A program made the position numbers and the translations under genes. From a virus (lineage: Duplodnaviria; Caudoviricetes), in the IMG/VR virus record IMGVR_UViG_3300032046_005782, positions 1-52,532 of that record: a DNA stretch of 52,532 bases; one strand, written 5' to 3'. The notes under the pieces are model-generated. The model was given only the letters and a program-made list of their open reading frames with translations, did not search any database and was not told the DNA's origin. Of the stretch, positions 1 through 52,532 are shown in pieces. How positions within the stretch are numbered: the first letter of the stretch is position 1; each line of letters starts with the position of its first letter.

Positions 1-1811
1 GGGGGTACGCCCGCTTCTTCTTTCCCGGTCGCAGTCGCAGTTCCCCCTACCCCACCCAGGGCTCCCCCTGCCCCATCCATGGGTGGGTTCCCCCTACCCT
101 GTTCGTCATCCCCCTGTTCGTCAACCTGGGGGGGCTGCTCCTGCTGGCCGTCGAGGTCGTCACCCATGATGGCCAGGCTGAGAGGGTCGGGGAGGGGGCA
201 CTCGTAGATTCTCCACTCGCCAGGGGGCTGCTTCTCCTGGATGGGGTTGGCCTGGAGTGTGCGGGCGACTGCTGCGCGCGCGGGGTCCGCCTCGCGCGGG
301 AGGTCCGCCTCGCGCAGGCGGGCGACTGCATCGCGGACTCTCTGAAATGGGGCTCCCCCATCGGCGAGACCGAGAGCGCGGCAGGCTGCGCGGATGCTAT
401 AGGATGGGTTCCATCCCATGGCCTGCAGGCGGGTCACCAAGAGATCCACTTCATCTGGCGGGAGCGGTGGGGGCGGTGGCAGGAGGATGGCCTGCTGGCT
501 GGTCGGCGGTGGTGTGGCTGGAGCCGGCGCAGGGCCTGCCTGCTGGCTGGTCGGCGGTGGTGTGGCTGGAGCCGGCGCAGGGCCTGCCTGCTGGCTGGTC
601 GGCGGTGGTGTGGCTGGAGCGATTCCGTCAGTGCGCAGGATGCTGACGATTTGGCGCAGGTTGCCCACTGCCTTCGCCCAAAAGGCGCGGTTAGCGGGAT
701 TCCCTGGCTGCTGCGCATTTGTCCATGCCCCTTCCTGTACAATCCAGGCGATGATGTCCTTGTGTTCGTCGGGGTCAGTGAAAGGAACCTGGAACCGCAC
801 CACCCGGCCTTCGGCGATGGCCAGAAAATCTCCACTCCCGATCAAACGTTCTGCCCCAGTCCCTGACCACCCGGTGGCGGTGCGGGCGTCGTCGATGCTG
901 GCCACTCGCCCAACCAGGCGGACGTTGAAGTTGGCCTTCACCAGAGGTCCGAGGACGGCGGAGGTCGGTTTTTGCGTAGCGGCAATGATGTGGATTCCCG
1001 CTTCTCGTCCACGTTGCAGGAGGCGGGTCAGGGCCCATTGCGCGCGGTCACCCTCGACCAGCAGGTAGTCCACCAGTTCGTCTATGAAGACGCAGACCGA
1101 CACCTTGCGGATTTCCAGAGCGGTTGACCGTCGTTCCATTAGACGGACGAGGCTTTCTAAGCATTCCGTCGTTTCTGTGTGGGTCGTGATGACCGGCCTG
1201 ACCAGGTGCGGCAAGGGCGAGAAGTTGGAGAAGGCATGCCCTTTCGGGTCGACCAGAATCAGTCCCAGGTACGCATTATAGTTGGGTTCCTGTTGATCTG
1301 GCTTGTCAAGTTGATTACCTGGCGGTGGGCGATGCGTCATGGCCATGCTGGTGATCATGGCGGTCATCAGCATGGTCTTTCCTGCTCCCGTGTTCCCGGC
1401 GACAAGGATGTGGGCAACGTCGGGAGACTCGATCCTGATCAGCAGGGGGGCTCCGTCTTCAGCCAGTCCAAGCAGGGCCTGGGTGTGGGTGAAACCGAGG
1501 GCTCCGCCATTGCTATCGGCGAGCTGCTTCATCAGGGGCAGGAAATTGACGGGCTGTGGGTCGTCACGCGGGACTTCGACGACGAGGGCTGCTCCAGCAC
1601 GGCAGACGCGGACTCCTGTGGGGACGTCGAGGGCGGCTGCTAATTCCTCACTCAATCCCTTGATGCGCGACAGTTTCACTCCGGGCTGTGGCAGGATGGC
1701 GAACCTTATCCATCGCGGCGTGACCGATCCTCCTGTCACCTGGCCTGGTACTTTGTGCAGGGCCAATACCGCCTCGATGCGGTCGGCCATAAACTCAACC
1801 TTTTTTCTCAT
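1..1811 (-). CDS. ftsK: FtsK/SpoIIIE-family DNA translocase ATPase (main part; continues across the window end)
   Basis: Missing from the ORF track because it has no stop before position 1. Manual translation from ATG 1811 (GGAGGA RBS) gives MRKKVEFMADRIEAVLALHKV..., Walker A HILVAGNTGAGKT, LILVDPKG, Walker B VFIDELVD, RGREAGIHIIAATQKP, GAERLIGSGDFL, then a Pro-rich linker and a possible wHTH (SIRAACRALG). Confidence 0.92.
   Translation of the reverse strand, partial: MRKKVEFMADRIEAVLALHKVPGQVTGGSVTPRWIRFAILPQPGVKLSRIKGLSEELAAALDVPTGVRVCRAGAALVVEVPRDDPQPVNFLPLMKQLADSNGGALGFTHTQALLGLAEDGAPLLIRIESPDVAHILVAGNTGAGKTMLMTAMITSMAMTHRPPPGNQLDKPDQQEPNYNAYLGLILVDPKGHAFSNFSPLPHLVRPVITTHTETTECLESLVRLMERRSTALEIRKVSVCVFIDELVDYLLVEGDRAQWALTRLLQRGREAGIHIIAATQKPTSAVLGPLVKANFNVRLVGRVASIDDARTATGWSGTGAERLIGSGDFLAIAEGRVVRFQVPFTDPDEHKDIIAWIVQEGAWTNAQQPGNPANRAFWAKAVGNLRQIVSILRTDGIAPATPPPTSQQAGPAPAPATPPPTSQQAGPAPAPATPPPTSQQAILLPPPPPLPPDEVDLLVTRLQAMGWNPSYSIRAACRALGLADGGAPFQRVRDAVARLREADLPREADPARAAVARTLQANPIQEKQPPGEWRIYECPLPDPLSLAIMGDDLDGQQEQPPQVDEQGDDEQGRGNPPMDGAGGALGGVGGTATATGKEEAGVP
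490..620. repeat. 48-bp tandem repeat (about 2.7 copies) encoding the Pro/Ala linker APATPPPTSQQAGPAP of FtsK
   Basis: Units start at 490, 538 and 586. Confidence 0.95.
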
Positions 1812-1917
1812 AGTTCCTCCATTCTGTGGGAGGCGATTCTAGCAGTCCAAATCGCCCATGCGCATTACTATCCACTACCCCACTTTTTGACCGTTCTGTG
1901 CCATCCTGGGGCATCAA

Positions 1918-2001
1918 ACGGTGTCCTTGCACGGTGTCCCAAAGGGCACCCTCTACGGTGTCCTATACGACACCCTCAAGGGTGCCGTTTAACGACACCG
2001 T
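1918..2001. repeat. Array of ACGGTGTC-like repeats with about 12-13 bp period in mixed orientation; candidate parS centromere
   Basis: acggtgtcc at 1918, 1931 and 1955, gggcaccc 1944, gacaccc 1969, gggtgcc 1980, gacaccgt 1994. Lies directly downstream of the parA partner gene. Confidence 0.65.
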
Positions 2002-2035
2002 TCGATCCTGGATGGGCGCGACTGCGGGATTTGGC

Positions 2036-2404
2036 TCAGACTTCCAAACTCACTTTTCCGGTCAAAATCGCCTCGACTGTTTGGTCCGTCACCAGGTACT
2101 CGAAGAGCGGTGACCGGGTGAATGTCTTGACCGCTTCGAGGCTCCACCTGCCGGCCTGGAGCGTGTGCAGGGCCTGGGCCAGGAGGGCGGCTACGAGCGC
2201 GCTGTTGGTCATAGACTCGGCCTGCCCAACCTGGCCGACCGCCTCGAGCAGGGCCTGCGGGAGGTCATAGGTGGCGCGTGTCCTTGCCTTGTCGCGCTTC
2301 CATTTCCGGCGATCCGCAGGCGCCATCGTCGCGGCTGCTTGGCGCTGATCCGCCTCGCCGAGGAGGGCTGCGACTGTGGGGTCGACGGCTTGTCGGCGGG
2401 TCAT
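2036..2404 (-). CDS. Small ParA partner, probable ribbon-helix-helix centromere-binding protein
   Basis: 4-bp overlap with the parA stop. RTRATYDLPQALLEAVGQVGQAESMTNSALVAALL fits a beta-alpha-alpha RHH pattern. Confidence 0.65.
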   Translation of the reverse strand: MTRRQAVDPTVAALLGEADQRQAAATMAPADRRKWKRDKARTRATYDLPQALLEAVGQVGQAESMTNSALVAALLAQALHTLQAGRWSLEAVKTFTRSPLFEYLVTDQTVEAILTGKVSLEV

Positions 2405-3186
2405 GGTATCACACTCCGAGCGCGATCCACAAACTCCCTGTACCCTCCCCTATGGCCATTGCCCAGGTTCATTCCCAGGACGCTGCGGGAGGTCGGGGCA
2501 TATTCCCAGATTGTCTGACCGTGGGCGGGCGCTTCGCGCAGATGCACGTCGGTCGGGATGGGGGCCAGTACGAGGGCCTGAAAGGTGGTTGCTAGAGCGC
2601 GCAGTTGCAGCAGGGTTTCGGTGGTCTGGCGGTCATAGAACGTCGGCAGGATGCCAAGGACGCGCGGGGCTGCATTCCCGGCCTGGCGGATTTGTACCAT
2701 GCTCCGGATGACTTCATTTACGCCATCGACTGCCAGGAAATCCAGGCGGGTCGGGATGACGATCCACTGGGCGGCTACGATGGCGGCTACGTGCAGGACA
2801 TCGAGCGAGGGCGCGCAGTCGATGACCGTGACGTCGAATACCTGCTCCAGTCCCTGGATGGTCGTCTGCAGGATGCGTTCCCGAAACGACATGCCGGTCA
2901 GGGTCCGCTTGGCCTGTTCCGTGGTCTTGTCGCTTGGCAACATCCAGAGGTTCGGGCGGGCCTGGACGATGGGCAGGGGGTCGTGGCCGTTGTAATTCGC
3001 GCGGTCGACGAGCGCGCGAATCCCAGGCGCCTTTTCGAGACCGAGGGCCACTGCCACATGCCCTTGCGGGTCCGTATCGACGATCAGGACGCGCAGGGAC
3101 TGCATGGCGAGGGCGTGGGCGAGGGTGACGGCTGTCGTGGTCTTGGCCGTTCCCCCTTTTTGATTCACGATTGCGAATGTGACCAT
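2401..3186 (-). CDS. parA: ParA/Soj partition ATPase
   Basis: Deviant Walker A NQKGGTAKTTT, VDTDPQG, IDCAPSL, LREAPAHGQTIWEYAP. Confidence 0.95.
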   Translation of the reverse strand: MVTFAIVNQKGGTAKTTTAVTLAHALAMQSLRVLIVDTDPQGHVAVALGLEKAPGIRALVDRANYNGHDPLPIVQARPNLWMLPSDKTTEQAKRTLTGMSFRERILQTTIQGLEQVFDVTVIDCAPSLDVLHVAAIVAAQWIVIPTRLDFLAVDGVNEVIRSMVQIRQAGNAAPRVLGILPTFYDRQTTETLLQLRALATTFQALVLAPIPTDVHLREAPAHGQTIWEYAPTSRSVLGMNLGNGHRGGYREFVDRARSVIP

Positions 3187-3215
3187 CTGGACTTCCTCCT
3201 GGGGTTTGGGGGGGC

Positions 3216-3470
3216 CTACTCGCTGGAGAGCGGGACGGTTGGCTCCAGCACATTGGTCTGGTGGAAGGTGTAGCGGACGGGGAGCAGTTGCAGGTAGGGG
3301 ATTCCTTCCTTCGTGATGACCACGACTTTGCCCTTCGAGGCCAGGGCGAAGTACTTTGCCATGTCGCGTCTTAACTCGGTGATGGAGACGAGGATGGGGT
3401 CGTTCTGCGAAGCAGGCATGATCACCATTTCCTCTGTTCCTTCTTGGGCTGTTGCTGCTGGACTGTTCAT
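3216..3470 (-). CDS. Phd/YefM-family antitoxin-like DNA-binding protein
   Basis: VSITELRRDMAKYFALASKGKVVVITKEGIP matches the Phd/YefM N-terminal pattern. CAGGAGGA RBS. Confidence 0.75.
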   Translation of the reverse strand: MNSPAATAQEGTEEMVIMPASQNDPILVSITELRRDMAKYFALASKGKVVVITKEGIPYLQLLPVRYTFHQTNVLEPTVPLSSE

Positions 3471-3505
3471 CTTGTGTGTTCCTCCTGTAAGATCAGAATA
3501 CAGAT

Positions 3506-3534
3506 ATTATACTCTCGTTATCACCTGACGTCAA
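3506..3534 (-). promoter_or_regulatory. Sigma70-type promoter for the phd-parA operon
   Basis: TTGACG-17 bp-TATAAT on the minus strand. Confidence 0.8.
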
Positions 3535-3587
3535 GTGTCTATTCGGTGAAGGTTTGCTGTACAGGGGCCATTAGTACCCTGGGGGAC

Positions 3588-3616
3588 TAGACTTTTGTTG
3601 TGTTTTCTGCTATACT
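3588..3616 (+). promoter_or_regulatory. Sigma70-type promoter for the methyltransferase gene
   Basis: TAGACT-17 bp-TATACT with an extended TG. Confidence 0.65.
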
Positions 3617-3642
3617 GGTACTTGGGCAGGTTGACTATAGCA

Positions 3643-3654
3643 TTGACTTGTCAA
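3643..3654. promoter_or_regulatory. Palindromic operator candidate TTGACTTGTCAA
   Basis: Perfect 5-2-5 palindrome. Identical at 16953, one mismatch at 26310 and 32739, all intergenic. Confidence 0.6.
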
Positions 3655-3675
3655 CCCTACTGCCCAGGAGGGCCT

Positions 3676-5133
3676 ATGTCGAAAAAGGCGCGCGTTGTTG
3701 TTGCTCCTGCTCCGGGTGGGCCTGCTCCCCTGCGGAGTGGGGTAGTCCATCGGGACGACATTCCCGTGGTGGCCTGCAAACCCAATCCTCGAAACTACAA
3801 CAGGCATGGGCCTGACCAGATCGCGCGGTTGCGCTTTTCCCTGCGCCAGTTCGGCCAGGTCAAATCCATCGTCGTCCAGGACAGAGACGATGGTTCGTTT
3901 TTGCTTGTCGCAGGGGAGGGGGTCTGGCGGGCGTTGGTGGCCGAGGGACTCCAGGCGGTCAAAGCGGACGTCATTCCCGCCTCGTGGAGCGAGGCGGAGG
4001 TCTTGGCATATCTGGCGGCTGACAATGAAACCGCCAGGCTTTCCGATCCTGATCAGGAGCAGTTGGCCATGCTGCTGGTGGACGTCCACCAGCAGGCGGG
4101 CCATGACTTGGCTGCGCTGGCGGCTGGTACGGAGGAGCGCCTGGCCACTCTTTTCGCCGACACCCAGATCGAGGCATTACCTGGCGCTGACGTGGGTGAA
4201 GATCCAGGGCCACAGGGAGGCGATGCACCAGAGCGCCTGCTCGATGCCTGGCGGGTGGAGCCGGGGCAGTTATGGGTCATCCCATCGCGGGTGGTTCCTG
4301 GCGGGTGGCATCGCCTGCGCTGCGGAAACTCGCGCAACCGGTACGAGATCGCCAACCTGGTGACCGACATCCAGGTGCAGTGGGTCTGGACAGATCCACC
4401 TTATGGGGCGGACTATACCGGGCGAACGGCGGATGCGCTGGTGATCCAGGGCGACACTCCGGAGGAGGTCGAGGCGCTGCTGAGCGATGCCTTCGCGGCT
4501 ATAACGCCATTCCTGATGAAGGGCTGTCCCATTTACGTGTGTCATCCTGGCGGGCCACTAACCGAGATTTTCATGCGCTGTTTCCGTGGCGCTGGTTGGC
4601 TGCTCCACCAGGACTTGGTTTGGCTCAAAGATTCCTTCGTGATGGGCCACTCCGATTACCATTACCGCCATGAACCAGTCCTATATGGCGGGACTTCGGG
4701 GGCTGATCTTCCCTGGGTCGATGAGGAGGGGGAGCAGATGGGGCCTGAGTGGGACGTCGGTGCCGGCCTGTACGCATGGCAACACGAGGCGACTCTTTAT
4801 GGCTGGTCGCAGGGTCAGAGACGGCCATGGTATGGCGGGCGTAACAAGGGTTCCGTGATGGTCGTCGCTCGCCCGAAGCGGTCCGAGTTCTATCCTACCG
4901 CGAAACCGCCAGAACTGATTGCGGGGCATCTGCGGAATTCCTCGCTGCCGGGGTCGGTGGGCCTTGATCCATTTTTGGGTTATGGGTCGACGATGGTGGC
5001 GGGCGAGCGCCTGGGGCGGCTGGTGTTCGGGCAGGACATCGAACCTAAGTACTGCGCGGCTACCCTGGAGCGGATGGCCTTGATGGGTCTAAGACCACGG
5101 TTAGCTCAGAATGCAAACGGGGAGGTTGTATGA
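3676..5133 (+). CDS. ParB/Srx-domain N4C/N6A DNA methyltransferase
   Basis: N-terminal ParB-like NPRNYNRH...FGQVKSIVV...LAADNET, catalytic TDPPY, PTAKPPELI and SAM motif LDPFLGYGST. Start set at ATG 3676 after AGGAGG. Confidence 0.92.
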   Translation: MSKKARVVVAPAPGGPAPLRSGVVHRDDIPVVACKPNPRNYNRHGPDQIARLRFSLRQFGQVKSIVVQDRDDGSFLLVAGEGVWRALVAEGLQAVKADVIPASWSEAEVLAYLAADNETARLSDPDQEQLAMLLVDVHQQAGHDLAALAAGTEERLATLFADTQIEALPGADVGEDPGPQGGDAPERLLDAWRVEPGQLWVIPSRVVPGGWHRLRCGNSRNRYEIANLVTDIQVQWVWTDPPYGADYTGRTADALVIQGDTPEEVEALLSDAFAAITPFLMKGCPIYVCHPGGPLTEIFMRCFRGAGWLLHQDLVWLKDSFVMGHSDYHYRHEPVLYGGTSGADLPWVDEEGEQMGPEWDVGAGLYAWQHEATLYGWSQGQRRPWYGGRNKGSVMVVARPKRSEFYPTAKPPELIAGHLRNSSLPGSVGLDPFLGYGSTMVAGERLGRLVFGQDIEPKYCAATLERMALMGLRPRLAQNANGEVV

Positions 5134-5387
5134 ATCCAGACACGGGTCAAATGGTGGCGTTGGTGGAGGGGCAGACTGCCCCTTCCGGGTGGCCTGTATT
5201 TTCAATCGGCCAAGAGCTAATGCTCCAGGGTTACAAGTTTGTTATCACGCGCATAAACCGGTCGTCTATCGTGTTAAAGCCTGCAGTCGCGCTTGAACGT
5301 GCATCTGTGCAGATGGCGCAGTTGGCTGCACTTCCTGCCGTGGCGAGTTCGCGGAAGAAAAAGCGGAGACGTCGGCGACATCATTAG
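5130..5387 (+). CDS. Hypothetical protein with basic C-terminal tail
   Basis: ATGA overlap with the MTase gene and GGAGG RBS. Confidence 0.7.
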   Translation: MNPDTGQMVALVEGQTAPSGWPVFSIGQELMLQGYKFVITRINRSSIVLKPAVALERASVQMAQLAALPAVASSRKKKRRRRRHH

Positions 5388-5421
5388 GGTGCGACTGGAT
5401 TATGTCACGTTGGAAGGGGTA

Positions 5422-5449
5422 GTTTGACATAAATAGTTATAGTCGGAAT
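5422..5449 (-). other. dif-like XerCD site candidate
   Basis: Minus strand reads ATTCCGACTAT-AACTAT-TTATGTCAAAC. The right arm resembles XerD arms (E. coli TTATGTTAAAT). AT-rich spacer between convergent genes. Confidence 0.5.
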
Positions 5450-5947
5450 CTAGCAGGGGGGGTCAAAAAGACTCCCCTGGCTGTACGCCAGATGGGGTCT
5501 CTCGGCCAGCACAGTGTCCCACTTCTTGCGCAATTCGGCCAGGCGGTCTACGGGTCGGAAATATCCATACCAGACGCTGGCGGTGTTCTGCAGATCCACT
5601 CCAGCCTGGTCCAGCAGGGCGGTCAGATTGTTGATTTCCTCGACCAGGGCGGGGAAAGTGGCAAGAAACAGGTTCTGGTCGGCAACGAGTTGATGGTAGC
5701 AAACGTTACTGTTCCACTTCCGGATACTCTCGAGGAGGGTCTTGTTCGCCTGCAGTTCTGGCAGGTGATCAAGCTGCCAGTGCGTTCCGCCTACGCGCAG
5801 GAGGCACTCCACGTGGACGTCGACCAGGGCCTGGCCCAGGCATTGCCATCCCTTGCTCACCAGGACGCTGGTCGTGTAGTCGGTGCCGGCCTGGCTACAG
5901 AGCGGGCAGATCGGTTCGGGGTTAGAAGGGCCTGGGTTCTTGGGCAT
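5450..5947 (-). CDS. Hypothetical protein with N-terminal CxxC
   Basis: Last gene of a minus-strand operon; overlaps the upstream gene. Confidence 0.7.
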   Translation of the reverse strand: MPKNPGPSNPEPICPLCSQAGTDYTTSVLVSKGWQCLGQALVDVHVECLLRVGGTHWQLDHLPELQANKTLLESIRKWNSNVCYHQLVADQNLFLATFPALVEEINNLTALLDQAGVDLQNTASVWYGYFRPVDRLAELRKKWDTVLAERPHLAYSQGSLFDPPC

Positions 5948-6215
5948 GCTGCACCATCACTTGCTTCTCCGCCTCGCTGGCGTGGTTGTAGCGGTCCAGC
6001 CAATCCACTGCCAGATCGAGCGTGGTGGCCACAACCACCAGGCGGGCTGACGGCTTTATGCAGACCGCATAGTCGTTCGAGGTCTTCACCCAGTAGGTGT
6101 TGGGGTCACCCGTGTTCTTGGTCAGCATTCCCACACGGCCGTCCACCATTTCGACGATGGTGCCGGTCTGCAGGTTGCGGGCCTTCGCCCACTGTGGGTC
6201 TTTCTTCTCGGCCAT
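5922..6215 (-). CDS. Hypothetical protein (SH3/KOW-like pattern)
   Basis: AAGGAGG RBS; coupled to the radical SAM gene. Confidence 0.75.
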   Translation of the reverse strand: MAEKKDPQWAKARNLQTGTIVEMVDGRVGMLTKNTGDPNTYWVKTSNDYAVCIKPSARLVVVATTLDLAVDWLDRYNHASEAEKQVMVQHAQEPRPF

Positions 6216-6952
6216 CAAATCCTCCTTGCGGCTTTCAGGGTATCCTGCTTCATCAGGTAGGGCAATCCGAGGCTATCCAGCAGGCGGATGGCCTGGTCCA
6301 CAAAATCCTTCCAGTCGGGCGGGTGCGCCAGGGCCTGGTAATTGAGTTTGCCCACCTTGCACTCGTCGATGTAGGGAGCCGCTTTCCGTATCAGGGCCAG
6401 GGTATCTTCCGGGTAGATCACGGGTTCAAAGGATGCCCAGGTATGGATGCCCTGATGATGCGCTTCCCGAAGCAGGGCCAGACGTTCCTCCGTGGTGCCG
6501 GAGTTCGATTCCCACACCATTTGGTTCCAGTTCCCCAGGCAGGTCAGGGTGACCGCGAAGGCATCACGGTCAGGCTCCAGGAGATCAAAATCCCTGCGGG
6601 GCAATTGACCGGCCTTCGTCAGGATGGCCACACCATGGCCTGTATCGTGCAAAATCTGGATGGCCTTGCGCGTGATGCCGGCCTGGGCTTCCTGCGGCTG
6701 GTAGGGGTCGCAGGTGAAGCAGAGCAAGACCTGGCCTGCTTTGCCTTCGGCTTCCCGATGCAGGGCGCTGGCCTGCAGGCGGGTCAGGACGTCCTTGCGC
6801 GGGGCTGCGCCATTCACAAACTCGTCACGGGTCATGTGCAGGACGCGCGGTCCGTAGCAGTAGCGACATCCGTGGGCACATCCTTGATACAGGTTGGCGG
6901 CCAGGCTGGAGTACTCGCCTGCCCGACCGGTGGGTTCGTAGATTATACCCAT
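6215..6952 (-). CDS. Radical SAM protein (SplB-like phage type)
   Basis: CAHGCRYC (CxxxCxxC), TCDPYQP, ILTK, SFEPVI. Confidence 0.92.
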   Translation of the reverse strand: MGIIYEPTGRAGEYSSLAANLYQGCAHGCRYCYGPRVLHMTRDEFVNGAAPRKDVLTRLQASALHREAEGKAGQVLLCFTCDPYQPQEAQAGITRKAIQILHDTGHGVAILTKAGQLPRRDFDLLEPDRDAFAVTLTCLGNWNQMVWESNSGTTEERLALLREAHHQGIHTWASFEPVIYPEDTLALIRKAAPYIDECKVGKLNYQALAHPPDWKDFVDQAIRLLDSLGLPYLMKQDTLKAARRI

Positions 6953-7164
6953 GCGCTTGCTCCTTCTCTCAGGATGACGTTTACTTCCGGTTTCGTGGCC
7001 ATGTGCAGTTGGTCGGCCAGGACGGTGGACAGGGCATGCTCGATGCCAGACGTGAGCGCGATCGAGGGTTCCAGGTCATTTGCGTCGTCACAGTGGATCA
7101 TGGCGCGCAGGGCCTGCTCCAGATATGTTGGGGCGTCAACGTGGACTCTCATCTGTATGATCAT
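6943..7164 (-). CDS. Hypothetical protein, paralogue of 7136-7390
   Basis: CAGGAGGA RBS. Aligns by eye with its neighbour (MII...QAL...I.C...EP...LT..IE.AL...H.AT.P.V.VI). Confidence 0.8.
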   Translation of the reverse strand: MIIQMRVHVDAPTYLEQALRAMIHCDDANDLEPSIALTSGIEHALSTVLADQLHMATKPEVNVILREGASAWV

Positions 7165-7390
7165 CTGTTTCCTCCTGCTCTATATACGAACTGGGGTCAA
7201 GAATGATCACCTGGACTGAGGGCCAGGTGGCCAGATGCATGCGCTCAATCAGGCAAAGGGCCAAGGCTTCCTCGATCTTGGCGGTGAGGTGCATCGCGGG
7301 TTCTGCATCGCGTGATTCCTCACAGCGGATAGTTCTGGCCAGGGCCTGGGCCTGGTCGGTTGGTAGATCAACCTTGATGTGTATGATCAT
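7136..7390 (-). CDS. Hypothetical protein, paralogue of 6943-7164
   Basis: CAGGAGGA RBS, downstream of an ECF-like promoter. Confidence 0.8.
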   Translation of the reverse strand: MIIHIKVDLPTDQAQALARTIRCEESRDAEPAMHLTAKIEEALALCLIERMHLATWPSVQVIILDPSSYIEQEETDDHTDESPR

Positions 7391-7426
7391 CTGTTTCCTC
7401 CTGCTCTATATACGAACTGGGGTCAA
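7154..7426. repeat. Exact 47-bp direct repeat (7154-7200 and 7380-7426)
   Basis: tgtatgatcatctgtttcctcctgctctatatacgaactggggtcaa occurs twice. Confidence 0.95.
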
Positions 7427-7439
7427 AAAACTTCAGTTG
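7407..7439 (-). promoter_or_regulatory. ECF-sigma-like promoter, copy 1
   Basis: CAACTGAAG-N16-CGTATA, upstream of an RBS. Confidence 0.75.
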
Positions 7440-7449
7440 GGAGGCTGTT

Positions 7450-8142
7450 ATGGTTCCGGGACGTGGGCGTGCTGCTGAATTAGGACTTCCCCCTGCCCTG
7501 GCCACTCCCATGGGTGCGGATGGCCAGCAGGCGGGCGTGGACATTTTAGCGGACGATGGGCTGGAGTTCCCGCAGGAGGCTTACGGGTGGTTGAACGCTG
7601 AGTTGCGGGCGCTGCTGGCCATGATCCAGGGTCCACATCAGCGGAAGAAAAGGCGGACGGCCGTTGTCTTGGCCTTCGCCCAGGCGATGCAGGAGCCGAT
7701 GCGCCAGGTCTTCCGCCGTCATGCGGTAAGGGGCATCTGCTCCGAGCGGGTCTGGTATCAGAAATGGCAGTATGTTCCGGAGATCTGGTCCGCCTACATG
7801 GCATGCCTGGCGCGTTGCCTGGAGTTCCTCGACGAGGACACGGTCAAGATCGAGGAGCATTTCCTGCGGGTGAGACGTCGTCACAAAGCGCGCTATTCTT
7901 CCGAGGTGCCGGTGGCACTGGCCAGCATCATGGCCAACCCGCAAGAGCGCGCGGGAGATCGCATCGAGGCTGCTCTCGCGCTTTATAACCTCGACGAGGC
8001 GGCTGGTGGGAGATCCGGTCGGACGGTGGTCGAGGTCCAGGGCGTCGATGGGATTGACCGGGCCTTGCGGGAAGAGTTGGCGCGTTTGAACTTGGTTCCG
8101 GCTGCTCCCGGCGCTGACGCAGATCCACAGGGGGACTCTTGA
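7450..8142 (+). CDS. Probable terminase small subunit
   Basis: Helical protein overlapping the terL start; GGAGG RBS. Confidence 0.65.
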   Translation: MVPGRGRAAELGLPPALATPMGADGQQAGVDILADDGLEFPQEAYGWLNAELRALLAMIQGPHQRKKRRTAVVLAFAQAMQEPMRQVFRRHAVRGICSERVWYQKWQYVPEIWSAYMACLARCLEFLDEDTVKIEEHFLRVRRRHKARYSSEVPVALASIMANPQERAGDRIEAALALYNLDEAAGGRSGRTVVEVQGVDGIDRALREELARLNLVPAAPGADADPQGDS

Positions 8143-9896
8143 CCATTCTGGCGGATTTGGTGACCGGTCAATACGTATCGTGGCCACTGGCGCGCAAGGT
8201 TGCGGTACTGGCTGCGCTGCGCAGGTTATCTCCGCCAGAAGACCTGCTCTCCTGGACGATCAAACATCGTCCGTTTCTCATGCGTGATCTTCCCCTCGAC
8301 TTTCGCTCCCATGCGTTCCTTGTCCCAATCTACCAGGATACTTCCCCCAACCTGATTATCTACAAATCCAGCCAGATGGGGGCGAGCGAGTACTTGGTAT
8401 CCTATGCGCTGCATGGGGCTGATCAGCGTAAGGCGACTGTGCTGTACGTGTTCCCGACTGACGTCCATCTGTCTGACTTCTCGTCATCCAGAATCGGGCC
8501 TGCTATCGAGGCGAGCGAATACCTGTCATCCATCGTGGTCGGCGCTGGTGGCCACTCGCGCGGGGCTGACCGGGTGCGGCTGAGGCGGATTAGAGATCGC
8601 TTCCTGTATTTCCGTGGGGCTAAGGTTTCGCCCGATGGGATGGCTCCACAGTTAAAGACGATCGCTGCCGATCTGCTGATCTTCGACGAACTGGACGAGA
8701 TGGATGTGCGGGCTCCGGAGATCGCTCGAAAGCGCCTGGGGCACTCCCGACTCGCCGAGGAGCGCGCGGTATCGACTCCTACCTATCGCAACACGGGCAT
8801 CCATGCACTTTGGCTCCAGTCGGATCAGCGGGAGTGGTTCGTAGTCTGCCCGCATTGTGGCCTGCGCCAGTTTATGGACAGGAAATCCGTTATCCTTGAC
8901 GAGGATGGCCTGGGTCGGCCTATCGCCTGGCATGGCCAGGAGGATGGGACGGCCTGGCCAGCCTGCCGTAAATGTGGCGGCAGGTTGGATCGCCTCGCTC
9001 CCGGCGAGTGGGTGCCGGCCTGCCCTGGGCGGCTGCCGGTTGGCTATCACCTGTGTAAGTTATTTTCTCCCCTGGCGAGCGTTCCGGCCATGCTGGAGGG
9101 TCTGCAGAAACTGGACGAGACGGCCAGGCGCGAGGCTACAAACCAGGACTGGGGGGAGCCGTACATTCCCAGGGGCGGGCAGTTGACGGATGAAATCCTG
9201 GATGCTGCGACTCGGCCCTACAATCACGGGGCTGTTGCGGGCGAACGATCGCGCATGGGCGTCGACGTCGGCGATCTGCTCCACGTCGTGATCCGGGGGC
9301 CTGCCAATCCCGAGACGGGCGATTACCCTCAGCGGTTCGCAGGGACGGTCCAGGAATTCGAGGACGTCGTGGTGCTGATGCACTTGTATAACGTCGAGGT
9401 GTGCATCGTCGATGGTCTGCCGGAGACGCGCGAGGCCAGGCGCTTCCAAGACTCGCTGCCGGGCGGGCGGGTTTGGCGCGCGTACTACGTCACCCAAAAA
9501 ACCGGCCTGAAGCAGGAGGCTGCGATCCAGCCAAACAAGGAGGAGGGGTTCATCAACCTTGACCGCACACGGACGCTCGATGAGATGCTGGCCAGGCTGC
9601 TGGCGGCTGCTGCCGATGCTCCCGGCGCTGATCAGGCACTGGTGATGCCGGCCCAGTCGGCTACCTGTTCCCTGCCTTGCCATGCCAAAGGCATCGAGGG
9701 TTATTATGCTAATCTGAAGGCGCTTGTGCGTGTTCTGGAAGATCATGCCAGTGGGAAGGTTGCGGTGTACCAATCCACTGGGCCTGACCACTTTGCACAC
9801 GCTGAGAATTATTGCGCGGTGGCATGGGCGCTTCCTCGCCCGTTGCCCATGCCTGACCAATCTAAACTCAAGTTGCAGAAATCTGTCTGGAATTAG
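8139..9896 (+). CDS. terL: Terminase large subunit (lambda GpA-like family)
   Basis: KSSQMGASE, LIFDELDEM, VSTPT, SDQREWFVVCPHCG, MGVDVG, DHFAHAENY. Confidence 0.93.
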   Translation: MTILADLVTGQYVSWPLARKVAVLAALRRLSPPEDLLSWTIKHRPFLMRDLPLDFRSHAFLVPIYQDTSPNLIIYKSSQMGASEYLVSYALHGADQRKATVLYVFPTDVHLSDFSSSRIGPAIEASEYLSSIVVGAGGHSRGADRVRLRRIRDRFLYFRGAKVSPDGMAPQLKTIAADLLIFDELDEMDVRAPEIARKRLGHSRLAEERAVSTPTYRNTGIHALWLQSDQREWFVVCPHCGLRQFMDRKSVILDEDGLGRPIAWHGQEDGTAWPACRKCGGRLDRLAPGEWVPACPGRLPVGYHLCKLFSPLASVPAMLEGLQKLDETARREATNQDWGEPYIPRGGQLTDEILDAATRPYNHGAVAGERSRMGVDVGDLLHVVIRGPANPETGDYPQRFAGTVQEFEDVVVLMHLYNVEVCIVDGLPETREARRFQDSLPGGRVWRAYYVTQKTGLKQEAAIQPNKEEGFINLDRTRTLDEMLARLLAAAADAPGADQALVMPAQSATCSLPCHAKGIEGYYANLKALVRVLEDHASGKVAVYQSTGPDHFAHAENYCAVAWALPRPLPMPDQSKLKLQKSVWN

Positions 9897-9905
9897 GAGG
9901 TTACT

Positions 9906-12119
9906 ATGGCCACTCCCTTTAAAGAGTTAGGGTCGACCGGACTCCCCCAATGGGGGGGAATCGTCATGGTCGAGACAGATCCATTACTGCGGGGGCAGTT
10001 GGGGTATCGCACTTTCGACGAGATGCGGTTGCAAGATCCGACAGGAATCGCGATGTATTACCTGCTTTCGCTCCCCATCCGGCGGGTCACGTGGTCGTGT
10101 TTGCCTGGCGGGCAGTCGGAGGCGGATCAGAAGGCTTCCGATTTCGCCTGGTCGTGCTTTGGCGACACTTCCCACTCCTTCAATGATCTAATCGCCGATG
10201 CCTGCCTTATGTTCGTTTATGGGTGGTCCTACTTCCACATGAGCGTGAAACGGCGGGCGGGGGACAAGGGGAAAGCAAAAAGCCAGTTCGACGATGGCCT
10301 GGTCGGCTTTCGGAAAATTGCTTTTCGCTCCCCCTTGACTCTCGACCATTGGGAGTTCGACGAGGAGACGGGGGACATCCAGGGCCTGTGGCAGTACCAG
10401 ATCAAAACGGGCGAGGTCGTGTACATCCCCCTGGGCGAATCGCTCCTGTTCCGGACATCACGCGAGGGAGACAATCCGGAGGGTCTATCGATCTTCCGGC
10501 CTGCGGTCAATCCATACAAGTACAAGAAACGCTTGGCCCAGGTTGAGGGTATTGGCCTGTATCGCCGGTGGGCGGGCTTCCCCTTGATCAAACTGCCCGA
10601 TGGTGCCACTTCGCGGACGGACGTGGCCGAGGGGGAGGTGTCTGACGAACAGCGGGCGGAGGAGTTGGTCAAGGCGATCTACGAGGACAGGATGATGGGG
10701 GCCTTCATCCCCACATCGTGGGATTTGAAGTTTGGTGGTCCAGAGGGTACAATCGACCGGACGATGGGCGACACCATCGTCCGCAAAGACGCGGAAATGG
10801 CGCGATCGATCCTGGCCCAGTGGTTGCTCCTGGGGATGCGCGAGGTCGGGTCACGCTCCCTGGCCGAGACGCTGCAGGGGTCGTTCACCCTGGCGGTGGA
10901 GGCATTCCTGCAGATCATAGAGGACGAGTTGAATCGCTATGCTATCCCCTATCTTTTCCGGTTCAACCCGTGGCCTGGGATGACGTCGTACCCTACCCTG
11001 ACGCATACGTCACCCAGGTCGTTGGACTTGGGCAAAGTTGGCCAGTACATTACTGCCCTGTGCGGGGCTGGTTTCACGATGGATGCTCCAACCGAGAATT
11101 TCCTTCGCTCGCTTGTGCCGGGGATGCCGGAGGCTCCGGTGGAGATGGTTTCTGAACTGCCCGTGGGCGGGGATGGCGAGACAGGGCAAACGGAAGAGAA
11201 ACCCAAACCTGGGAGCGGAGAGGGTACGGGCGAGACGGAGGGAGAAGGCTACTCACGGGTGCGGGTGCCGGCTGGTCGGCGGGAGCAATTTCTCGCCGGT
11301 GGCGCTGAGCGGTTTGGGCCTGTTCCTCCTGAAAGTCGGCCTGCCCAATACGTGACGTTCGTGGATGCCAATGCCGAGGCGCAAAGGCGGAATCTCTCCG
11401 GGTGGGCTGAAGACCTGGCCACAGAAGTGGCGGGCCTGGGGCCCGGGGCGGACGAGGTCACCCTGCGTTCCAAGCTGGACGATCTTCTGCTGGTCGGCCT
11501 GCTGCTGTTCCGGGAAAAGTCGGCGCTAGACATAGCGGCTGCATTCTGGTTGGGGTTCGGTCCGCCGACCGGCGATGCACGGGTGCAGGCGCAGTTGCGC
11601 GCGGAGATCTCGAGGGCGGATGCCTGGATTGGGTACGGGTCTGATGGGCGACTCTCAACCATCAATCCGGCTGGTAAGTCAACCCTATTCGGGGACATCC
11701 GTGGTGAACTGGAGGGCCAGATCGCGGCCATCTTGCTCCTGCTCAAAGAGGGGCGGGAGGACGATGCCTGGATTCTGGTGCACCAGGCGGTTGGGGCTGC
11801 GACTCAGGGGTTTTCTCGCGCGGAGTTGTACGCAGGGGAGGTCTGGCACTCGATTTGGTCGGGGGCTGTCGAACGTGCTATGATTGAGGATCAGCAGCAG
11901 GGATTCCCATCCCCTGTGCGGTGGGTCTTGGACGTCATTGCCAAACACTGCCGGACTTGCCCCAAGTTTGGAGCAGATCCTCCTGGGCGCGAATACCCAT
12001 CCGTCCAGGTGATGCTGGCGCAGACAGGTGGCATCAAACCCGGCCAGGGCACAGAGTGCGATGGTCGGTGCCGGTGTCATCTGGAGCGGTTGTCAAACGG
12101 GGTTTGGGCATGGCTGTAG
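9906..12119 (+). CDS. Portal protein (DUF935/Mu gp29-like) fused to a C-terminal MuF-like head morphogenesis domain
   Basis: Follows terL; NPEGLSIFRP and EMARSILAQWL motifs, an acidic linker, then HCRTC...PGQGTECDGRCRCHLE. Confidence 0.85.
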   Translation: MATPFKELGSTGLPQWGGIVMVETDPLLRGQLGYRTFDEMRLQDPTGIAMYYLLSLPIRRVTWSCLPGGQSEADQKASDFAWSCFGDTSHSFNDLIADACLMFVYGWSYFHMSVKRRAGDKGKAKSQFDDGLVGFRKIAFRSPLTLDHWEFDEETGDIQGLWQYQIKTGEVVYIPLGESLLFRTSREGDNPEGLSIFRPAVNPYKYKKRLAQVEGIGLYRRWAGFPLIKLPDGATSRTDVAEGEVSDEQRAEELVKAIYEDRMMGAFIPTSWDLKFGGPEGTIDRTMGDTIVRKDAEMARSILAQWLLLGMREVGSRSLAETLQGSFTLAVEAFLQIIEDELNRYAIPYLFRFNPWPGMTSYPTLTHTSPRSLDLGKVGQYITALCGAGFTMDAPTENFLRSLVPGMPEAPVEMVSELPVGGDGETGQTEEKPKPGSGEGTGETEGEGYSRVRVPAGRREQFLAGGAERFGPVPPESRPAQYVTFVDANAEAQRRNLSGWAEDLATEVAGLGPGADEVTLRSKLDDLLLVGLLLFREKSALDIAAAFWLGFGPPTGDARVQAQLRAEISRADAWIGYGSDGRLSTINPAGKSTLFGDIRGELEGQIAAILLLLKEGREDDAWILVHQAVGAATQGFSRAELYAGEVWHSIWSGAVERAMIEDQQQGFPSPVRWVLDVIAKHCRTCPKFGADPPGREYPSVQVMLAQTGGIKPGQGTECDGRCRCHLERLSNGVWAWL

Positions 12120-12331
12120 TGGGTGGGATACGGCTGGAGAGGCGCCATTCTCGCCTGCAGGACATCACGAATCGCCTGGCCTGCCTGGGGCCCGGGCTCC
12201 ACATCGTGCTGGTGGTCAAGAATGCTACCGGTGGCCAGGGTATCGTCGGCTGGTCGGTCACATCGACGACTCTCGAACCTAACGGTCAGGTACTGGTGCC
12301 GGCTGAAGAATCTTCCAGTATACCACGGTGA
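12110..12331 (+). CDS. Hypothetical protein
   Basis: ATG overlaps the portal end (MAVVGGIRLERRH...). Confidence 0.55.
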   Translation: MAVVGGIRLERRHSRLQDITNRLACLGPGLHIVLVVKNATGGQGIVGWSVTSTTLEPNGQVLVPAEESSSIPR

Positions 12332-12367
12332 CTCCCCCACATCCGTGGGGGTATCGCAGGGACGCAA

Positions 12368-12400
12368 ACAAACCCCCACCCGAGATGGGTGGGGGTTTGT
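12368..12400. terminator. Bidirectional terminator-like hairpin between convergent units
   Basis: Perfect 14-bp stem acaaacccccaccc-gagat-gggtgggggtttgt. Confidence 0.75.
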
Positions 12401-12901
12401 CTACGGTAGATCAAAGTCAAAGAGGGGGAGTTGCACTCCCTGGGAGACGATTTCTTGCTCCCATACCCAGTAGGCACATGCGTAGCAGGTTTCTCTGTGC
12501 GTGACGACATGATACTGCGGTTCCCTGGCGTCCAGGTTCACGCTGGTAATCTCGCCACTGGCCTGGTGGCGAGATGGTGTGCGGAAGGTGACGAGCATGC
12601 CAACCGCATACCTGGGGGAGGGGCATTCCTCCTGGGAGACGATTTCTTGTTCCCGTACCCAGTAGCCAGTATCACAGTTGGAATGCATGGGGTCGTGTTC
12701 AATCACGACGCAGTACTGGGGTTCATGCCCTTCGAGGCTCACAGCACTGATTTCTTTCGTGAATTGGCGTCCATCGTGGAGCCAGAAGGTCACCAGGTTG
12801 CCTAAGGCATACCTGGGGGATGGGCATCCCCCAGGTACGCTGATGCCGGCCTGCCGGTCAGAACGGGCAGGTTCGGTCGTGGCGACTGCGCCAGTAGGCA
12901 T
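12401..12901 (-). CDS. Hypothetical protein with two tandem SH3-like repeats (start uncertain)
   Basis: CPSPRYA.G.LVTF...EI..V.L...EPQY.VV...YWV.EQEIVSQ occurs twice. Confidence 0.7.
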   Translation of the reverse strand: MPTGAVATTEPARSDRQAGISVPGGCPSPRYALGNLVTFWLHDGRQFTKEISAVSLEGHEPQYCVVIEHDPMHSNCDTGYWVREQEIVSQEECPSPRYAVGMLVTFRTPSRHQASGEITSVNLDAREPQYHVVTHRETCYACAYWVWEQEIVSQGVQLPLFDFDLP

Positions 12902-13340
12902 ACCCTTTGGCGGCGTCTCGGAGTTGGTGGTATGTGGTTTCAGCATCTTCTTCCTCATCCCCCATGCCATACTTGTCCCACATGGCCAGGGCCTGGCGGG
13001 CGGCTGCCAGCAGGTCGGTGTCCAAAGTGTGTTTGGCGTCTTCGAGAACTGTGATGGCCGTGGCCAGGCAGACGCGGTCATGGTCGGTGATATCTGGTAG
13101 ACAGGCGATGCGCTTCGTCGTCCAATCGAGGGCCTGGATCACATCGAAGGGCGGCTGTTGCCTGGCTTCGTCCAGGCAGGGTCGGACTTTGGTGTTGAGG
13201 GCCTTCAGCAGTTCGTCGAGCGCATGGCGCTGGTCATCCACCTTCGGCTTTGGTGTTCCTGCGTTGGTCTTCCTACTCCCCAGGGTGGCCACTGCCAGAG
13301 CAAAGTGGGTGCTTGCACTCTCAATCTGCGTTTCCGCGTG
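12858..13340 (-). CDS. Hypothetical protein, possibly the frameshifted 3' half of 13321-13665
   Basis: Protein-like helical ORF with no clear RBS or start; upper boundary approximate. Confidence 0.55.
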   Translation of the reverse strand, partial: HAETQIESASTHFALAVATLGSRKTNAGTPKPKVDDQRHALDELLKALNTKVRPCLDEARQQPPFDVIQALDWTTKRIACLPDITDHDRVCLATAITVLEDAKHTLDTDLLAAARQALAMWDKYGMGDEEEDAETTYHQLRDAAKGYAYWRSRHDRTCPF

Positions 13341-13665
13341 GCTCCAGGACGATGGCCTGCATGGGACTGGCCAGAGCGAGGAGCGCCTTCCAGAACTGGT
13401 CCAGACCGCGCATGTTGCCAACGTTCAGTACCCAATCGCCCAGGTCGGTTTCCGAACCATCCATGGGGCATCCTGAGCGCGCGATGCTAATCGCCGTCAG
13501 GTGGACATAGACGTCGTTACCATCCACAGCCAGAATCTCGGCGCTGTACTGGCGGGCATGAGGATGGACGTCGTCAGGATTGGCGTTCACCCTGCGATGG
13601 AGGCTGACGGCCAACTTCTCTTGAAAGTATGGCGTCAGCAAACCTAAGACTTGGATTGGTTCCAT
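13321..13665 (-). CDS. Hypothetical array protein
   Basis: CCAGGAGGA RBS after element 1. Confidence 0.8.
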   Translation of the reverse strand: MEPIQVLGLLTPYFQEKLAVSLHRRVNANPDDVHPHARQYSAEILAVDGNDVYVHLTAISIARSGCPMDGSETDLGDWVLNVGNMRGLDQFWKALLALASPMQAIVLEPRGNAD

Positions 13666-13686
13666 AACGGTTCCTCCTGGTCATGA

Positions 13687-13776
13687 TGTCAGGGTTGTGT
13701 TCCCCTGCGGTAGCGCCAGGGCCTGGCGGGCCTGGGGCTACCGCAGGGGAGATGGGTGTCCATCCCATCCCCCCTG
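13687..13776 (-). repeat. Structured intergenic element, copy 1
   Basis: tgtcaggg box, then tcccctgcggtagcgccagg...cctggggctaccgcagggga, then a gatggg/cccatc hairpin (plus-strand reading). Confidence 0.92.
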
Positions 13777-13784
13777 CGCCATGG

Positions 13785-14219
13785 TTACAGGTTCCTGCGG
13801 TGAATCTCGGCCAGCAGTTCTTCGTCGGTAAAGGCGGCGAGGGGGTTGTGTTTGTTCCCCTGCACCATCTCCACCAGGTCGGCTACCTGGGCACGGATGC
13901 GTAATGCCCACCCACGTTCCTTGTCTGTGGTGGCGATGTCTGTGATGGCCAGGTCACCTTCCTGGTTCAGGAGGAGGACGTTGTAGGTGGTAGTATGGTA
14001 CTTCTGGCTACCGCGCGTAGTTGCGGTGACCAGAACCATGGGCGTGGAGACGTCCACTGTGCCGGTGGCGAGGAAGGGGCCAACAAAGGCATACCCTCCT
14101 GTTGCCAGTTCGTCGATACTGGTCACCTGCTTTACCCAAGACTTGAATCGTCCATCGTGGGGCGATCCTTCGTGGCCTGTGACCAGGGCCATCACTTCGG
14201 CGTACAAATCGCGAATCAC
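13785..14219 (-). CDS. Hypothetical array protein
   Basis: GTG start with CAGGAGGA RBS. Confidence 0.85.
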   Translation of the reverse strand: MIRDLYAEVMALVTGHEGSPHDGRFKSWVKQVTSIDELATGGYAFVGPFLATGTVDVSTPMVLVTATTRGSQKYHTTTYNVLLLNQEGDLAITDIATTDKERGWALRIRAQVADLVEMVQGNKHNPLAAFTDEELLAEIHRRNL

Positions 14220-14241
14220 AAGCTAATCCTCCTGTCTAATG

Positions 14242-14335
14242 TGTCAGGGTGTGTTCCCCTGCGGTAGCGCCAGGGTCTGGCGGAGGGCCTGGCGTTACCG
14301 CGGGGGGGGATGGGTATCCATCCCATCCCCCCCTG
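14242..14335 (-). repeat. Structured intergenic element, copy 2
   Basis: Same box, long stem and short hairpin. Confidence 0.92.
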
Positions 14336-14342
14336 GCCTGGG

Positions 14343-14597
14343 TCATCCCCACCTTGCGGCTTCCTGGTCGATGGCGTTCTGCAATCTCTCGAAGGCTGCT
14401 GCTGCTGCTTGCTTTGCGGCTTCGTAGGTTGCATAGTCGTCCATCAAGACCTGGTATGCTGCATCGACCGCATCCTTCGTGGCGGCGAGATCCGTGAAGA
14501 CGGGGTTACTACTCGATGCGATCCATCGCTTGTGGTGGGTGTCCAGTGTGGCGCAGGCGGCTTCGTATCGCGCTTTCAGCAGGGCTAATTCGTTCAT
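14343..14597 (-). CDS. Hypothetical coiled-coil array protein
   Basis: MNELALLKARY... after a CCAGGAGGA RBS. Confidence 0.8.
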   Translation of the reverse strand: MNELALLKARYEAACATLDTHHKRWIASSSNPVFTDLAATKDAVDAAYQVLMDDYATYEAAKQAAAAAFERLQNAIDQEAARWG

Positions 14598-14617
14598 CCC
14601 ATTCCTCCTGGCCTGGG

Positions 14618-15343
14618 TCAGTCGTTGGCCTTCTGACGCTCGACGTCGGTGAGGGTCTTGGCGATGAGGCGGGTGGCTGCTCCATCGCCCACCCACTCTT
14701 TCCACTGTCCATGAGGTGTTTCCCCTGGCAGGCGGTGGACTTCGACACGGTCGGTGTCCCAGTCTGTGATTTTGATGTAGAAGGAAGCGAGGCCCAGGGC
14801 CTGCGCGATGACGCTCCAGGTCCGCAGGTCGTCGGGCTTCACCAACCCCTGCTCCACCAGGGCGATGACGTTACGATTCTTCACACAGTCGAGGGCGCGG
14901 CTTACGTCCAGGTAGGTCTGGACGTCTTCCGGCGTGTACACATAGATGTACTGGGGCGGCTTGCCCCAATCCCGGAGCCACTGGGGGGCAGGCGCTGCTT
15001 CTTCAGGTATGTGCACACCGATGTGCTGAGGCGGCTGCTGCTGGTCAGGGTCTACCCTGCCACTGCCTTGTGCTTCTGCCACAATGATGTCTTCGAGTTC
15101 CTGCTTGTAGCGGGCGAGGCTGTCGACGGTATCGATGGCTCCGATGGTGTAGAGATCCCACATCACCATCGCCTCTTCATCATAGAGGTAGCGGATACCC
15201 TGCGGGGTCACGATCTGCAGTTCGTTGGGCCTGCCGTTGGCCGACAGCGAGACGATGTGTATCGAGGCGATCTGGCTCAGGTCATATACCCAATTGCCTA
15301 TGATCACCCGTTCCGTGGGCCTTGCGTTGTGTACGGTTTGCAT
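14618..15343 (-). CDS. Hypothetical array protein
   Basis: MQTVHNARPT... after a CCAGGAGGA RBS. Confidence 0.85.
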   Translation of the reverse strand: MQTVHNARPTERVIIGNWVYDLSQIASIHIVSLSANGRPNELQIVTPQGIRYLYDEEAMVMWDLYTIGAIDTVDSLARYKQELEDIIVAEAQGSGRVDPDQQQPPQHIGVHIPEEAAPAPQWLRDWGKPPQYIYVYTPEDVQTYLDVSRALDCVKNRNVIALVEQGLVKPDDLRTWSVIAQALGLASFYIKITDWDTDRVEVHRLPGETPHGQWKEWVGDGAATRLIAKTLTDVERQKAND

Positions 15344-15364
15344 GGCGGTTCCTCCTGGTTCTGA

Positions 15365-15456
15365 TGTCAGGGTTAACGTTCCCCTGCGGTAGCGCCAGGG
15401 CCTGGCGGGCCTGGCGTTACCGCAGGGGGAGAGTGTGCAGGGCCACTCTCCCCCTG
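15365..15456 (-). repeat. Structured intergenic element, copy 3
   Basis: Same long stem; the short hairpin is the variant ggggagagtg/cactctcccc. Confidence 0.92.
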
Positions 15457-15461
15457 GCGTG

Positions 15462-15956
15462 TCAGGTGCCACAGTTGCAGGGTGGCTTGGTCACCAGCAT
15501 AAAGTGGTTTGCTGACCACTGCGCGTACTGGGCGGCGTCATCCATCAAGTTGGCGGTCACGAGCGCTTCTGCATTCCGTTCGTCGAGCGCATCCACGGTG
15601 GCCAGCACATTCCCTTCGCCGTCGATGGCGTAGTACGTGAGCGGGTCGGTGGCGTTGATGGGCCATTGCGACTTGGGCATGCGCAGGAGATCGTCGGCGG
15701 AGCAATCTTCCTCGATCCAGGACGGGCGGTGTTCGCGGGGCAACCATCCCTTGATGAAGGCGATGTCACCAGGTTCCATTCCCCCCTGCTCCGCGAGGGC
15801 GCGATCGCTGCGAATGTCAGACCGCTTGGGGTCATCCGGGATGGCGTTCCCCTTCCGGATGCCACACAGCATGACCGGCTGGTCGTGTCGGTAGGATGGG
15901 TACTTGGCGGTGTAGACGTACCAAGCGCCAATGATGCGGGTGTCACCTTGTTCCAT
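15462..15956 (-). CDS. Hypothetical array protein
   Basis: MEQGDTRIIG... after a CCAGGAGGA RBS. Confidence 0.85.
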   Translation of the reverse strand: MEQGDTRIIGAWYVYTAKYPSYRHDQPVMLCGIRKGNAIPDDPKRSDIRSDRALAEQGGMEPGDIAFIKGWLPREHRPSWIEEDCSADDLLRMPKSQWPINATDPLTYYAIDGEGNVLATVDALDERNAEALVTANLMDDAAQYAQWSANHFMLVTKPPCNCGT

Positions 15957-15990
15957 TGCTTGTTCCTCCTGGCGTGATAGGTTCTGGTAC

Positions 15991-16022
15991 TTATACGAGT
16001 TAGCGTGGGAAAACTTCAGTTG
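15991..16022 (-). promoter_or_regulatory. ECF-sigma-like promoter, copy 2
   Basis: CAACTGAAG-N16-CGTATAA; takes the place of the CCCTGACA box of element 4. Confidence 0.75.
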
Positions 16023-16094
16023 TCCCTGCTGTAGCGCCAGGGCCAGGGCGGGCCTGGCGTTACAGCAGGGAGGATGGGTGGCCATCCTTCCCTG
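16023..16094 (-). repeat. Structured intergenic element, copy 4
   Basis: tccctgctgtagcgccagg...cctggcgttacagcaggga with a compensatory G-C to T-A change. Confidence 0.9.
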
Positions 16095-16110
16095 GCGAGC
16101 GGGTCGCAGT

Positions 16111-16371
16111 CTAGTCATTGCCAAACGGGGGACACGGTCGGTCAACGTCATTGATGGGTGTGTGTCCAGCCAGGGCGAGATCCAGGTCACCTGGCTCAGA
16201 CTCTGCCAGTTCGGTGGTGAGCACGAGGACGTGGCGTACTGCAAAGATGGGGTTGCCTTGCGCGTCCAAAAACTCGCATTCCACGGTGTTGGGCGTTTCG
16301 ATCTTTGGCGATCTGATCATGTTCCTGAAGACTGCTACGATTGCGACTGGTTGTCCACCATACGTGATCAT
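16111..16371 (-). CDS. Hypothetical array protein
   Basis: CAGGAGGA RBS. Confidence 0.8.
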   Translation of the reverse strand: MITYGGQPVAIVAVFRNMIRSPKIETPNTVECEFLDAQGNPIFAVRHVLVLTTELAESEPGDLDLALAGHTPINDVDRPCPPFGND

Positions 16372-16393
16372 GCTGTAATCCTCCTGTCTGATG

Positions 16394-16484
16394 TGTCAGG
16401 GTTGTGTTCCCCTGCGGTAGCGCCAGGGCCAAGGCGGGCCTGGCGTTACCGCAGAGGGGATGGGTATCCATCCCATCCCCCCTG
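16394..16484 (-). repeat. Structured intergenic element, copy 5
   Basis: Near-identical to copy 2. Confidence 0.92.
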
Positions 16485-16494
16485 CCCCTGGGCA

Positions 16495-16929
16495 TCAGTA
16501 CTGCCTGAGCAAGATCAGAATCTTACCCCTGCGCAGCAGGTCCAGGCTCTCCATGTCGGGTCGCAGGCGACTCCAACGTTCCTCGAACTGTCGGCGGGCA
16601 TCGGCGAGGTTGAGGGCGCTAACTTCCCCCAGGTACGTTCCTGCCGGGGCATAGGCTGCGAACTGGTCCAGTTGGTACGCTTCGAATCCGGGCTCCAGTT
16701 CGAGCGTGGGGTCATAGGGCGCTGGCCAGGACTGGTCGGGATTGTCGGAGCGGTACACCAGGGCGCTGTTGAAGTGGCCACAGGGCAGGGCAATGGGGAC
16801 GGTGGTACGGGCGATCCGCTTGTCGTGGTAGTGGAACATAACTTCGACCGTGATCTTGTCGGCCTTCCCGCAGTTGTAGCATCTGACCACGGTTCCTGCG
16901 GGGCGGGTGAAGACTGTAATCGTGTTCAT
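16495..16929 (-). CDS. Hypothetical array protein with a possible Zn ribbon
   Basis: CYNC...CGH; CAGGAGGA RBS. Confidence 0.8.
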   Translation of the reverse strand: MNTITVFTRPAGTVVRCYNCGKADKITVEVMFHYHDKRIARTTVPIALPCGHFNSALVYRSDNPDQSWPAPYDPTLELEPGFEAYQLDQFAAYAPAGTYLGEVSALNLADARRQFEERWSRLRPDMESLDLLRRGKILILLRQY

Positions 16930-16985
16930 TGCATAATCCTCCTGCTATCGTCTTGACTTGTCAATCGAGTAAGGTGTTGGTGTTA

Positions 16986-17056
16986 CCCAACCAAAAACCC
17001 AGGCTGCCGGGGGCCTGGGTTTTTGGTTGGGCAGGAGGGCGTCCAACCCTCCTGCC
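16986..17056 (-). repeat. Structured intergenic element, copy 6 (sequence-divergent analogue)
   Basis: Perfect 19-bp stem cccaaccaaaaacccaggc/gcctgggtttttggttggg abutting a ggcaggaggg/ccctcctgcc hairpin. Confidence 0.8.
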
Positions 17057-17075
17057 GTTGCCTGTGGCCACTTCC

Positions 17076-17795
17076 TCATTCCTGTTCCGGGTCGTCGTAG
17101 GACTTGAGGACGGCGAGCGCCTGGTCCATGTCCATCTGCACGGGCGCTTTGATGTGCAGTCGCTCGATGGCGGGCTGGCATGCCCAGTCGGAGGGGCCTT
17201 CGCGGGTGATCCGGTGGACTGGCTTGCCCAGGGTCACGAAAACGTCCAGAACGCTGTCATACCCCTGTTGTGCCAATTCGACCACGAGCATGCGCTGCGC
17301 TTCTCCATCGTTGCGGGCTAAGACGCTCAGAGTGGGGTTGCTGGTTCCCATCTTGACGTGGTCGTCGGTGTAGGCGCTGTACTCGTGGTCCTTGACTTCC
17401 GTGAGCGGGACGTGCTGGCTCAGGCGGGCATCCCACACGGTTTCCGTAAAGCGGGCCTTCTTCTTCGCCAAGCGCAGCAGGACGTCGGCGACTTCCGGGC
17501 GTTTCCAGGATTCTTTGGAATTGAGGGCTGCGCGGGCGGCTTGCGTGGCCAGTTCCAGGCTTTCGAGGTCGCGCGCGGTCACTTCGATGTCGGCTGCGTA
17601 CCATTCTGACCAGTGCTTGTCCCAGGTGCCAGCCTTCTGCTCCTGGCCTTCCTCGATCCTGTTGGCCTGCCAGACGAGGGCAACCACGGGGTTGCCATAC
17701 TCGGTGGTGCGAATCTCCAGGCGCAGGTGCGTGTACTTGTCCCATGCGCCTGGGTCTTCCACCAATACCGTGTAGAGGTAAGTTTGCTTGTTCAC
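17076..17795 (-). CDS. Hypothetical array protein
   Basis: GTG start with CCAGGAGGA RBS; 239 aa. Confidence 0.85.
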   Translation of the reverse strand: MNKQTYLYTVLVEDPGAWDKYTHLRLEIRTTEYGNPVVALVWQANRIEEGQEQKAGTWDKHWSEWYAADIEVTARDLESLELATQAARAALNSKESWKRPEVADVLLRLAKKKARFTETVWDARLSQHVPLTEVKDHEYSAYTDDHVKMGTSNPTLSVLARNDGEAQRMLVVELAQQGYDSVLDVFVTLGKPVHRITREGPSDWACQPAIERLHIKAPVQMDMDQALAVLKSYDDPEQE

Positions 17796-17814
17796 GTCAA
17801 TCCTCCTGGGTTAG

Positions 17815-17945
17815 TGTCAGGATGGCGTTCCCCTGCTGTATCACCAGGGCCTGGGGTAGTCGCTTGCCAGGGCAACCCCTGGGGCAACCTTGCAGGTTCT
17901 GGTGATACAGCAGGGGGGGATGGTTGCTGGCGCTGTCCATCCCCC
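17815..17945 (-). repeat. Structured intergenic element, copy 7 (extra hairpin in the apical loop)
   Basis: cccctgctgtatcaccagggcctg...caggttctggtgatacagcagggg with several compensatory changes. Confidence 0.9.
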
Positions 17946-17958
17946 ACTGCCTGGCTGT

Positions 17959-18447
17959 CTATCGCTCCCATCGGGTCAAGGCACTCATCTGCTTCCATGA
18001 GAGCGGGCGGCTGTACTTGCGCGCGTCGGGCGGGGTTTCGATGTATGAAACTACCTGGTCGCGCAGGCTCCGGCGGAAGTCGGAGCGGAAGTTCTGAACC
18101 GCGAGCAGTTTGGTCAGGGCGACTCGCTCCGTGGGGTTGTCTACGTAGAGCGCCAGGTATACTTGCCAATCCTGGGGCATGTCCTTCGCTCCCTTGATGG
18201 CCCATACGGTTTCCCACTGGCTGGCGTGCTGCGCATATTCATCACCCGTCATCCAGTCGGGGATTTCTACGGGCCTGACTTCCCACTTGTTCACCTGTAC
18301 GGGTCGGAAATCGTCGGGCGAGAAGATGCAAGGCTTCTGTTCCGTCAGGTCTGCGGGGTCGGCGTCACCCTTCCACTCGCGTACAGGCGACTTCGGCGTG
18401 TACGTGAGTTCGCCATAGTGGCGGCAGAGAATCAGTACGGTCTTCAT
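17959..18447 (-). CDS. Hypothetical array protein
   Basis: MKTVLILCRHYG... after a CCAGGAGGA RBS. Confidence 0.85.
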   Translation of the reverse strand: MKTVLILCRHYGELTYTPKSPVREWKGDADPADLTEQKPCIFSPDDFRPVQVNKWEVRPVEIPDWMTGDEYAQHASQWETVWAIKGAKDMPQDWQVYLALYVDNPTERVALTKLLAVQNFRSDFRRSLRDQVVSYIETPPDARKYSRPLSWKQMSALTRWER

Positions 18448-18651
18448 TGTCGAATCCTCCTGGGTATAGTATGCGCCTAGCCAGGCTAATCGGCCACTCG
18501 GCCTGGCCAGGCTACCACACGAACCATTGGACTGCTTGCCCGTCACCCGTCCATCCAGAGCGTGGTGGCTCTCGCGCGTCAATTCGCGCTTCCCATGCCC
18601 AGGTGACTTATAGGGCAGTTTACCGTGGCCTATTCTGCCCCAGGGCTTCCC

Positions 18652-18717
18652 TACCTTCAGCCCAGGCCAGGCCCTGGCCTGGGCTGAAGGTAAGGGGAGC
18701 GTCACTCTCCCCTTACC
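18652..18717 (-). repeat. Structured intergenic element, copy 8 (sequence-divergent analogue)
   Basis: Perfect inverted repeat taccttcagcccaggccagg/cctggcctgggctgaaggta overlapping a ggtaaggggag/ctccccttacc hairpin. Confidence 0.8.
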
Positions 18718-18728
18718 CTTCTTCTTGT

Positions 18729-19148
18729 CTAGTGGTCCAGTTGCAGGGCCAGGCGGGCCTTGCGAACTGCGCGGGTCAAGCGTGGCAGGTATCCTACCTG
18801 CAGGCGGTTCTGCGCAGGAAAGTCGTACTGTAGCGCGCTGATCACTTCCATTCCGAAATCTACGGCTGCGCTTTCCAGGGCGGCGAGCGCCTTGACCGCT
18901 TCGCTCTTGTCGCTCAGGGTGCCGCTGTCTGCGCCATCGGTTTCGTCAAGGAGGGGTTCGTTGCGCAGGGCCAGGCGGGCCTTGCGGACTGCCGTGATCA
19001 GGTTGGGCAGGTATCCTACCTGCAGGCGGGCCTGTGTGGTCGGGTCAAACTTCGTAACTTCGATCACTTCCAGACCAAAGTCTACAGTGGTACTCTCCAA
19101 CTCCTTGAGCGCGTTGACCACTTCACTGTGGCTATAGACTGCGTCCAT
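18729..19148 (-). CDS. Hypothetical array protein with an internal tandem duplication
   Basis: SE.V.AL..LES..VDFG.EVI...RLQVGYLP.L..AVRKARLAL occurs twice; CCAGGAGGA RBS. Confidence 0.85.
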   Translation of the reverse strand: MDAVYSHSEVVNALKELESTTVDFGLEVIEVTKFDPTTQARLQVGYLPNLITAVRKARLALRNEPLLDETDGADSGTLSDKSEAVKALAALESAAVDFGMEVISALQYDFPAQNRLQVGYLPRLTRAVRKARLALQLDH

Positions 19149-19168
19149 CGTTTGTTCCTCCTGGGTAG

Positions 19169-19246
19169 TGTCAGGGTTGCCCCTGCTGTAACCGCAATCC
19201 CTGAGTGGGGTTGCGGTTACAGCAGGGGAGGATTGTCGAATCCTCC
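19169..19246 (-). repeat. Structured intergenic element, copy 9
   Basis: tgtcaggg box, cccctgctgtaaccgcaatccc/ggggttgcggttacagcagggg, then ggaggatt/aatcctcc. Confidence 0.9.
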
Positions 19247-19258
19247 ACCTGGCTGCTG

Positions 19259-19669
19259 CTAGTACCCAAACGCGCGGGCCCAGCGCGTGACTCCGTACCA
19301 CTGCGCTTTCGGTACGGTGTTGATGATCTTGTCGGCGATGGCGTCGAGCTTCTTCGCCAGGGCCAGGCGTTCGTTGTAATCGCCATTCAATCCGAAATCC
19401 GCCGTCATGGGCATGCAATGGTGGCGGTCGTCGGGTGAAACGCTGAAGGCTACCATCCGCCAAATGTAGGCGGTCTCTCCGCCTTCGGTGACCACCTTGC
19501 GTCCACCAAACTCGTCACGCTCGTCCGTTTCGGTGTATACAATCGTCGGCTTGCTTGCGCGCAAGCATCCGGTGTGGTGGTTTACAATCCCCTGGGCGAG
19601 TGCGTGTTCGTCGGCGGTCAAGTTGGCCTGGCTGAGGTCAATCGTCGGGTACGTCCGCCTTGCGGTCAT
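19259..19669 (-). CDS. Hypothetical protein, first gene of the array
   Basis: CCAGGAGGA RBS. Confidence 0.85.
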   Translation of the reverse strand: MTARRTYPTIDLSQANLTADEHALAQGIVNHHTGCLRASKPTIVYTETDERDEFGGRKVVTEGGETAYIWRMVAFSVSPDDRHHCMPMTADFGLNGDYNERLALAKKLDAIADKIINTVPKAQWYGVTRWARAFGY

Positions 19670-20149
19670 TGTATCATTCCTCCTGGGGTTGAATTTATGC
19701 GGTAGTACCGCACCAGCAGTCTACCAGGTTTCTGGTCTGCTGCTGGTGGGGTATTACCCCTGCCGTCTTACCCTCTACTGCTTTTCTCCGCCAGGTCTTT
19801 TTCAGGTTTCCCTGTGTGGTCCAGGAGTTTCCCACCAACCTTGCGTTTCCCAGTCCAACCCTACCTTCCCAGGTTTTGGTTCGGCCAGTCTGCCGGATTC
19901 TCACCGTCGGGTCTTGGCTTTGAGCTTCGCTTTCAGGTTCCCCCTTGCTTAGTTACTCCCTGGGTTCGGGTTTTCCCGTTCTTCCCGTCCCTGCGCTTTG
20001 CGCCTGCCGTGGAGTTTGTCGCTAGAGCGTCCCTTTACTTGCTCTACTCGGCTAGTTTGTTCTGGTGCTACTCTGGCCAGGGCTTCCCCATCTGGTGGCC
20101 AGGCTCCCTGGGGGGCGGCTTCCCCCTTCGTGCTCCCTTACTGTCTATA

Positions 20150-20158
20150 ATCATACCA
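20150..20158 (-). promoter_or_regulatory. Extended -10 promoter candidate for the array
   Basis: TGGTATGAT on the minus strand in an AT-rich patch; no clear -35. Confidence 0.4.
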
Positions 20159-20558
20159 CGCCAAGGTGAACAACGGGTATAGGAACTCTTAAAAAACTAC
20201 TAGAAAACCATTCCGACTTTATCGCCGCTTGCAGAGCATTCCGATTGCGGAGGCCGGCAGGGACATGGTTTGACGTCACCCGAGATCAGGCGAGCGGCTG
20301 GACTCCCCCACCCGGCCCAGGGCGGGCCTGGGGCCTGCGCGGGTCAGGGTTATCAGGCTGATTTGTCAATGCGGCAGTATTCGCATAGTCAAAGGGTTTC
20401 CCTTTTCTGGTGGGTGGGGCGATTCCTGCCCGTTTTGCACTGAATTGGCGTAAAGTAAAAAGTAAGACGAAAGTAAGACACTTCCCCAGGTGTCTTACCT
20501 TGCGCGGGAGGTCCGTCTCGCGCGCGGTCCGCCTCGCCCAGTAGTACCACGATACCTG

Positions 20559-20587
20559 TTGACATTGGCGCGCTTTTGCTGTATAAT
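20559..20587 (+). promoter_or_regulatory. Consensus sigma70 promoter upstream of the lysis/structural operon
   Basis: TTGACA-17 bp-TATAAT, exact. Confidence 0.88.
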
Positions 20588-20833
20588 CTTCATCAGCAGT
20601 AGCGCAATCCTCCTGGGTCTGGTGAGCGTGCTGCGAGTGCTAAAGCCGGAGGAGGGTGCGGGCCCAGACTCCGGCGCGCAATCATCTGGTTCGTTTTCTT
20701 TTTGGGTTCGGGGCCCTGTGGGCAGGGGCGGATGGACTGGCGCTTCTCCTGGGCAGTTCGTCACCCTTGCCCACAGGGCAGTTACTGCGCTATATTTTAC
20801 AATGCAGGTCCACCTGTGCGGGCCTGCGAGGTG

Positions 20834-20910
20834 ATGGAAGGGCAGGAGCCAGGTACGCTGTCGACGTCGTCGTGAGGGCCACTGCAGGGTTCGGACTCCT
20901 GCCCTTCCAT
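20834..20910 (+). other. 15-bp terminal inverted repeat enclosing a tRNA T-arm-like motif (structured leader or degenerate tRNA)
   Basis: atggaagggcaggag...gcagggttcggactcctgcccttccat. Confidence 0.4.
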
Positions 20911-21026
20911 GATCAGAACATCCCCCACCCGGGCCCCAGGGCCTACGGATGGGGAATTGGCCCTGGAACACAGACACACGGGCTACCGGCGAACGGTTGC
21001 CCGTGTTTTGTTTGTGTGGAGGATGC

Positions 21027-21716
21027 GTGGCAGATCCAGAGTATGACCAGGTCCAGGTTCAGGCGCTGGTCGTGGAATGTGACCAGGCAATTACTACGCT
21101 TCAGCAGACATCGGCCAATCTCCGCAGGCGATTGGACTGCCTGGTGGCCAGTCAAACCCCACTTCCGTGGACGCGCGATCTACGGGCAACCATGCCCAAA
21201 AACCCGGCTTGTCCAGGAATCCTCAAGGGCGGCTGGTGGCGCAGGCAGGTTGCGGCCATCAGGACGGTATGTTTCCACCACACTCTTTCCCAATCCCCTG
21301 TAGACTTCGCCAAGTGGTACATCACCAAGGAGGGCGGTCGGCCTTCGACGTGTTATACCCTTTGGATTACGGAGACCGGCGAGACCATCCTATGTGGTGA
21401 CCTGGAGGATGGGGTCTGGCACAATTTCCAGGGTCACGAGAATCTTGACTTGTCAGTTGGACTGGCGGGCAATCGGGCGGTCCTTGCTCCTTCGACGCTG
21501 CAGTTGAATGCGGCTGCACGGTTGGCGGCTTGGGCCATCAAATCTCCCCTGCTCCCCCTGATCACATCCCCCAAACAAATACTCGGTCACCAGGACTATC
21601 CCAAGTGTGGCGCTGGTGGCATCTATGCGACTGATTGCCCTGGGTGGCTGATGCCCCAAAGTGGAAAGTGGAAGGCTGCGCTATATGCGCGGTTGGATGC
21701 ACTCTTGTTAGTATAG
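21027..21716 (+). CDS. Endolysin, N-acetylmuramoyl-L-alanine amidase (Amidase_2)
   Basis: VCFHHT, ILGHQDY and TDCPG zinc-amidase motifs. GTG start after GGAGG. Confidence 0.85.
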   Translation: MADPEYDQVQVQALVVECDQAITTLQQTSANLRRRLDCLVASQTPLPWTRDLRATMPKNPACPGILKGGWWRRQVAAIRTVCFHHTLSQSPVDFAKWYITKEGGRPSTCYTLWITETGETILCGDLEDGVWHNFQGHENLDLSVGLAGNRAVLAPSTLQLNAAARLAAWAIKSPLLPLITSPKQILGHQDYPKCGAGGIYATDCPGWLMPQSGKWKAALYARLDALLLV

Positions 21717-21808
21717 GAGGTGGCCATGGTGGGTTACATCCCCCTGCAGGGGAGTTGATCAGTCGGTGGGTTCGATTCCGTTCAGTCTATTCATGATGGA
21801 GGTGTTCG

Positions 21809-22255
21809 GTGAAACGTCAAACGGTTCGACTTCTGGTGTGTGTTCTGGTGATTGCCTTGCTGCTGCTTGTGGCGGTCCTTCCCGTGTTCGCTGCGGGGTC
21901 GGGTGCCGGCCTGCTGGCCCAAGAAGAACCACCAACCCTGAAGGACATGTTCATTGGCGGTGTCAACGTCTTGGCCCTGATCATCATCCTGGTCCAGATC
22001 GCCAAGGACTGGTTCGGGGCGAGCGGCAATACCCTGCGCATCATCTCCCTGATCCTGGGCATCGGGTTCGCCATACTGTGGCAATCCACCATCGGCTTCC
22101 CGACCGACATCGCGGGATGGGTGATCTGTATCGTCCGTTTGCTCTACGGCGTGCTGGCCAGTGGCATTGTGGACTTCACCCGAGACGTGGCGAGCAGGGC
22201 AGGCTCCAAGGCAATCGAGGCCATCGTCAAGCGGGCGCAGGCAAACTCCGGCTGA
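21809..22255 (+). CDS. Putative holin / membrane protein
   Basis: Several hydrophobic helices, adjacent to the endolysin. Confidence 0.7.
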   Translation: MKRQTVRLLVCVLVIALLLLVAVLPVFAAGSGAGLLAQEEPPTLKDMFIGGVNVLALIIILVQIAKDWFGASGNTLRIISLILGIGFAILWQSTIGFPTDIAGWVICIVRLLYGVLASGIVDFTRDVASRAGSKAIEAIVKRAQANSG

Positions 22256-22285
22256 CGCTGACCGGCTAACCCGTGGGGCTAACCG

Positions 22286-23869
22286 ATGCCGTACAAGATA
22301 GGGAAGCGGGGGCCTGAGTTCTGTGTACTCAAGGGCTCCGGCCAGGTGGTCAAATGCCATCCTACCTACCAGAAGGCTTTGGCACACCTACGGGCGCTAG
22401 AGGTTAACGTGGAGGATGCGGTCATGGATGGGTTCAGTGGTGGCCATGTCATTGACCAGGGCCTGTTCCTGGATTTGCTCTCAGATCCTGCCATCGGTCA
22501 GCGGGTGTTGGCAGGGGAGCCAGTCGTTATCATCCCCAGGGGCCCGTTTGTGCGGGGCGGGGTCACCCGTGACATCACGGATGCGGTAGTCGGGCAGTTC
22601 GTCGGAAACTGGGAACATCGCCTCGACCGGGGTATCCGGCGCAGGCAGTTGGCCGTCGACACCGACCACGATGGTCGGGCGGTCGGCTGGTTCACCAACG
22701 TGCTTCCCATGGATGGTGGGGTCGGGGCGGCCTTCCGGTGGAATCGGAAGGGGCGCGAGGCGCTTCAAGAAGCAGAGTACGCATACTTCAGTCCCACCAT
22801 CTACTGGTGGCAGGAGGATGCAAAGGGAGAGGCGGTCGAGAATCAGTTGGGCGGTGGGGCGATGACCAACTATCCCTTTTTCGGCGAGGCGACTGCGCTT
22901 TACTCCATGCAATCCGTGGCCATCCCAGGTGGCGGGGCGGTGTGGTATGCGATCACGAAGAGCGAGGGCGGGGTCGAGTACCCTGCTCGTGCATACCTGG
23001 TCGTCGAGAACTCCGAGAAACCCGCTACCTGGCACTTGCGGGTCTACTCCCTGAAAGACGGCAAACTGGTACTGGATCATGGGTTGATGGGCGCTGCCAA
23101 AGCGGCGCTTACTTCACCCGGTGGCCACAGGGGTCGGAAGTACGAGGGCCCTGGCAAGCAGGAGGCTACCGGCAAACTCAAGGCTCTATACGAGAGCGAG
23201 GGCCTTGATTGGAATCGAGACGCTGGAGGTGACGATATGTCTGGACAATCTGGCGAGGGTCTGCCCACTTTGCTTCAGCAGGTGGTAGACTTCTTCTCGC
23301 GTAGTGGCGGGACTCCGCCACAAACCACTCCCGGTGCCGGCCCAGGCGCTGGCACTGGCGGTGTCGTATTGGATGAGGCGACACGTCAGCAGTTGGCCCA
23401 GGTGGCTACCCTGAGCACGCAGGTGGCTACCCTGACCACGGAGCGTGACACGTTCGCCTCGCGGGTGCAGGCGCTGGAGCAATCCCTGGCCGTGACCGAG
23501 GGCGCGCGGATGCTGGAGCGGTTCACTCAGATGGCGCGCGAGCAATTCGGCCATCTGCCCTGCGCCACTGGTGACCTGGCTGCTCATCTGGCCTGGCTCT
23601 ATCGGGCGGACTCCGAACAGAACCAACCCCATGCGGCGTTCTTCTCTACCCTGCTTGCCAATGCGGATGCCCAATTCGTGCAGACATTCCGTGAGCGTGG
23701 CCACACAGGGACGCAGGGCGGGTCGGCGCTGGAGCGCGTGCAAACGGCGGTCACGGCCTTCATGAAGGAGCATCAGGGCGTGACCTATGAGAGCGCGCTG
23801 TCGGAAGTCTTCCGGCTACAGCCTGACCTGTATGCGCTGTACAACCAGGAGCGGGAGGTGTCACAATGA
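22286..23869 (+). CDS. Prohead protease/scaffold (Mu gpI-like)
   Basis: VDTDHD.RAVGW, YAYFSPTI, GGAMTNYPFF and a coiled-coil C-terminus. Confidence 0.85.
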   Translation: MPYKIGKRGPEFCVLKGSGQVVKCHPTYQKALAHLRALEVNVEDAVMDGFSGGHVIDQGLFLDLLSDPAIGQRVLAGEPVVIIPRGPFVRGGVTRDITDAVVGQFVGNWEHRLDRGIRRRQLAVDTDHDGRAVGWFTNVLPMDGGVGAAFRWNRKGREALQEAEYAYFSPTIYWWQEDAKGEAVENQLGGGAMTNYPFFGEATALYSMQSVAIPGGGAVWYAITKSEGGVEYPARAYLVVENSEKPATWHLRVYSLKDGKLVLDHGLMGAAKAALTSPGGHRGRKYEGPGKQEATGKLKALYESEGLDWNRDAGGDDMSGQSGEGLPTLLQQVVDFFSRSGGTPPQTTPGAGPGAGTGGVVLDEATRQQLAQVATLSTQVATLTTERDTFASRVQALEQSLAVTEGARMLERFTQMAREQFGHLPCATGDLAAHLAWLYRADSEQNQPHAAFFSTLLANADAQFVQTFRERGHTGTQGGSALERVQTAVTAFMKEHQGVTYESALSEVFRLQPDLYALYNQEREVSQ

Positions 23870-24258
23870 CCGCTGTTGCGCAGGGCGCTGAGGTTCGCAG
23901 GTCTTTCGAGGCAGGCGAGGCGCTGACGAGTTATCAGTGGCACTTAGTGAAGTTCTCCGCTGGCAAACTCGTGCACATCGCTGCTGCCACTGACGTTCCT
24001 GCTGGCGTGCTGCAGGAGGCAGTCGCTTCCGGGCGGCAGGCAGAGATCGTCGTTACAGGGCCAACCTTGATCAAGTCGGCTGGTTCGCTTTCGGTGGGTG
24101 ACCTGATTGGCCCAAGCGCAAACGGGCGCGCGGATGGCAAGACTCCGGGTACGGATACCACGGAGTATGTCGCGGGCACAGTCTGGTCGGCTGCCGGTGG
24201 CGGTGACCAGTTGATTGAGGCTGTCGTCGACTGCGCTGCTCCCCACAGGGCATCGTAG
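23866..24258 (+). CDS. Capsid cement/decoration protein (DUF2190-like)
   Basis: Size, position before the capsid gene and small-residue-rich composition. Confidence 0.75.
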   Translation: MTAVAQGAEVRRSFEAGEALTSYQWHLVKFSAGKLVHIAAATDVPAGVLQEAVASGRQAEIVVTGPTLIKSAGSLSVGDLIGPSANGRADGKTPGTDTTEYVAGTVWSAAGGGDQLIEAVVDCAAPHRAS

Positions 24259-24279
24259 TCGGCAGGGAGGAATGCAACA

Positions 24280-25260
24280 ATGCCTATGGATTCCCCTGGG
24301 AGCGGGGATGTCCACGTGGATATCCTTCTGACCAATATGTCGGTGGGGTTCAAGAACCTGGTCTACATCGCGGGAGACATGTTCCCCACGGTCTTGGTCA
24401 TCAAACGGTCGGACATCGTGCCAAGGTATACAAAGTCTGCATGGTTCCGTGACGAGGCGCGAGAACTGACTGAGCGCGAGGCTCCACCCGTGATTGGCTA
24501 CGGGGTCGACGTGACCGATACATACTTCTGCCGGGAGTATGGAATCGGGCACTTCATTGGAGATGCGCGCAAGGCAAACACCGATTTGCCCTTCGATGCA
24601 GATCGGGATGGGACTGCCCTGGTGACCGACAAGATGCTCATGAAGGAAGAGCGGTTGTGGGTCACCAACTTCTGGAAGACCGGCGTCTGGGGTACGGACA
24701 AGACGGGCAACGTCGACTTCGTCAAGTGGTCGTCCTATGCTACGAGCAACCCCATCCTTGACCTGCGCGGGTTCGGGCGAACCATCCGGCGTGGTTTGGG
24801 GGGCCTGACTCCCAATACGTTGACGTTGGGCGATCTTACCTTCGACATGCTGGCCGACCACCCAGTCATCCTCGATCGCGTGAAGTATGGCGCAGGGTCG
24901 GCGGAGCCGGCGATGGTGACTCCCAACCTGATTGCTCAACTTCTCGGCCTGGCGCGCGTGAAGGTTGGCTTGTCCATGTACACGGCCAGTCCACAGGGTA
25001 CGGTGGAGGGGTCGGTGGTCTACACGCCAAACTGGGACGACGATGCGTGGTTGGGGTACGTTGCGCCTAACCCTGGCCTGTTCGTGCCATCGGCGGGGTA
25101 CAACTTCGCCTGGAAGACGGCTTTCGGCGGGCCCAGATACATCAAGCGCCGGCGCGATCCGCAGTCTGACAAAGGCGAGTTGATTGAGTGCTTCGCCTTC
25201 TACCAGCAGAAGGCGATCGCCGTTGACGCGGGCCTGTTCATTTCGGATGCGGTGGACTAG
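24280..25260 (+). CDS. Major capsid protein
   Basis: VDILLTNMSVGF..YIA..MFP.V, KWSSYATSNPILD, PSAGYNF, AGLFISDAV (Mu gpT/lambda E-like type). Confidence 0.9.
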   Translation: MPMDSPGSGDVHVDILLTNMSVGFKNLVYIAGDMFPTVLVIKRSDIVPRYTKSAWFRDEARELTEREAPPVIGYGVDVTDTYFCREYGIGHFIGDARKANTDLPFDADRDGTALVTDKMLMKEERLWVTNFWKTGVWGTDKTGNVDFVKWSSYATSNPILDLRGFGRTIRRGLGGLTPNTLTLGDLTFDMLADHPVILDRVKYGAGSAEPAMVTPNLIAQLLGLARVKVGLSMYTASPQGTVEGSVVYTPNWDDDAWLGYVAPNPGLFVPSAGYNFAWKTAFGGPRYIKRRRDPQSDKGELIECFAFYQQKAIAVDAGLFISDAVD

Positions 25261-25268
25261 GAGGTGCG

Positions 25269-25649
25269 ATGCCTGATCCTGGTTCCACTGTCAACGTTGT
25301 GAAGGGGGCCTGGGTTACTGCAGGCAGGGACTTCCGGTATGACGATGGCGAGATCGGCGAGGTGGTACTGGGCCAGGTGTTCCAGGTCCAGGGGCACCCG
25401 AACGATGCTCTGCTGATCAAACACAGCATGCTGGCCTTGCTGGAGCCACAACCGAAAAAGGCGGCGCTGGACGAGATGCCCGTTTGCGGGGCCTGTGGTC
25501 GGCGCTTCCTGCTGGAGTGGCAGAGAGATCGCTGCGGGCAGGCTCACGAGATGCCTGCCGAGGAGCGGGAGGCTGAGCGGCGAGAGGCTGTTCATCGTCG
25601 TACCGCGGAGGCCATGGGCCTGTCGGGCATGATCCAGGTCGGCGCGTAG
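25269..25649 (+). CDS. Hypothetical protein with CxxC
   Basis: GGAGGT RBS; in the operon. Confidence 0.75.
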   Translation: MPDPGSTVNVVKGAWVTAGRDFRYDDGEIGEVVLGQVFQVQGHPNDALLIKHSMLALLEPQPKKAALDEMPVCGACGRRFLLEWQRDRCGQAHEMPAEEREAERREAVHRRTAEAMGLSGMIQVGA

Positions 25650-25684
25650 TCGGCGCGCAAGTGAACCAAGCGGGAGGTTTTCGT

Positions 25685-26296
25685 ATGTTGAACAACAAGT
25701 ACATCCATGCGTGCTTGTCCCTACTGGCTGCCATCCTGGTGCTGGTGAGTGTGGCTGTTGTGGTCCACATCAGTCAACCCGGCGAGGCGGATGCGCAGAC
25801 GGTCCAGGGTTACAGCCTGGTCACCCTGTTCGATGGGGGCGATGCATACACGTCCACCCAATACTCCGGGCCAGTGTTGGGCGGGTACTTCAGTCACGTC
25901 CAGGTCCAGATGGCTACCACTGCGATTACGTCTGCCCACACGCTCTCCGTCACTCCCCAATTCTCGAATGAGATGGTGGCCTGCGGGGCCATCACGGACT
26001 GGTTCGATGGGGCGGTGGTCCAGGTCTATGCAGATTATGCATCCACATCTACCGCAGATCTATACGCTGAAGCAGGGACGACTGAGACTATCACTTCGAC
26101 GACCACTCTGGCGACTTCCTCGAACGGTCTGGCACTTGGGTCGGTTTCGATGCTGTTCCGGTTGGAGGGCGCTGCACCATCGGCGGTCGGGCGTGACTTC
26201 CCCATCCTGGGGCAGTGCATGCGTTTCAAGCTCGAATCGTCAGGGTCGGACATCGTCTATACCCCTACCCTCTACGCGCGACTCATCAACGACTGA
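25685..26296 (+). CDS. Hypothetical protein with an N-terminal signal or TM helix
   Basis: Hydrophobic N-terminus followed by a Ser/Thr-rich beta region. Confidence 0.75.
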   Translation: MLNNKYIHACLSLLAAILVLVSVAVVVHISQPGEADAQTVQGYSLVTLFDGGDAYTSTQYSGPVLGGYFSHVQVQMATTAITSAHTLSVTPQFSNEMVACGAITDWFDGAVVQVYADYASTSTADLYAEAGTTETITSTTTLATSSNGLALGSVSMLFRLEGAAPSAVGRDFPILGQCMRFKLESSGSDIVYTPTLYARLIND

Positions 26297-26337
26297 CGAT
26301 ACTGCTGGCCTGACTTGTCAAGGCAATAGGTGACGCG

Positions 26338-26892
26338 ATGGCACTGACAGATCTGGAGCGGCTGAGGCTGAAGGTCGCAGATCGTCCGCGTTCGCTGCTG
26401 AACGATCCGGTCGGCGTGGGGGATGGCGAGAGCGTGCAGCTTCGCGTTCGAATCGCTCCTGTCGTGGAGGACTCGGACGTCGTGCTGGTCGGGGGCGTAG
26501 TCCAAGAGCGGGATGAAGATTATACAATCTCCCTGGCTACAGGTACACTTACCTTTGCGACTGCTCCCGAATCTGGTGATGCCATCGTTGCGGGTTACTC
26601 GTGGGTGGCGTTTTCGGATGACGAGCTGCAAGACGTTCTTGACCGTTTCCCTGCTATCGACTCCGCTGCGCTTGAGGTCATCACCTGGCTGCTGGCCGAT
26701 GCTGACCGGTTCCTGAAGTACACGTTCGGCCAGGAATCCGTCGACCGGTCGAGCGCGCGCGAGGCGCTGCAATATCTCCAGGAGCGGTTGGGTGAGCTCG
26801 GCGGGGCTCCGGTGGGCCTAGTCAAAGCGGATACGGTGGCGCGTGAAGATCTAATGGCGCCATTCATCACGTCGGCGGAGGTTTCGCCGTAA
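26338..26892 (+). CDS. Head-tail adaptor-like virion protein
   Basis: LERLRLKVAD...FSDDELQDVL adaptor pattern with an inserted GDG...GTLTFATAP domain. Confidence 0.65.
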   Translation: MALTDLERLRLKVADRPRSLLNDPVGVGDGESVQLRVRIAPVVEDSDVVLVGGVVQERDEDYTISLATGTLTFATAPESGDAIVAGYSWVAFSDDELQDVLDRFPAIDSAALEVITWLLADADRFLKYTFGQESVDRSSAREALQYLQERLGELGGAPVGLVKADTVAREDLMAPFITSAEVSP

Positions 26893-27230
26893 TGCCCACA
26901 GTGTTACCTGTTGGCCTGATGGCGGCTACGGTGAGCGCCATTACCCTTGACAATTTCGTAGAGGTGCAGGTCTGGCGGTCGGTCGCGGGTGAAGACACGC
27001 TCGTGGCTACCCTCCAGACCAGAATTGCTGCGACGTCACGGGCTGTGCAGGGACGTGACGCGGGGTCGGTGCAGGGGGCGGTTTCGCCACAGTACTACGT
27101 CATGGCCTTCTCCTGCTCCGTCGACGTGCAGACTCAGGACGAGGTCTGGACTGGTGGGGTTCGTTACCGGGTCGTGGGTATGGATGAACTTCCCCATGAG
27201 TGCCAGGCTATTCTCCTGATGCTCCAGTGA
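26892..27230 (+). CDS. Head closure/stopper-like protein
   Basis: Position; DVQTQDEVWTGGVRYRVVG. Confidence 0.6.
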   Translation: MPTVLPVGLMAATVSAITLDNFVEVQVWRSVAGEDTLVATLQTRIAATSRAVQGRDAGSVQGAVSPQYYVMAFSCSVDVQTQDEVWTGGVRYRVVGMDELPHECQAILLMLQ

Positions 27231-27240
27231 GGAGGGCGCG

Positions 27241-27675
27241 ATGGCGAATATACACGTGGTCGTTTCGGTACGGGACGAGGTGCGGCTGGACTCCCTGATT
27301 CCGGAGGAGCATTTCGGCGGGGGGTACTTCGTGACCAATCGGATCATGGGGGTTCCGTCGTTCACAGTTGGGGCCCGGGTGACGATTGGCGATGCCGAGA
27401 TCGGGGAGATCGTGGCCATCAGCCAGGCGGCCCTGGATGACCGGTGGGAGGTCCACTACACCACACTCGCCGAGATTGCCATACCTGCCGAGGCTGAGGT
27501 GGTGCCGGCCAAACGTCAGCGGGTCCGCAAACCGAGAGCGGCTGCTTCCCCTGCCGGGCCTGTTCTGACCGAGGCTGAGGCTGAGGCTGATGCTCGTCTG
27601 GCCCTTGCGATGCTGGCCAGCATGGAAGGTGCGGGCGGAGATCCGGACGCGGGTGGCCATGAAGACCAAAGCTGA
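27241..27675 (+). CDS. Hypothetical protein
   Basis: GAGGAGG RBS. Confidence 0.7.
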   Translation: MANIHVVVSVRDEVRLDSLIPEEHFGGGYFVTNRIMGVPSFTVGARVTIGDAEIGEIVAISQAALDDRWEVHYTTLAEIAIPAEAEVVPAKRQRVRKPRAAASPAGPVLTEAEAEADARLALAMLASMEGAGGDPDAGGHEDQS

Positions 27676-27901
27676 CCGCGATCGGCAAAGACCTGATGAG
27701 TTGCGGGTAGTCGTATTTATCTCCATGGACATGGGGGGCAGGCTCCAGGCGGCATGCGAATCGCCTACGTTGTCCTTGCATGTGTCACCCGAGGCGGTCC
27801 AGAATCTGCTCCGCCTCGTGGGCGAGTTCCTGGGGCAGGCTGGTCTCGAGGACAGGGTCCGTGAGGCTGCTCCCGATACCAGTCTGGAGAGGTTTGCCTA
27901 G
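27659..27901 (+). CDS. Hypothetical protein
   Basis: Fills the operon gap (MKTKADRDRQ...). Confidence 0.55.
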   Translation: MKTKADRDRQRPDELRVVVFISMDMGGRLQAACESPTLSLHVSPEAVQNLLRLVGEFLGQAGLEDRVREAAPDTSLERFA

Positions 27902-28416
27902 TGAGCAATGGCGAGGGTGAAGGCGAGGGTGAGGGCGAGGGCCTGACGGCTTACAATGACCTGGCTTCCTGGGCGCTGGCCACACTGCGCGATACGGATG
28001 CGGTCTGCGATCTTGTGGTCGGTGGGGATGACGGGGTCATTGAAACCGGCCAGTTGACGTCACAGATGCTGCAGGCTGCGCAGGCAACCCGGCGTGAAGA
28101 CGAGGAATGCGCCAGTCAGGTGCTGGCCATCTTGGTTTGGGATTTGGGCGAGAGTGGCGATGTACGGGAGCGGGTCGCTTCTTTCGCTGTTCTGGTGTAC
28201 GACCGTGGGAAAGGGTACGCTAACATCAGGGGTGCGCGCGAGGCGGTGGTGCAGGCGCTGGTTGGCCAGAACGTGCTACTGGTTCGCGGGGCAATGGTTC
28301 CCAGTGTGCGTTTCGATGGTCGGAGTGGACATTGGAATGTGGAGGAGTTCGACATTGACGCGGAACGTGTCAACTTCTCCGGTCGGCTTGTGGCCGAACT
28401 TGACGAGTACATGTAA
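27901..28416 (+). CDS. Putative tail terminator
   Basis: Size and position immediately before the tail tube gene. Confidence 0.55.
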   Translation: MSNGEGEGEGEGEGLTAYNDLASWALATLRDTDAVCDLVVGGDDGVIETGQLTSQMLQAAQATRREDEECASQVLAILVWDLGESGDVRERVASFAVLVYDRGKGYANIRGAREAVVQALVGQNVLLVRGAMVPSVRFDGRSGHWNVEEFDIDAERVNFSGRLVAELDEYM

Positions 28417-28431
28417 CTAGGAGGTTTTGCT

Positions 28432-29304
28432 ATGCCAGCAACGACACGGGCTTCGGGTGCCGGTTTCAGGCACTTGCGGGTTTACTCGCTAGACAGTAAT
28501 GGGTTTGGGGTTGTGCCAACCCCAGGGGCGGCAGGGTACGATGGCCTGCAGGTGGCCGTCGCTAAGGCGATGACGCTGACCATTCCGGATGCGCAGATCA
28601 TTTCCCATACCGGTGACGACCGGGTTTCCCAGATTGACCTGCTTCCCCCTACGGAGGGGGTTGCGGGCGAGATCAGGACAGGGCGCACAGATCTGACGCT
28701 CGATGCTCTCCTGAGCAACACCAAGGTGCGGGCGCTGGCTTCGATGCAGGCGGGCGCGATGGCCACTGACCAGCAGGGCATGGAGCCGGACTTCTGCGTG
28801 CTGGCCTATCGCCAGGCGGTGGATGCAGACCTGACGTCGGCCAACAAGGGCCAGAGAAACTGGTTGTGGGTACTGCTCTCCAAGGCGCTGATCTTCGCCA
28901 AGTGGGGGGCCATGGAAGAGGGCGGCGCTGACGAAAACACATACACGCTGCAACCGCGTGTCTTCAGCAAGTACCCATGGGGCATCCAGTTTACCCTGGC
29001 AGACGATGGCTATCTGGAGACGCAGGTACTGCGTGGGATTTCGCGCTATCGCCCGCATCTGGCCTACTGGGAAGGGACGGGGGCGGTCGTGGAGTTCCTG
29101 TTCACCACAGGCTTCCATGGGCCTGCCGATGCGGAAGATCGCTGCAAGGTGTACATCTGGACGATCGCCGATGGCCTGGTGGAGGACGTGACGGCGGCTG
29201 TCACCATCGCGGACGATGGCATCACCTTCGACGTCGCTCCCCTTGCTGGCGATATCGTCATTGCCCTTTACGAGATCGCGGACGTCCAGACGGTGACACC
29301 ATAA
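28432..29304 (+). CDS. Major tail tube protein
   Basis: Position before the frameshifted chaperone; HTGDDRV motif; beta-rich. Confidence 0.7.
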   Translation: MPATTRASGAGFRHLRVYSLDSNGFGVVPTPGAAGYDGLQVAVAKAMTLTIPDAQIISHTGDDRVSQIDLLPPTEGVAGEIRTGRTDLTLDALLSNTKVRALASMQAGAMATDQQGMEPDFCVLAYRQAVDADLTSANKGQRNWLWVLLSKALIFAKWGAMEEGGADENTYTLQPRVFSKYPWGIQFTLADDGYLETQVLRGISRYRPHLAYWEGTGAVVEFLFTTGFHGPADAEDRCKVYIWTIADGLVEDVTAAVTIADDGITFDVAPLAGDIVIALYEIADVQTVTP

Positions 29305-29308
29305 CGCC

Positions 29309-29806
29309 ATGCAGACAAAGACGGTCGAGTATCAAGACGGGGACAGGGCTTACCGGCTGGTTGTGACCGAGGCAACTGCGCTGGTTGGGTTGAAGCGGAC
29401 TCTCCTGCGCGGGTCGGGCATGGCCTGGGCCAGGCAATACCGCACTGGTGGCCCTGCCCCTGTTGATGCCCCAGGAGGCGCGGATGCGGAAGGTGCGACA
29501 CAGACGGCGGAAGTTGCGGGAGTTGCGGAAGAAGAGGCGGGCGAGGCAGGAGGAGAAGGGGAAGGGGCAAAATCAGACGGGCGAGATCCGCTGACGGTTT
29601 CGGCGGCATGCATCATGGCCCAGGTGATCTACCCTGACCTTGTCGCGGCTACTACGGAGAGCGAGGGCCTGGACGTGGGACGTCTGGCCATCGAGGAGTT
29701 CCTGGGGCTGGATGAGCGGCTGGTCGGGGCGTGGGAAGAGGCAGTGTATGACCTAAATCCCCACTGGCTTCCCGGCGCTGGAGATGCGCAGGAAAAAAAA
29801 GCCTAG
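29309..29806 (+). CDS. Tail assembly chaperone (gpG-like)
   Basis: Ends ...QEKKA over a slippery A8 run. Confidence 0.8.
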   Translation: MQTKTVEYQDGDRAYRLVVTEATALVGLKRTLLRGSGMAWARQYRTGGPAPVDAPGGADAEGATQTAEVAGVAEEEAGEAGGEGEGAKSDGRDPLTVSAACIMAQVIYPDLVAATTESEGLDVGRLAIEEFLGLDERLVGAWEEAVYDLNPHWLPGAGDAQEKKA

Positions 29807-30084
29807 ATGCCCACCAGCAACAGATTAGGGTTTGGCTAATCGAGTACAATCGCCAACTGGAACAATCCGCCGATGCGGGGATGCTGGAGGAGGATGCATC
29901 CTGGGAGTTGACCAAACCTGAAATGTCGTTCCTCCTGTGGAAGTTGGGGAGGCGCTTCGACTGGCAAATCCCGCTGTTCGATGGGGGGTTGGTAGACTGG
30001 CCTGACTGGTTCCTGCACGATCTTGCGATCCTGGAATGGCTGAACCGCATGATCAGGCGGGACATGGGCCTGGACAAAAAGTAG
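29794..30084 (+). CDS. Tail chaperone -1 frameshift extension (gpGT-like)
   Basis: A AAA AAA at 29794-29800; the -1 frame is open to 30084 (SLDAHQQQIRVWL...GGLVDWPDWF...). Confidence 0.8.
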   Translation, partial: KKSLDAHQQQIRVWLIEYNRQLEQSADAGMLEEDASWELTKPEMSFLLWKLGRRFDWQIPLFDGGLVDWPDWFLHDLAILEWLNRMIRRDMGLDKK

Positions 30085-30094
30085 GGGGTGCGCG

Positions 30095-30337
30095 ATGGTG
30101 GTGTCGACAGTTCCAGATATGCGGCCAGGTGTGCTGCTGGCTCACCCGGAATACCATGGGCCACTCTACCTGGGGACGCTGGCCAGTCCAGACTCTGCGG
30201 CGCTGACGGCTGCGTGGCTTGCGGTATCGGGTCGGGTGGTTGCCCTGGGCGACCACGTCACTTACTTGAACAGCGGGGACTCGAAGTACTATCTGAAAGT
30301 GTTTGTCACGGACTGGCAAACCATAGCGGCTACGTAG
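30095..30337 (+). CDS. Hypothetical protein
   Basis: In-operon ORF. Confidence 0.65.
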   Translation: MVVSTVPDMRPGVLLAHPEYHGPLYLGTLASPDSAALTAAWLAVSGRVVALGDHVTYLNSGDSKYYLKVFVTDWQTIAAT

Positions 30338-30436
30338 GAAGGCGGGCGGGTCTTGATGCCCCTACCCTACGGGGCGCATGTACTTATGTCGGCGAGGGGG
30401 GCCTTCCTTCCTCGCCGTTCGTCGTAGAGGAGCATC

Positions 30437-30904
30437 ATGCCAAAAGTGGGTACTGAAGATCAGGCTTGGGCGGTTGCTCTATCTGCCCTACAAAAAACCC
30501 TCGATGGGGTCCAGGGGGCAATCGACCAATTCCGTCAGCAGGTGCAGGTCGGGTTCAATACCCTGCAGATGGGCGTCAACGCGCTGTCTTTGCAGGTTGG
30601 GCAGATCAATGGGCGGGTCCGTCACGTGGAGGACAGAACGGGTGATCATTCCCAGACGCTGGCCGATCTGACCGGGCAGGTGGCTGCGCACATGGCCAAA
30701 ATCGCCGAGTTGGATGCCATCCTGCAGATGCAGGAGCGGTGGCGGCAGGCAGATCGGCTGGATGCCCAGGTCGACCAGAAAGAGTTGAAGGAGGGCCAGT
30801 CCAAACTCTGGAGCCGGCTTTGGGAGGTGTCAAAGATGGTCTTCAGGGTGACCGAGGGCCTGGCCGTCATGGCGGCTGTTCTGAAGTTCGCGGGGGTTTG
30901 GTGA
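30437..30904 (+). CDS. Coiled-coil protein with C-terminal membrane anchor (possible lysis accessory)
   Basis: Heptad pattern, hydrophobic end and GAGGAG RBS. Confidence 0.7.
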   Translation: MPKVGTEDQAWAVALSALQKTLDGVQGAIDQFRQQVQVGFNTLQMGVNALSLQVGQINGRVRHVEDRTGDHSQTLADLTGQVAAHMAKIAELDAILQMQERWRQADRLDAQVDQKELKEGQSKLWSRLWEVSKMVFRVTEGLAVMAAVLKFAGVW

Positions 30905-31509
30905 TGGGGATTCCGTTTTCCTTTGGCCTGGCTAATTCCTCGCAGAGCGCATGGGCCAGGATGTGGGTGGCCCTGGGCGAGATCGGCGAGTTGGGAAAAC
31001 GCGAGACGGAGATCGTAGCGGATACCGGTCGGCGTGGTATCGCGCGGAATTTCGAGCGCGAACGCTCTCCGGAGGGCGTTCCGTGGGTTCCCCTGGCGAA
31101 GCGGACGCAGGAGGAGCGCAAACGGGGCATTGATGCGCGCGGGGTTCCGTTCCGGGTGGCTCCGCTTCATCCCATCCTACAGCGAACGCGGGACTTGCTC
31201 CTGTCCTTCACAGATCCTCGCCATCCCAGGAACATCACCGAGGTCGACCGCGAAATAGGCGCCACTCTCATTACGCTGAGCGCGGAGGACGATCCGAAAA
31301 CGCCCAATCGCATTGCTACCTTGCATGCAGGCGGGACGGTCCAGAGCGCGCAGGCGCAGTTGGCCTTTGGGCCTGGCTGGACGACCGGCCTGGCTCCCAG
31401 GGGCGCGTGGGTTCCTCCACGGCCGTTCGTGGGTTTGTCCCAGGATGCGCTGGCGCAGGTAAACGAGCAGGTAGTGCGGGTGCTGCACCAGAGGCTGGAG
31501 AGGTTGTAG
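30904..31509 (+). CDS. Phage virion morphogenesis / tail completion protein (Mu gpG family)
   Basis: RNFERERSPEGVPWVPLAKRT, ILQRT, VPPRPFVGLS. Confidence 0.85.
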   Translation: MGIPFSFGLANSSQSAWARMWVALGEIGELGKRETEIVADTGRRGIARNFERERSPEGVPWVPLAKRTQEERKRGIDARGVPFRVAPLHPILQRTRDLLLSFTDPRHPRNITEVDREIGATLITLSAEDDPKTPNRIATLHAGGTVQSAQAQLAFGPGWTTGLAPRGAWVPPRPFVGLSQDALAQVNEQVVRVLHQRLERL

Positions 31510-31524
31510 TTGTAGGAGGTTCCG

Positions 31525-31743
31525 ATGGACACGGAAGGATCAGAACTGTTTACGGTGAGCATTACTCTGAGGGTACGTGACCAGGCTGCTGCCATCGATC
31601 TACTGGCCGACATCCTGCGGCAGATCAAATCGGGCGCGATCAAGACCGAGGGCTTTGACCTGGACTGCTACGCTTCTATGGAGGTTCAGGGGGACATCGC
31701 CCAGTGGGCCACTCCCCTGCCGGAGGTGGACGGTGAAAGTTAG
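31525..31743 (+). CDS. Hypothetical protein
   Basis: AGGAGGT RBS. Confidence 0.65.
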   Translation: MDTEGSELFTVSITLRVRDQAAAIDLLADILRQIKSGAIKTEGFDLDCYASMEVQGDIAQWATPLPEVDGES

Positions 31744-32077
31744 CGAGACAAAAACGGTCACCATTGCCAAAGACGGGGCGCTGTCTGGCGCGTTCGATGC
31801 ACGGGCATTGACCGAGATTTGGCTTGTTACTCCGGCGGCGTGGACGGCTGCAGTCTTGGGGTTCCAGGTCTGCCCTACGGTGGACGGGACGTTCGCTCCC
31901 CTGTACGACTCGGCTGGTGTGCTGGTCGGTGAAACCCTGGCGATTTCGGCGACACAACCTGTTCCTGCCGGGGTTGTGGGTGCCGGCTTCGTCAAACTCT
32001 GGAGCCGAGATGGTGCAGGGGCAAACATCGGCCAGGTGGCTGCGCGGACGTTCACGGTGGTCATGCGAGGGGGATGA
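31733..32077 (+). CDS. Hypothetical virion protein, paralogue A
   Basis: PAAWTAAVLGFQV..TVDGTF.PL.D...GAGFVKLWS. Confidence 0.75.
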   Translation: MKVSETKTVTIAKDGALSGAFDARALTEIWLVTPAAWTAAVLGFQVCPTVDGTFAPLYDSAGVLVGETLAISATQPVPAGVVGAGFVKLWSRDGAGANIGQVAARTFTVVMRGG

Positions 32078-32424
32078 CGATGCGCTATTACGAGACGCAC
32101 ACACTGGCCATCGCCGAGGGCGAGGCGCTGTCTGGCATCCTGGATGTGCGGAGGGTGTCAGAGGTCTGGCTGCTGATGCCTGCCGAGTGGACGGCTGCAG
32201 TTCTTGGGGTCAAGGTTGCTCCTGCGGTGGACGGGACATTCGTTCCCCTGTGCGACACGGCTGGTGACCGGGTCGGGTTCGTGGTCCAGGTGGATGGGGT
32301 CCAGGTGGCTCCGGTCAGTCTGGCTGGTGCCGGCTTCATGAAACTCTGGAGCAATACGGCTGGAGTAGACGAGGCGCAGGAGTTGGAGCGGGTCTTCACG
32401 GTGATGCTGCGGGCAGAGGTCTAA
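32074..32424 (+). CDS. Hypothetical virion protein, paralogue B
   Basis: PAEWTAAVLGVKV..AVDGTF.PL.D...GAGFMKLWS. Confidence 0.75.
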   Translation: MTMRYYETHTLAIAEGEALSGILDVRRVSEVWLLMPAEWTAAVLGVKVAPAVDGTFVPLCDTAGDRVGFVVQVDGVQVAPVSLAGAGFMKLWSNTAGVDEAQELERVFTVMLRAEV

Positions 32425-32435
32425 AGGGGGTCCGG

Positions 32436-32711
32436 ATGGACGACAAATCTACGCAGGGCCTGTTTACTGAGCGCGACTTGACACTGGTCGAGAATTGCCA
32501 GGTGTATGCTGCGGGCAATCCTGGCAGGCTACCTGGCCATGCCTTGATGCTGGTCGTGGCTAAAATCGCGCGGTTGGTGAATCACATGGCCACACTCCTG
32601 ACTCCAGAGGAGATCCAGGAGTGCATGGCGTTCTTCGTGGGTTCCCCCCCCACCCGATGGAGAGATGGAGTTCGGGCTGCGGGTTCCCGTGGGTCACAAA
32701 ACGTACCCTGA
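32436..32711 (+). CDS. Hypothetical protein
   Basis: In-operon ORF. Confidence 0.65.
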   Translation: MDDKSTQGLFTERDLTLVENCQVYAAGNPGRLPGHALMLVVAKIARLVNHMATLLTPEEIQECMAFFVGSPPTRWRDGVRAAGSRGSQNVP

Positions 32712-32764
32712 CGCGGTGGAATCGCCAGCATAGTCGTGCTGACTTGTCAACCTGATAGGTGGGT

Positions 32765-35700
32765 ATGGCCGAGCGTTATGAAATAAAAATCTCCATAGAC
32801 GGGCGAGAGGCGGAGGGGGAGGCCAAGAGGCTCCGCCAGGTAATCGAGGAGCAGATTACCGGTGCCGGCGCGATCCAGTTCGACGTTTCTGGCCTGGAGC
32901 GGCTGCTGGCTGCCAAAGGTTCCCAGGTGGCCATCCAGGGCATGGTGCAGATCACTGGCCTTGATCAGGCAGAGACGGCTTTGCGGCTGCTCCAGGAGCA
33001 GGCTGCTCAGCGAATCCTCATCCAGGGGTCGGTGGATATCCAGGGCCTGACTCGGGCCCAGGAGCAGATGCGGGCTATGCACGAGGACGCTGGCGCGTTG
33101 GGGCGGTCCATCGCCAGTGGGTTGGGGCGGACGTGGGTCAGCCTGGAAGAGAAACTCAGTACCCTCCAGGGCCAGATCACGGGCCTGGTACGGGTCGGGC
33201 AGGCTTCCCACATCGCTCCCGATCTGCTGGAGGGCATGCCTGAACTCGAGCAGGCGCTGTCCAGCCAGGATAAACGGACGCTCGATCTATCCCTGCGCAT
33301 GCAGGAGTTGCAGGCGCGCATCACCCAGTTGAATCAAGCGTTCGCCGAGTTGGGGTCGGTGAAGGTGCAACCCCTGGGGGGCGGTGGCCTGCGGACGCTC
33401 TCCGAAATGTTCAAGGGGTTAGAGGAACCGTACCATCGGGATAAGATCCGCAAGATGGTACAGGGCATCGACGAGGAGTTGGCTCCGCTGGAGAAGATAC
33501 TCAGTCAGCGGATGGATGAGGCGGCTGCTGCTGCGCGTGCACGGGCAGGTCCGCTGGCCGAGGCGGTTGCTCAGGTGCGGGCGGAGTTGGAGGCCAAACT
33601 CGCCGAGAAACCGGGGACAATCACATCCATGACCGGCGCTATCACGGAAGAGGAAAAAGCCTGGGAGGCGGGCTTCGCCGAGTTAGAGCAAAAGTACATG
33701 GCGCTGACTCAAGAGTATGATGCGGTTCGCTCCCAGGCGATGACCGGCGATGCCGAAGACCTGAAGAACCAGATGGCGCTTCGGCGTTCGCAGTTGACTC
33801 AACCCCTGCGCGAAGAGTTCCAATTCTGGCGAGAATGGTCTACGGGGTCGGTGGAGCAAATCTCCGCAGATTTGAGGGCTGCCGGGCAAAGTGCGGCTGC
33901 ACAGGCGCTTCAGGAGATGCAGGGCATCTTCGAAGAGCGCAAGCGGCTGCAGACACAGTTTAAGCGCGCGTTCGGTGGGTTGGCGAAGGGCGGCGAGGTC
34001 GAGTTGCCCAAAGAGGCGCAGGGGACGATGGTGGACTTTATCACTGCCGAGCGTTCCCTGGAGCAGGTGGCGGGCCAAACCACGGGGATTCTGGAGGGAC
34101 AGCGAACGACCATCCAGGGCCTGGTCAGGGTCATGGACGAGGCGGCGCTGGCTGCTGCCGGCCTGGGGAAAACCGAGCGGTTCGCGCTGGCGCAGATGGA
34201 GGCGGTCGGCAGGCGCGAGATCCGGGCGGAAACGAAGACGGGGGTTCCCCTGGAGGATGCGGCTGCGCAGGTGACCGAGATCATGGCCAGGCTCACGGTC
34301 GAGGCGCAGAAACTCCATGCGGGTATCACTGCGGCGATGGAGGGTGAGCAGGCTCGCCAGGCTGCAGAGAAATCCGGGCGGGGTATCGTCGGGGTTTGGG
34401 AGTGGGTGCGCGAGCGGCTGGTCGGGCACTCGATCATTCCCGAAATGGTCCAGGAGATCCAAGTCTGGCTTGCGTCCATTGGCCAGCAGGATGTGTTCTC
34501 GTCCGTGGCCAGCCAGGGCGAGGGGGCGGCTGACCGGCTGGTGCGGGCCTTCTCGCAGATCGCTTCTGCCTTCCCTGCTGAACAGGTTGCGGGACAGATC
34601 CGTGTACTGCAACAGGAAATCTCGGCGCTGGAGGGCCAGTTCATGGAGGCTTCTGTGCGCGGGTCGGAGGCTTCCGAGCGGTATCGCCTGGGCTTCGAAG
34701 AGGCGGCTAACGAGGTTCGACGCGTTCTTGGGGAATCGGCGGAGATCGAGGGCAAACTGGCCCAGGGCATGCTCCCGGCGGGGTTCAAGGTCGGCGCTGG
34801 CGAGAGCATCTGGCAGAAAGGCGAGGGTGAGGCCAGAGCGCGGTACGGCGAGACGGCTGCCGAGGGTGACCGGTGGTATCAGGCGCTGCGATCGAACATC
34901 GAGGAGATTGGACGACAAGACCAGGCGGAGATGGATCGCCTCGCCAACGCTATCGTCCAGAAACAGGCGCAGGTTGCGGCGCTGCAGCATGCCCAGTTGG
35001 TGCAACAGGCTGAGGCGTATGAACGCATTCTGGCCCAATCTCCCCCTGCCGATCCTGGCGAGCGCCAGGCGCTGGCCGACCAATTGGCGGCGACTTACAA
35101 TCAGATCGGGGTCTCTGAGGATGCCCTACTGCGGGCGGCTGACCAGGTGGGTGAATCGGTGGCGCTGGAGGCTCAGCGTCAAACCGAGCGCATCCAGGAG
35201 GAGGCGCGTGAGTTCGTGACCGGTGGGGAGGGCCAGGCACTGTTGGGGGCGGCAAAGGCTGAGGTGGCCGAGCGGTCTCAGGCTGCGCGAGCGCAGGCTG
35301 AGACGATTATCGCCGAGGCGCGTGCTGCTACCGAGGCGCAGATCCAGGAGGAGAAGCGGCTGACGGCGGAGACGGTAGCAGAGACTAAGGTCAGGGTAGC
35401 GCAGAAAACCGAGGCGGCTGACCGTGTTACCATCAGGGCGCAGGCTGCGCGCGAGGTGGAAGTTCTGGGCGCGAAGGCTGCGGTGGCGGCTGTAACCGAG
35501 GCGGAGAAGCGGACGACCGCCTTGACCAAGGCGCAGATCCAGGATCAAACCCGGCTGATAAAGGAGAAAGAGCGGGCACTGGCGCTGGAGGGCCAGGCGC
35601 GTCAGATGGCCGCTCAGTTGGGCATTCAGTGGGACACGTACATCCAGAAGGCTATCGAGGCGGGTGTTCCTCTGCAGACTATCGTCGGTACGCTTCAGCG

Positions 35701-38700
35701 AATCGCCAAGGAGCAGGGGGCAGTCAATACAGCCACAGGGCGGTATGCGGCTTCTACCAAGGGCGCCTTCGGGGCTTTGGGGCAGTACGGGCGCGAACTG
35801 TCCAGGGCGCGCATGGAATCCCATGGCCTGTTCATGGTCATGGGGGATATCTCCAATATCACTCGAACCATCCAGTACACATCGGCTGCGCTGGCGGGAT
35901 CGCTCACGATGGCGGCTAAGTCTTACCTGGAGTTGTCCAGGCAGACCGACATCGCCTCGCGGTCGCTCTTGCTCAATCAGGAATTGACCGAGGACATGCG
36001 CGGGGCGGTAATCGATATGTCGTCGGAGTTGGCGCTGATTGATCCGCAGCAGACCGCGGAGGCGGTCACGGTTTGGGCGCAGGCTACCGGCCAGCAGGTG
36101 ACCAGTCAGGAGGAGTTGAATCGCCTTCTGGAGGAGACAATCCCCATCCAGCAGTTGGCGGTCCTAACGCAAACCCAGGCGGCTGCTGTGACGGATGGGA
36201 CGGCGGCTGCGCTGCGGCAATACGGGCTCCGCCTAGATGAGACTAACCGAGTGACCGCGATCTTCGCCAAGATTGCGGACGACACCCTGGCCACTGTGGA
36301 GGACATGTCCCAGGCGTTCAAGTTCGTGGGTCCGCAGGCGCATACGATGGGGGAAGAGATCGAGGATACGGCTGCAGTCCTTGGCATCATGGCCAATGAG
36401 AACATCCGGGGTTCCCAGGCGGGTCGGGCGTACCGCCAGATGCTGCTGTCGCTCGTCGAACCAACCCAAAAGACCAGGGATGCGCTGATGCAGGCGTTCG
36501 GGACTGAACAGCCATTCTATACCGCGGAGGGGACGTTCGTGGGCCTGACGCAGGTAATTGACATGCTGGCGGCTGCTTCGGAAAATGCTACCGAACAGCA
36601 ACGTGAAGAGCTGCTTGCGACTATGTTCACGGCCAATGCCATGCCTGCAGTCGTGGCGCTGGTCAATCAGCAGATCGAGGCGCGAAAGAAAGGTATCAAC
36701 ATCGTCAGGGCTGAATCGAAACTCCTGGCGGGTACGGTGGACGCGGAGGTCGAGGCTTACGCGCAGTTGCGGCTGGAGACGGAGGGTGTTTCAATCTCCA
36801 TGATGGGCGCGATGGACTTGTGGAACAAACAACTGGGGGACTGGGAGCAGTCGGACGTCTACCGGGTCCAGCAGGCGGAGATGCGGTGGAAAGCCTTCTG
36901 GTTGAAGATCGGCGAGAGTGCGCTGAACTTCGCTATCCCCTACATCACAAAGGGCGCTGAAATCCTGAAGGAAGTCACGGGCATAGTTTCGGCCCATCCA
37001 GAACTTGGGACGTTGGTCGCGGTGGCTGCTGGTGGAACGATCGCTGCGACTCTCCTGCGGACGGTCATTTCGGGCATGCGCTTGGTCACCAGCATCAATA
37101 CCATGGGGACTGCCCTTCAACGAACGATGGCGGCGCAGGGGACTGCGGGGACGCAGTTCCAGGGCCAGGTAGTGGCGGCAGGCGAGCGGTTCGCGGCTAT
37201 CGTGGCGGGGGCGGCTAACCAGGCGGCTGGTACAGAGGTCGTGGGGGCGACTGAGGAGACGGCTATCGAGAAGGCGGGGGCGGTCGAGGAGGTGGCCATC
37301 GAGAAGACCGGGGCGGCTACGTTTGCCAGTACGGCGGCCAGCCTTCTCGGTCGGGCGCTGCTGGCCTATGGCGTGGGCGAGGCACTGTCACGAGGCCTGA
37401 CGGGCCAGGGCCTGGCGGGCTGGTTCACGACCGCTGAGGGCGAGGCTGCTGGCCAGGCGCGTGCTGCCGGCCTGGCGGATCAGACCAAGGTGGAGATGGA
37501 GGCTGCGCTGGCCCAGGTGCGCGCGGACATGGAGACGGTCTCGAGGTACGCTTCCGAGACCACGGGCCTGGTCGAGTTCTACGGTGGCCAGTTGGAGTTG
37601 TTGTTCGGCCAGACCATCAAACCAGAAGATTACGCGCGGATGGTCGAGTTGATGGGCGGGCGGACGCAAACTTTGAGCGCGACTGCAGTCACTGACAAAC
37701 TCGCAGAATTGCGGACGACCGAGCAGGCGCTGGAGGATGCGCTGGTGGCCATCGATACCGAGGCGGGTGCGGCTGAGGATGCTGCCGGGGCGACTGACAA
37801 GTTGTCGACTGCCCTGTTCAAACTACCTGCTGCGCTGACGCAGGTCGAGCAGTTGACGGACGAGGAATCGAAGGCGGTCGAGTTATACGTGGAATTGCTC
37901 AAGAAGCAGACGGAGGAGACGACTCGCTTTAACGATGCCCTGGCGGCTGCGCTGACGTCCATGCAGGATGACCTGGCGAAGTTGGAGGCTGATTACAACG
38001 AGCGGGCGGCGAAGGCAAACGCGCAGTTCGAGGCGGAGCAGTCGGATGCCGAGCGCCAGTACCATCGCCAACGACAGCGGGAGTTGGCCGACCATCTGAT
38101 CCAGATGGGGCGAATGGAGGAAGACCACCTGCTGCGGATGGATGATCTGGCGCGTGCACGGGACGCGATGGGCATGCTCCAGGAGCAGGAATCCTACGGG
38201 GTCCAGAGGTCGCGCGCGGAGGAGGACTTCGCTCGTCGGCAGGAACAGGCGGGGGCGGACTTCACGGAATCGCAGGCTGAACGGGCCAGGCAGCATGCGG
38301 CTGAGATGGCCGACATGCGGGTGCAATACGAAACCCAAAAGGCGGAGCGCCTCGCCCAGTACCAGGAGCAGGTCGAGAAACTCGCGGCTGAACATCAGGC
38401 TACGATGGATAGGCTTGACAAGGAATACTTCGACAAGATCAATGCTGAGTTGCGGTACTTCCAGCAAAGTCAGTTGATCCAGGCTCAGTACCAGGCGGCG
38501 ATGCTCAAGGATGCGCAGACCTGGTTGGCGTCCAAGCGCAGGCTCTGGCAGGACTTTGTCCAGAACCTGCCCGTTCCAAATAGGACTTACCCTGTGAAGG
38601 GCAGGCAGGCGGGGGGCTATATTCACGACACCGATGCATACCGGATGCATCGAGGCGAATTTGTGCTTGCCCCTGGCACTACTCGTGCACTCGAGCAGGG

Positions 38701-38896
38701 CCTGGGTCCGCTTACCCAGTCGCGGCTGGTCGAGGGGGCGATGGGCAGTCGGGCTGTCCAAACTACCCAGGCGCTTCACCTGGTGCAGCAGTTCGAGTTC
38801 CATGGGGGTTTCTCCGATGCCGAGCGGCAGTGGTTCCGGGGCGTTGCGGCTGAACAGGCAAAGGCGGCGTTCGCCGAGGTTCTTGGAGGGGTATAG
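32765..38896 (+). CDS. Tail tape measure protein (TP901-type core)
   Basis: About 2040 aa, helical; TVEDMSQAFKFVGP...IEDTAAVLGIMANENIRGSQAGRAYRQML; C-terminal MHRGEFVL. Confidence 0.95.
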   Translation: MAERYEIKISIDGREAEGEAKRLRQVIEEQITGAGAIQFDVSGLERLLAAKGSQVAIQGMVQITGLDQAETALRLLQEQAAQRILIQGSVDIQGLTRAQEQMRAMHEDAGALGRSIASGLGRTWVSLEEKLSTLQGQITGLVRVGQASHIAPDLLEGMPELEQALSSQDKRTLDLSLRMQELQARITQLNQAFAELGSVKVQPLGGGGLRTLSEMFKGLEEPYHRDKIRKMVQGIDEELAPLEKILSQRMDEAAAAARARAGPLAEAVAQVRAELEAKLAEKPGTITSMTGAITEEEKAWEAGFAELEQKYMALTQEYDAVRSQAMTGDAEDLKNQMALRRSQLTQPLREEFQFWREWSTGSVEQISADLRAAGQSAAAQALQEMQGIFEERKRLQTQFKRAFGGLAKGGEVELPKEAQGTMVDFITAERSLEQVAGQTTGILEGQRTTIQGLVRVMDEAALAAAGLGKTERFALAQMEAVGRREIRAETKTGVPLEDAAAQVTEIMARLTVEAQKLHAGITAAMEGEQARQAAEKSGRGIVGVWEWVRERLVGHSIIPEMVQEIQVWLASIGQQDVFSSVASQGEGAADRLVRAFSQIASAFPAEQVAGQIRVLQQEISALEGQFMEASVRGSEASERYRLGFEEAANEVRRVLGESAEIEGKLAQGMLPAGFKVGAGESIWQKGEGEARARYGETAAEGDRWYQALRSNIEEIGRQDQAEMDRLANAIVQKQAQVAALQHAQLVQQAEAYERILAQSPPADPGERQALADQLAATYNQIGVSEDALLRAADQVGESVALEAQRQTERIQEEAREFVTGGEGQALLGAAKAEVAERSQAARAQAETIIAEARAATEAQIQEEKRLTAETVAETKVRVAQKTEAADRVTIRAQAAREVEVLGAKAAVAAVTEAEKRTTALTKAQIQDQTRLIKEKERALALEGQARQMAAQLGIQWDTYIQKAIEAGVPLQTIVGTLQRIAKEQGAVNTATGRYAASTKGAFGALGQYGRELSRARMESHGLFMVMGDISNITRTIQYTSAALAGSLTMAAKSYLELSRQTDIASRSLLLNQELTEDMRGAVIDMSSELALIDPQQTAEAVTVWAQATGQQVTSQEELNRLLEETIPIQQLAVLTQTQAAAVTDGTAAALRQYGLRLDETNRVTAIFAKIADDTLATVEDMSQAFKFVGPQAHTMGEEIEDTAAVLGIMANENIRGSQAGRAYRQMLLSLVEPTQKTRDALMQAFGTEQPFYTAEGTFVGLTQVIDMLAAASENATEQQREELLATMFTANAMPAVVALVNQQIEARKKGINIVRAESKLLAGTVDAEVEAYAQLRLETEGVSISMMGAMDLWNKQLGDWEQSDVYRVQQAEMRWKAFWLKIGESALNFAIPYITKGAEILKEVTGIVSAHPELGTLVAVAAGGTIAATLLRTVISGMRLVTSINTMGTALQRTMAAQGTAGTQFQGQVVAAGERFAAIVAGAANQAAGTEVVGATEETAIEKAGAVEEVAIEKTGAATFASTAASLLGRALLAYGVGEALSRGLTGQGLAGWFTTAEGEAAGQARAAGLADQTKVEMEAALAQVRADMETVSRYASETTGLVEFYGGQLELLFGQTIKPEDYARMVELMGGRTQTLSATAVTDKLAELRTTEQALEDALVAIDTEAGAAEDAAGATDKLSTALFKLPAALTQVEQLTDEESKAVELYVELLKKQTEETTRFNDALAAALTSMQDDLAKLEADYNERAAKANAQFEAEQSDAERQYHRQRQRELADHLIQMGRMEEDHLLRMDDLARARDAMGMLQEQESYGVQRSRAEEDFARRQEQAGADFTESQAERARQHAAEMADMRVQYETQKAERLAQYQEQVEKLAAEHQATMDRLDKEYFDKINAELRYFQQSQLIQAQYQAAMLKDAQTWLASKRRLWQDFVQNLPVPNRTYPVKGRQAGGYIHDTDAYRMHRGEFVLAPGTTRALEQGLGPLTQSRLVEGAMGSRAVQTTQALHLVQQFEFHGGFSDAERQWFRGVAAEQAKAAFAEVLGGV

Positions 38897-38898
38897 GG

Positions 38899-39282
38899 AT
38901 GGCCGTCTACGATTTCGAGATCGGCGAGGACGAGGTGGGGATGGTCAATCTGGAAGAGTTGACCGTTCCGGTGTTCGCTCCCAGGTCGGGGTATAAGCAG
39001 TACCAGGTCGAGATTGACTTGGGCGATCTTACTGTCCGCGGGTTCGGACGGCCGTCGGCGACTTGGCGGTGGGGGTTCCTCACCCTGGCTCAGCGTGATC
39101 AATTGCGGGAGTTCTGTGCGGGCAAATCGGCCAGGGTCTACATCCAGACCAAGAAACGTGACGATACCCAGGAGTATGCGGTTTTCTACGCGGTCATGGT
39201 CTGGCCTGAAGAGGAGGAGGTTACGGCAGGGCGCGTGCTGGACATCGAGATCCGCTTCCGGGACATGGTGGAGGTCACCTGA
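38899..39282 (+). CDS. Putative distal tail protein
   Basis: Position right after the tape measure gene. Confidence 0.6.
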   Translation: MAVYDFEIGEDEVGMVNLEELTVPVFAPRSGYKQYQVEIDLGDLTVRGFGRPSATWRWGFLTLAQRDQLREFCAGKSARVYIQTKKRDDTQEYAVFYAVMVWPEEEEVTAGRVLDIEIRFRDMVEVT

Positions 39283-42200
39283 TGGGTTGGGACTTGCGAG
39301 AGTTGAACGAGGGCGAGTTGGGTAAACTGGTGGCCGATGGCCAGGCATCGCGGGTCGGTCTGGCTGTTCAGCCTGTCAAGGTCATCTTCTCCGGTCGGGT
39401 GGCTGCTCCACTCCCGGCGTCCAATGACCGGGTGGTCCAGATCACTTTCTCTGATGGGCCTGCCTGGGCCAGCATCCTGCCCGATATGACACTGTTCGTG
39501 GGGACAACGGGGACGGGGTCTTATGACGTCGGGATGGTGCGGATCAGGAAGGTGGGGAGTTCCTCGATCCTGTGCGTTTCTGAATGCTCAGACGTGGTTT
39601 GGGCGGTGGGCCAATACCTGACCGTGGTCGAGGACTTTGGGATTTGGGCGCGTCATCTGCGCATCACGGGGACAGATCCGTTCACGGTGTTCATGGACTG
39701 GGACGTGGCTTACAACGACGCTCAACATCTGAACTGTGATCCTGTTCCGGTTCTTGGGCCCCACGTGGTCAAGAAACTGGCGGGGGCTACGGTCCAGGTG
39801 ACCGGCTTCGATGCGGGCGACTCCTGGGTGCGGGGGTCCACCATATTGGGTTATACCTGGCTTGCCCCTGGGTCATCTGCGAGATCGGGTATGGACTCGG
39901 CGACTCCCACCATCACTTACAATGCGGCTGGTTGGTATCGTGTATCCTGCACGGTGGCGGCTTTAAACGGTAAATCCTTCACGGGCTATCGTTACGTGTG
40001 CGTGTACGATGATGCCCATCCCCCCCTGTGGGCGGTCGAGTTGGGTTCCTGCGAGGGCGACTTTGGGCGGGGCGGCTGGTCCTTCCGGGTCACGGTGCAC
40101 GACGATGCTACCCTGGCCGACATCCGAAACCGGGCGCTGGTCATCCTGTTCGCCGAGGACGTGTATGGATCGGTGGAGGGGTCGGTCGGGATCGTCAAGG
40201 ATCGGGAGAACATCCTGGCCATTGGTTGGATCGTCGGTGAATCTATCGTGCACGATCCTGTCCATGGAACGGTGGAGTTTACTGCCGAGGGGCCACACTC
40301 CCTAATCGAGAAGATCGTGGGCTTCCCGTCGGGGGTCAAAGACGTCGGGCCTGCGACTCCGGCTTCCTGGCTGGAGATGCAGAATATGAAGGTCGAGGAT
40401 GCCCTGTGGCACTTCCTCCACTGGCGGTCCACCTGCACTCGGATGATGGATGTGTTCCTGCCTGGCTCAAATATCCCCATCGGCCTGGTCAATTCGGGCC
40501 TGGCGACTCTGTGGCAGCAGATGGGGGAAATCTCGGCTGCTACCATCAAGGCTGCTCCGGTCTGTGACCACCTGGGGCGGCTGTTCATCCAGACCAATAG
40601 CCAGTTGGTTCCGGTGGCGGATCGGGCTGACATACCTATCATCTTGGCTATTCAGCCTAACTACTGGCGGGAGAGCATCCAGATCGAGCGGGTCACGGTC
40701 TCGCCGGTGGGGCGGGTGGATCAGGCAGGAGTGGCCTGGTCGAACGCGACTCAGACGGGCACTCCCCATTTCTCCCTTGCCCCAGGGCATGTCATGAAGC
40801 AATACGGATCGGTGCAGGCTGAAGATCGCCTGGCGCTGACCGGCCAATCGCAGGCTAACCTCCTGGCGGGGCTGATCCTGGGGAATGCCCTTAACCCATA
40901 CCCTTCCATTTTGGTCCGCTTCGCCATGAATCTGCGGGCGCTGGACATCCGCCCCTGGCAGTACGCAACCATTACCCTCGCGGCTGATGACAATCCCAGG
41001 GGGATCGCCTTGACCAATTTCAAGATCATCCCCAGGCGGATCACGCTCTCCTTCCAGGGCGGCGAGGAAGGCGGCGTTGTGCTGGCCGATGTGGACTTCG
41101 AGGGCTACACTACCGAGACGACGTCGTGTGATGGGGATATCCCGGCGACTCCCCCATCGCCTGCTCCCCCACCTGATCCTCCTGCTCCCCCTGCTCCCCC
41201 TGAACCGCCAGGCGTTCCTGCTCCGGATACGATGCTGATCTTCGACCGGATCAACGTCGTGTTGACCGAGGACTTCCAATCCACCAATCCCACCTGGCGT
41301 GATGTGCGGGGCGCGATCGCTGGAGCGATCTGGTCGGTCCATCTGGATTTGTTCGATGGCCAGGGGGCCTGGGCAGTGTCGGGCACTTCAGGCAATTGGG
41401 ACAACGATACCGGTGCAGGTGTCGGGGTTTGGCGGTGTGACGACATCTTCGCTGAGGCTCCGGCCTGGCGATTGATCTTCTCGCAGGCTGATGCCTACGC
41501 TGCGCGGGTGCCGGCCAAGAGTTGCGGGACTTACAGTTTCGGCGATGCCTGGGGGCAGATCCGCAGTCTGGTTCCTATCGGGCCAGGAGAGGCCATCACG
41601 GCTTCAGTCTTTTGGCATGGTCTTGGCTTCGGAGAGACGGGTTCGGTTTCAGGGAGTACGTTTTACAGACTCAGTCCATACTCCGGCTGGTTCGATGCGG
41701 TGTTGAGTAGCGGGGCCAACATCTGCGGGTTCTGCCCTTCGAGCATCTGCCCTTCTCCCCCTGGTGGCGGAGAGCGGTACTGCCATGCTGGTGTTGGGTA
41801 CTGTGCACAAAATATACTTATGAACCAGTACGATCTGCGCGGGTGTCACCAACTTGGGTTTGACGGTCTCGAGATCGTCCCTGGCGGGGTCGAGTTGATT
41901 GTTGATGGGCGGGCGTACTGCTTCGTGAACATCCCTACCTGCCCAGGGCCTGCCTACGGTTGCCCGACAGGGTATACAACGAAGAGATGGACTCCTGCTG
42001 GCCCATTGACGGAGGGTTGGGTACAGACCAGAAATGGTGCGCGTCATGCGGTGAATTATGAGGGACAGTGGCACTCTACCACTGAAGACAGTTCTACCGG
42101 CGCAGGTGGGGCGGGTGCATTGTGGCGAGATCCAGGTATCCTGGTGGATGACGAGATTTTCGATGCTTACTCATTTGTGAACATTACGGCGGGCAACGAT

Positions 42201-42584
42201 GGCCTGTATTGGGTCAAGTACATGGGGGAGGGCGATGAAAAGTGCGGCATAAAGCGGGACGGGGCGTGGTTGGGCGTCGACAGTGACGAACTGTACGGGG
42301 CGTCTGGATGGGGCTACACGCGGGGGCGGATTGGGTACTTGGGCGCTGTTCCCATGGATGGCGGCGATGGGTTGGTCATAGTACGGAAAGACCAACCCCA
42401 TATCGGGCAACCCAACAAGCAGATCGTCTACTGGTGGACTGAGGCGCATGGGATACAGGACAAAACGGGCAACCTGATCAGCGTGGTCACGACGTGGTAT
42501 GGGACGGGGTCTACAGTCGATGGTGGGTGGAATTACAGGGGTGACAACGTCGGGGCATCCTGCCTGGTGGAGTTGCTGCCGTGA
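39282..42584 (+). CDS. Large tail tip/hub protein with PKD-like domain, Pro linker and Cys/Gly-rich C-terminal domain
   Basis: 1100 aa; FDAGDSW...YTW...PTITYNAAGWYRVSCTV; PPSPAPPPDPP linker. Confidence 0.75.
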   Translation: MGWDLRELNEGELGKLVADGQASRVGLAVQPVKVIFSGRVAAPLPASNDRVVQITFSDGPAWASILPDMTLFVGTTGTGSYDVGMVRIRKVGSSSILCVSECSDVVWAVGQYLTVVEDFGIWARHLRITGTDPFTVFMDWDVAYNDAQHLNCDPVPVLGPHVVKKLAGATVQVTGFDAGDSWVRGSTILGYTWLAPGSSARSGMDSATPTITYNAAGWYRVSCTVAALNGKSFTGYRYVCVYDDAHPPLWAVELGSCEGDFGRGGWSFRVTVHDDATLADIRNRALVILFAEDVYGSVEGSVGIVKDRENILAIGWIVGESIVHDPVHGTVEFTAEGPHSLIEKIVGFPSGVKDVGPATPASWLEMQNMKVEDALWHFLHWRSTCTRMMDVFLPGSNIPIGLVNSGLATLWQQMGEISAATIKAAPVCDHLGRLFIQTNSQLVPVADRADIPIILAIQPNYWRESIQIERVTVSPVGRVDQAGVAWSNATQTGTPHFSLAPGHVMKQYGSVQAEDRLALTGQSQANLLAGLILGNALNPYPSILVRFAMNLRALDIRPWQYATITLAADDNPRGIALTNFKIIPRRITLSFQGGEEGGVVLADVDFEGYTTETTSCDGDIPATPPSPAPPPDPPAPPAPPEPPGVPAPDTMLIFDRINVVLTEDFQSTNPTWRDVRGAIAGAIWSVHLDLFDGQGAWAVSGTSGNWDNDTGAGVGVWRCDDIFAEAPAWRLIFSQADAYAARVPAKSCGTYSFGDAWGQIRSLVPIGPGEAITASVFWHGLGFGETGSVSGSTFYRLSPYSGWFDAVLSSGANICGFCPSSICPSPPGGGERYCHAGVGYCAQNILMNQYDLRGCHQLGFDGLEIVPGGVELIVDGRAYCFVNIPTCPGPAYGCPTGYTTKRWTPAGPLTEGWVQTRNGARHAVNYEGQWHSTTEDSSTGAGGAGALWRDPGILVDDEIFDAYSFVNITAGNDGLYWVKYMGEGDEKCGIKRDGAWLGVDSDELYGASGWGYTRGRIGYLGAVPMDGGDGLVIVRKDQPHIGQPNKQIVYWWTEAHGIQDKTGNLISVVTTWYGTGSTVDGGWNYRGDNVGASCLVELLP

Positions 42585-43666
42585 CGAATACACGGGCCAG
42601 TCTGGCGCGAGTGCAGGCGCTGCTCCGCCAAACTCTGCGGGACTATGAGCAGGTACTGCCACAGTTCCCGGCGATCCTGGGCCTGGGGGACGGGACGGTC
42701 CAGGTTACGGACAAACCTGGGTATGTTTGGGTGCGGTTCGGGGCCATCGGTAACGAGGGGGTCTCGATGGTGTGGAACCAGGAGGTCCAGTATCGAGACG
42801 GCCTGGCGATCAAGGTAGGCTATAGGACTGAACAGCCAACGTTATTACAGGTCTTGTGTCAGCGGGAGGTCTACGCGGGGCAGGCGGATGGGTTCATCCC
42901 ACAGGTTGTTCCCCATCACCAAACCCACCAGTGGGAAGATCCGAGTGGGGGGGACGACGTCGTGTACGTGCAGGTGCGCCAGTGGATGGCTTTGCGGGTT
43001 GGCGTGGCTGGTGAATTCTCGGTCTCTGTTCAGCCTGCCATAGTCGGGCGGCAGGGGGTTTGGGTGGCCCTGGAAACTCAAACGATCGATCTGGAGGAGT
43101 ACGTTCCCGTGGGTCTATATGCGCGGTACGTTCTGGTGGCGCTGGACGAGACGGGAGCAGTCTGCGCGGTTCCTGGCTCACTCGTCACTCCACCCGCCGC
43201 TATCACCATTTCAAGTTGTCCCTGGCCTACGTCTACGGATATGATACCCCTGGCGGCTGTACGGATGTACCAGGGTCAGCCAGAAATCTCAGACGTGCCG
43301 GGCAATCGGGACATCTTCGATCTGCGGTGGCCACAGTTGGGTGGCGCAGGCGCCATTCCCCTGCTGGACGCGATCGCGGCAGTGGACTCGGCCATGGAGC
43401 AGATGGATACTTACCTGGTGCGGCGCGCAGACACGGTGCAGAACCAGGCTCAGGCGGGCGGTCTCGACCACGACGTCTACCTGACACAAGATCGCCTCGT
43501 GCAGCAGGGCCAGGCGTTGCGGATGGTTCTGGCTGCCGGTGATCCGGATGTGGAGTTCACCATCATCTGGCTGTTCCAACGACTGGTTGCGCTGGAGCGG
43601 GTCGTGGTGGCCATGGACTCCGCTTTGGATATGGCCATCAGTGGCCATGTGACGGTCAATGCTTAG
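42581..43666 (+). CDS. Minor tail protein
   Basis: In the tail operon with coupled overlap. Confidence 0.65.
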   Translation: MTNTRASLARVQALLRQTLRDYEQVLPQFPAILGLGDGTVQVTDKPGYVWVRFGAIGNEGVSMVWNQEVQYRDGLAIKVGYRTEQPTLLQVLCQREVYAGQADGFIPQVVPHHQTHQWEDPSGGDDVVYVQVRQWMALRVGVAGEFSVSVQPAIVGRQGVWVALETQTIDLEEYVPVGLYARYVLVALDETGAVCAVPGSLVTPPAAITISSCPWPTSTDMIPLAAVRMYQGQPEISDVPGNRDIFDLRWPQLGGAGAIPLLDAIAAVDSAMEQMDTYLVRRADTVQNQAQAGGLDHDVYLTQDRLVQQGQALRMVLAAGDPDVEFTIIWLFQRLVALERVVVAMDSALDMAISGHVTVNA

Positions 43667-43680
43667 TTAGGAGGTTTGGC

Positions 43681-44058
43681 ATGGGTTGGCAGAATACTGC
43701 AAAGGATTGGTCGGGTGTCAATGTCGCAGACCTATGTGATGCGGACGGATACAAACTCATCCGCATCGTGAAGGCGAGTGGCCACACAGCGGTCCAGGTG
43801 ACCGGCGATGCGCAGATCAAGGCATCTGCCGGGGTTCTGTATGGCCTGGTGATTGCGGGCGCAGGTGTCACGGCTGGTAACACGGTGGCCATCAAGGACG
43901 GCGGGGCAGGGGGGACGGTCAAACTGACTTACGTGTTCGGGGCTGCAAACGAAACGAAGCAGTTGGTGTTCGACTTCCCCATTACCTTCTCGACCGACAT
44001 CTACTGCGATGTCACGCTCTCCGGTGGGTCCGCCTACGTGACCGGCGTCTACGACTAG
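43681..44058 (+). CDS. Hypothetical virion protein
   Basis: AGGAGGT RBS; beta-rich. Confidence 0.7.
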   Translation: MGWQNTAKDWSGVNVADLCDADGYKLIRIVKASGHTAVQVTGDAQIKASAGVLYGLVIAGAGVTAGNTVAIKDGGAGGTVKLTYVFGAANETKQLVFDFPITFSTDIYCDVTLSGGSAYVTGVYD

Positions 44059-44068
44059 GGGAGAGGCC

Positions 44069-46159
44069 ATGATTACCATCCACCCAAGGTCTTACTACAT
44101 CGGGACGTCTGTGGAGCGGGCGGCGCTGACTCTGCCTGCGGATGCCCTGGGGGCGCATTTCCTCGACACAGACTTGGGGAGCGAGTTCTTTTGGGATGGG
44201 ACGGCCTGGGTCGAGCATGGCGGTGGAGGCGGCGCTTCCACCTTCCTCGACTTACTCGATACCCCTGGGTCGTATGCTGACGCTGGCCTTTTCCTGGCCA
44301 GGGTCAATTCGGCTGAGGATGCTCTCGAATTCTCCACAGACCTGCCCGACCACATCCACTCCGTTGACGAAGGACAGGGCGGCGTGCTGGATCATGCAGG
44401 GCTGGACGGCCTGGGTGACCACGACCATCCCCTGTACATTCCCATCACGGGGGTCTCGCGGCTGCGCGCGGGTGTGGTGACCGTGTACGCAGATCCGGAT
44501 GATGCCTTCGCGGCTGCGGACACATCGGGTGACGTCATTCTTGTTCCCCCTGGGACGTGGGTATTGTCCAGTGGCCACTCGCTGGCGGCTGGTGTGTCCC
44601 TGTTTGGGTTGGGGCCTGCCGAGGCATGCATCCTATCAGCCAATCTGTCAGGCGAGAGTTACGTGATTGATCTTGCCACTGGCGCCGGCGTTATCCAGAA
44701 TGTCAAGATCGTGGCGACTATGACTCGGAACAACAACGGCATCCTGACAGGGCTGTCTTTAGGTCCAGGGACCACTGCGCGCAACGTCATTTCTGTCGTT
44801 ACGGCTTCCGGGTCAACCTATACGATCTATGGTGCAGGGATTTGCACAAACGGCAATGTGTGGGTGATTGGCTGCAAGGCATATCTCTACATCAGCGGGT
44901 CTACCATCGATGGATACGCATACTACCACTTTGGTGGGTACATCTTCCATTCCTACGGGTACGCGGAGAAGACCAGTGGCGCCAGCACGGTGGTGGCTGG
45001 TTTGTACATGATCACGTCAACCACAGCCTACACGTTTGAATCGACTTTCGAGGCGGGAGGGTCGATTGGCTCGCGGTACGGCATCCATGCGGCCTATGGC
45101 ACAAATTACGTGTTCGTGTGCTTCGCGAGCGGGGCTACTTACGATCTGAACATCCTGAATCCTGCCACTCTGGTCATCTATAATCTAAAGTACAACACCC
45201 TGAACAATGCCGGTACTCTCAGCCAATATGGCGGTGACCGGGCGGGCACCAACAGGGCGGATACCATTTCGGGGCTTTGGACGTTCGACCGTGGGGCGGC
45301 GACTGCTCCCTTCGCCATCGCGCGGGCGGATGCTCCTACGGTGACCAACCTGGATGCGGACAAGTTGGATACTTACGAGGCGAGCGCCTTCCCCAGGAAG
45401 GCAGAGAATGCTACCATCGCAGGGGCGTGGACGTTCAGTGACGATGTCTACCTGGCGGCGTTCCAGGACGTGTTGCCCGATGGCGAGGTGTTGGGCGCTG
45501 GCGTGTTCAAACGGCTATGTAACTACCTGGGCATGGCATCCTATGACGACCACTTCCGGTCAGGGGTCATCCCAACAGGCTATACCTGGGACACAGGGAC
45601 GCTGTTCGTTGGGACTCCGGCGACTCTCAACTATGCATGGGGGGGGTCGTGGCTTGGGGTCGCTCACAGTGGGGCTGGTAAGGGATTTCTGCGCAGGGCC
45701 ATCACTAATGCGGCAGCATCCTGGCAGTTAAAGGGCCTGCGTGGGCGGTTCCGTGTTGGGTCAAGTGGGCGGTTTGGATTCCGGTTCGATAATGGGTCAG
45801 ATGTAGCGAATGATGAGCGGTTTGTCGAGTTGTATACGGATGGGACTGCCAACAATGCTACCCTGACGCTGAACTTCCGGTACAAGAATGCTGCAGGTTC
45901 CCCATCGGTTGTGACGTCGGCGATCTTGATACCGGCGACACAGTATCTGACCTTTTATCTGTACTGTTACCATTCCGGGGGAGTATATTCCGGGTACGGC
46001 TACGTGATAGGTGAAGAGGGGGCGCTTGTCAATGTGTCTGGCTTCGTCATCAACATTTCTGCTTGGGCTCCGTGTGCGGGCCGAGGGGGGATCATGTTCG
46101 AGACGATTGGCGCGTCGAACTATATGTTTTGTGATTGGTTCATTAACACCTTTACTTAG
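44069..46159 (+). CDS. Tail fibre/spike (receptor-binding) protein
   Basis: FLDLLDTPGSY, a beta-helix-like region (SGDVILVPPGT), NLDADKLD; last gene of the tail operon. Confidence 0.8.
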   Translation: MITIHPRSYYIGTSVERAALTLPADALGAHFLDTDLGSEFFWDGTAWVEHGGGGGASTFLDLLDTPGSYADAGLFLARVNSAEDALEFSTDLPDHIHSVDEGQGGVLDHAGLDGLGDHDHPLYIPITGVSRLRAGVVTVYADPDDAFAAADTSGDVILVPPGTWVLSSGHSLAAGVSLFGLGPAEACILSANLSGESYVIDLATGAGVIQNVKIVATMTRNNNGILTGLSLGPGTTARNVISVVTASGSTYTIYGAGICTNGNVWVIGCKAYLYISGSTIDGYAYYHFGGYIFHSYGYAEKTSGASTVVAGLYMITSTTAYTFESTFEAGGSIGSRYGIHAAYGTNYVFVCFASGATYDLNILNPATLVIYNLKYNTLNNAGTLSQYGGDRAGTNRADTISGLWTFDRGAATAPFAIARADAPTVTNLDADKLDTYEASAFPRKAENATIAGAWTFSDDVYLAAFQDVLPDGEVLGAGVFKRLCNYLGMASYDDHFRSGVIPTGYTWDTGTLFVGTPATLNYAWGGSWLGVAHSGAGKGFLRRAITNAAASWQLKGLRGRFRVGSSGRFGFRFDNGSDVANDERFVELYTDGTANNATLTLNFRYKNAAGSPSVVTSAILIPATQYLTFYLYCYHSGGVYSGYGYVIGEEGALVNVSGFVINISAWAPCAGRGGIMFETIGASNYMFCDWFINTFT

Positions 46160-46409
46160 CGGGGCCCGGGTCGTCTAGTCCAGGCATGAGCAGTTGACCG
46201 GTGAGGGTCGTCCGCTGATCAGGCGGGAGGGCATCCTGCCGATCGGTGGCCACTCGCAGGTTGGCCTGGTAGGCCAGGCGGAGGGCGGCGATCTGACGTC
46301 GGTGCGCTTCCTGCACTCGTTCATCCACTGGCCTGGCCTGCCATCCTTCTGCCGTCATTTCGTCGGCGATCTGCATCTGCAGATCGAGCATGTTGATTGG
46401 TTGTGTCAT
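46152..46409 (-). CDS. Hypothetical protein
   Basis: MTQPINML...; coupled to the upstream gene. Confidence 0.65.
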   Translation of the reverse strand: MTQPINMLDLQMQIADEMTAEGWQARPVDERVQEAHRRQIAALRLAYQANLRVATDRQDALPPDQRTTLTGQLLMPGLDDPGPAK

Positions 46410-46654
46410 TCTTCTGGCTCCACGGTCGGGCGAGGGTCGTGTTCCCCCCTGACTTGCTGCTGGTTCAGCCAGACGGCTATCTCGATGGCGGCAGGGGTCT
46501 CGAAGATCAGCCTGCCTACGTAGAAGCAGGGGGACGGGTTCCACTCCCTGACTTGCCAGGTTCCGTCGAGAAAGTAGACGATCTTGGTATCGTCGGGGAG
46601 CAGCAGGGATTGGCCTGCGTAGAGAAACAGGTTACGGATTCCGATGCTGATCAT
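46406..46654 (-). CDS. Hypothetical protein
   Basis: Coupled overlaps and AAGGAGG RBS. Confidence 0.7.
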   Translation of the reverse strand: MISIGIRNLFLYAGQSLLLPDDTKIVYFLDGTWQVREWNPSPCFYVGRLIFETPAAIEIAVWLNQQQVRGEHDPRPTVEPEE

Positions 46655-46941
46655 GCTGCTGCTTCCTCCTTCAGGTGTTCGACCGGTGGGTCACCTTCCG
46701 GTGGTGTGTAGTCCAGGGGGAGCAGGACCACGGCGTTATAGGGCACTCGCGCAATCTGATGACGATATCGCCTGCGGCAGTGTGGACATATACGAACCGC
46801 ATCGAGGTTCAGTCCACGGTAGATTGACGTTACGTGCATGATTTCCCCTTGCTCAAAGATCGCTCCCCCATTAGTTTCCATCTGATACAGCAGGAGGACA
46901 TAGCGTCCTACCCAGTCACGCTTCAGTTTCAGGTTCGGCAT
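46651..46941 (-). CDS. Hypothetical protein with CPHC
   Basis: AAGGAG RBS; coupled. Confidence 0.7.
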   Translation of the reverse strand: MPNLKLKRDWVGRYVLLLYQMETNGGAIFEQGEIMHVTSIYRGLNLDAVRICPHCRRRYRHQIARVPYNAVVLLPLDYTPPEGDPPVEHLKEEAAA

Positions 46942-48301
46942 TTTCTGCTCCTTCCTCTAGGGCAAATGCGAGATCCAGGCGTTCGGCCTGGAGTACTCGG
47001 CAGGTGGTTCGTAGAATCAGGCTATTCATGCGATGCTGGAGCCAGTCTAGGGTCTGCGCGTTGTTGGCGATGACCGTCACGATGCCATCGTTGCGGGTGG
47101 CGGTTGTGTCTTTCAGCCAGGTATCAAAGGCGAGTTCCGTGGTCTGGAGCCGCAGTTGGGCCAGGATATCGGCCCACCATTCCGGCCTGGTGTCTGGTGC
47201 CGGCGCGCGGGCGGGGCCTGTACGGAATTGCTGGCCATAGGTCTGTGGGGCGTGGGCGGTCGCTTTCCCCTTCGTGGCCTGGCGTTCCTGCTGGCGTTCT
47301 TCCTCCTGGAGGGACTCCAGGGTGATGCTCCCTTCCCGAACGGCCGTCAGGAGCATGCCATACTCGTTGGCCCAGTTCTTGTAGAAGGCGTTACACTGGC
47401 CCTTCCAGCCATTGCGGAGGGTCCAGGCTTGCCAGGCGAGGCGGGCCTGGTCGGGCGATGCGCTTCCCCATCGCTCGATTATCTCGTGCACGTGGGTGAC
47501 GAGGTTCTGGCGTTCTTTAGGGGGTAGCGTCTCGATGCCGGGGATGCCGTTAAAGCGGCAGATGCCATCGACCACAATCTCGGCGCTGCTGCTTGCTCCC
47601 CCTGCTTGCACGGGGTCGGCCCAGTTCCCCTTACCATTACCATCCTGACTTACCAATGGGACTGATGCCTGCCGGGGTCCGAGGTACTGCTCCAGCAGGG
47701 CTTCACCCTCGACCGGTGCCGGTGCGAGATCGCTCCAGGGTTTGGGGACGTCGTCATACTCTCCGGCCTGCAGGCGGGCCAGGACGTCAGGGGGTAGTTC
47801 GACCGCGAAACCGGCCAGGGCCTGCTCCATTACCTGGTCGCGGAGGCGGCTGCGGAGGTAGCGGTCGAGCGGGTCGAGGTCGGGCAGTTCGGCTTTCATG
47901 TAGACGTCGATGGCTTCCTGGAGGGTCTGGTGTACGCGGACGCAGTTGTGCAGGAGGCTGTTCAGATCATATACCAGGGAGCAGACTCTCCCCTTGCGAA
48001 ACTTGCGGCTTGTGAACAGCAGTCCCTTCTCGCGCAGGTTCCGGGCATACCGCTTCTGGCTTGCTTCGCCTGCCATGCAGTGGAGGCTGGAGCGCTTTGG
48101 AAACGGGGACTCCGATGACCATTTGTAGGCCAGCAGATGGATCACCCACATCATTGCGCGATCCTCCACTCCCAGGAGGGTGTAGTTGTCCAGGACGATC
48201 CGGGGGATGGGGACAACCCCTTCGCTGATGGCGGGGCTGCCAAAGCGGACTTCAAACGAGTATTGCCCTGCGTCAGTTGGGAGGGGCAGTTGGATGTCCA
48301 T
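46916..48301 (-). CDS. Replication initiator: N-terminal DnaD-like winged helix, C-terminal DnaA domain-I-like
   Basis: GVVPIPRIVLDNYTLLG...VIHLLAYKW...PFP at the N-terminus; WWADILAQLRLQTTELAFDTWLKDT...NAQTLDWLQHRM at the C-terminus. Confidence 0.8.
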   Translation of the reverse strand: MDIQLPLPTDAGQYSFEVRFGSPAISEGVVPIPRIVLDNYTLLGVEDRAMMWVIHLLAYKWSSESPFPKRSSLHCMAGEASQKRYARNLREKGLLFTSRKFRKGRVCSLVYDLNSLLHNCVRVHQTLQEAIDVYMKAELPDLDPLDRYLRSRLRDQVMEQALAGFAVELPPDVLARLQAGEYDDVPKPWSDLAPAPVEGEALLEQYLGPRQASVPLVSQDGNGKGNWADPVQAGGASSSAEIVVDGICRFNGIPGIETLPPKERQNLVTHVHEIIERWGSASPDQARLAWQAWTLRNGWKGQCNAFYKNWANEYGMLLTAVREGSITLESLQEEERQQERQATKGKATAHAPQTYGQQFRTGPARAPAPDTRPEWWADILAQLRLQTTELAFDTWLKDTTATRNDGIVTVIANNAQTLDWLQHRMNSLILRTTCRVLQAERLDLAFALEEGAENAEPETEA

Positions 48302-48596
48302 CTTCCAGCATCTTCCTCAGTATCCAGGCTACCAGGCGGGCCAGTCTACCCTCGCGCATCACCAGGTAGGCGGGACGGCCTGGGTGGCGGGCGAGCACAC
48401 GGACGTTCATTCCACGTAGCATGACCAGGTGGCCGATCTGGAGGACTTCATCCGGGCGGTGGGTCGCATACGCCATTGCTGCTTCCGGTAGCATGGCGAT
48501 GATGCCGGTTCCGTTCCACTTGTAGGATTTATACCCTGCAGTCGGGTAGTCCCTGACGTGGATCGTGGTCGGCTGCTGTACGTTGGTTGCTTCCAT
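48273..48596 (-). CDS. Hypothetical protein
   Basis: AAGGAG RBS. Confidence 0.7.
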   Translation of the reverse strand: MEATNVQQPTTIHVRDYPTAGYKSYKWNGTGIIAMLPEAAMAYATHRPDEVLQIGHLVMLRGMNVRVLARHPGRPAYLVMREGRLARLVAWILRKMLEDGHPTAPPN

Positions 48597-48621
48597 CTTG
48601 CTCCTTGTTTTAGGGTGCATC

Positions 48622-48655
48622 GATGGGCCACAGACCGCAGGGTCTGTGGCCCATC
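48622..48655. terminator. Perfect 15-bp hairpin (terminator or processing site)
   Basis: gatgggccacagacc-gcag-ggtctgtggcccatc; no U tract. Confidence 0.5.
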
Positions 48656-48668
48656 CCCCAGGAGGAGT

Positions 48669-48887
48669 TCAGGCTTGCACAGTGGTGCTGGCCTGGACTT
48701 CTTCTTCCACAGTGGCGTAATGGTCACCCGTCTTGAGGTCGGTGACGACTTCGCCCAGGTTCCTCAGCCACTTCGTGAGATCGCGGCAGGCGGGGCCTGT
48801 AACCCCTTCGACCAGGGTGGTCATGTGGCCTGGTCGGGCGGGGTCAAACTTGATCTTGATTGTGTGTGACATCGTGGGTGTGTTCAT
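48669..48887 (-). CDS. DUF2997-family protein
   Basis: VEGVTGPACRDLTKWL.NLGEV....KTGDHY. Confidence 0.75.
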   Translation of the reverse strand: MNTPTMSHTIKIKFDPARPGHMTTLVEGVTGPACRDLTKWLRNLGEVVTDLKTGDHYATVEEEVQASTTVQA

Positions 48888-48891
48888 CTGG

Positions 48892-49296
48892 TCACTCCAT
48901 CGCCAGTCCCAGGGCTATCACCTGGCCTGCTTGGTTGTATTCGCGTTGGATGGTGTACCCCTCGCGGGTGGCTAGTCGCTCCGCCTCGACCACTGAGTAG
49001 TGGTAGGCGACTTCGCTCATGATCTGGCGGACTCTCCCACCTGCCCTGCCGTAGTCGTCATAGACGACCGTGTAGGTTCCATCGGCTGCTCTCGCCCATC
49101 CCATGTCGGCGAACATCCCCTTGACCTGGCTTTTGCGGATGATGAAATCGGCGGGGCGGGTGGCGCTGGCAAATCCATGCAGTTGGCCTGTCCCTACTTC
49201 GCAGGTAAACCCGAGACGCTCACCGACTTCCCGGAGGGTTTGGGCCAGGATGGCGGGGTCATCCAGTTTGGTCACGATTTCCAAGTAGTTGCTCAC
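48892..49296 (-). CDS. DUF1257 (Ycf35-like) protein
   Basis: MS....I.TKL.D...L...L...G, ADFIIRK, DMGW....DGTY....DDY. Confidence 0.8.
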   Translation of the reverse strand: MSNYLEIVTKLDDPAILAQTLREVGERLGFTCEVGTGQLHGFASATRPADFIIRKSQVKGMFADMGWARAADGTYTVVYDDYGRAGGRVRQIMSEVAYHYSVVEAERLATREGYTIQREYNQAGQVIALGLAME

Positions 49297-49320
49297 TGAT
49301 CCTCCTTGCGTGTGTTCTAC

Positions 49321-49355
49321 CTTATAGACGTATTATAGGCGGAAAACTTCAGTTG
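49321..49355 (-). promoter_or_regulatory. ECF-sigma-like promoter, copy 3
   Basis: CAACTGAAG-N16-CGTCTA. Confidence 0.75.
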
Positions 49356-49362
49356 GGGTAGT

Positions 49363-49602
49363 TCACTCGTCGAGGAGGCGCTTGAATTCGGATATCATGA
49401 ATTTGAGACGCTGCTGGCCATACTCCTTGAGAAAGACGTCCAGTCCCAGGCTGCACATGCGCACAAAAACCTCAGCGGGTTGCATGTTGCGGATCGTGAC
49501 GGTGGCCAGGCGTAGTTCTTGGGCCTGTTCATCTGGCAAGTCAGCCTGGTAGGTTGTGATACGAGCGCCATCCTTGACGGTTACGGTCACTTCCATGGGC
49601 AT
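49363..49602 (-). CDS. Hypothetical protein
   Basis: CAGGAGGA RBS. Confidence 0.7.
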   Translation of the reverse strand: MPMEVTVTVKDGARITTYQADLPDEQAQELRLATVTIRNMQPAEVFVRMCSLGLDVFLKEYGQQRLKFMISEFKRLLDE

Positions 49603-49615
49603 GGTGTTCCTCCTG

Positions 49616-50434
49616 TTATATGTCTTGATCCGGGTGCAGTACCAGGTTGGACTGCGCGAGTTGGTCCGCCATTTCTTCCGGTGTGAGCTCACTGAATTTC
49701 TGGAGCGTTTCGCGGGTGCGGGCGCTGAGGCTTGCTACCTGCGCGCGTTCGCCGTCTGTCCCATCCGGGTACGAGGTCCAGGCGGCTTGCCAATCTTCCT
49801 CGTCCGTGACGGTTCCATCGGTCGTGGCCCAGGACATGGCGGAAATCTCCGCGATCGTGGGGTATCCATAGGCTTGACGGATGGCCTTCGTCAGGGCGCG
49901 TTTCTGTGCCAAATCTTCCCAGGTCCAGTTCCGGAGTTCGGTATCGATGGGCCTGCCCGTATCGTCGAACATTTCCTGCGGCTTTACCACTCCGATGCTG
50001 GTGAAGGCGCAGGTGGCCCAGGCATCTGCATAGTCTGCTCCGCCTGCGGTCAAGGCGTTAAAGACGGGCATGGTGTCTACCCTCATCAACTGGCATTCGA
50101 AGGCGAGCGCTTTCTTTGGCACTCCGTGGCCAGTTACTTTGGTGAACTTGCGGACAAAGGGGCTTTTCGTGGTTGCCCAGGTTACAATCAGGGTGTACCC
50201 TGGGACTATCACGAATTTCCCGTCTTCCGTCACCCAGGCGCGAATCTGCCCGCTGAACGGATTTGCTCCCCACATCAAGGTGGCCTGGGCGGCTGCCAGG
50301 GCCTGTTCGTAGGAGAGATTTTCTCCGCCAGGGACGAGGCGCTGCCATCGGCGCGCGAGGGCGTCGAGCATGGCATCGCTTCCCCAGGGCTGCATCGAGC
50401 GTGTTACCATCGGTTTCTTCTGGTCGTTAGGCAT
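49616..50434 (-). CDS. RecT/Red-beta-like single-strand annealing protein
   Basis: GANPFSGQI and DLAQKRALTKAIRQAYG match the Bet/RecT motifs. Confidence 0.75.
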   Translation of the reverse strand: MPNDQKKPMVTRSMQPWGSDAMLDALARRWQRLVPGGENLSYEQALAAAQATLMWGANPFSGQIRAWVTEDGKFVIVPGYTLIVTWATTKSPFVRKFTKVTGHGVPKKALAFECQLMRVDTMPVFNALTAGGADYADAWATCAFTSIGVVKPQEMFDDTGRPIDTELRNWTWEDLAQKRALTKAIRQAYGYPTIAEISAMSWATTDGTVTDEEDWQAAWTSYPDGTDGERAQVASLSARTRETLQKFSELTPEEMADQLAQSNLVLHPDQDI

Positions 50435-50460
50435 TCTCGTTCCTCCTGAATCATGGTCTA

Positions 50461-50496
50461 CCTATCACACGAGTTGAGGTCGGAAAACTTCAGTTG
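50461..50496 (-). promoter_or_regulatory. ECF-sigma-like promoter, copy 4
   Basis: CAACTGAAG-N16-CGTGTG. Confidence 0.72.
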
Positions 50497-50516
50497 GTCA
50501 GGAGGCTGTCTGTGGT

Positions 50517-51098
50517 TTAGAAAAGCGCCATTTGTTCGCCTGGCAGGGCCAGGCTGGTCGGGGGGACGGCCACACCCAGGCTCTCGGTCATGCTCTGTAA
50601 CTCCGCCATGGCGATGTCCAGGGCCTGGTGTTCCATTTGCGTTCTGCTGCGGAATATGGCCTTCGACATCCCGGCTTTTGCTTGCTTGAGCAGGGCTTCC
50701 AGTTCTTCTTTGCAGTAGTGCACGCGCCTAATTGCCCAGGAGATCTGGACGGCGGGGGGCAGGCAGTCCACTCTTACCCAGTGGTCAATCTCGAAGCGGT
50801 CCGAGCGGTAGCAACCAATCGAGAAAGACAGCACGCAGTTGGGGTCGGGGCCCGGGTTCCCCACCCGGTCCAGTCCAATCTCTGTGACGGTGTGGGGGCT
50901 TGCGGTATAGAGATTCCTCCACACGGTTCCCGGCAGGCTCTCCATGGTCCAGGGCAGTGTGGTGTATTGCTCCGCTTCCCGCACATTGCCCTTCCCTGCC
51001 CGCAGGCATGCCCGCAGGTGTGCATGCTTTTCCTGGCTGTAGCGCCTTGCGTCATCAGGTGTCTGCACGCTCAGCGGGATGCAGGTATAGAGGTCCAT
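50517..51098 (-). CDS. Hypothetical protein
   Basis: MDLYTCIPL... after CAGGAGGA; TGATG coupling. Confidence 0.75.
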   Translation of the reverse strand: MDLYTCIPLSVQTPDDARRYSQEKHAHLRACLRAGKGNVREAEQYTTLPWTMESLPGTVWRNLYTASPHTVTEIGLDRVGNPGPDPNCVLSFSIGCYRSDRFEIDHWVRVDCLPPAVQISWAIRRVHYCKEELEALLKQAKAGMSKAIFRSRTQMEHQALDIAMAELQSMTESLGVAVPPTSLALPGEQMALF

Positions 51099-51508
51099 CA
51101 CTTGCCTTCCTCCTGGGCCTGGGCCTGCTTCAGAATCAGGGCTGCCAGGACTTTGGGGGCGTGCCAATCGTCGAGGGCCTGCTGCAGGACTTCGACCGAC
51201 TGCTTGAGGTAGTCTTCGCGCAACCAGGCGGCGTCTTCCCCTTCCCGCCAGAAGACATATTCTGCCCACTCGATGGGGTCTTCCGGGTGGAGTTCGTACT
51301 GCCAGACCTGCTCCGGCGTCAGGGGGTCCGGATAGACTACCCTGCCCAGAAAGCGAAACCCGGCCAGGTGACGCGGGGGGACGTCGGCGGTGATCACGTC
51401 GGGATGCAGGCGGGCGGGCATCCAGGCTTTCGTTTCCTCCGGGATGTATCCATCCGGCTGACACCCTATCGATGGGGGCCTATTGCGGTATAAATAGGCG
51501 GCTTTCAC
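51098..51508 (-). CDS. DarA C-terminal-like (defence against restriction) domain protein
   Basis: YRNRPPSIGCQPDG...GRVVYPDPLTPEQVWQYELHP. Confidence 0.65.
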   Translation of the reverse strand: MKAAYLYRNRPPSIGCQPDGYIPEETKAWMPARLHPDVITADVPPRHLAGFRFLGRVVYPDPLTPEQVWQYELHPEDPIEWAEYVFWREGEDAAWLREDYLKQSVEVLQQALDDWHAPKVLAALILKQAQAQEEGK

Positions 51509-51509
51509 G

Positions 51510-51875
51510 TTACTTCCCCTTCTCTGGACACAGGTGGGAGGCACTTTGGGCGGCCTGCAGGACGGTCACGTTCCACTCGACCATGTGCTGCTCGAGTGCA
51601 GGGACTGGCCACAGGGTGATTTTGTGGTCCACCCAGGGCTGCTGGTCGGCGCTTTGGCTTGCCTGCCGGATGGTTTCGCTCCAGGCATGCAGGTAGTGTT
51701 CGACGTCGAAGGCGGTGGCGAAGGTGCAGGCGGCTTCCACCAGGGCGTCTACCGGGGCGGTGATCAGCACGATGGTCAATTCCTTGATGGCAAAAACCGC
51801 CAGGCGGACTCTGCCGGTGGCCTGGTCTCGAATGCAAACGTGGACGAGTTTGATGCTGTGGGTCGCTTCACTCAC
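51510..51875 (-). CDS. Hypothetical protein
   Basis: GTG start after CAGGAGGA. Confidence 0.7.
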   Translation of the reverse strand: MSEATHSIKLVHVCIRDQATGRVRLAVFAIKELTIVLITAPVDALVEAACTFATAFDVEHYLHAWSETIRQASQSADQQPWVDHKITLWPVPALEQHMVEWNVTVLQAAQSASHLCPEKGK

Positions 51876-52092
51876 GGCTTCCTCCTGTTGTGAAATCGTA
51901 ATCCGTTTCAATGGACGCTGGTTTGTTGGTCAATCCCCCCCACTTCCTGAAGTGGGATGCTGAAACTCCCATGCCTGCGGCTGCATCTTTCAGGGTGTGT
52001 GCTTTGATGAGTAGGGGGTATCCACCACCATTGTAGGCGTAGACGTGCACGGGACATTTGTTTGGGACTCTCCATCGCTTATACCTGGGCAT
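51868..52092 (-). CDS. Small hypothetical protein, possible HTH
   Basis: TLKDAAAGMGVSASHFRKW. Confidence 0.6.
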   Translation of the reverse strand: MPRYKRWRVPNKCPVHVYAYNGGGYPLLIKAHTLKDAAAGMGVSASHFRKWGGLTNKPASIETDYDFTTGGSRE

Positions 52093-52094
52093 GG

Positions 52095-52430
52095 TCACGT
52101 TCCCCTGCGCTTTAGTCGTCGATGGAGGTGTCGTTGCGGTTTCACCTGTTCGGTGCGGATGCGTGGTTTCCGGCGCTTGCGCCACTTCACCTGTTCGGTG
52201 CGGATGCGTGGTTTCCGGCGCTTGCGCCACTTCACCTGTTCGGCGCGCTTGGACATGGCGGCGTGGGCGACTGCGTTCCGTGCACGGTCGGCGCTGATGT
52301 CGAATTCACGCGCGATCTGCGCTTCGACATCCGCGCGGTTCTTCACCTGGCTCTCGCCGTCGAGGCGGACGAGTTCGGCTGCGCGGGCATAGATGCGCTG
52401 GCGTTCGGCTTTCGTCACTCGATTGGTCAT
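52095..52430 (-). CDS. Basic hypothetical protein, possible DNA binding
   Basis: AAGGAGGA RBS; IAREFDISADRAR. Confidence 0.75.
   Translation of the reverse strand: MTNRVTKAERQRIYARAAELVRLDGESQVKNRADVEAQIAREFDISADRARNAVAHAAMSKRAEQVKWRKRRKPRIRTEQVKWRKRRKPRIRTEQVKPQRHLHRRLKRRGT
52141..52243. repeat. 45-bp exact tandem repeat (about 2.3 copies)
   Basis: Units at 52141, 52186 and 52231; encode EQVKWRKRRKPRIRT. Confidence 0.95.
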
Positions 52431-52532
52431 TGGTTCCTCCTTCCCCCTGGGTGGGTGGGTGGGTGGGTGGGTGGCCTGGGGCCGGGGGCGGGGCGGCGCG
52501 CCGCGGCGGACCCAGAAGGCCGACACCAGAAA
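52427..52532 (-). CDS. ftsK: 3' end of the FtsK-family gene (across the circular junction)
   Basis: In-frame continuation PFWCRPSG...GGRRNQ-TGA, with the stop overlapping the next ATG. Confidence 0.75.
   Translation of the reverse strand, partial: FWCRPSGSAAARRPAPGPRPPTHPPTHPGGRRNQ

What the first reader, a model, noticed from the sequence alone, without database searches (positions are those of the whole stretch)
12401..19669. Array of about 13 unknown genes punctuated by a nine-copy structured intergenic element
Seen: co-oriented small ORFs on the minus strand, most with a CAGGAGGA RBS. Nine spacers (13687, 14242, 15365, 16023, 16394, 16986, 17815, 18652, 19169) share one layout in the transcribed direction: stop codon, short GC hairpin, an overlapping or abutting 19-24 bp hairpin (core CCCTGC[G/T]GTA...TAC[C/A]GCAGGG in seven), a CC(C)TGACA box in six, RBS, start. 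There is no U tract and no integrase, cas or transposase gene. Known parallels: RNase III sites between T7 and SPO1 early genes, T4 PeSL elements that drive modular gene shuffling, and integron attC arrays. None matches in sequence as far as I can tell. Inference: the element either cuts a polycistronic early RNA into individually stabilised mRNAs, or serves as a recombination joint for exchanging one-gene cassettes, or both.
Basis: partly seen in the sequence, partly recalled or inferred. Interest (0 to 1): 0.9.

Follow-up and report, generated by a model that had tools for sequence, protein, structure and literature searches.

The report
Structured repeat punctuating phage gene cassettes
A roughly 100-base folded DNA/RNA element sits after almost every gene in a block of unknown accessory genes of an uncultured phage, is conserved in shape across related phages, and marks the points where these genes are gained, lost and reordered.

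Summary
Thirteen co-oriented minus-strand ORFan genes (19669-12401) lie between the portal and head-protease genes of a 52.5-kb plasmid-like phage. Nine spacers carry one structured element. A covariance model finds exactly these nine in the window and none elsewhere. Three related phages (G001, G002, G003) carry 8, 7 and 3 copies, all inside the equivalent array. The long hairpin (HP2) is proven by covariation: 11 of 18 pairs show double changes and 0 of 500 shuffles reach the observed score. New here: the 'CCCTGACA box' is the fourth of four co-varying segments (S1-S4; alleles TGC, TAC, AAC), which allow alternative folds. The elements are not intrinsic terminators, match no Rfam family, and no recombinase or RNase III gene is present. 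Gene order and content differ among the four phages. In near-identical environmental variants the joints lie inside the elements or at the RBS or stop codon. Copies are homogenised within each genome. Best reading (about 0.5): an intercistronic RNA module that sets the ends and translation context of each cistron, and whose repetition makes it the homologous-recombination joint for cassette shuffling. The shuffling part is supported. RNA processing is untested, and an excess of A.C over G.U mismatches argues somewhat against it. This is a new variant of the PeSL / ESAS kind.

The parts
12401..19669 (-). Array of 13 co-oriented ORFan genes A-M (A 19669-19259, B 19148-18729, C 18447-17959, D 17795-17076, E 16929-16495, F 16371-16111, G 15956-15462, H 15343-14618, I 14597-14343, J 14219-13785, K 13665-13321, L ~13292-12858, M ~12838-12401)
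   Evidence: no family above cut-off; the array lies between portal (9906-12119 +) and Mu-like protease (22286-23869 +)
19158..19261 (-). Element copy A-B: HP1 GGAGGATT/AATCCTCC; HP2 with the TGC allele; S3:S4 with a GCAA loop; then the RBS
   Evidence: CM 63.2 bits; z -7.1; 90% identical over HP2 to the copy after gene A in L006
18608..18727 (-). Diverged element copy at the start of the long B-C spacer (18728-18448): two abutting hairpins
   Evidence: CM 34 bits, not in the training set; z -6.4; travels with gene B in L006
17810..17955 (-). Element copy C-D, HP2 with a long branched apex
   Evidence: CM 69.3 bits; z -8.0; 85% identical to the L006 orthologue, with a compensated change
16964..17065 (-). 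Element copy D-E, AAC allele (CCCAACC..GGTTGGG..CCAAC). It holds an A5/T5 run, so it is the only terminator-like copy. It is followed by the palindrome TTGACAAGTCAA (16964-16953).
   Evidence: CM 78.2 bits; terminator-like site at 17011-16998; S4 matches its own allele
16389..16490 (-). Element copy E-F
   Evidence: CM 84.5 bits; the minimum-free-energy fold is three tandem hairpins
16003..16104 (-). Element copy F-G. It lacks S4. It is followed by the motif CAACTGAAGTTTT..TATAAG (16022-15992), a probable internal promoter.
   Evidence: CM 76.3 bits; motif; same layout after gene F in L006 and L036
15360..15461 (-). Element copy G-H
   Evidence: CM 83.7 bits; an X3 contig joins its HP2 apex (15406) to that of the I-J copy (14279)
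14237..14340 (-). Element copy I-J
   Evidence: CM 77.4 bits; joints at 14279 and 14328 in X3 contigs
13682..13782 (-). Element copy J-K: HP1 about 13775-13749; HP2 13748-13702; S4 box 13694-13687; RBS 13680-13673
   Evidence: CM 91 bits; joints at 13763, 13772 and 13684 in X3/X4 contigs
14332..14620 (-). Gene I flanked by a 14-base direct repeat, TGACCCAGGCCAGG (14620-14607 and 14345-14332). The H-I spacer is only 20 bases (26 with the stop and start codons) and has no element.
   Evidence: 2 exact copies, 0.07 expected
19670..20165 (-). Extended -10 promoter-like site (TGGTATGAT near 20160) and a purine-rich untranslated leader of about 480 nt in front of gene A, conserved in all four array-bearing phages
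   Evidence: no Rfam match. The promoter is read by eye and was not called by the scan.
12362..12396 (-). Canonical hairpin plus U-tract terminator that closes the array, convergent with the portal gene
   Evidence: 12389-12375; equivalent U-tract terminators end the arrays of L006, L005 and L036

Best explanation
The element is a modular, roughly 100-nt intercistronic unit of a polycistronic accessory-gene operon.

S1 and S3 have one sequence (GCAGGG type). S2 and S4 are its complement (CCCTGC type). Three folds therefore compete: (i) HP1 plus the full HP2; (ii) three tandem hairpins, namely S1:S2-extended HP1, the inner part of HP2, and S3:S4; (iii) a three-way junction closed by S1:S4.

Most likely mechanism (inferred). 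On the RNA, the unit insulates each cistron. A host endonuclease of RNase III type cuts in or beside HP2. HP1, extended by S1:S2, is left as a 3' stabiliser of the upstream message. S3:S4 is left as a 5' hairpin ahead of a uniform ribosome-binding site. Each gene is then expressed independently of its neighbours.

Shown by comparison. The same ~100 bases recur at nearly every gene boundary, so the copies recombine with each other. This homogenises them within a genome and produces gain, loss and reordering of gene-plus-element cassettes, without any dedicated recombinase.
For: Structure under selection. HP2 has 18 pairs in 23 copies from four phages, and 94.7% of cells are paired. Eleven of the 18 pairs show changes on both sides. 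No shuffle (0 of 500) reaches the observed score, and slid registers pair in only 33-51% of cells. RNAalifold finds the same helix on its own.

Four-segment covariation. In 20 of 24 copies a run of at least 5 nt complementary to S3 stands 3-31 nt downstream of it. It always carries the copy's own allele: TGC in 13, TAC in 4, AAC in 3. This includes all three alleles side by side in L036. S1 co-varies in the same way.

Competing folds. The three-hairpin fold equals the unconstrained minimum in 12 of 23 copies. The S1:S4-closed fold appears.

Placement. Full-length, gene-sense matches occur only inside the arrays: 9 in the window, 8 in G001 (100% complete), 7 in G002 and 3 in G003. There are none in 11 related or A-homologue-bearing loci that lack the array (L007, L012, L013, L026, L029-L033, L038, L039). 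Every copy lies between a stop codon and an RBS.

Not terminators. All four arrays end in a hairpin with a U tract, whereas 8 of the 9 elements have none.

S4 and promoters. The copies after gene F, which are followed by a promoter-like motif, are the ones that lack S4.

Conservation. Orthologous copies are 77-90% identical where the flanking proteins are 48-73% identical.

Recombination. Gene order is A B C D E F G H I J K L M in the window; B A C D x E F G H K L M in L006; A s y G in L005; and A a2 a3 C a5 D G a8-a11 F a13 K L in L036. Element A travels with gene A. Identity within the window is 82-96%, against 67-74% to the L006 orthologues. Contig joints fall at 13763/14328 (HP1 to HP1), 14279/15406 (HP2 apex to HP2 apex), 16493/16944 (gene E from RBS to stop) and 13322/13772 (gene K replaced).

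Precedent. RNase III processing of the T7 polycistronic early RNA, and 3' hairpins acting as stability determinants, are described in passages of PMC3867540.
Against: No RNA evidence of any kind is available, so ends, cleavage and even the timing of transcription are unknown.

In HP2 the non-Watson-Crick cells are 16 A.C and only 2 G.U on the mRNA strand. By my own count these represent about 10 independent events against 2. The stem would therefore pair better on the antisense (+) strand. Transition counts between variants look strand-symmetric (table 1), so mutation bias does not obviously explain the excess. Counted by eye, HP1 is balanced. The mismatches could play the role of the internal loops of T7 sites, but that is special pleading.

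The host is unknown: no relative was found in 185,579 species genomes with either the portal or protein A. RNase III availability therefore cannot be checked.

The joints come from de Bruijn contigs, which can mis-join at repeats. Only the 14961/13684 joint has a side (14961) in unique sequence. That two X3 contigs fit one consistent permutation is my reading of the table.

Only four independent lineages carry the element.
Confidence: 0.5

Rival explanations
1. The element works mainly on DNA. The hairpins fold on the single-stranded antisense (+) strand, for example on the lagging-strand template. There they promote template switching or strand exchange between copies. This would be a recombinase-free analogue of integron attC cassettes, and any RNA effect would be secondary.
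For: A.C outnumbers G.U by 16 to 2 on the sense strand, so on the + strand these cells become wobble G.T pairs that keep the stem continuous. The + strand is G-rich along the whole genome, as expected if it has the leading-strand sequence and its parental copy is the lagging-strand template (this step is inference). Copies evolve in concert. Joints fall inside HP1 and in the HP2 apex. The base of the stem is conserved while the apex varies in sequence and length, as in attC (attC features recalled, not tested).
Against: No tyrosine or serine recombinase and no HUH transposase was found in two complete and two partial genomes. A recombination patch does not need a fixed place between stop codon and RBS, a fixed orientation, or an S4 that matches S3. 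Copies after A, C and D have stayed orthologous and 77-90% identical over deep divergence, which points to a direct function. Selection for evolvability alone is weak.
Confidence: 0.2
2. The hairpins are transcription attenuators or pause sites. RNA polymerase passes them only after modification at the long conserved leader (processive antitermination, as with lambda nut or HK022 put). This would give timed or graded expression along the array.
For: Very stable hairpins follow nearly every gene. A ~480-nt leader is conserved in all four phages, with invariant blocks. PeSL stem-loops terminate as strongly as rrnB T1 in a reporter (passages of PMC2839356). The D-E copy is terminator-like.
Against: Eight of the nine copies lack a U tract, while the same phages use canonical U-tract terminators at the end of the array. 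The leader matches no Rfam family. This model does not explain S4 or S1.
Confidence: 0.13
3. The element is the binding site of a phage- or host-encoded protein, either a translational operator or a stoperator-like site. This would be the counterpart of the SAS/ESAS repeats of Cluster K mycobacteriophages, and it would co-regulate the cassettes.
For: The stem base (CCC-T/A-R-C), the apex (CCAGG..CCTGG) and the extended RBS (CCCAGGAGG) are conserved beyond what pairing alone requires. The layout of RBS-linked motif, upstream inverted repeat and variable spacer matches ESAS. So do the restriction to non-structural genes, the single orientation and the clade-specific consensus (passages of PMC3203893).
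Against: Three alleles of the conserved base coexist in one genome, L036. Arms change to unrelated sequences while keeping complementarity, which is the signature of a fold and not of a half-site. No candidate binding protein was identified: protein A has a confident model but no fold match, and A homologues occur without elements in L038 and L039.
Confidence: 0.1
4. The element is a selfish hairpin repeat, REP- or MITE-like, that has spread through the spacers and has no function for the phage.
For: There are many near-identical copies within a genome. The structure is palindromic.
Against: Copies are always in one orientation and in one position relative to the stop codon and RBS. They occur only in the array. 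They are retained at orthologous positions in phages whose portal proteins are 58-79% identical to the window's. No transposase is present. Compensatory changes maintain the fold.
Confidence: 0.04

Closest known systems
PeSL (promoter-early stem-loop) cassettes of T4-like phages (PMC2839356, passages; PMC4122927, abstract and outline)
   Same: A conserved composite of about 100 bp lies between stop codon and start codon, ending in the Shine-Dalgarno sequence. It contains a GC stem-loop. It is concentrated in a hyperplastic block of ORFans. Indels and replacements between relatives have their breakpoints in the element, including in the loop. No dedicated recombinase is involved.
   Different: A PeSL is defined by a strong sigma-70 early promoter with an AT-rich upstream region, and its stem-loop terminates transcription. 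Here 8 of 9 copies have no promoter-like site, there is no U tract, and there are two or three hairpins with four co-varying segments. There is no sequence similarity. The phage is an unrelated siphovirus-like phage-plasmid of about 52 kb.
SAS / ESAS repeats of Cluster K mycobacteriophages (PMC3203893, passages; PMC12699233, passages)
   Same: An RBS-linked conserved motif stands at the start of a subset of non-structural genes. About half of these have an upstream pair of imperfect inverted repeats with a variable spacer. All copies have one orientation. The consensus differs between sub-lineages. The function was still unknown in 2025.
   Different: The SAS is GGGATAGGAGCCC and the ESAS arms are 17 bp with a 4-13 bp spacer. 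Here the arms are 18-20 bp with loops of 3-39 nt, plus a second abutting hairpin and the S1-S4 system. The papers' passages that I read report no covariation analysis and no cassette shuffling at ESAS. There is no sequence similarity.
RNase III processing signals of the phage T7 early polycistronic RNA (passages of the review PMC3867540; SP82/SPO1 sites recalled only)
   Same: Hairpins of about two helical turns stand between cistrons of one long phage transcript. Mismatches or internal loops in the stem occur in both. In T7 the proposed outcome is a 3' hairpin that stabilises the upstream message.
   Different: T7 cleavage is shown by experiment; here nothing is. T7 has five sites in about 7 kb. 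Here there are nine sites in 7 kb, with extra hairpins and a co-varying downstream segment. The mismatch type here is A.C, not an internal loop.
Integron attC sites
   Same: An array of promoterless gene-plus-hairpin cassettes is read from one upstream promoter. The stem base is conserved while the apex varies in sequence and length. There is a hint that the strand antisense to the genes is the one that folds.
   Different: No integrase gene is present. No GTTRRRY/RYYYAAC core is visible in the copies (by reading; the attC features are recalled). The array sits in a phage head-gene module. Some single-gene indels are flanked by RBS-like repeats and not by elements.

Membership tests
T4-type PeSL | Strong sigma-70-like early promoter inside the element | tested here: not met
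   One search finds only 2 promoter-like sites in 11500-21500, both on the + strand at 20559-20796 and outside the elements. One copy (F-G) is followed by a different promoter-like motif.
T4-type PeSL | Stable stem-loop between stop codon and SD, with the SD at the 3' end of the element | tested here: met
T4-type PeSL | Flanks ORFans in a hyperplastic region; recombination between copies makes indels and replacements | tested here: met
   The joints come from contigs, so they are subject to assembly artefacts.
Integron attC / cassette array | Adjacent IntI tyrosine recombinase | tested here: not met
   PF00589 has 0 matches in 4 records, two of them at least 95% complete. The control search hit 14 of 14 genomes.
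Integron attC / cassette array | R''/R' core sites (RYYYAAC ... GTTRRRY) and extrahelical bases (features recalled) | tested here: not met
   The 23 copies listed end in GCAGGG / GTAGGG / GTTGGG. No shared GTTRRRY is present. HP2 has no bulged bases in the 18 modelled pairs.
T7-type RNase III processing signal | Intercistronic double-stranded stem of about two helical turns on a polycistronic RNA | tested here: met
   HP2 has 17-18 modelled pairs and runs up to 19-25 contiguous positions in single copies. It lies between the stop codon and the RBS of co-oriented genes.
T7-type RNase III processing signal | Cleavage by RNase III at the stem | not testable with these tools
   No RNA run holds the region. 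The host is unknown. No phage RNase III gene was found.
Cluster K SAS/ESAS | 13-bp SAS GGGATAGGAGCCC at the start codon, and 17-bp inverted repeats with a 4-13 bp spacer | tested here: not met
   The RBS motif here is CCAGGAGGA/T, and the arms and spacers differ.
Intrinsic (rho-independent) terminator | GC hairpin followed directly by a U tract | tested here: not met
   of the nine copies only D-E (17011-16998) is flagged on the gene strand. The array's own end (12389-12375) is a canonical terminator.
Host REP/BIME-type repeat | Many copies scattered in the host chromosome, often with a RAYT transposase | not tested
   The host is unknown. Within the phages all copies are confined to the array, and no Y1 transposase is present.
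Any Rfam family | Match at gathering score | tested here: not met
   One search gave 0 matches for the whole window. One search (12300-20700, E<=1) gave only sub-threshold hits to generic miRNA hairpin models (at most 30.7 bits against cut-offs of 52 or more).

The most novel reading that the evidence does not exclude
The array is a recombinase-free cassette system of a phage. The four co-varying segments let the element refold between a closed junction and tandem hairpins. On single-stranded DNA of the antisense strand, this refolding is what aligns two copies for strand exchange or template switching. One element would then both punctuate the mRNA and act as the designed joint of an integron-like gene-shuffling device sitting inside a virion-gene module.
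Probability: 0.15. Interest if true: 0.85.

Novelty: new variant of a known kind. Interest (0 to 1): 0.62.

Why it matters
Phage accessory-gene blocks are where anti-defence and host-takeover genes turn over fastest, yet how single genes move in and out while staying expressed is known in detail only for T4-like PeSLs. This element is a second, unrelated solution. It has no promoter. Its structure is proven by covariation. It has a four-segment design that allows refolding. Natural variants appear to have swapped cassettes at it. It also gives the still unexplained ESAS-type repeats of mycobacteriophages a comparison case with clear, testable pairings. If the RNA model holds, the unit is a compact natural intercistronic insulator. 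If the DNA model holds, it is a cassette-exchange site that needs no integrase.

Tried and rejected
Pattern hits elsewhere. The exact core pattern hit 9 stretches in IMG/VR. Two of them (L015, L020) lie in the relative G001. The other seven (L016-L019, L021-L023) have matching 10-base ends but no inner stem, so I treated them as chance. The TAC-allele pattern hit 8 stretches. Three belong to G002 or its near-twin. The other five (L041-L043, L045, L047) gave 0 covariance-model matches and were also treated as chance.

Searches for more relatives. The portal in metagenome contigs gave 10 loci but no new array. The portal and the protein A alignment in genome contigs gave no relative, so there is no host assignment. 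The protein C alignment gave only the known records.

RNA evidence. No RNA holder is listed, so nothing can be said about expression.

Sense versus antisense folding energy of whole spacers. The antisense strand folds better in 29 of 32 spacers (sense better only in W_2, L006_1 and L006_7). This is confounded by the G+T richness of that strand and was not used.

Forced conformer A energies for W_5, W_7 and W_10 look mis-registered. I used only the count of 12 of 23 copies where the conformer B energy equals the unconstrained minimum.

S4 as a -35 box. No -10 element lies at 16-19 bp (by reading), so this was rejected.

Protein A as the element's partner. The model is confident (pLDDT 93.9), but the best PDB match has E 1.3 and the Atlas search gave nothing usable. 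A homologues in L038 and L039 have no elements. No link was found.

Statistics on 'promoter-bearing copies lack S4'. The three cases all follow gene F and may be one event, so this carries no weight.

Supplementary files of the PeSL and SAS/ESAS papers were not seen; they hold the element alignments and could show closer resemblance than the passages I read. The literature searches were aimed at the known parallels. None could search for this element itself, so 'not described' rests on Rfam and on those four searches only.

Full report
WHAT THE WINDOW IS. The window is a whole IMG/VR virus record of 52,532 bases, estimated 95% complete. It encodes a gpA-type large terminase, a Mu-type portal (9906-12119 +) and a Mu-like head protease (22286-23869 +). 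It also has a long + strand block of large ORFs with no family match that I take to be structural genes. Further genes are ParA, an RHH protein, an FtsK-like protein, a ParB-methylase and a DnaD/DnaA_N-like protein. There is no integrase, resolvase or Y1 transposase and no tRNA. It therefore looks like a plasmid-type temperate phage. The host is unknown: neither the portal nor protein A found a relative in one genome per 185,579 species.

On the minus strand, thirteen co-oriented genes run from 19669 to 12401 (A-M). Eleven have a (C)CAGGAGGA RBS. None of A-M has a Pfam family above cut-off, and A-J have no informative PHROG hit. The core CCCTGCKGTA is found 27 times at up to 1 mismatch, against 6.5 expected. 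Fourteen of those hits are the two arms of seven spacers. A covariance model (R1) built from 23 copies of four phages finds full-length, gene-sense matches at exactly nine places in the window: 13682, 14237, 15360, 16003, 16389, 16964, 17810, 18608 and 19158. It finds nothing elsewhere. The only other hits are the reverse-strand images of these copies: the palindromic stems and, for the B-C copy, a weaker full-length match. The B-C copy (34 bits) was not in the training set.

WHERE THE ARRAY SITS. In the relatives L007, L013 and L012 (portal 51-54% identical), the protease follows the portal within about 200-400 bases. In four phages, a minus-strand array is inserted in that slot. These are the window; L006 = record G001 (portal 79%, 100% complete); L036 = G002 (portal 58%); and L005 = G003 (portal 59%). 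Each array starts with an extended -10-like promoter and a purine-rich leader of about 480-560 nt that has invariant blocks in all four phages. Each ends in a canonical hairpin-plus-U-tract terminator. R1 finds 8 copies in G001 (all within 31234-36178 of 64,705 bases), 7 in G002 (plus one weak) and 3 in G003. It finds none in the 11 other related or A-homologue-bearing loci searched that lack the array.

ANATOMY. From the stop codon, the order is HP1, an abutting long hairpin HP2, a short spacer, the 'box', the RBS and the start codon. HP2 is established by covariation. It has 18 pairs in 23 copies, with 94.7% of cells paired. Eleven pairs change on both sides. No shuffle (0 of 500) reaches the observed score, and slid registers reach only 33-51% pairing. 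RNAalifold predicts the same helix.

The new point is that the 'box' is not a free-standing motif. The 3' base of HP2 (S3: GCAGGG, GTAGGG or GTTGGG) is followed 3-31 nt later by its own complement (S4: CCCTGC or CCCTGACA, CCCTAC, or CCCAAC). This holds in 20 of 24 copies, and S4 always carries the allele of that copy. L036 carries all three alleles side by side, and each S4 matches its own S3. A segment upstream of HP1 (S1) repeats S3 and pairs with the 5' base of HP2 (S2); it co-varies too. Because S1 = S3 and S2 = S4, three folds compete: HP1 plus the full HP2; three tandem hairpins (the minimum-energy fold in 12 of 23 copies); and a three-way junction closed by S1:S4. In 17 of 23 copies the last two modelled pairs at the HP2 apex are CCAGG paired with CCTGG. 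However, CCWGG is about three times over-represented in the whole genome (552 found, 173 expected).

WHAT IT IS NOT. It is not an intrinsic terminator: 8 of 9 copies have no U tract, while the phages use canonical terminators at the array end. It is not a known RNA family. It is not a promoter cassette: there are no promoter-like sites in the copies. The exception is the copy after gene F, which is followed by the motif CAACTGAAGTTTT..TATAAG. That motif also stands at three other minus-strand sites. It is not an integron: no integrase is present. It is not a double-stranded operator: the arms change to unrelated sequences while keeping complementarity, and the arm spacing varies from 3 to 39 nt.

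RECOMBINATION. Gene order differs among the four phages. The window has A B C D E F G H I J K L M. L006 has B A C D x E F G H K L M. L005 has A, an HTH/sigma-r4-like gene, y and G. L036 has A a2 a3 C a5 D G a8-a11 F a13 K L. Between the window and L006, gene A keeps its own element (90% identical over HP2) and gene B keeps its 288-nt spacer, although the two genes have swapped places.

Two single-gene differences come without an element and are flanked by short RBS-like repeats. These are x in L006 and I in the window. For gene I the repeat is the 14-mer TGACCCAGGCCAGG, at 14620-14607 and 14345-14332.

Copies after A, C and D are orthologous between the two phages (90, 85 and 77% identity). 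Copies after E, F, G, I and J are 82-96% identical to each other within the window, but only 67-74% identical to their positional counterparts in L006. The L006 copies after F, G and H are 96-100% identical to each other. This is concerted evolution, meaning repeated exchange between copies.

Logan contigs of four other metagenome runs were then laid on the array. X2 holds the same sequence. X3, X4 and X5 hold relatives mostly 90-97% identical where laid, and these show joints at 13763/14328 (HP1 of J-K to HP1 of I-J) and at 14279/15406 (HP2 apex to HP2 apex, with 4 letters between). Further joints are 14961/13684 (K's RBS region joined to mid-H), 16493/16944 (gene E missing or replaced from its RBS to its stop codon) and 13322/13772 (K replaced by 194 other letters). 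Read together, the two X3 contigs give the order G - J - H' - I - K, a swap of the [J] and [H-I] cassettes.

There is a caveat. These are de Bruijn contigs, which can mis-join at repeats. Only the 14961/13684 joint has a side (14961) in unique sequence, and I saw tables, not sequences.

MECHANISM. The fold, the four-way covariation, the strict place and orientation, and the conservation of orthologous copies above that of the flanking proteins all point to a direct function in expression, not to mere homology patches. I favour an RNA module (about 0.5). In this model, a cut at HP2 by a host double-strand-specific nuclease frees S2 to extend HP1 as a 3' stabiliser. It also frees S3 to pair with S4 as a 5' hairpin ahead of a uniform RBS. 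Each cassette is then expressed alike wherever it lands. The T7 early RNA, with its five RNase III signals and 3' hairpins that act as stability determinants, is the precedent (passages of PMC3867540). The repetition then explains the shuffling, as proposed for PeSLs (passages of PMC2839356).

One result argues against a simple mRNA hairpin. HP2 has 16 A.C but only 2 G.U cells on the mRNA strand, so the stem pairs better on the antisense strand. This keeps a DNA-level reading alive (0.2): folding of the + strand, perhaps on the lagging-strand template. Attenuation with leader-dependent antitermination (0.13), a protein-binding site of ESAS type (0.1) and a selfish repeat (0.04) are weaker.

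COMPARISON AND NOVELTY. The closest known kinds are T4 PeSLs and the SAS/ESAS repeats of Cluster K mycobacteriophages. The function of SAS/ESAS was still called unverified in 2025 (passages of PMC12699233). The present element shares their logic but fails the defining features of each: it has no promoter, it has a different motif and arm geometry, and there is no sequence similarity. I file it as a new variant of that kind. It is so far seen in four lineages of uncultured phages (five records, one a near-twin of G002).

LIMITS.

Noticed in passing
window 19670-20165 (minus strand); L006 18880-19400; L036 7430-8010; L005 4820-5340: An untranslated, purine-rich leader of about 480-560 nt lies between an extended -10-like promoter and the first array gene. 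It is conserved in all four phages, with invariant blocks (for example CCCGACAGTG.AAATCTGGC). It has no Rfam match. It may be a regulatory RNA in its own right.
   Followed up: partly
window 7427-7439, 16010-16022, 49343-49355, 50484-50496 (minus strand); variant at 7183-7213: The motif CAACTGAAGTTTT, followed about 15 nt later by TATA, occurs four times exactly (0.29 expected), always on the minus strand and upstream of minus-strand genes. The same layout stands after gene F in L006 and L036. It is probably a phage-specific promoter class.
   Followed up: partly
window 260-332 and 20486-20556; 490-633: Iteron-like 18-base repeats (GCGGGAGGTCCGCCTCGC type) occur at two distant places, one of them in the divergent control region beside the array. 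Separately, there is a 48-base tandem repeat of three copies at 490-633.
   Followed up: no
window 12401-12838 (gene M) and 18729-19148 (gene B): Both genes consist of two tandem repeats of a domain of roughly 55-70 residues, whereas L006 has one repeat of each. X4 contigs show a different repeat number in M. M has no canonical start codon or RBS.
   Followed up: partly
window 12858-13421 (gene L): The L006 orthologue is 173 aa with a good RBS and ATG directly after K. In the window, the homologous N-terminus has no start codon and overlaps the end of K. It may be a truncation, a frameshift or a pseudogene.
   Followed up: no
whole window: CCWGG occurs 552 times against about 173 expected from base composition, spread evenly. 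The + strand is G-rich along the whole genome whatever the gene orientation.
   Followed up: partly
L009 12593-12661 and 13316-13384: A more distant relative (portal 52%) has a 3-kb insert in the same portal-protease slot. It carries two copies of a different pair of abutting hairpins (CCCCCTCCAGGGCG.. and GCCGGAGCGC..). The two-hairpin punctuation design may therefore recur with unrelated sequence.
   Followed up: no
window 19259-19669 (gene A): Protein A has 86 homologues in metagenomes and is present in all four arrays, first in three of them. Its AlphaFold model is confident (pLDDT 93.9) but has no PDB fold match (best E 1.3). Invariant motifs are RASKP and G.TAYIWRMVAF. Homologues also occur in phages without the element (L038, on a 168-kb contig; L039).
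   Followed up: partly
window 16953-16964; L006 about 19533-19544 and about 16325-16336: The palindrome TTGACAAGTCAA (TTGATAAGTCAA in the L006 D-x spacer) follows the D-E element. In L006 it also stands upstream of the array promoter. It may be an operator.
   Followed up: no
L036 12326-12517; L005 3594-4166: Cassettes unique to single phages include a 63-aa KOW-motif protein (24.4 bits, cut-off 22.3) and a 190-aa protein with an HTH / sigma-70 region-4-like C-terminus, preceded by its own TTGACA-17-TATAAT promoter.
   Followed up: no

Follow-up and report, generated by a model that had tools for sequence, protein, structure and literature searches.

A repeated module of two abutting hairpins separates the genes of an ORFan island in the phage record analysed here, and it is most likely a cis-acting, structure-selected part of a polycistronic phage transcript. 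We think that it may help to process, stabilize or insulate the mRNA between cistrons, with a construction similar to that of the RNase III sites in the early operon of T7, a reading to which we would assign a probability of about 45%. The window, that is the whole stretch of DNA analysed, is an entire phage record of 52.5 kb (95%-complete), and the capsid identity of the phage to its cultured relatives is below 40%. The island, at 12.4-20.2 kb, comprises about 13 ORFan genes on the minus strand and is inserted between the genes for the portal and the head protease. It holds eleven co-oriented genes behind a conserved leader of about 480 nt, which are probably transcribed as a single polycistronic RNA. 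For the ten genes within 13321-19148, searches of Pfam and PHROG returned no function, and the first gene (19259-19669) has no Pfam match and no Atlas result either. Orthologues of the array genes in the relatives L010 and L009 are 40-73% identical in amino acid sequence.

On the mRNA strand, the module runs from the stop codon through CAGGG and a short GC hairpin into the abutting hairpin of 20-24 bp, and it occupies nine of the ten gaps that separate the eleven RBS-defined genes of the array (13.3-19.7 kb; Table 1). Four short segments recur in it. Segment 1 (CAGGG) is located 6-12 nt past most stop codons, segment 2 (CCCTGC) continues the 3' arm of the short hairpin, segment 3 (GCAGGG) is the closing end of the long hairpin, and segment 4 is a CCCTG(A/C) box, 10-17 nt ahead of GGAGG. 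In six gaps, the hairpins are followed by a box of the CCCTGACA type. The distance from box to GGAGG is near-fixed (10-12 nt in the window, 13-17 nt in L010 and 13 nt in L009), unlike the gap between segments 3 and 4, which varies from 4 to 31 nt. The long hairpin spans about two helical turns, mostly with one internal mismatch, and the inverted-repeat search returned arms of 19-27 nt with 81-100% complementarity. The short hairpin is found in all seven canonical window copies (dG -14.7 to -28.1) with differing arm sequences, in line with the sequence-only reading, which had described it as variable but always paired. The module or a long hairpin also stands ahead of the first gene, after the leader; the leader-end hairpin of the window aligns with the L010 leader, and L009 carries a canonical module at the same place.

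Table 1. Gene array, modules and flanking hairpins of the island (positions in the window; CM, covariance model).
Feature	Position	Strand	Parts	Evidence or score
ORFan array, 11 co-oriented genes, CAGGAGGA ahead of each	13321..19669	-		RBS + ORF scan
Array genes (part 1)	13321-13665, 13785-14219, 14343-14597, 14618-15343, 15462-15956, 16111-16371	-		RBS + ORF scan
Array genes (part 2)	16495-16929, 17076-17795, 17959-18447, 18729-19148, 19259-19669	-		RBS + ORF scan
Leader-end hairpin	19701..19758	-	27 bp, imperfect; ~20 nt 5' of RBS of first gene (19259-19669)	inverted repeat I1
IG10	19149..19258	-	short hairpin 19224-19250; long hairpin 19180-19228, new upper stem; box CCCTGACA 19169-19176; GGAGG 19157-19161	z -6.86; CM 82.4 bits
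IG9, non-homologous	18448..18728	-	short hairpin; 23-bp hairpin 18649-18695; more structured RNA after it	z -5.29 for 18629-18728
IG8	17796..17958	-	short hairpin 17912-17952; long hairpin 17830-17916, extra hairpin in loop; box TCCTGACA 17815-17822; GGAGG 17802-17806	z -7.25; CM 80.7 bits
IG7, non-homologous	16930..17075	-	short hairpin GGCAGGAGGG/CCCTCCTGCC; perfect 19-bp hairpin 16986-17031	z -4.80
IG6	16372..16494	-	short hairpin 16454-16494; long hairpin 16409-16457; box 16394-16401; GGAGG 16380-16384	z -3.77; CM 100.8 bits
IG5	15957..16110	-	short hairpin 16067-16107; long hairpin 16023-16071; no box; downstream promoter-like repeat (D6 copy) 15992-16022, then RBS 15965-15969	z -4.77; CM 77.1 bits
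IG4	15344..15461	-	short hairpin 15424-15455; long hairpin 15381-15428; box 15365-15372; GGAGG 15351-15355	z -5.56; CM 93.9 bits
IG2	14220..14342	-	short hairpin 14303-14333; long hairpin 14256-14306; box 14242-14249; GGAGG 14228-14232	z -4.41; CM 87.0 bits
IG1	13666..13784	-	short hairpin 13745-13775; long hairpin 13701-13750; box 13687-13694; GGAGG 13673-13677	z -5.19; CM 101.4 bits
Putative bidirectional terminator	12363..12405	.	hairpin with A-rich flank and T-rich flank, between convergent portal gene and island end	inverted-repeat + terminator scan

These elements are restricted to the island. Nine of the ten longest inverted repeats of the window fall within 13.7-19.8 kb, the direct-repeat families D1, D2, D4, D5 and D12 occupy 13687-19244, and the stem-base pattern (at most one mismatch) has six forward and six reverse sites, all at 13703-17915, with none in the reversed control. 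The box-to-RBS arrangement CCTGACA-N4-10-CAGGAGGA has six matches, all on the minus strand and in the module region, where none is expected by chance (maximum 0 in 100 shuffles). A covariance model run over 650 kb in total matched seven canonical and two divergent copies in the window, all at 13.7-19.3 kb, and in a 64.7-kb relative all six full-length matches lie within about 4.2 kb. The same module occurs at syntenic places in two related phages and two metagenome fragments.

RNA of the mRNA strand is predicted to fold with z = -3.8 to -7.3 in each of the nine intergenic stretches, and none of 200 dinucleotide shuffles per stretch was as stable. Across 15 copies from three phages, double compensatory changes affect 9 of the 20 long-stem pairs and 91% of the cells are paired; no shuffle out of 500 reaches this score, and slid controls pair at 31-46%. 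RNAalifold found compensatory changes in 7 of 16 pairs. The proposal that structure is conserved over sequence, originally made from the window only, is borne out by these values in the enlarged alignment, and as a whole the observation of repeats, folding and covariation is real. Both compensatory swaps named at that time, G/C against T/A at stem position 7 and AGCGCC/GGCGTT against ATCACC/GGTGAT, were found again, as were the extra loop hairpin of IG8, where the 39 nt between the arms form a stem of their own, the new upper stem of IG10, and the unrelated stems of IG7 (19 bp, perfect) and IG9 (23 nt, 96%). The latter two share CCCAGG/CCTGGG near the apex. CCWGG is 3.2-fold over-represented genome-wide (552 copies), and because of this the apical CCAGG is weaker evidence than it appears. 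In both of these non-homologous stems, pairing is kept through double changes between the window and a relative. The intergenic stretches of the window and L010 are 75-86% identical, compared with 62-77% for the flanking orthologous genes. Rfam 15 gave no match at gathering scores, and at E <= 1 it returned sub-threshold generic hairpins (miRNA precursors and one sRNA family) with 24.7-30.7 bits against cut-offs of 52-100. As no Rfam family matches, "new cis-acting motif" is a fair description.

In the long stem, positions 1-6 are invariant and positions 7-20 covary, which fits an extra constraint from alternative partners, namely segments 1 and 4. A three-way junction closed by the 5' CAGGG and the CCCTG of the box is possible, and among 13 copies it is the dominant pairing of the predicted ensemble in 3. 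Elsewhere, segment 1 is predicted to pair with 2 and segment 3 with 4, or segment 4 with the RBS. Three different pairings thus dominate among the copies, a heterogeneity that counts against the processing reading. The junction segments are invariant and offer no covariation for or against the junction. An invariant stem base below a covarying upper stem would also suit a translational operator or enhancer, at which a phage or host RNA-binding protein recognizes the CCCTGC/GCAGGG base and the box, or else a bistable switch controlling the accessibility of the adjacent RBS, which has been proposed for the SAS/ESAS repeats of Cluster K mycobacteriophages. The fixed distance of the box from GGAGG points in the same direction, as does the predicted pairing of segment 4 with the CAGG of the RBS, which dominates in IG8 and IG10 of the window. 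A parallel exists in the Cluster K mycobacteriophages, where a subset of non-structural genes is preceded by an RBS-containing repeat of as yet unknown function, the SAS, a 13-bp 5'-GGGATAGGAGCCC at the start site, with the ESAS just 5' of it, which consists of imperfect inverted repeats with a variable spacer and a subcluster-specific consensus (PMC3203893). The placement of imperfect inverted repeats with a variable spacer directly upstream of an RBS repeat is shared with our module. However, GGGATAGGAGCCC is not found here, where the RBS context is CAGGAGGA after CCCTGACA; the 17-bp repeats are unrelated in sequence and shorter than the 20-24-bp stems; the ESAS is a single inverted-repeat pair instead of two abutting hairpins; and cassette shuffling, as seen in the island, is not described for SAS/ESAS in the part of that source available (PMC3203893). 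Overall, we regard an operator or switch as unlikely, because a helix of 20-24 bp with a second hairpin goes far beyond a typical operator, no candidate RNA-binding protein was found (the array genes have no family and the first gene no Atlas result), and the copies that are followed by a promoter-like sequence retain both hairpins while losing the box.

These box-less copies are IG5, L010 c and L009 b, one module in each of three phages, and among the nine window modules only IG5 has a promoter-like sequence downstream. Such a promoter-like sequence directly past a module, which would restore transcription, together with strong GC hairpins behind nearly every gene and the conserved leader of ~480 nt, could indicate transcription attenuators, i.e., pause or termination hairpins lacking a U-tract that are read through by a leader-modified polymerase and yield graded or timed expression along the array. 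The PeSL cassettes of T4-type phages, which join a strong promoter to a terminating stem-loop (PMC2839356; PMC4122927), lend some support to this idea, and they resemble the modules as repeated small regulatory cassettes between non-essential ORFan genes of a hyperplastic region; there, too, related phages differ by insertions, deletions and replacements that have the cassettes at their borders. As far as these sources describe it, the PeSL combines a sigma-70-like promoter with the terminator, whereas here a promoter-like sequence comes after just one of the nine window modules and U-tracts are lacking. Indeed, neither hairpin is followed by a U-run in any of the 16 canonical copies, so that intrinsic terminators were rejected in spite of the GC-rich hairpin, and no known antitermination RNA of Rfam matched the leader. 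The hairpin at 12363..12405 is likely a bidirectional terminator, which implies that the phage does use canonical U-tract terminators. A terminator scan of the minus strand flagged, besides 12389-12375, 20501-20470 and 21217-21203, only the module of IG7 (17011-16998), where the upper part of the 19-bp hairpin followed by UUUUUGGUU resembles an intrinsic terminator. Attenuation therefore appears rather improbable to us.

The polarity of the modules and their tie to translation signals via the box spacing argue for the proposed role in mRNA processing, stability or insulation, and so does the lack of U-tracts in canonical copies of a phage that has U-tract terminators elsewhere. A suitable precedent for processing is the early operon of T7, in which one promoter region and a leader are followed by hairpins of about two helical turns, one ahead of the first gene and others separating later ones, up to an end terminator, and the RNase III processing sites are R0.3, R0.5, R1, R1.1 and R1.3. 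Here, too, hairpins are located after the leader and between cistrons (nine of ten gaps), the stem has at least ~20 bp, and a hairpin would be left at the 3' end of the upstream RNA. The internal mismatch of most canonical copies might correspond to the small irregularity that interrupts the T7 hairpins and directs cleavage. Unlike in T7, the module adds the abutting short hairpin, the RBS-tied CCCTG box and four alternately complementary segments without a T7 counterpart, and there is no sequence relation. In the processing reading, the long helix would be the signal for a double-strand-specific endonuclease, such as the host RNase III or an equivalent. The phage itself encodes no RNase III, which counts against this reading. 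Cutting at the long helices would split the long operon RNA into units, of which the upstream one would retain the short hairpin as a 3' protector that may be lengthened by pairing of segments 1 and 2, while the downstream one would start just 5' of its own RBS, where segments 3 and 4 could refold. The expression of each cassette would thereby become independent of its neighbors. RNase III cleavage and protection of the 3' end had already been put forward in the sequence-only reading, whose interpretation our analysis supports in part, for the conserved structure and the new motif; nothing suggests the self-cleavage also raised there. In its proposed function alone, the module can be likened to the plastid intercistronic expression element, a short element through which polycistronic RNA is processed to stable units that can be translated, in an otherwise different system (PMC2230500).

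The strand preference of the stems is more difficult to reconcile with hairpins in the mRNA. The internal transition-type mismatches of the canonical long stems read as A·C in the mRNA and as G·T in the complementary strand, with roughly 8-9 separate A·C events against 2 G·U. A single mismatch, either A·C or C·C, is found in most canonical copies at stem positions 11-14 or 18-19; L010 c is perfect. The opposite strand is predicted to fold more stably in nine of the ten window gaps and in most gaps of the relatives. As an RNA selected for stability should favor the mRNA strand, this pattern counts against the mRNA hairpins. IG9-type stems, however, have G·U mismatches in the mRNA strand, which is also the strand that folds better; a further hairpin of IG9 (18475-18512) is near-identical in L010.

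The G·T mismatches on the plus strand lead to the view that plus-strand ssDNA hairpins might be recombination sites of the integron-attC type for an unidentified recombinase or, in a weaker version, homologous joints that persist by promoting exchange. Such a view is attractive with respect to the cassettes, each consisting of a gene and its downstream module, which are permuted between the window and L010, with genes gained or lost between modules and insertions, deletions and replacements among related phages bounded by modules. Contigs of related phages, placed at 80% likeness, even join inside modules, from 13763 to 14328, from 14279 to 15406 (apex to apex) and from 16493 to 16944 with 452 other letters between, but ordinary repeat-mediated homologous recombination could produce such joints as well. 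The island grows from about 3.5 kb in L009 to 8.8 kb and is absent from L011, L016 and L017, orthologous positions have swapped hairpin types, and L104 recombines short and long hairpins. An attC site is an imperfect palindrome with conserved ends and a variable center whose non-coding strand folds better, and its core sites follow RYYYAAC/GTTRRRY. The modules are comparable in their invariant stem ends, variable center and terminal structure, conservation of structure over sequence and better fold on the non-coding strand, and the island in its arrangement of promoterless co-oriented cassettes, presumably behind one upstream promoter, each ending in an imperfect palindrome; the likeness is confined to architecture. 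By eye, no attC core sites were seen, the stem ends being CCCTGC/GCAGGG, and the modules differ by their phage context and their tie to the RBS. Neither a tyrosine recombinase (PF00589; the control was positive in 14 of 14 genomes) nor a serine recombinase or resolvase (PF00239) was found in the 95%-complete record. The fixed box-RBS distance and the loss of the box behind promoters point to expression, IG9-type stems favor the mRNA strand, and homology alone does not require compensatory changes. We thus consider a primary role as DNA improbable, and quite remote appears its full extension, an integron-like cassette array without known integrase in which an unrecognized phage or host recombinase inserts, excises and permutes cassettes and the mRNA features are secondary. 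As repeated DNA, the modules do serve as homologous joints, where cassettes are gained, lost, replaced and permuted among related phages; in the processing reading, this shuffling would be a by-product.

Copies within the window genome are near-identical in IG1, 2, 4, 5 and 6, and copies resemble their genome-mates more than their orthologues, as might be expected if a selfish miniature palindrome, similar to REP or MITE elements, had spread through the intergenic gaps. This origin seems highly unlikely, because the copies occur at orthologous positions in three phages and inside the island only, every copy keeps its orientation and its spacing to stop codon and RBS, and no multi-copy contig was detected elsewhere in viral, metagenome or genome collections. 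One Anaerolineae genome has a similar palindrome, in single copy, in opposite order and behind a host gene. Membership in REP/BIME or MITE families was also rejected, with copies confined to the island and no transposase found.

The module represents a clean, covariation-backed candidate for a new RNA family from uncultivated phages, and it poses a concrete puzzle in the systematic A·C mismatch within an otherwise perfect two-turn helix. Its shuffling is a second, independent case of the PeSL principle, outside the T4-type phages. If it serves to process or insulate RNA, nature would have in it an equivalent of the synthetic "insulators" by which the genes of an operon are uncoupled from one another. 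A gene with its 3' protector, a defined 5' end and an RBS would then constitute a portable unit, which would explain how accessory genes of unknown function can be freely shuffled without breaking their expression.

The repeated structure that the sequence-only reading described between the island genes is real. Direct-repeat families of the window (D1, D2, D4, D5 and D12) cover 13687-19244, nine of its ten longest inverted repeats lie at 13.7-19.8 kb, and the pattern of the stem base occurs at six plus six sites, all at 13703-17915, with none in the reversed control. The pattern CCTGACA-N4-10-CAGGAGGA is found six times, always on the minus strand in the island region; none is expected, and the maximum in 100 shuffles was zero. 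When the mRNA strand, which is the minus strand, was folded, all nine intergenic stretches gave z values of -3.8 to -7.3, and none of 200 dinucleotide shuffles was as stable. The compensatory exchanges that had been read from the sequence, a G/C versus T/A swap in the stem and AGCGCC/GGCGTT versus ATCACC/GGTGAT, are present; the extra loop hairpin lies at 17830-17916, the new upper stem at 19180-19228, and the two unrelated stems, then put at about 19-20 bp, comprise 19 bp (16986-17031) and 23 bp (18649-18695). The CCAGG near the apex of the latter is less telling than it seems, since CCWGG is over-represented throughout the genome, in coding and non-coding DNA alike (552 copies, 10.5 per kb, 3.2 times the mononucleotide expectation).

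On the mRNA strand, the module has a clear polarity. The stop codon is followed, after 6-12 nt in most copies, by CAGGG (segment 1) and a short GC hairpin with a dG of -14.7 to -28.1, whose arms vary by copy (GGGGGGATGGG/CCCATCYCCCC, GGGGGAGAGTG/CACTCTCCCCC, GGAGGATT/AATCCTCC and others). Joined to its 3' arm is CCCTGC (segment 2), which opens a long hairpin of 20-24 bp that is closed by GCAGGG (segment 3). The box CCCTG(A/C), segment 4, stands 4-31 nt past segment 3 and 10-17 nt ahead of GGAGG, and the start codon comes next. Among the gaps between the island genes (IG1-IG10), one gap of 20 nt (14598-14617) contains no module, and IG5 has both hairpins, with a promoter-like D6 repeat in place of the box. 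IG7 and IG9 show the same arrangement with non-homologous hairpins, the remaining modules, like that of IG5, being canonical.

The D6 repeat is a 31-nt sequence with five minus-strand copies that reads CAACTGAAGTTTT...CGTATA(A/T)AG; it lies upstream of minus-strand genes and is probably a phage-specific promoter or regulator site. IG9 carries a third hairpin, GCCTGGCCAGGC...GCCTGGCTAGGC (18475-18512, minus strand), in a block that is nearly identical between the window and the related phage L010 amid diverged surroundings, and which may be a separate small RNA or a protein site.

The linear record has an estimated completeness of 95% and, besides the genes listed in the table, encodes ParA, an FtsK-like ATPase and an amidase, with no tRNA found in the window. 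A blastn search of 13000-20000 found no match among cultured phages, and capsid tblastn against these gave identities below 60% throughout, with 37% for the best, so no host can be inferred. The island is an 8.8-kb minus-strand insertion between the portal and the amidase/protease genes. An RBS-anchored ORF scan delimited eleven genes in one orientation (13321-19669), and CAGGAGGA stands ahead of every one. Neither Pfam nor PHROG gave an assignment for the ten at 13321-19148, and Pfam gave none for the eleventh (19259-19669). More distant relatives (L011, L016 and L017) have the protease directly after the portal, and the island measures about 3.5 kb in the related phage L009 and about 8 kb in L010.

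The minus-strand segment 3-3470 encodes the FtsK/SpoIIIE-like ATPase, ParA and a weak match to a Phd/YefM-like antitoxin, and an integrase is absent, a gene set that suggests a plasmid-like or partition-dependent lifestyle; within the region of the FtsK-like ORF, a 48-nt unit stands three times in tandem, two units being identical (490-633, family D8). The island gene 18729-19148 is duplicated internally in tandem (repeats D11, D14 and D15, at a distance of 222 nt), and both of its halves match the L010 homologue, which consists of one unit of 67 aa.

Positions of genes, repeats, contig joints and long-stem mismatches in the window (W) and in related phages
Feature	Position	Remarks
ParB-N6/N4 methylase	3595-5133	
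gpA-type terminase	8139-9896	
Mu-type portal	9906-12119	
Hairpin with A-rich and T-rich flanks	12363-12405	between the convergent portal gene and last island gene; L010 counterpart 12506-12544
Mu-I-like head protease	22286-23869	
D6 repeat (minus strand)	7183-7213, 7409-7439, 15992-16022, 49325-49355, 50466-50496	
Contig joint	13763 to 14328	
Contig joint	14279 to 15406	apex to apex
Contig joint	16493 to 16944	452 other letters between, i.e. a replaced gene
Mismatch	stem position 4	W IG2
Mismatch	stem position 11	W IG2, IG4, IG5, IG6
Mismatch	stem position 14	L010 a, L010 b
Mismatch	stem position 18	W IG10
Mismatch	stem positions 18-19	W IG8, L010 d, L010 f
Other mismatches		L009

Relatives were collected as ten viral loci from a portal search, and the same module occurs in the syntenic minus-strand islands of L010 (portal identity 79% in the best segment) and L009 (59%). 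After a scan of metagenome contigs with the stem-base pattern, a covariance model was run over 87 sources (650 kb of pre-selected loci), which added two short L010-like metagenome fragments, L104 and L082, while the remaining pattern matches were single unrelated palindromes. The stem-base palindrome pattern itself matched 49 stretches from metagenomes and 31 from genomes, never at several sites in one stretch, and a complete 64.7-kb relative gave six full-length matches, all within about 4.2 kb inside its island. The exact box pattern of the window type had no match among viral contigs, and that of the L010 type matched 58, of which only the L010 contig has two matches; the 57 with a single match, which the model search did not cover, may include further relatives. 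A locus of an Anaerolineae MAG (L153, 45.8 bits) was rejected, as it is a lone palindrome behind a host gene, with the order of the hairpins reversed, and its proteins are not homologous to those of the phage. The reading as a dispersed element of REP or MITE type was also rejected, because within the 650 kb covered by the model copies occur only in the island and multi-copy contigs were not found elsewhere, and we regard a selfish palindromic element as very improbable.

The claim that structure is conserved over sequence holds well in these relatives. An alignment of 15 canonical copies (seven from the window, six from L010 and two from L009, with L009 copy b and the fragment copies set aside) has 91% of the cells of the 20-pair long stem paired, and nine pairs show two-sided changes (34 cells). 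For covariation, the alignment scored 0.299 and the shuffles 0.079 ± 0.015, with none of 500 attaining the observed value, a count that is not a probability because the copies are kin by descent and through homogenization within genomes. Sliding the partner by 1-3 columns lowers the pairing to 31-46%, and RNAalifold marks seven of 16 pairs as compensatory in a 13-copy alignment. The non-homologous stems also still pair in their L010 orthologues, with two double changes in IG7 and a replacement of TTCAG/CTGAA by ACTAG/TTAGT in IG9. The intergenic identity between the window and L010 is 75-86%, compared with 62-77% for the nine flanking orthologous genes (40-73% amino-acid identity), so that the non-coding module is under selection at least as strong as that on the proteins.

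Stem positions 1-6 are invariant and positions 7-20 vary, and the four segments CAGGG, CCCTGC, GCAGGG and CCCTG are alternately complementary, which permits two folds with an equal number of helices. In one, the three-way junction proposed earlier, segment 2 pairs with 3 and segment 1 with 4; in the other, three tandem hairpins form, with 1 paired to 2 and 3 to 4. Covariation cannot choose between them, as the segments never vary. Among the predicted ensembles of 13 copies, the junction dominates in three (W IG1, L010 d and L010 g), the tandem hairpins in three (W IG6, L010 a and L009 a) and a pairing of segment 4 with the CAGG at the RBS in two (W IG8 and IG10), the others being mixed. This last pairing bears on the possibility that the module is a translational operator or switch resembling the SAS/ESAS elements described in PMC3203893, which we consider fairly unlikely. 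All 13 copies with an RBS directly after them have segment 4, its distance to GGAGG is nearly constant while that to segment 3 ranges from 4 to 31 nt, and in L009 an entire inserted hairpin separates it from segment 3. These observations suggest that segment 4 serves as a true partner or signal and did not arise by chance. It is missing in three copies, those with a promoter-like sequence next, which in L009 b is the consensus TTGACA-17-TGTATAAT. A sigma-70 promoter made of the box (CTGACA) and a downstream -10 was rejected by eye, as the spacer would hold the RBS and the -10 is not conserved. The invariance of positions 1-6 fits a constraint by multiple partners or recognition by a protein.

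The strand on which the long hairpin acts presents a puzzle. In nine of the ten window gaps, and in most of those of L010 and L009, the plus strand gives a more stable fold than the mRNA strand does, because the internal transition-type mismatches in nearly every canonical long stem read A·C in the mRNA and hence G·T on the opposite strand. Counted by eye, there are about 8-9 separate A·C events versus two G·U. A general mutation bias does not explain this well, as the IG9-type stems and some short hairpins have the opposite pattern, G·U on the mRNA strand, and since the mismatches lie off the inner C of CCWGG, a Vsr/Dcm-type origin of the G·T positions was dismissed. This leaves two options: an A·C site that is favored as a point of weakness of the RNA helix, for instance to guide a nuclease, or a long hairpin that works from the opposite strand.

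Gene order differs between the window and L010 by whole units of a gene with its downstream module. The window has the leader, a 136-aa gene, IG10, a 139-aa gene, IG9 and a 162-aa gene, whereas L010 has the leader, a 67-aa gene, an IG9-type module, the 136-aa gene, an IG10-type module and the 162-aa gene. Two additional window genes separate IG1 from the orthologue of the 210-aa gene of L010, and L010 has one additional gene. W IG6 and L010 d differ in long-hairpin type at an orthologous position, and L104 combines the short hairpin of W IG8 with an IG10-type long hairpin. Contigs of related phages from three other metagenomes have junctions within modules, the three joints in the table and further ones; at 80% likeness, such joints may stem from repeats or other organisms, and a direct comparison of the genomes is in agreement with them. 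In run X2, contigs of the same strain break off at the modules or between them, as is usual for repeats in assemblies. This shuffling matches the pattern described for the PeSL cassettes of T4-type phages (PMC2839356). A DNA-level recombination site for cassettes could also underlie such junctions, which we think quite unlikely, and an integron was rejected, tyrosine and serine recombinases being absent.

A canonical terminator was rejected as well, since none of 16 canonical copies is followed by a U-run and the phage has U-tract terminators elsewhere, namely in IG7, upstream, and at the island end, where the hairpin with A-rich and T-rich flanks is likely a bidirectional terminator. Attenuators without a U-run, whose read-through would depend on the leader, are a reading that we hold to be unlikely. 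That leader is an untranslated, purine-rich minus-strand stretch of about 480 nt in 19670-20200 with repeated (G/A)AACCTG motifs. Its conservation extends to L010 and, in part, to L009, and Rfam gave no match for it; an extended -10-like sequence, TGgTATGAT, lies upstream of it (20158-20150). Divergent from this promoter region, a perfect consensus sigma-70 promoter, TTGACA-17-TATAAT (20559-20587, plus strand), faces the amidase/head genes.

The island runs from the promoter region through the leader, a long hairpin and the first gene to the later genes, almost all of them followed by a module, and ends in a U-tract terminator. The early operon of T7 contains RNase III sites, and this order mirrors its layout, which is why we favor the reading of the module as an intercistronic processing, stability or insulation element, tentatively, with a probability of about 0.45. 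A double-strand-specific nuclease would cut the two-turn helix; a gene for RNase III is absent from the phage. The short hairpin, extendable by the pairing of segments 1 and 2, would then protect and stabilize the upstream unit, and the downstream unit would begin near its RBS, where segments 3 and 4 could refold. The data establish the structure of the modules, their covariation, conservation and polarity, and the shuffling at them; that they act as RNA, are cleaved and stabilize the message is inferred.

Searches of Rfam matched neither a known RNA family, which was rejected on this basis, nor a self-cleaving ribozyme. The module belongs to a known kind, the repeated intercistronic hairpin elements of phage operons, and is set apart by its two abutting hairpins, four invariant segments of alternating complementarity, a box linked to the RBS, the systematic A·C mismatch and its restriction to an ORFan island that is growing within the head-gene module. 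The suggestion of a new cis-acting RNA motif can therefore be kept, with covariation found and no Rfam family, and the module is a well-supported candidate for such a motif, which would act as RNA in the processing of the island transcript.
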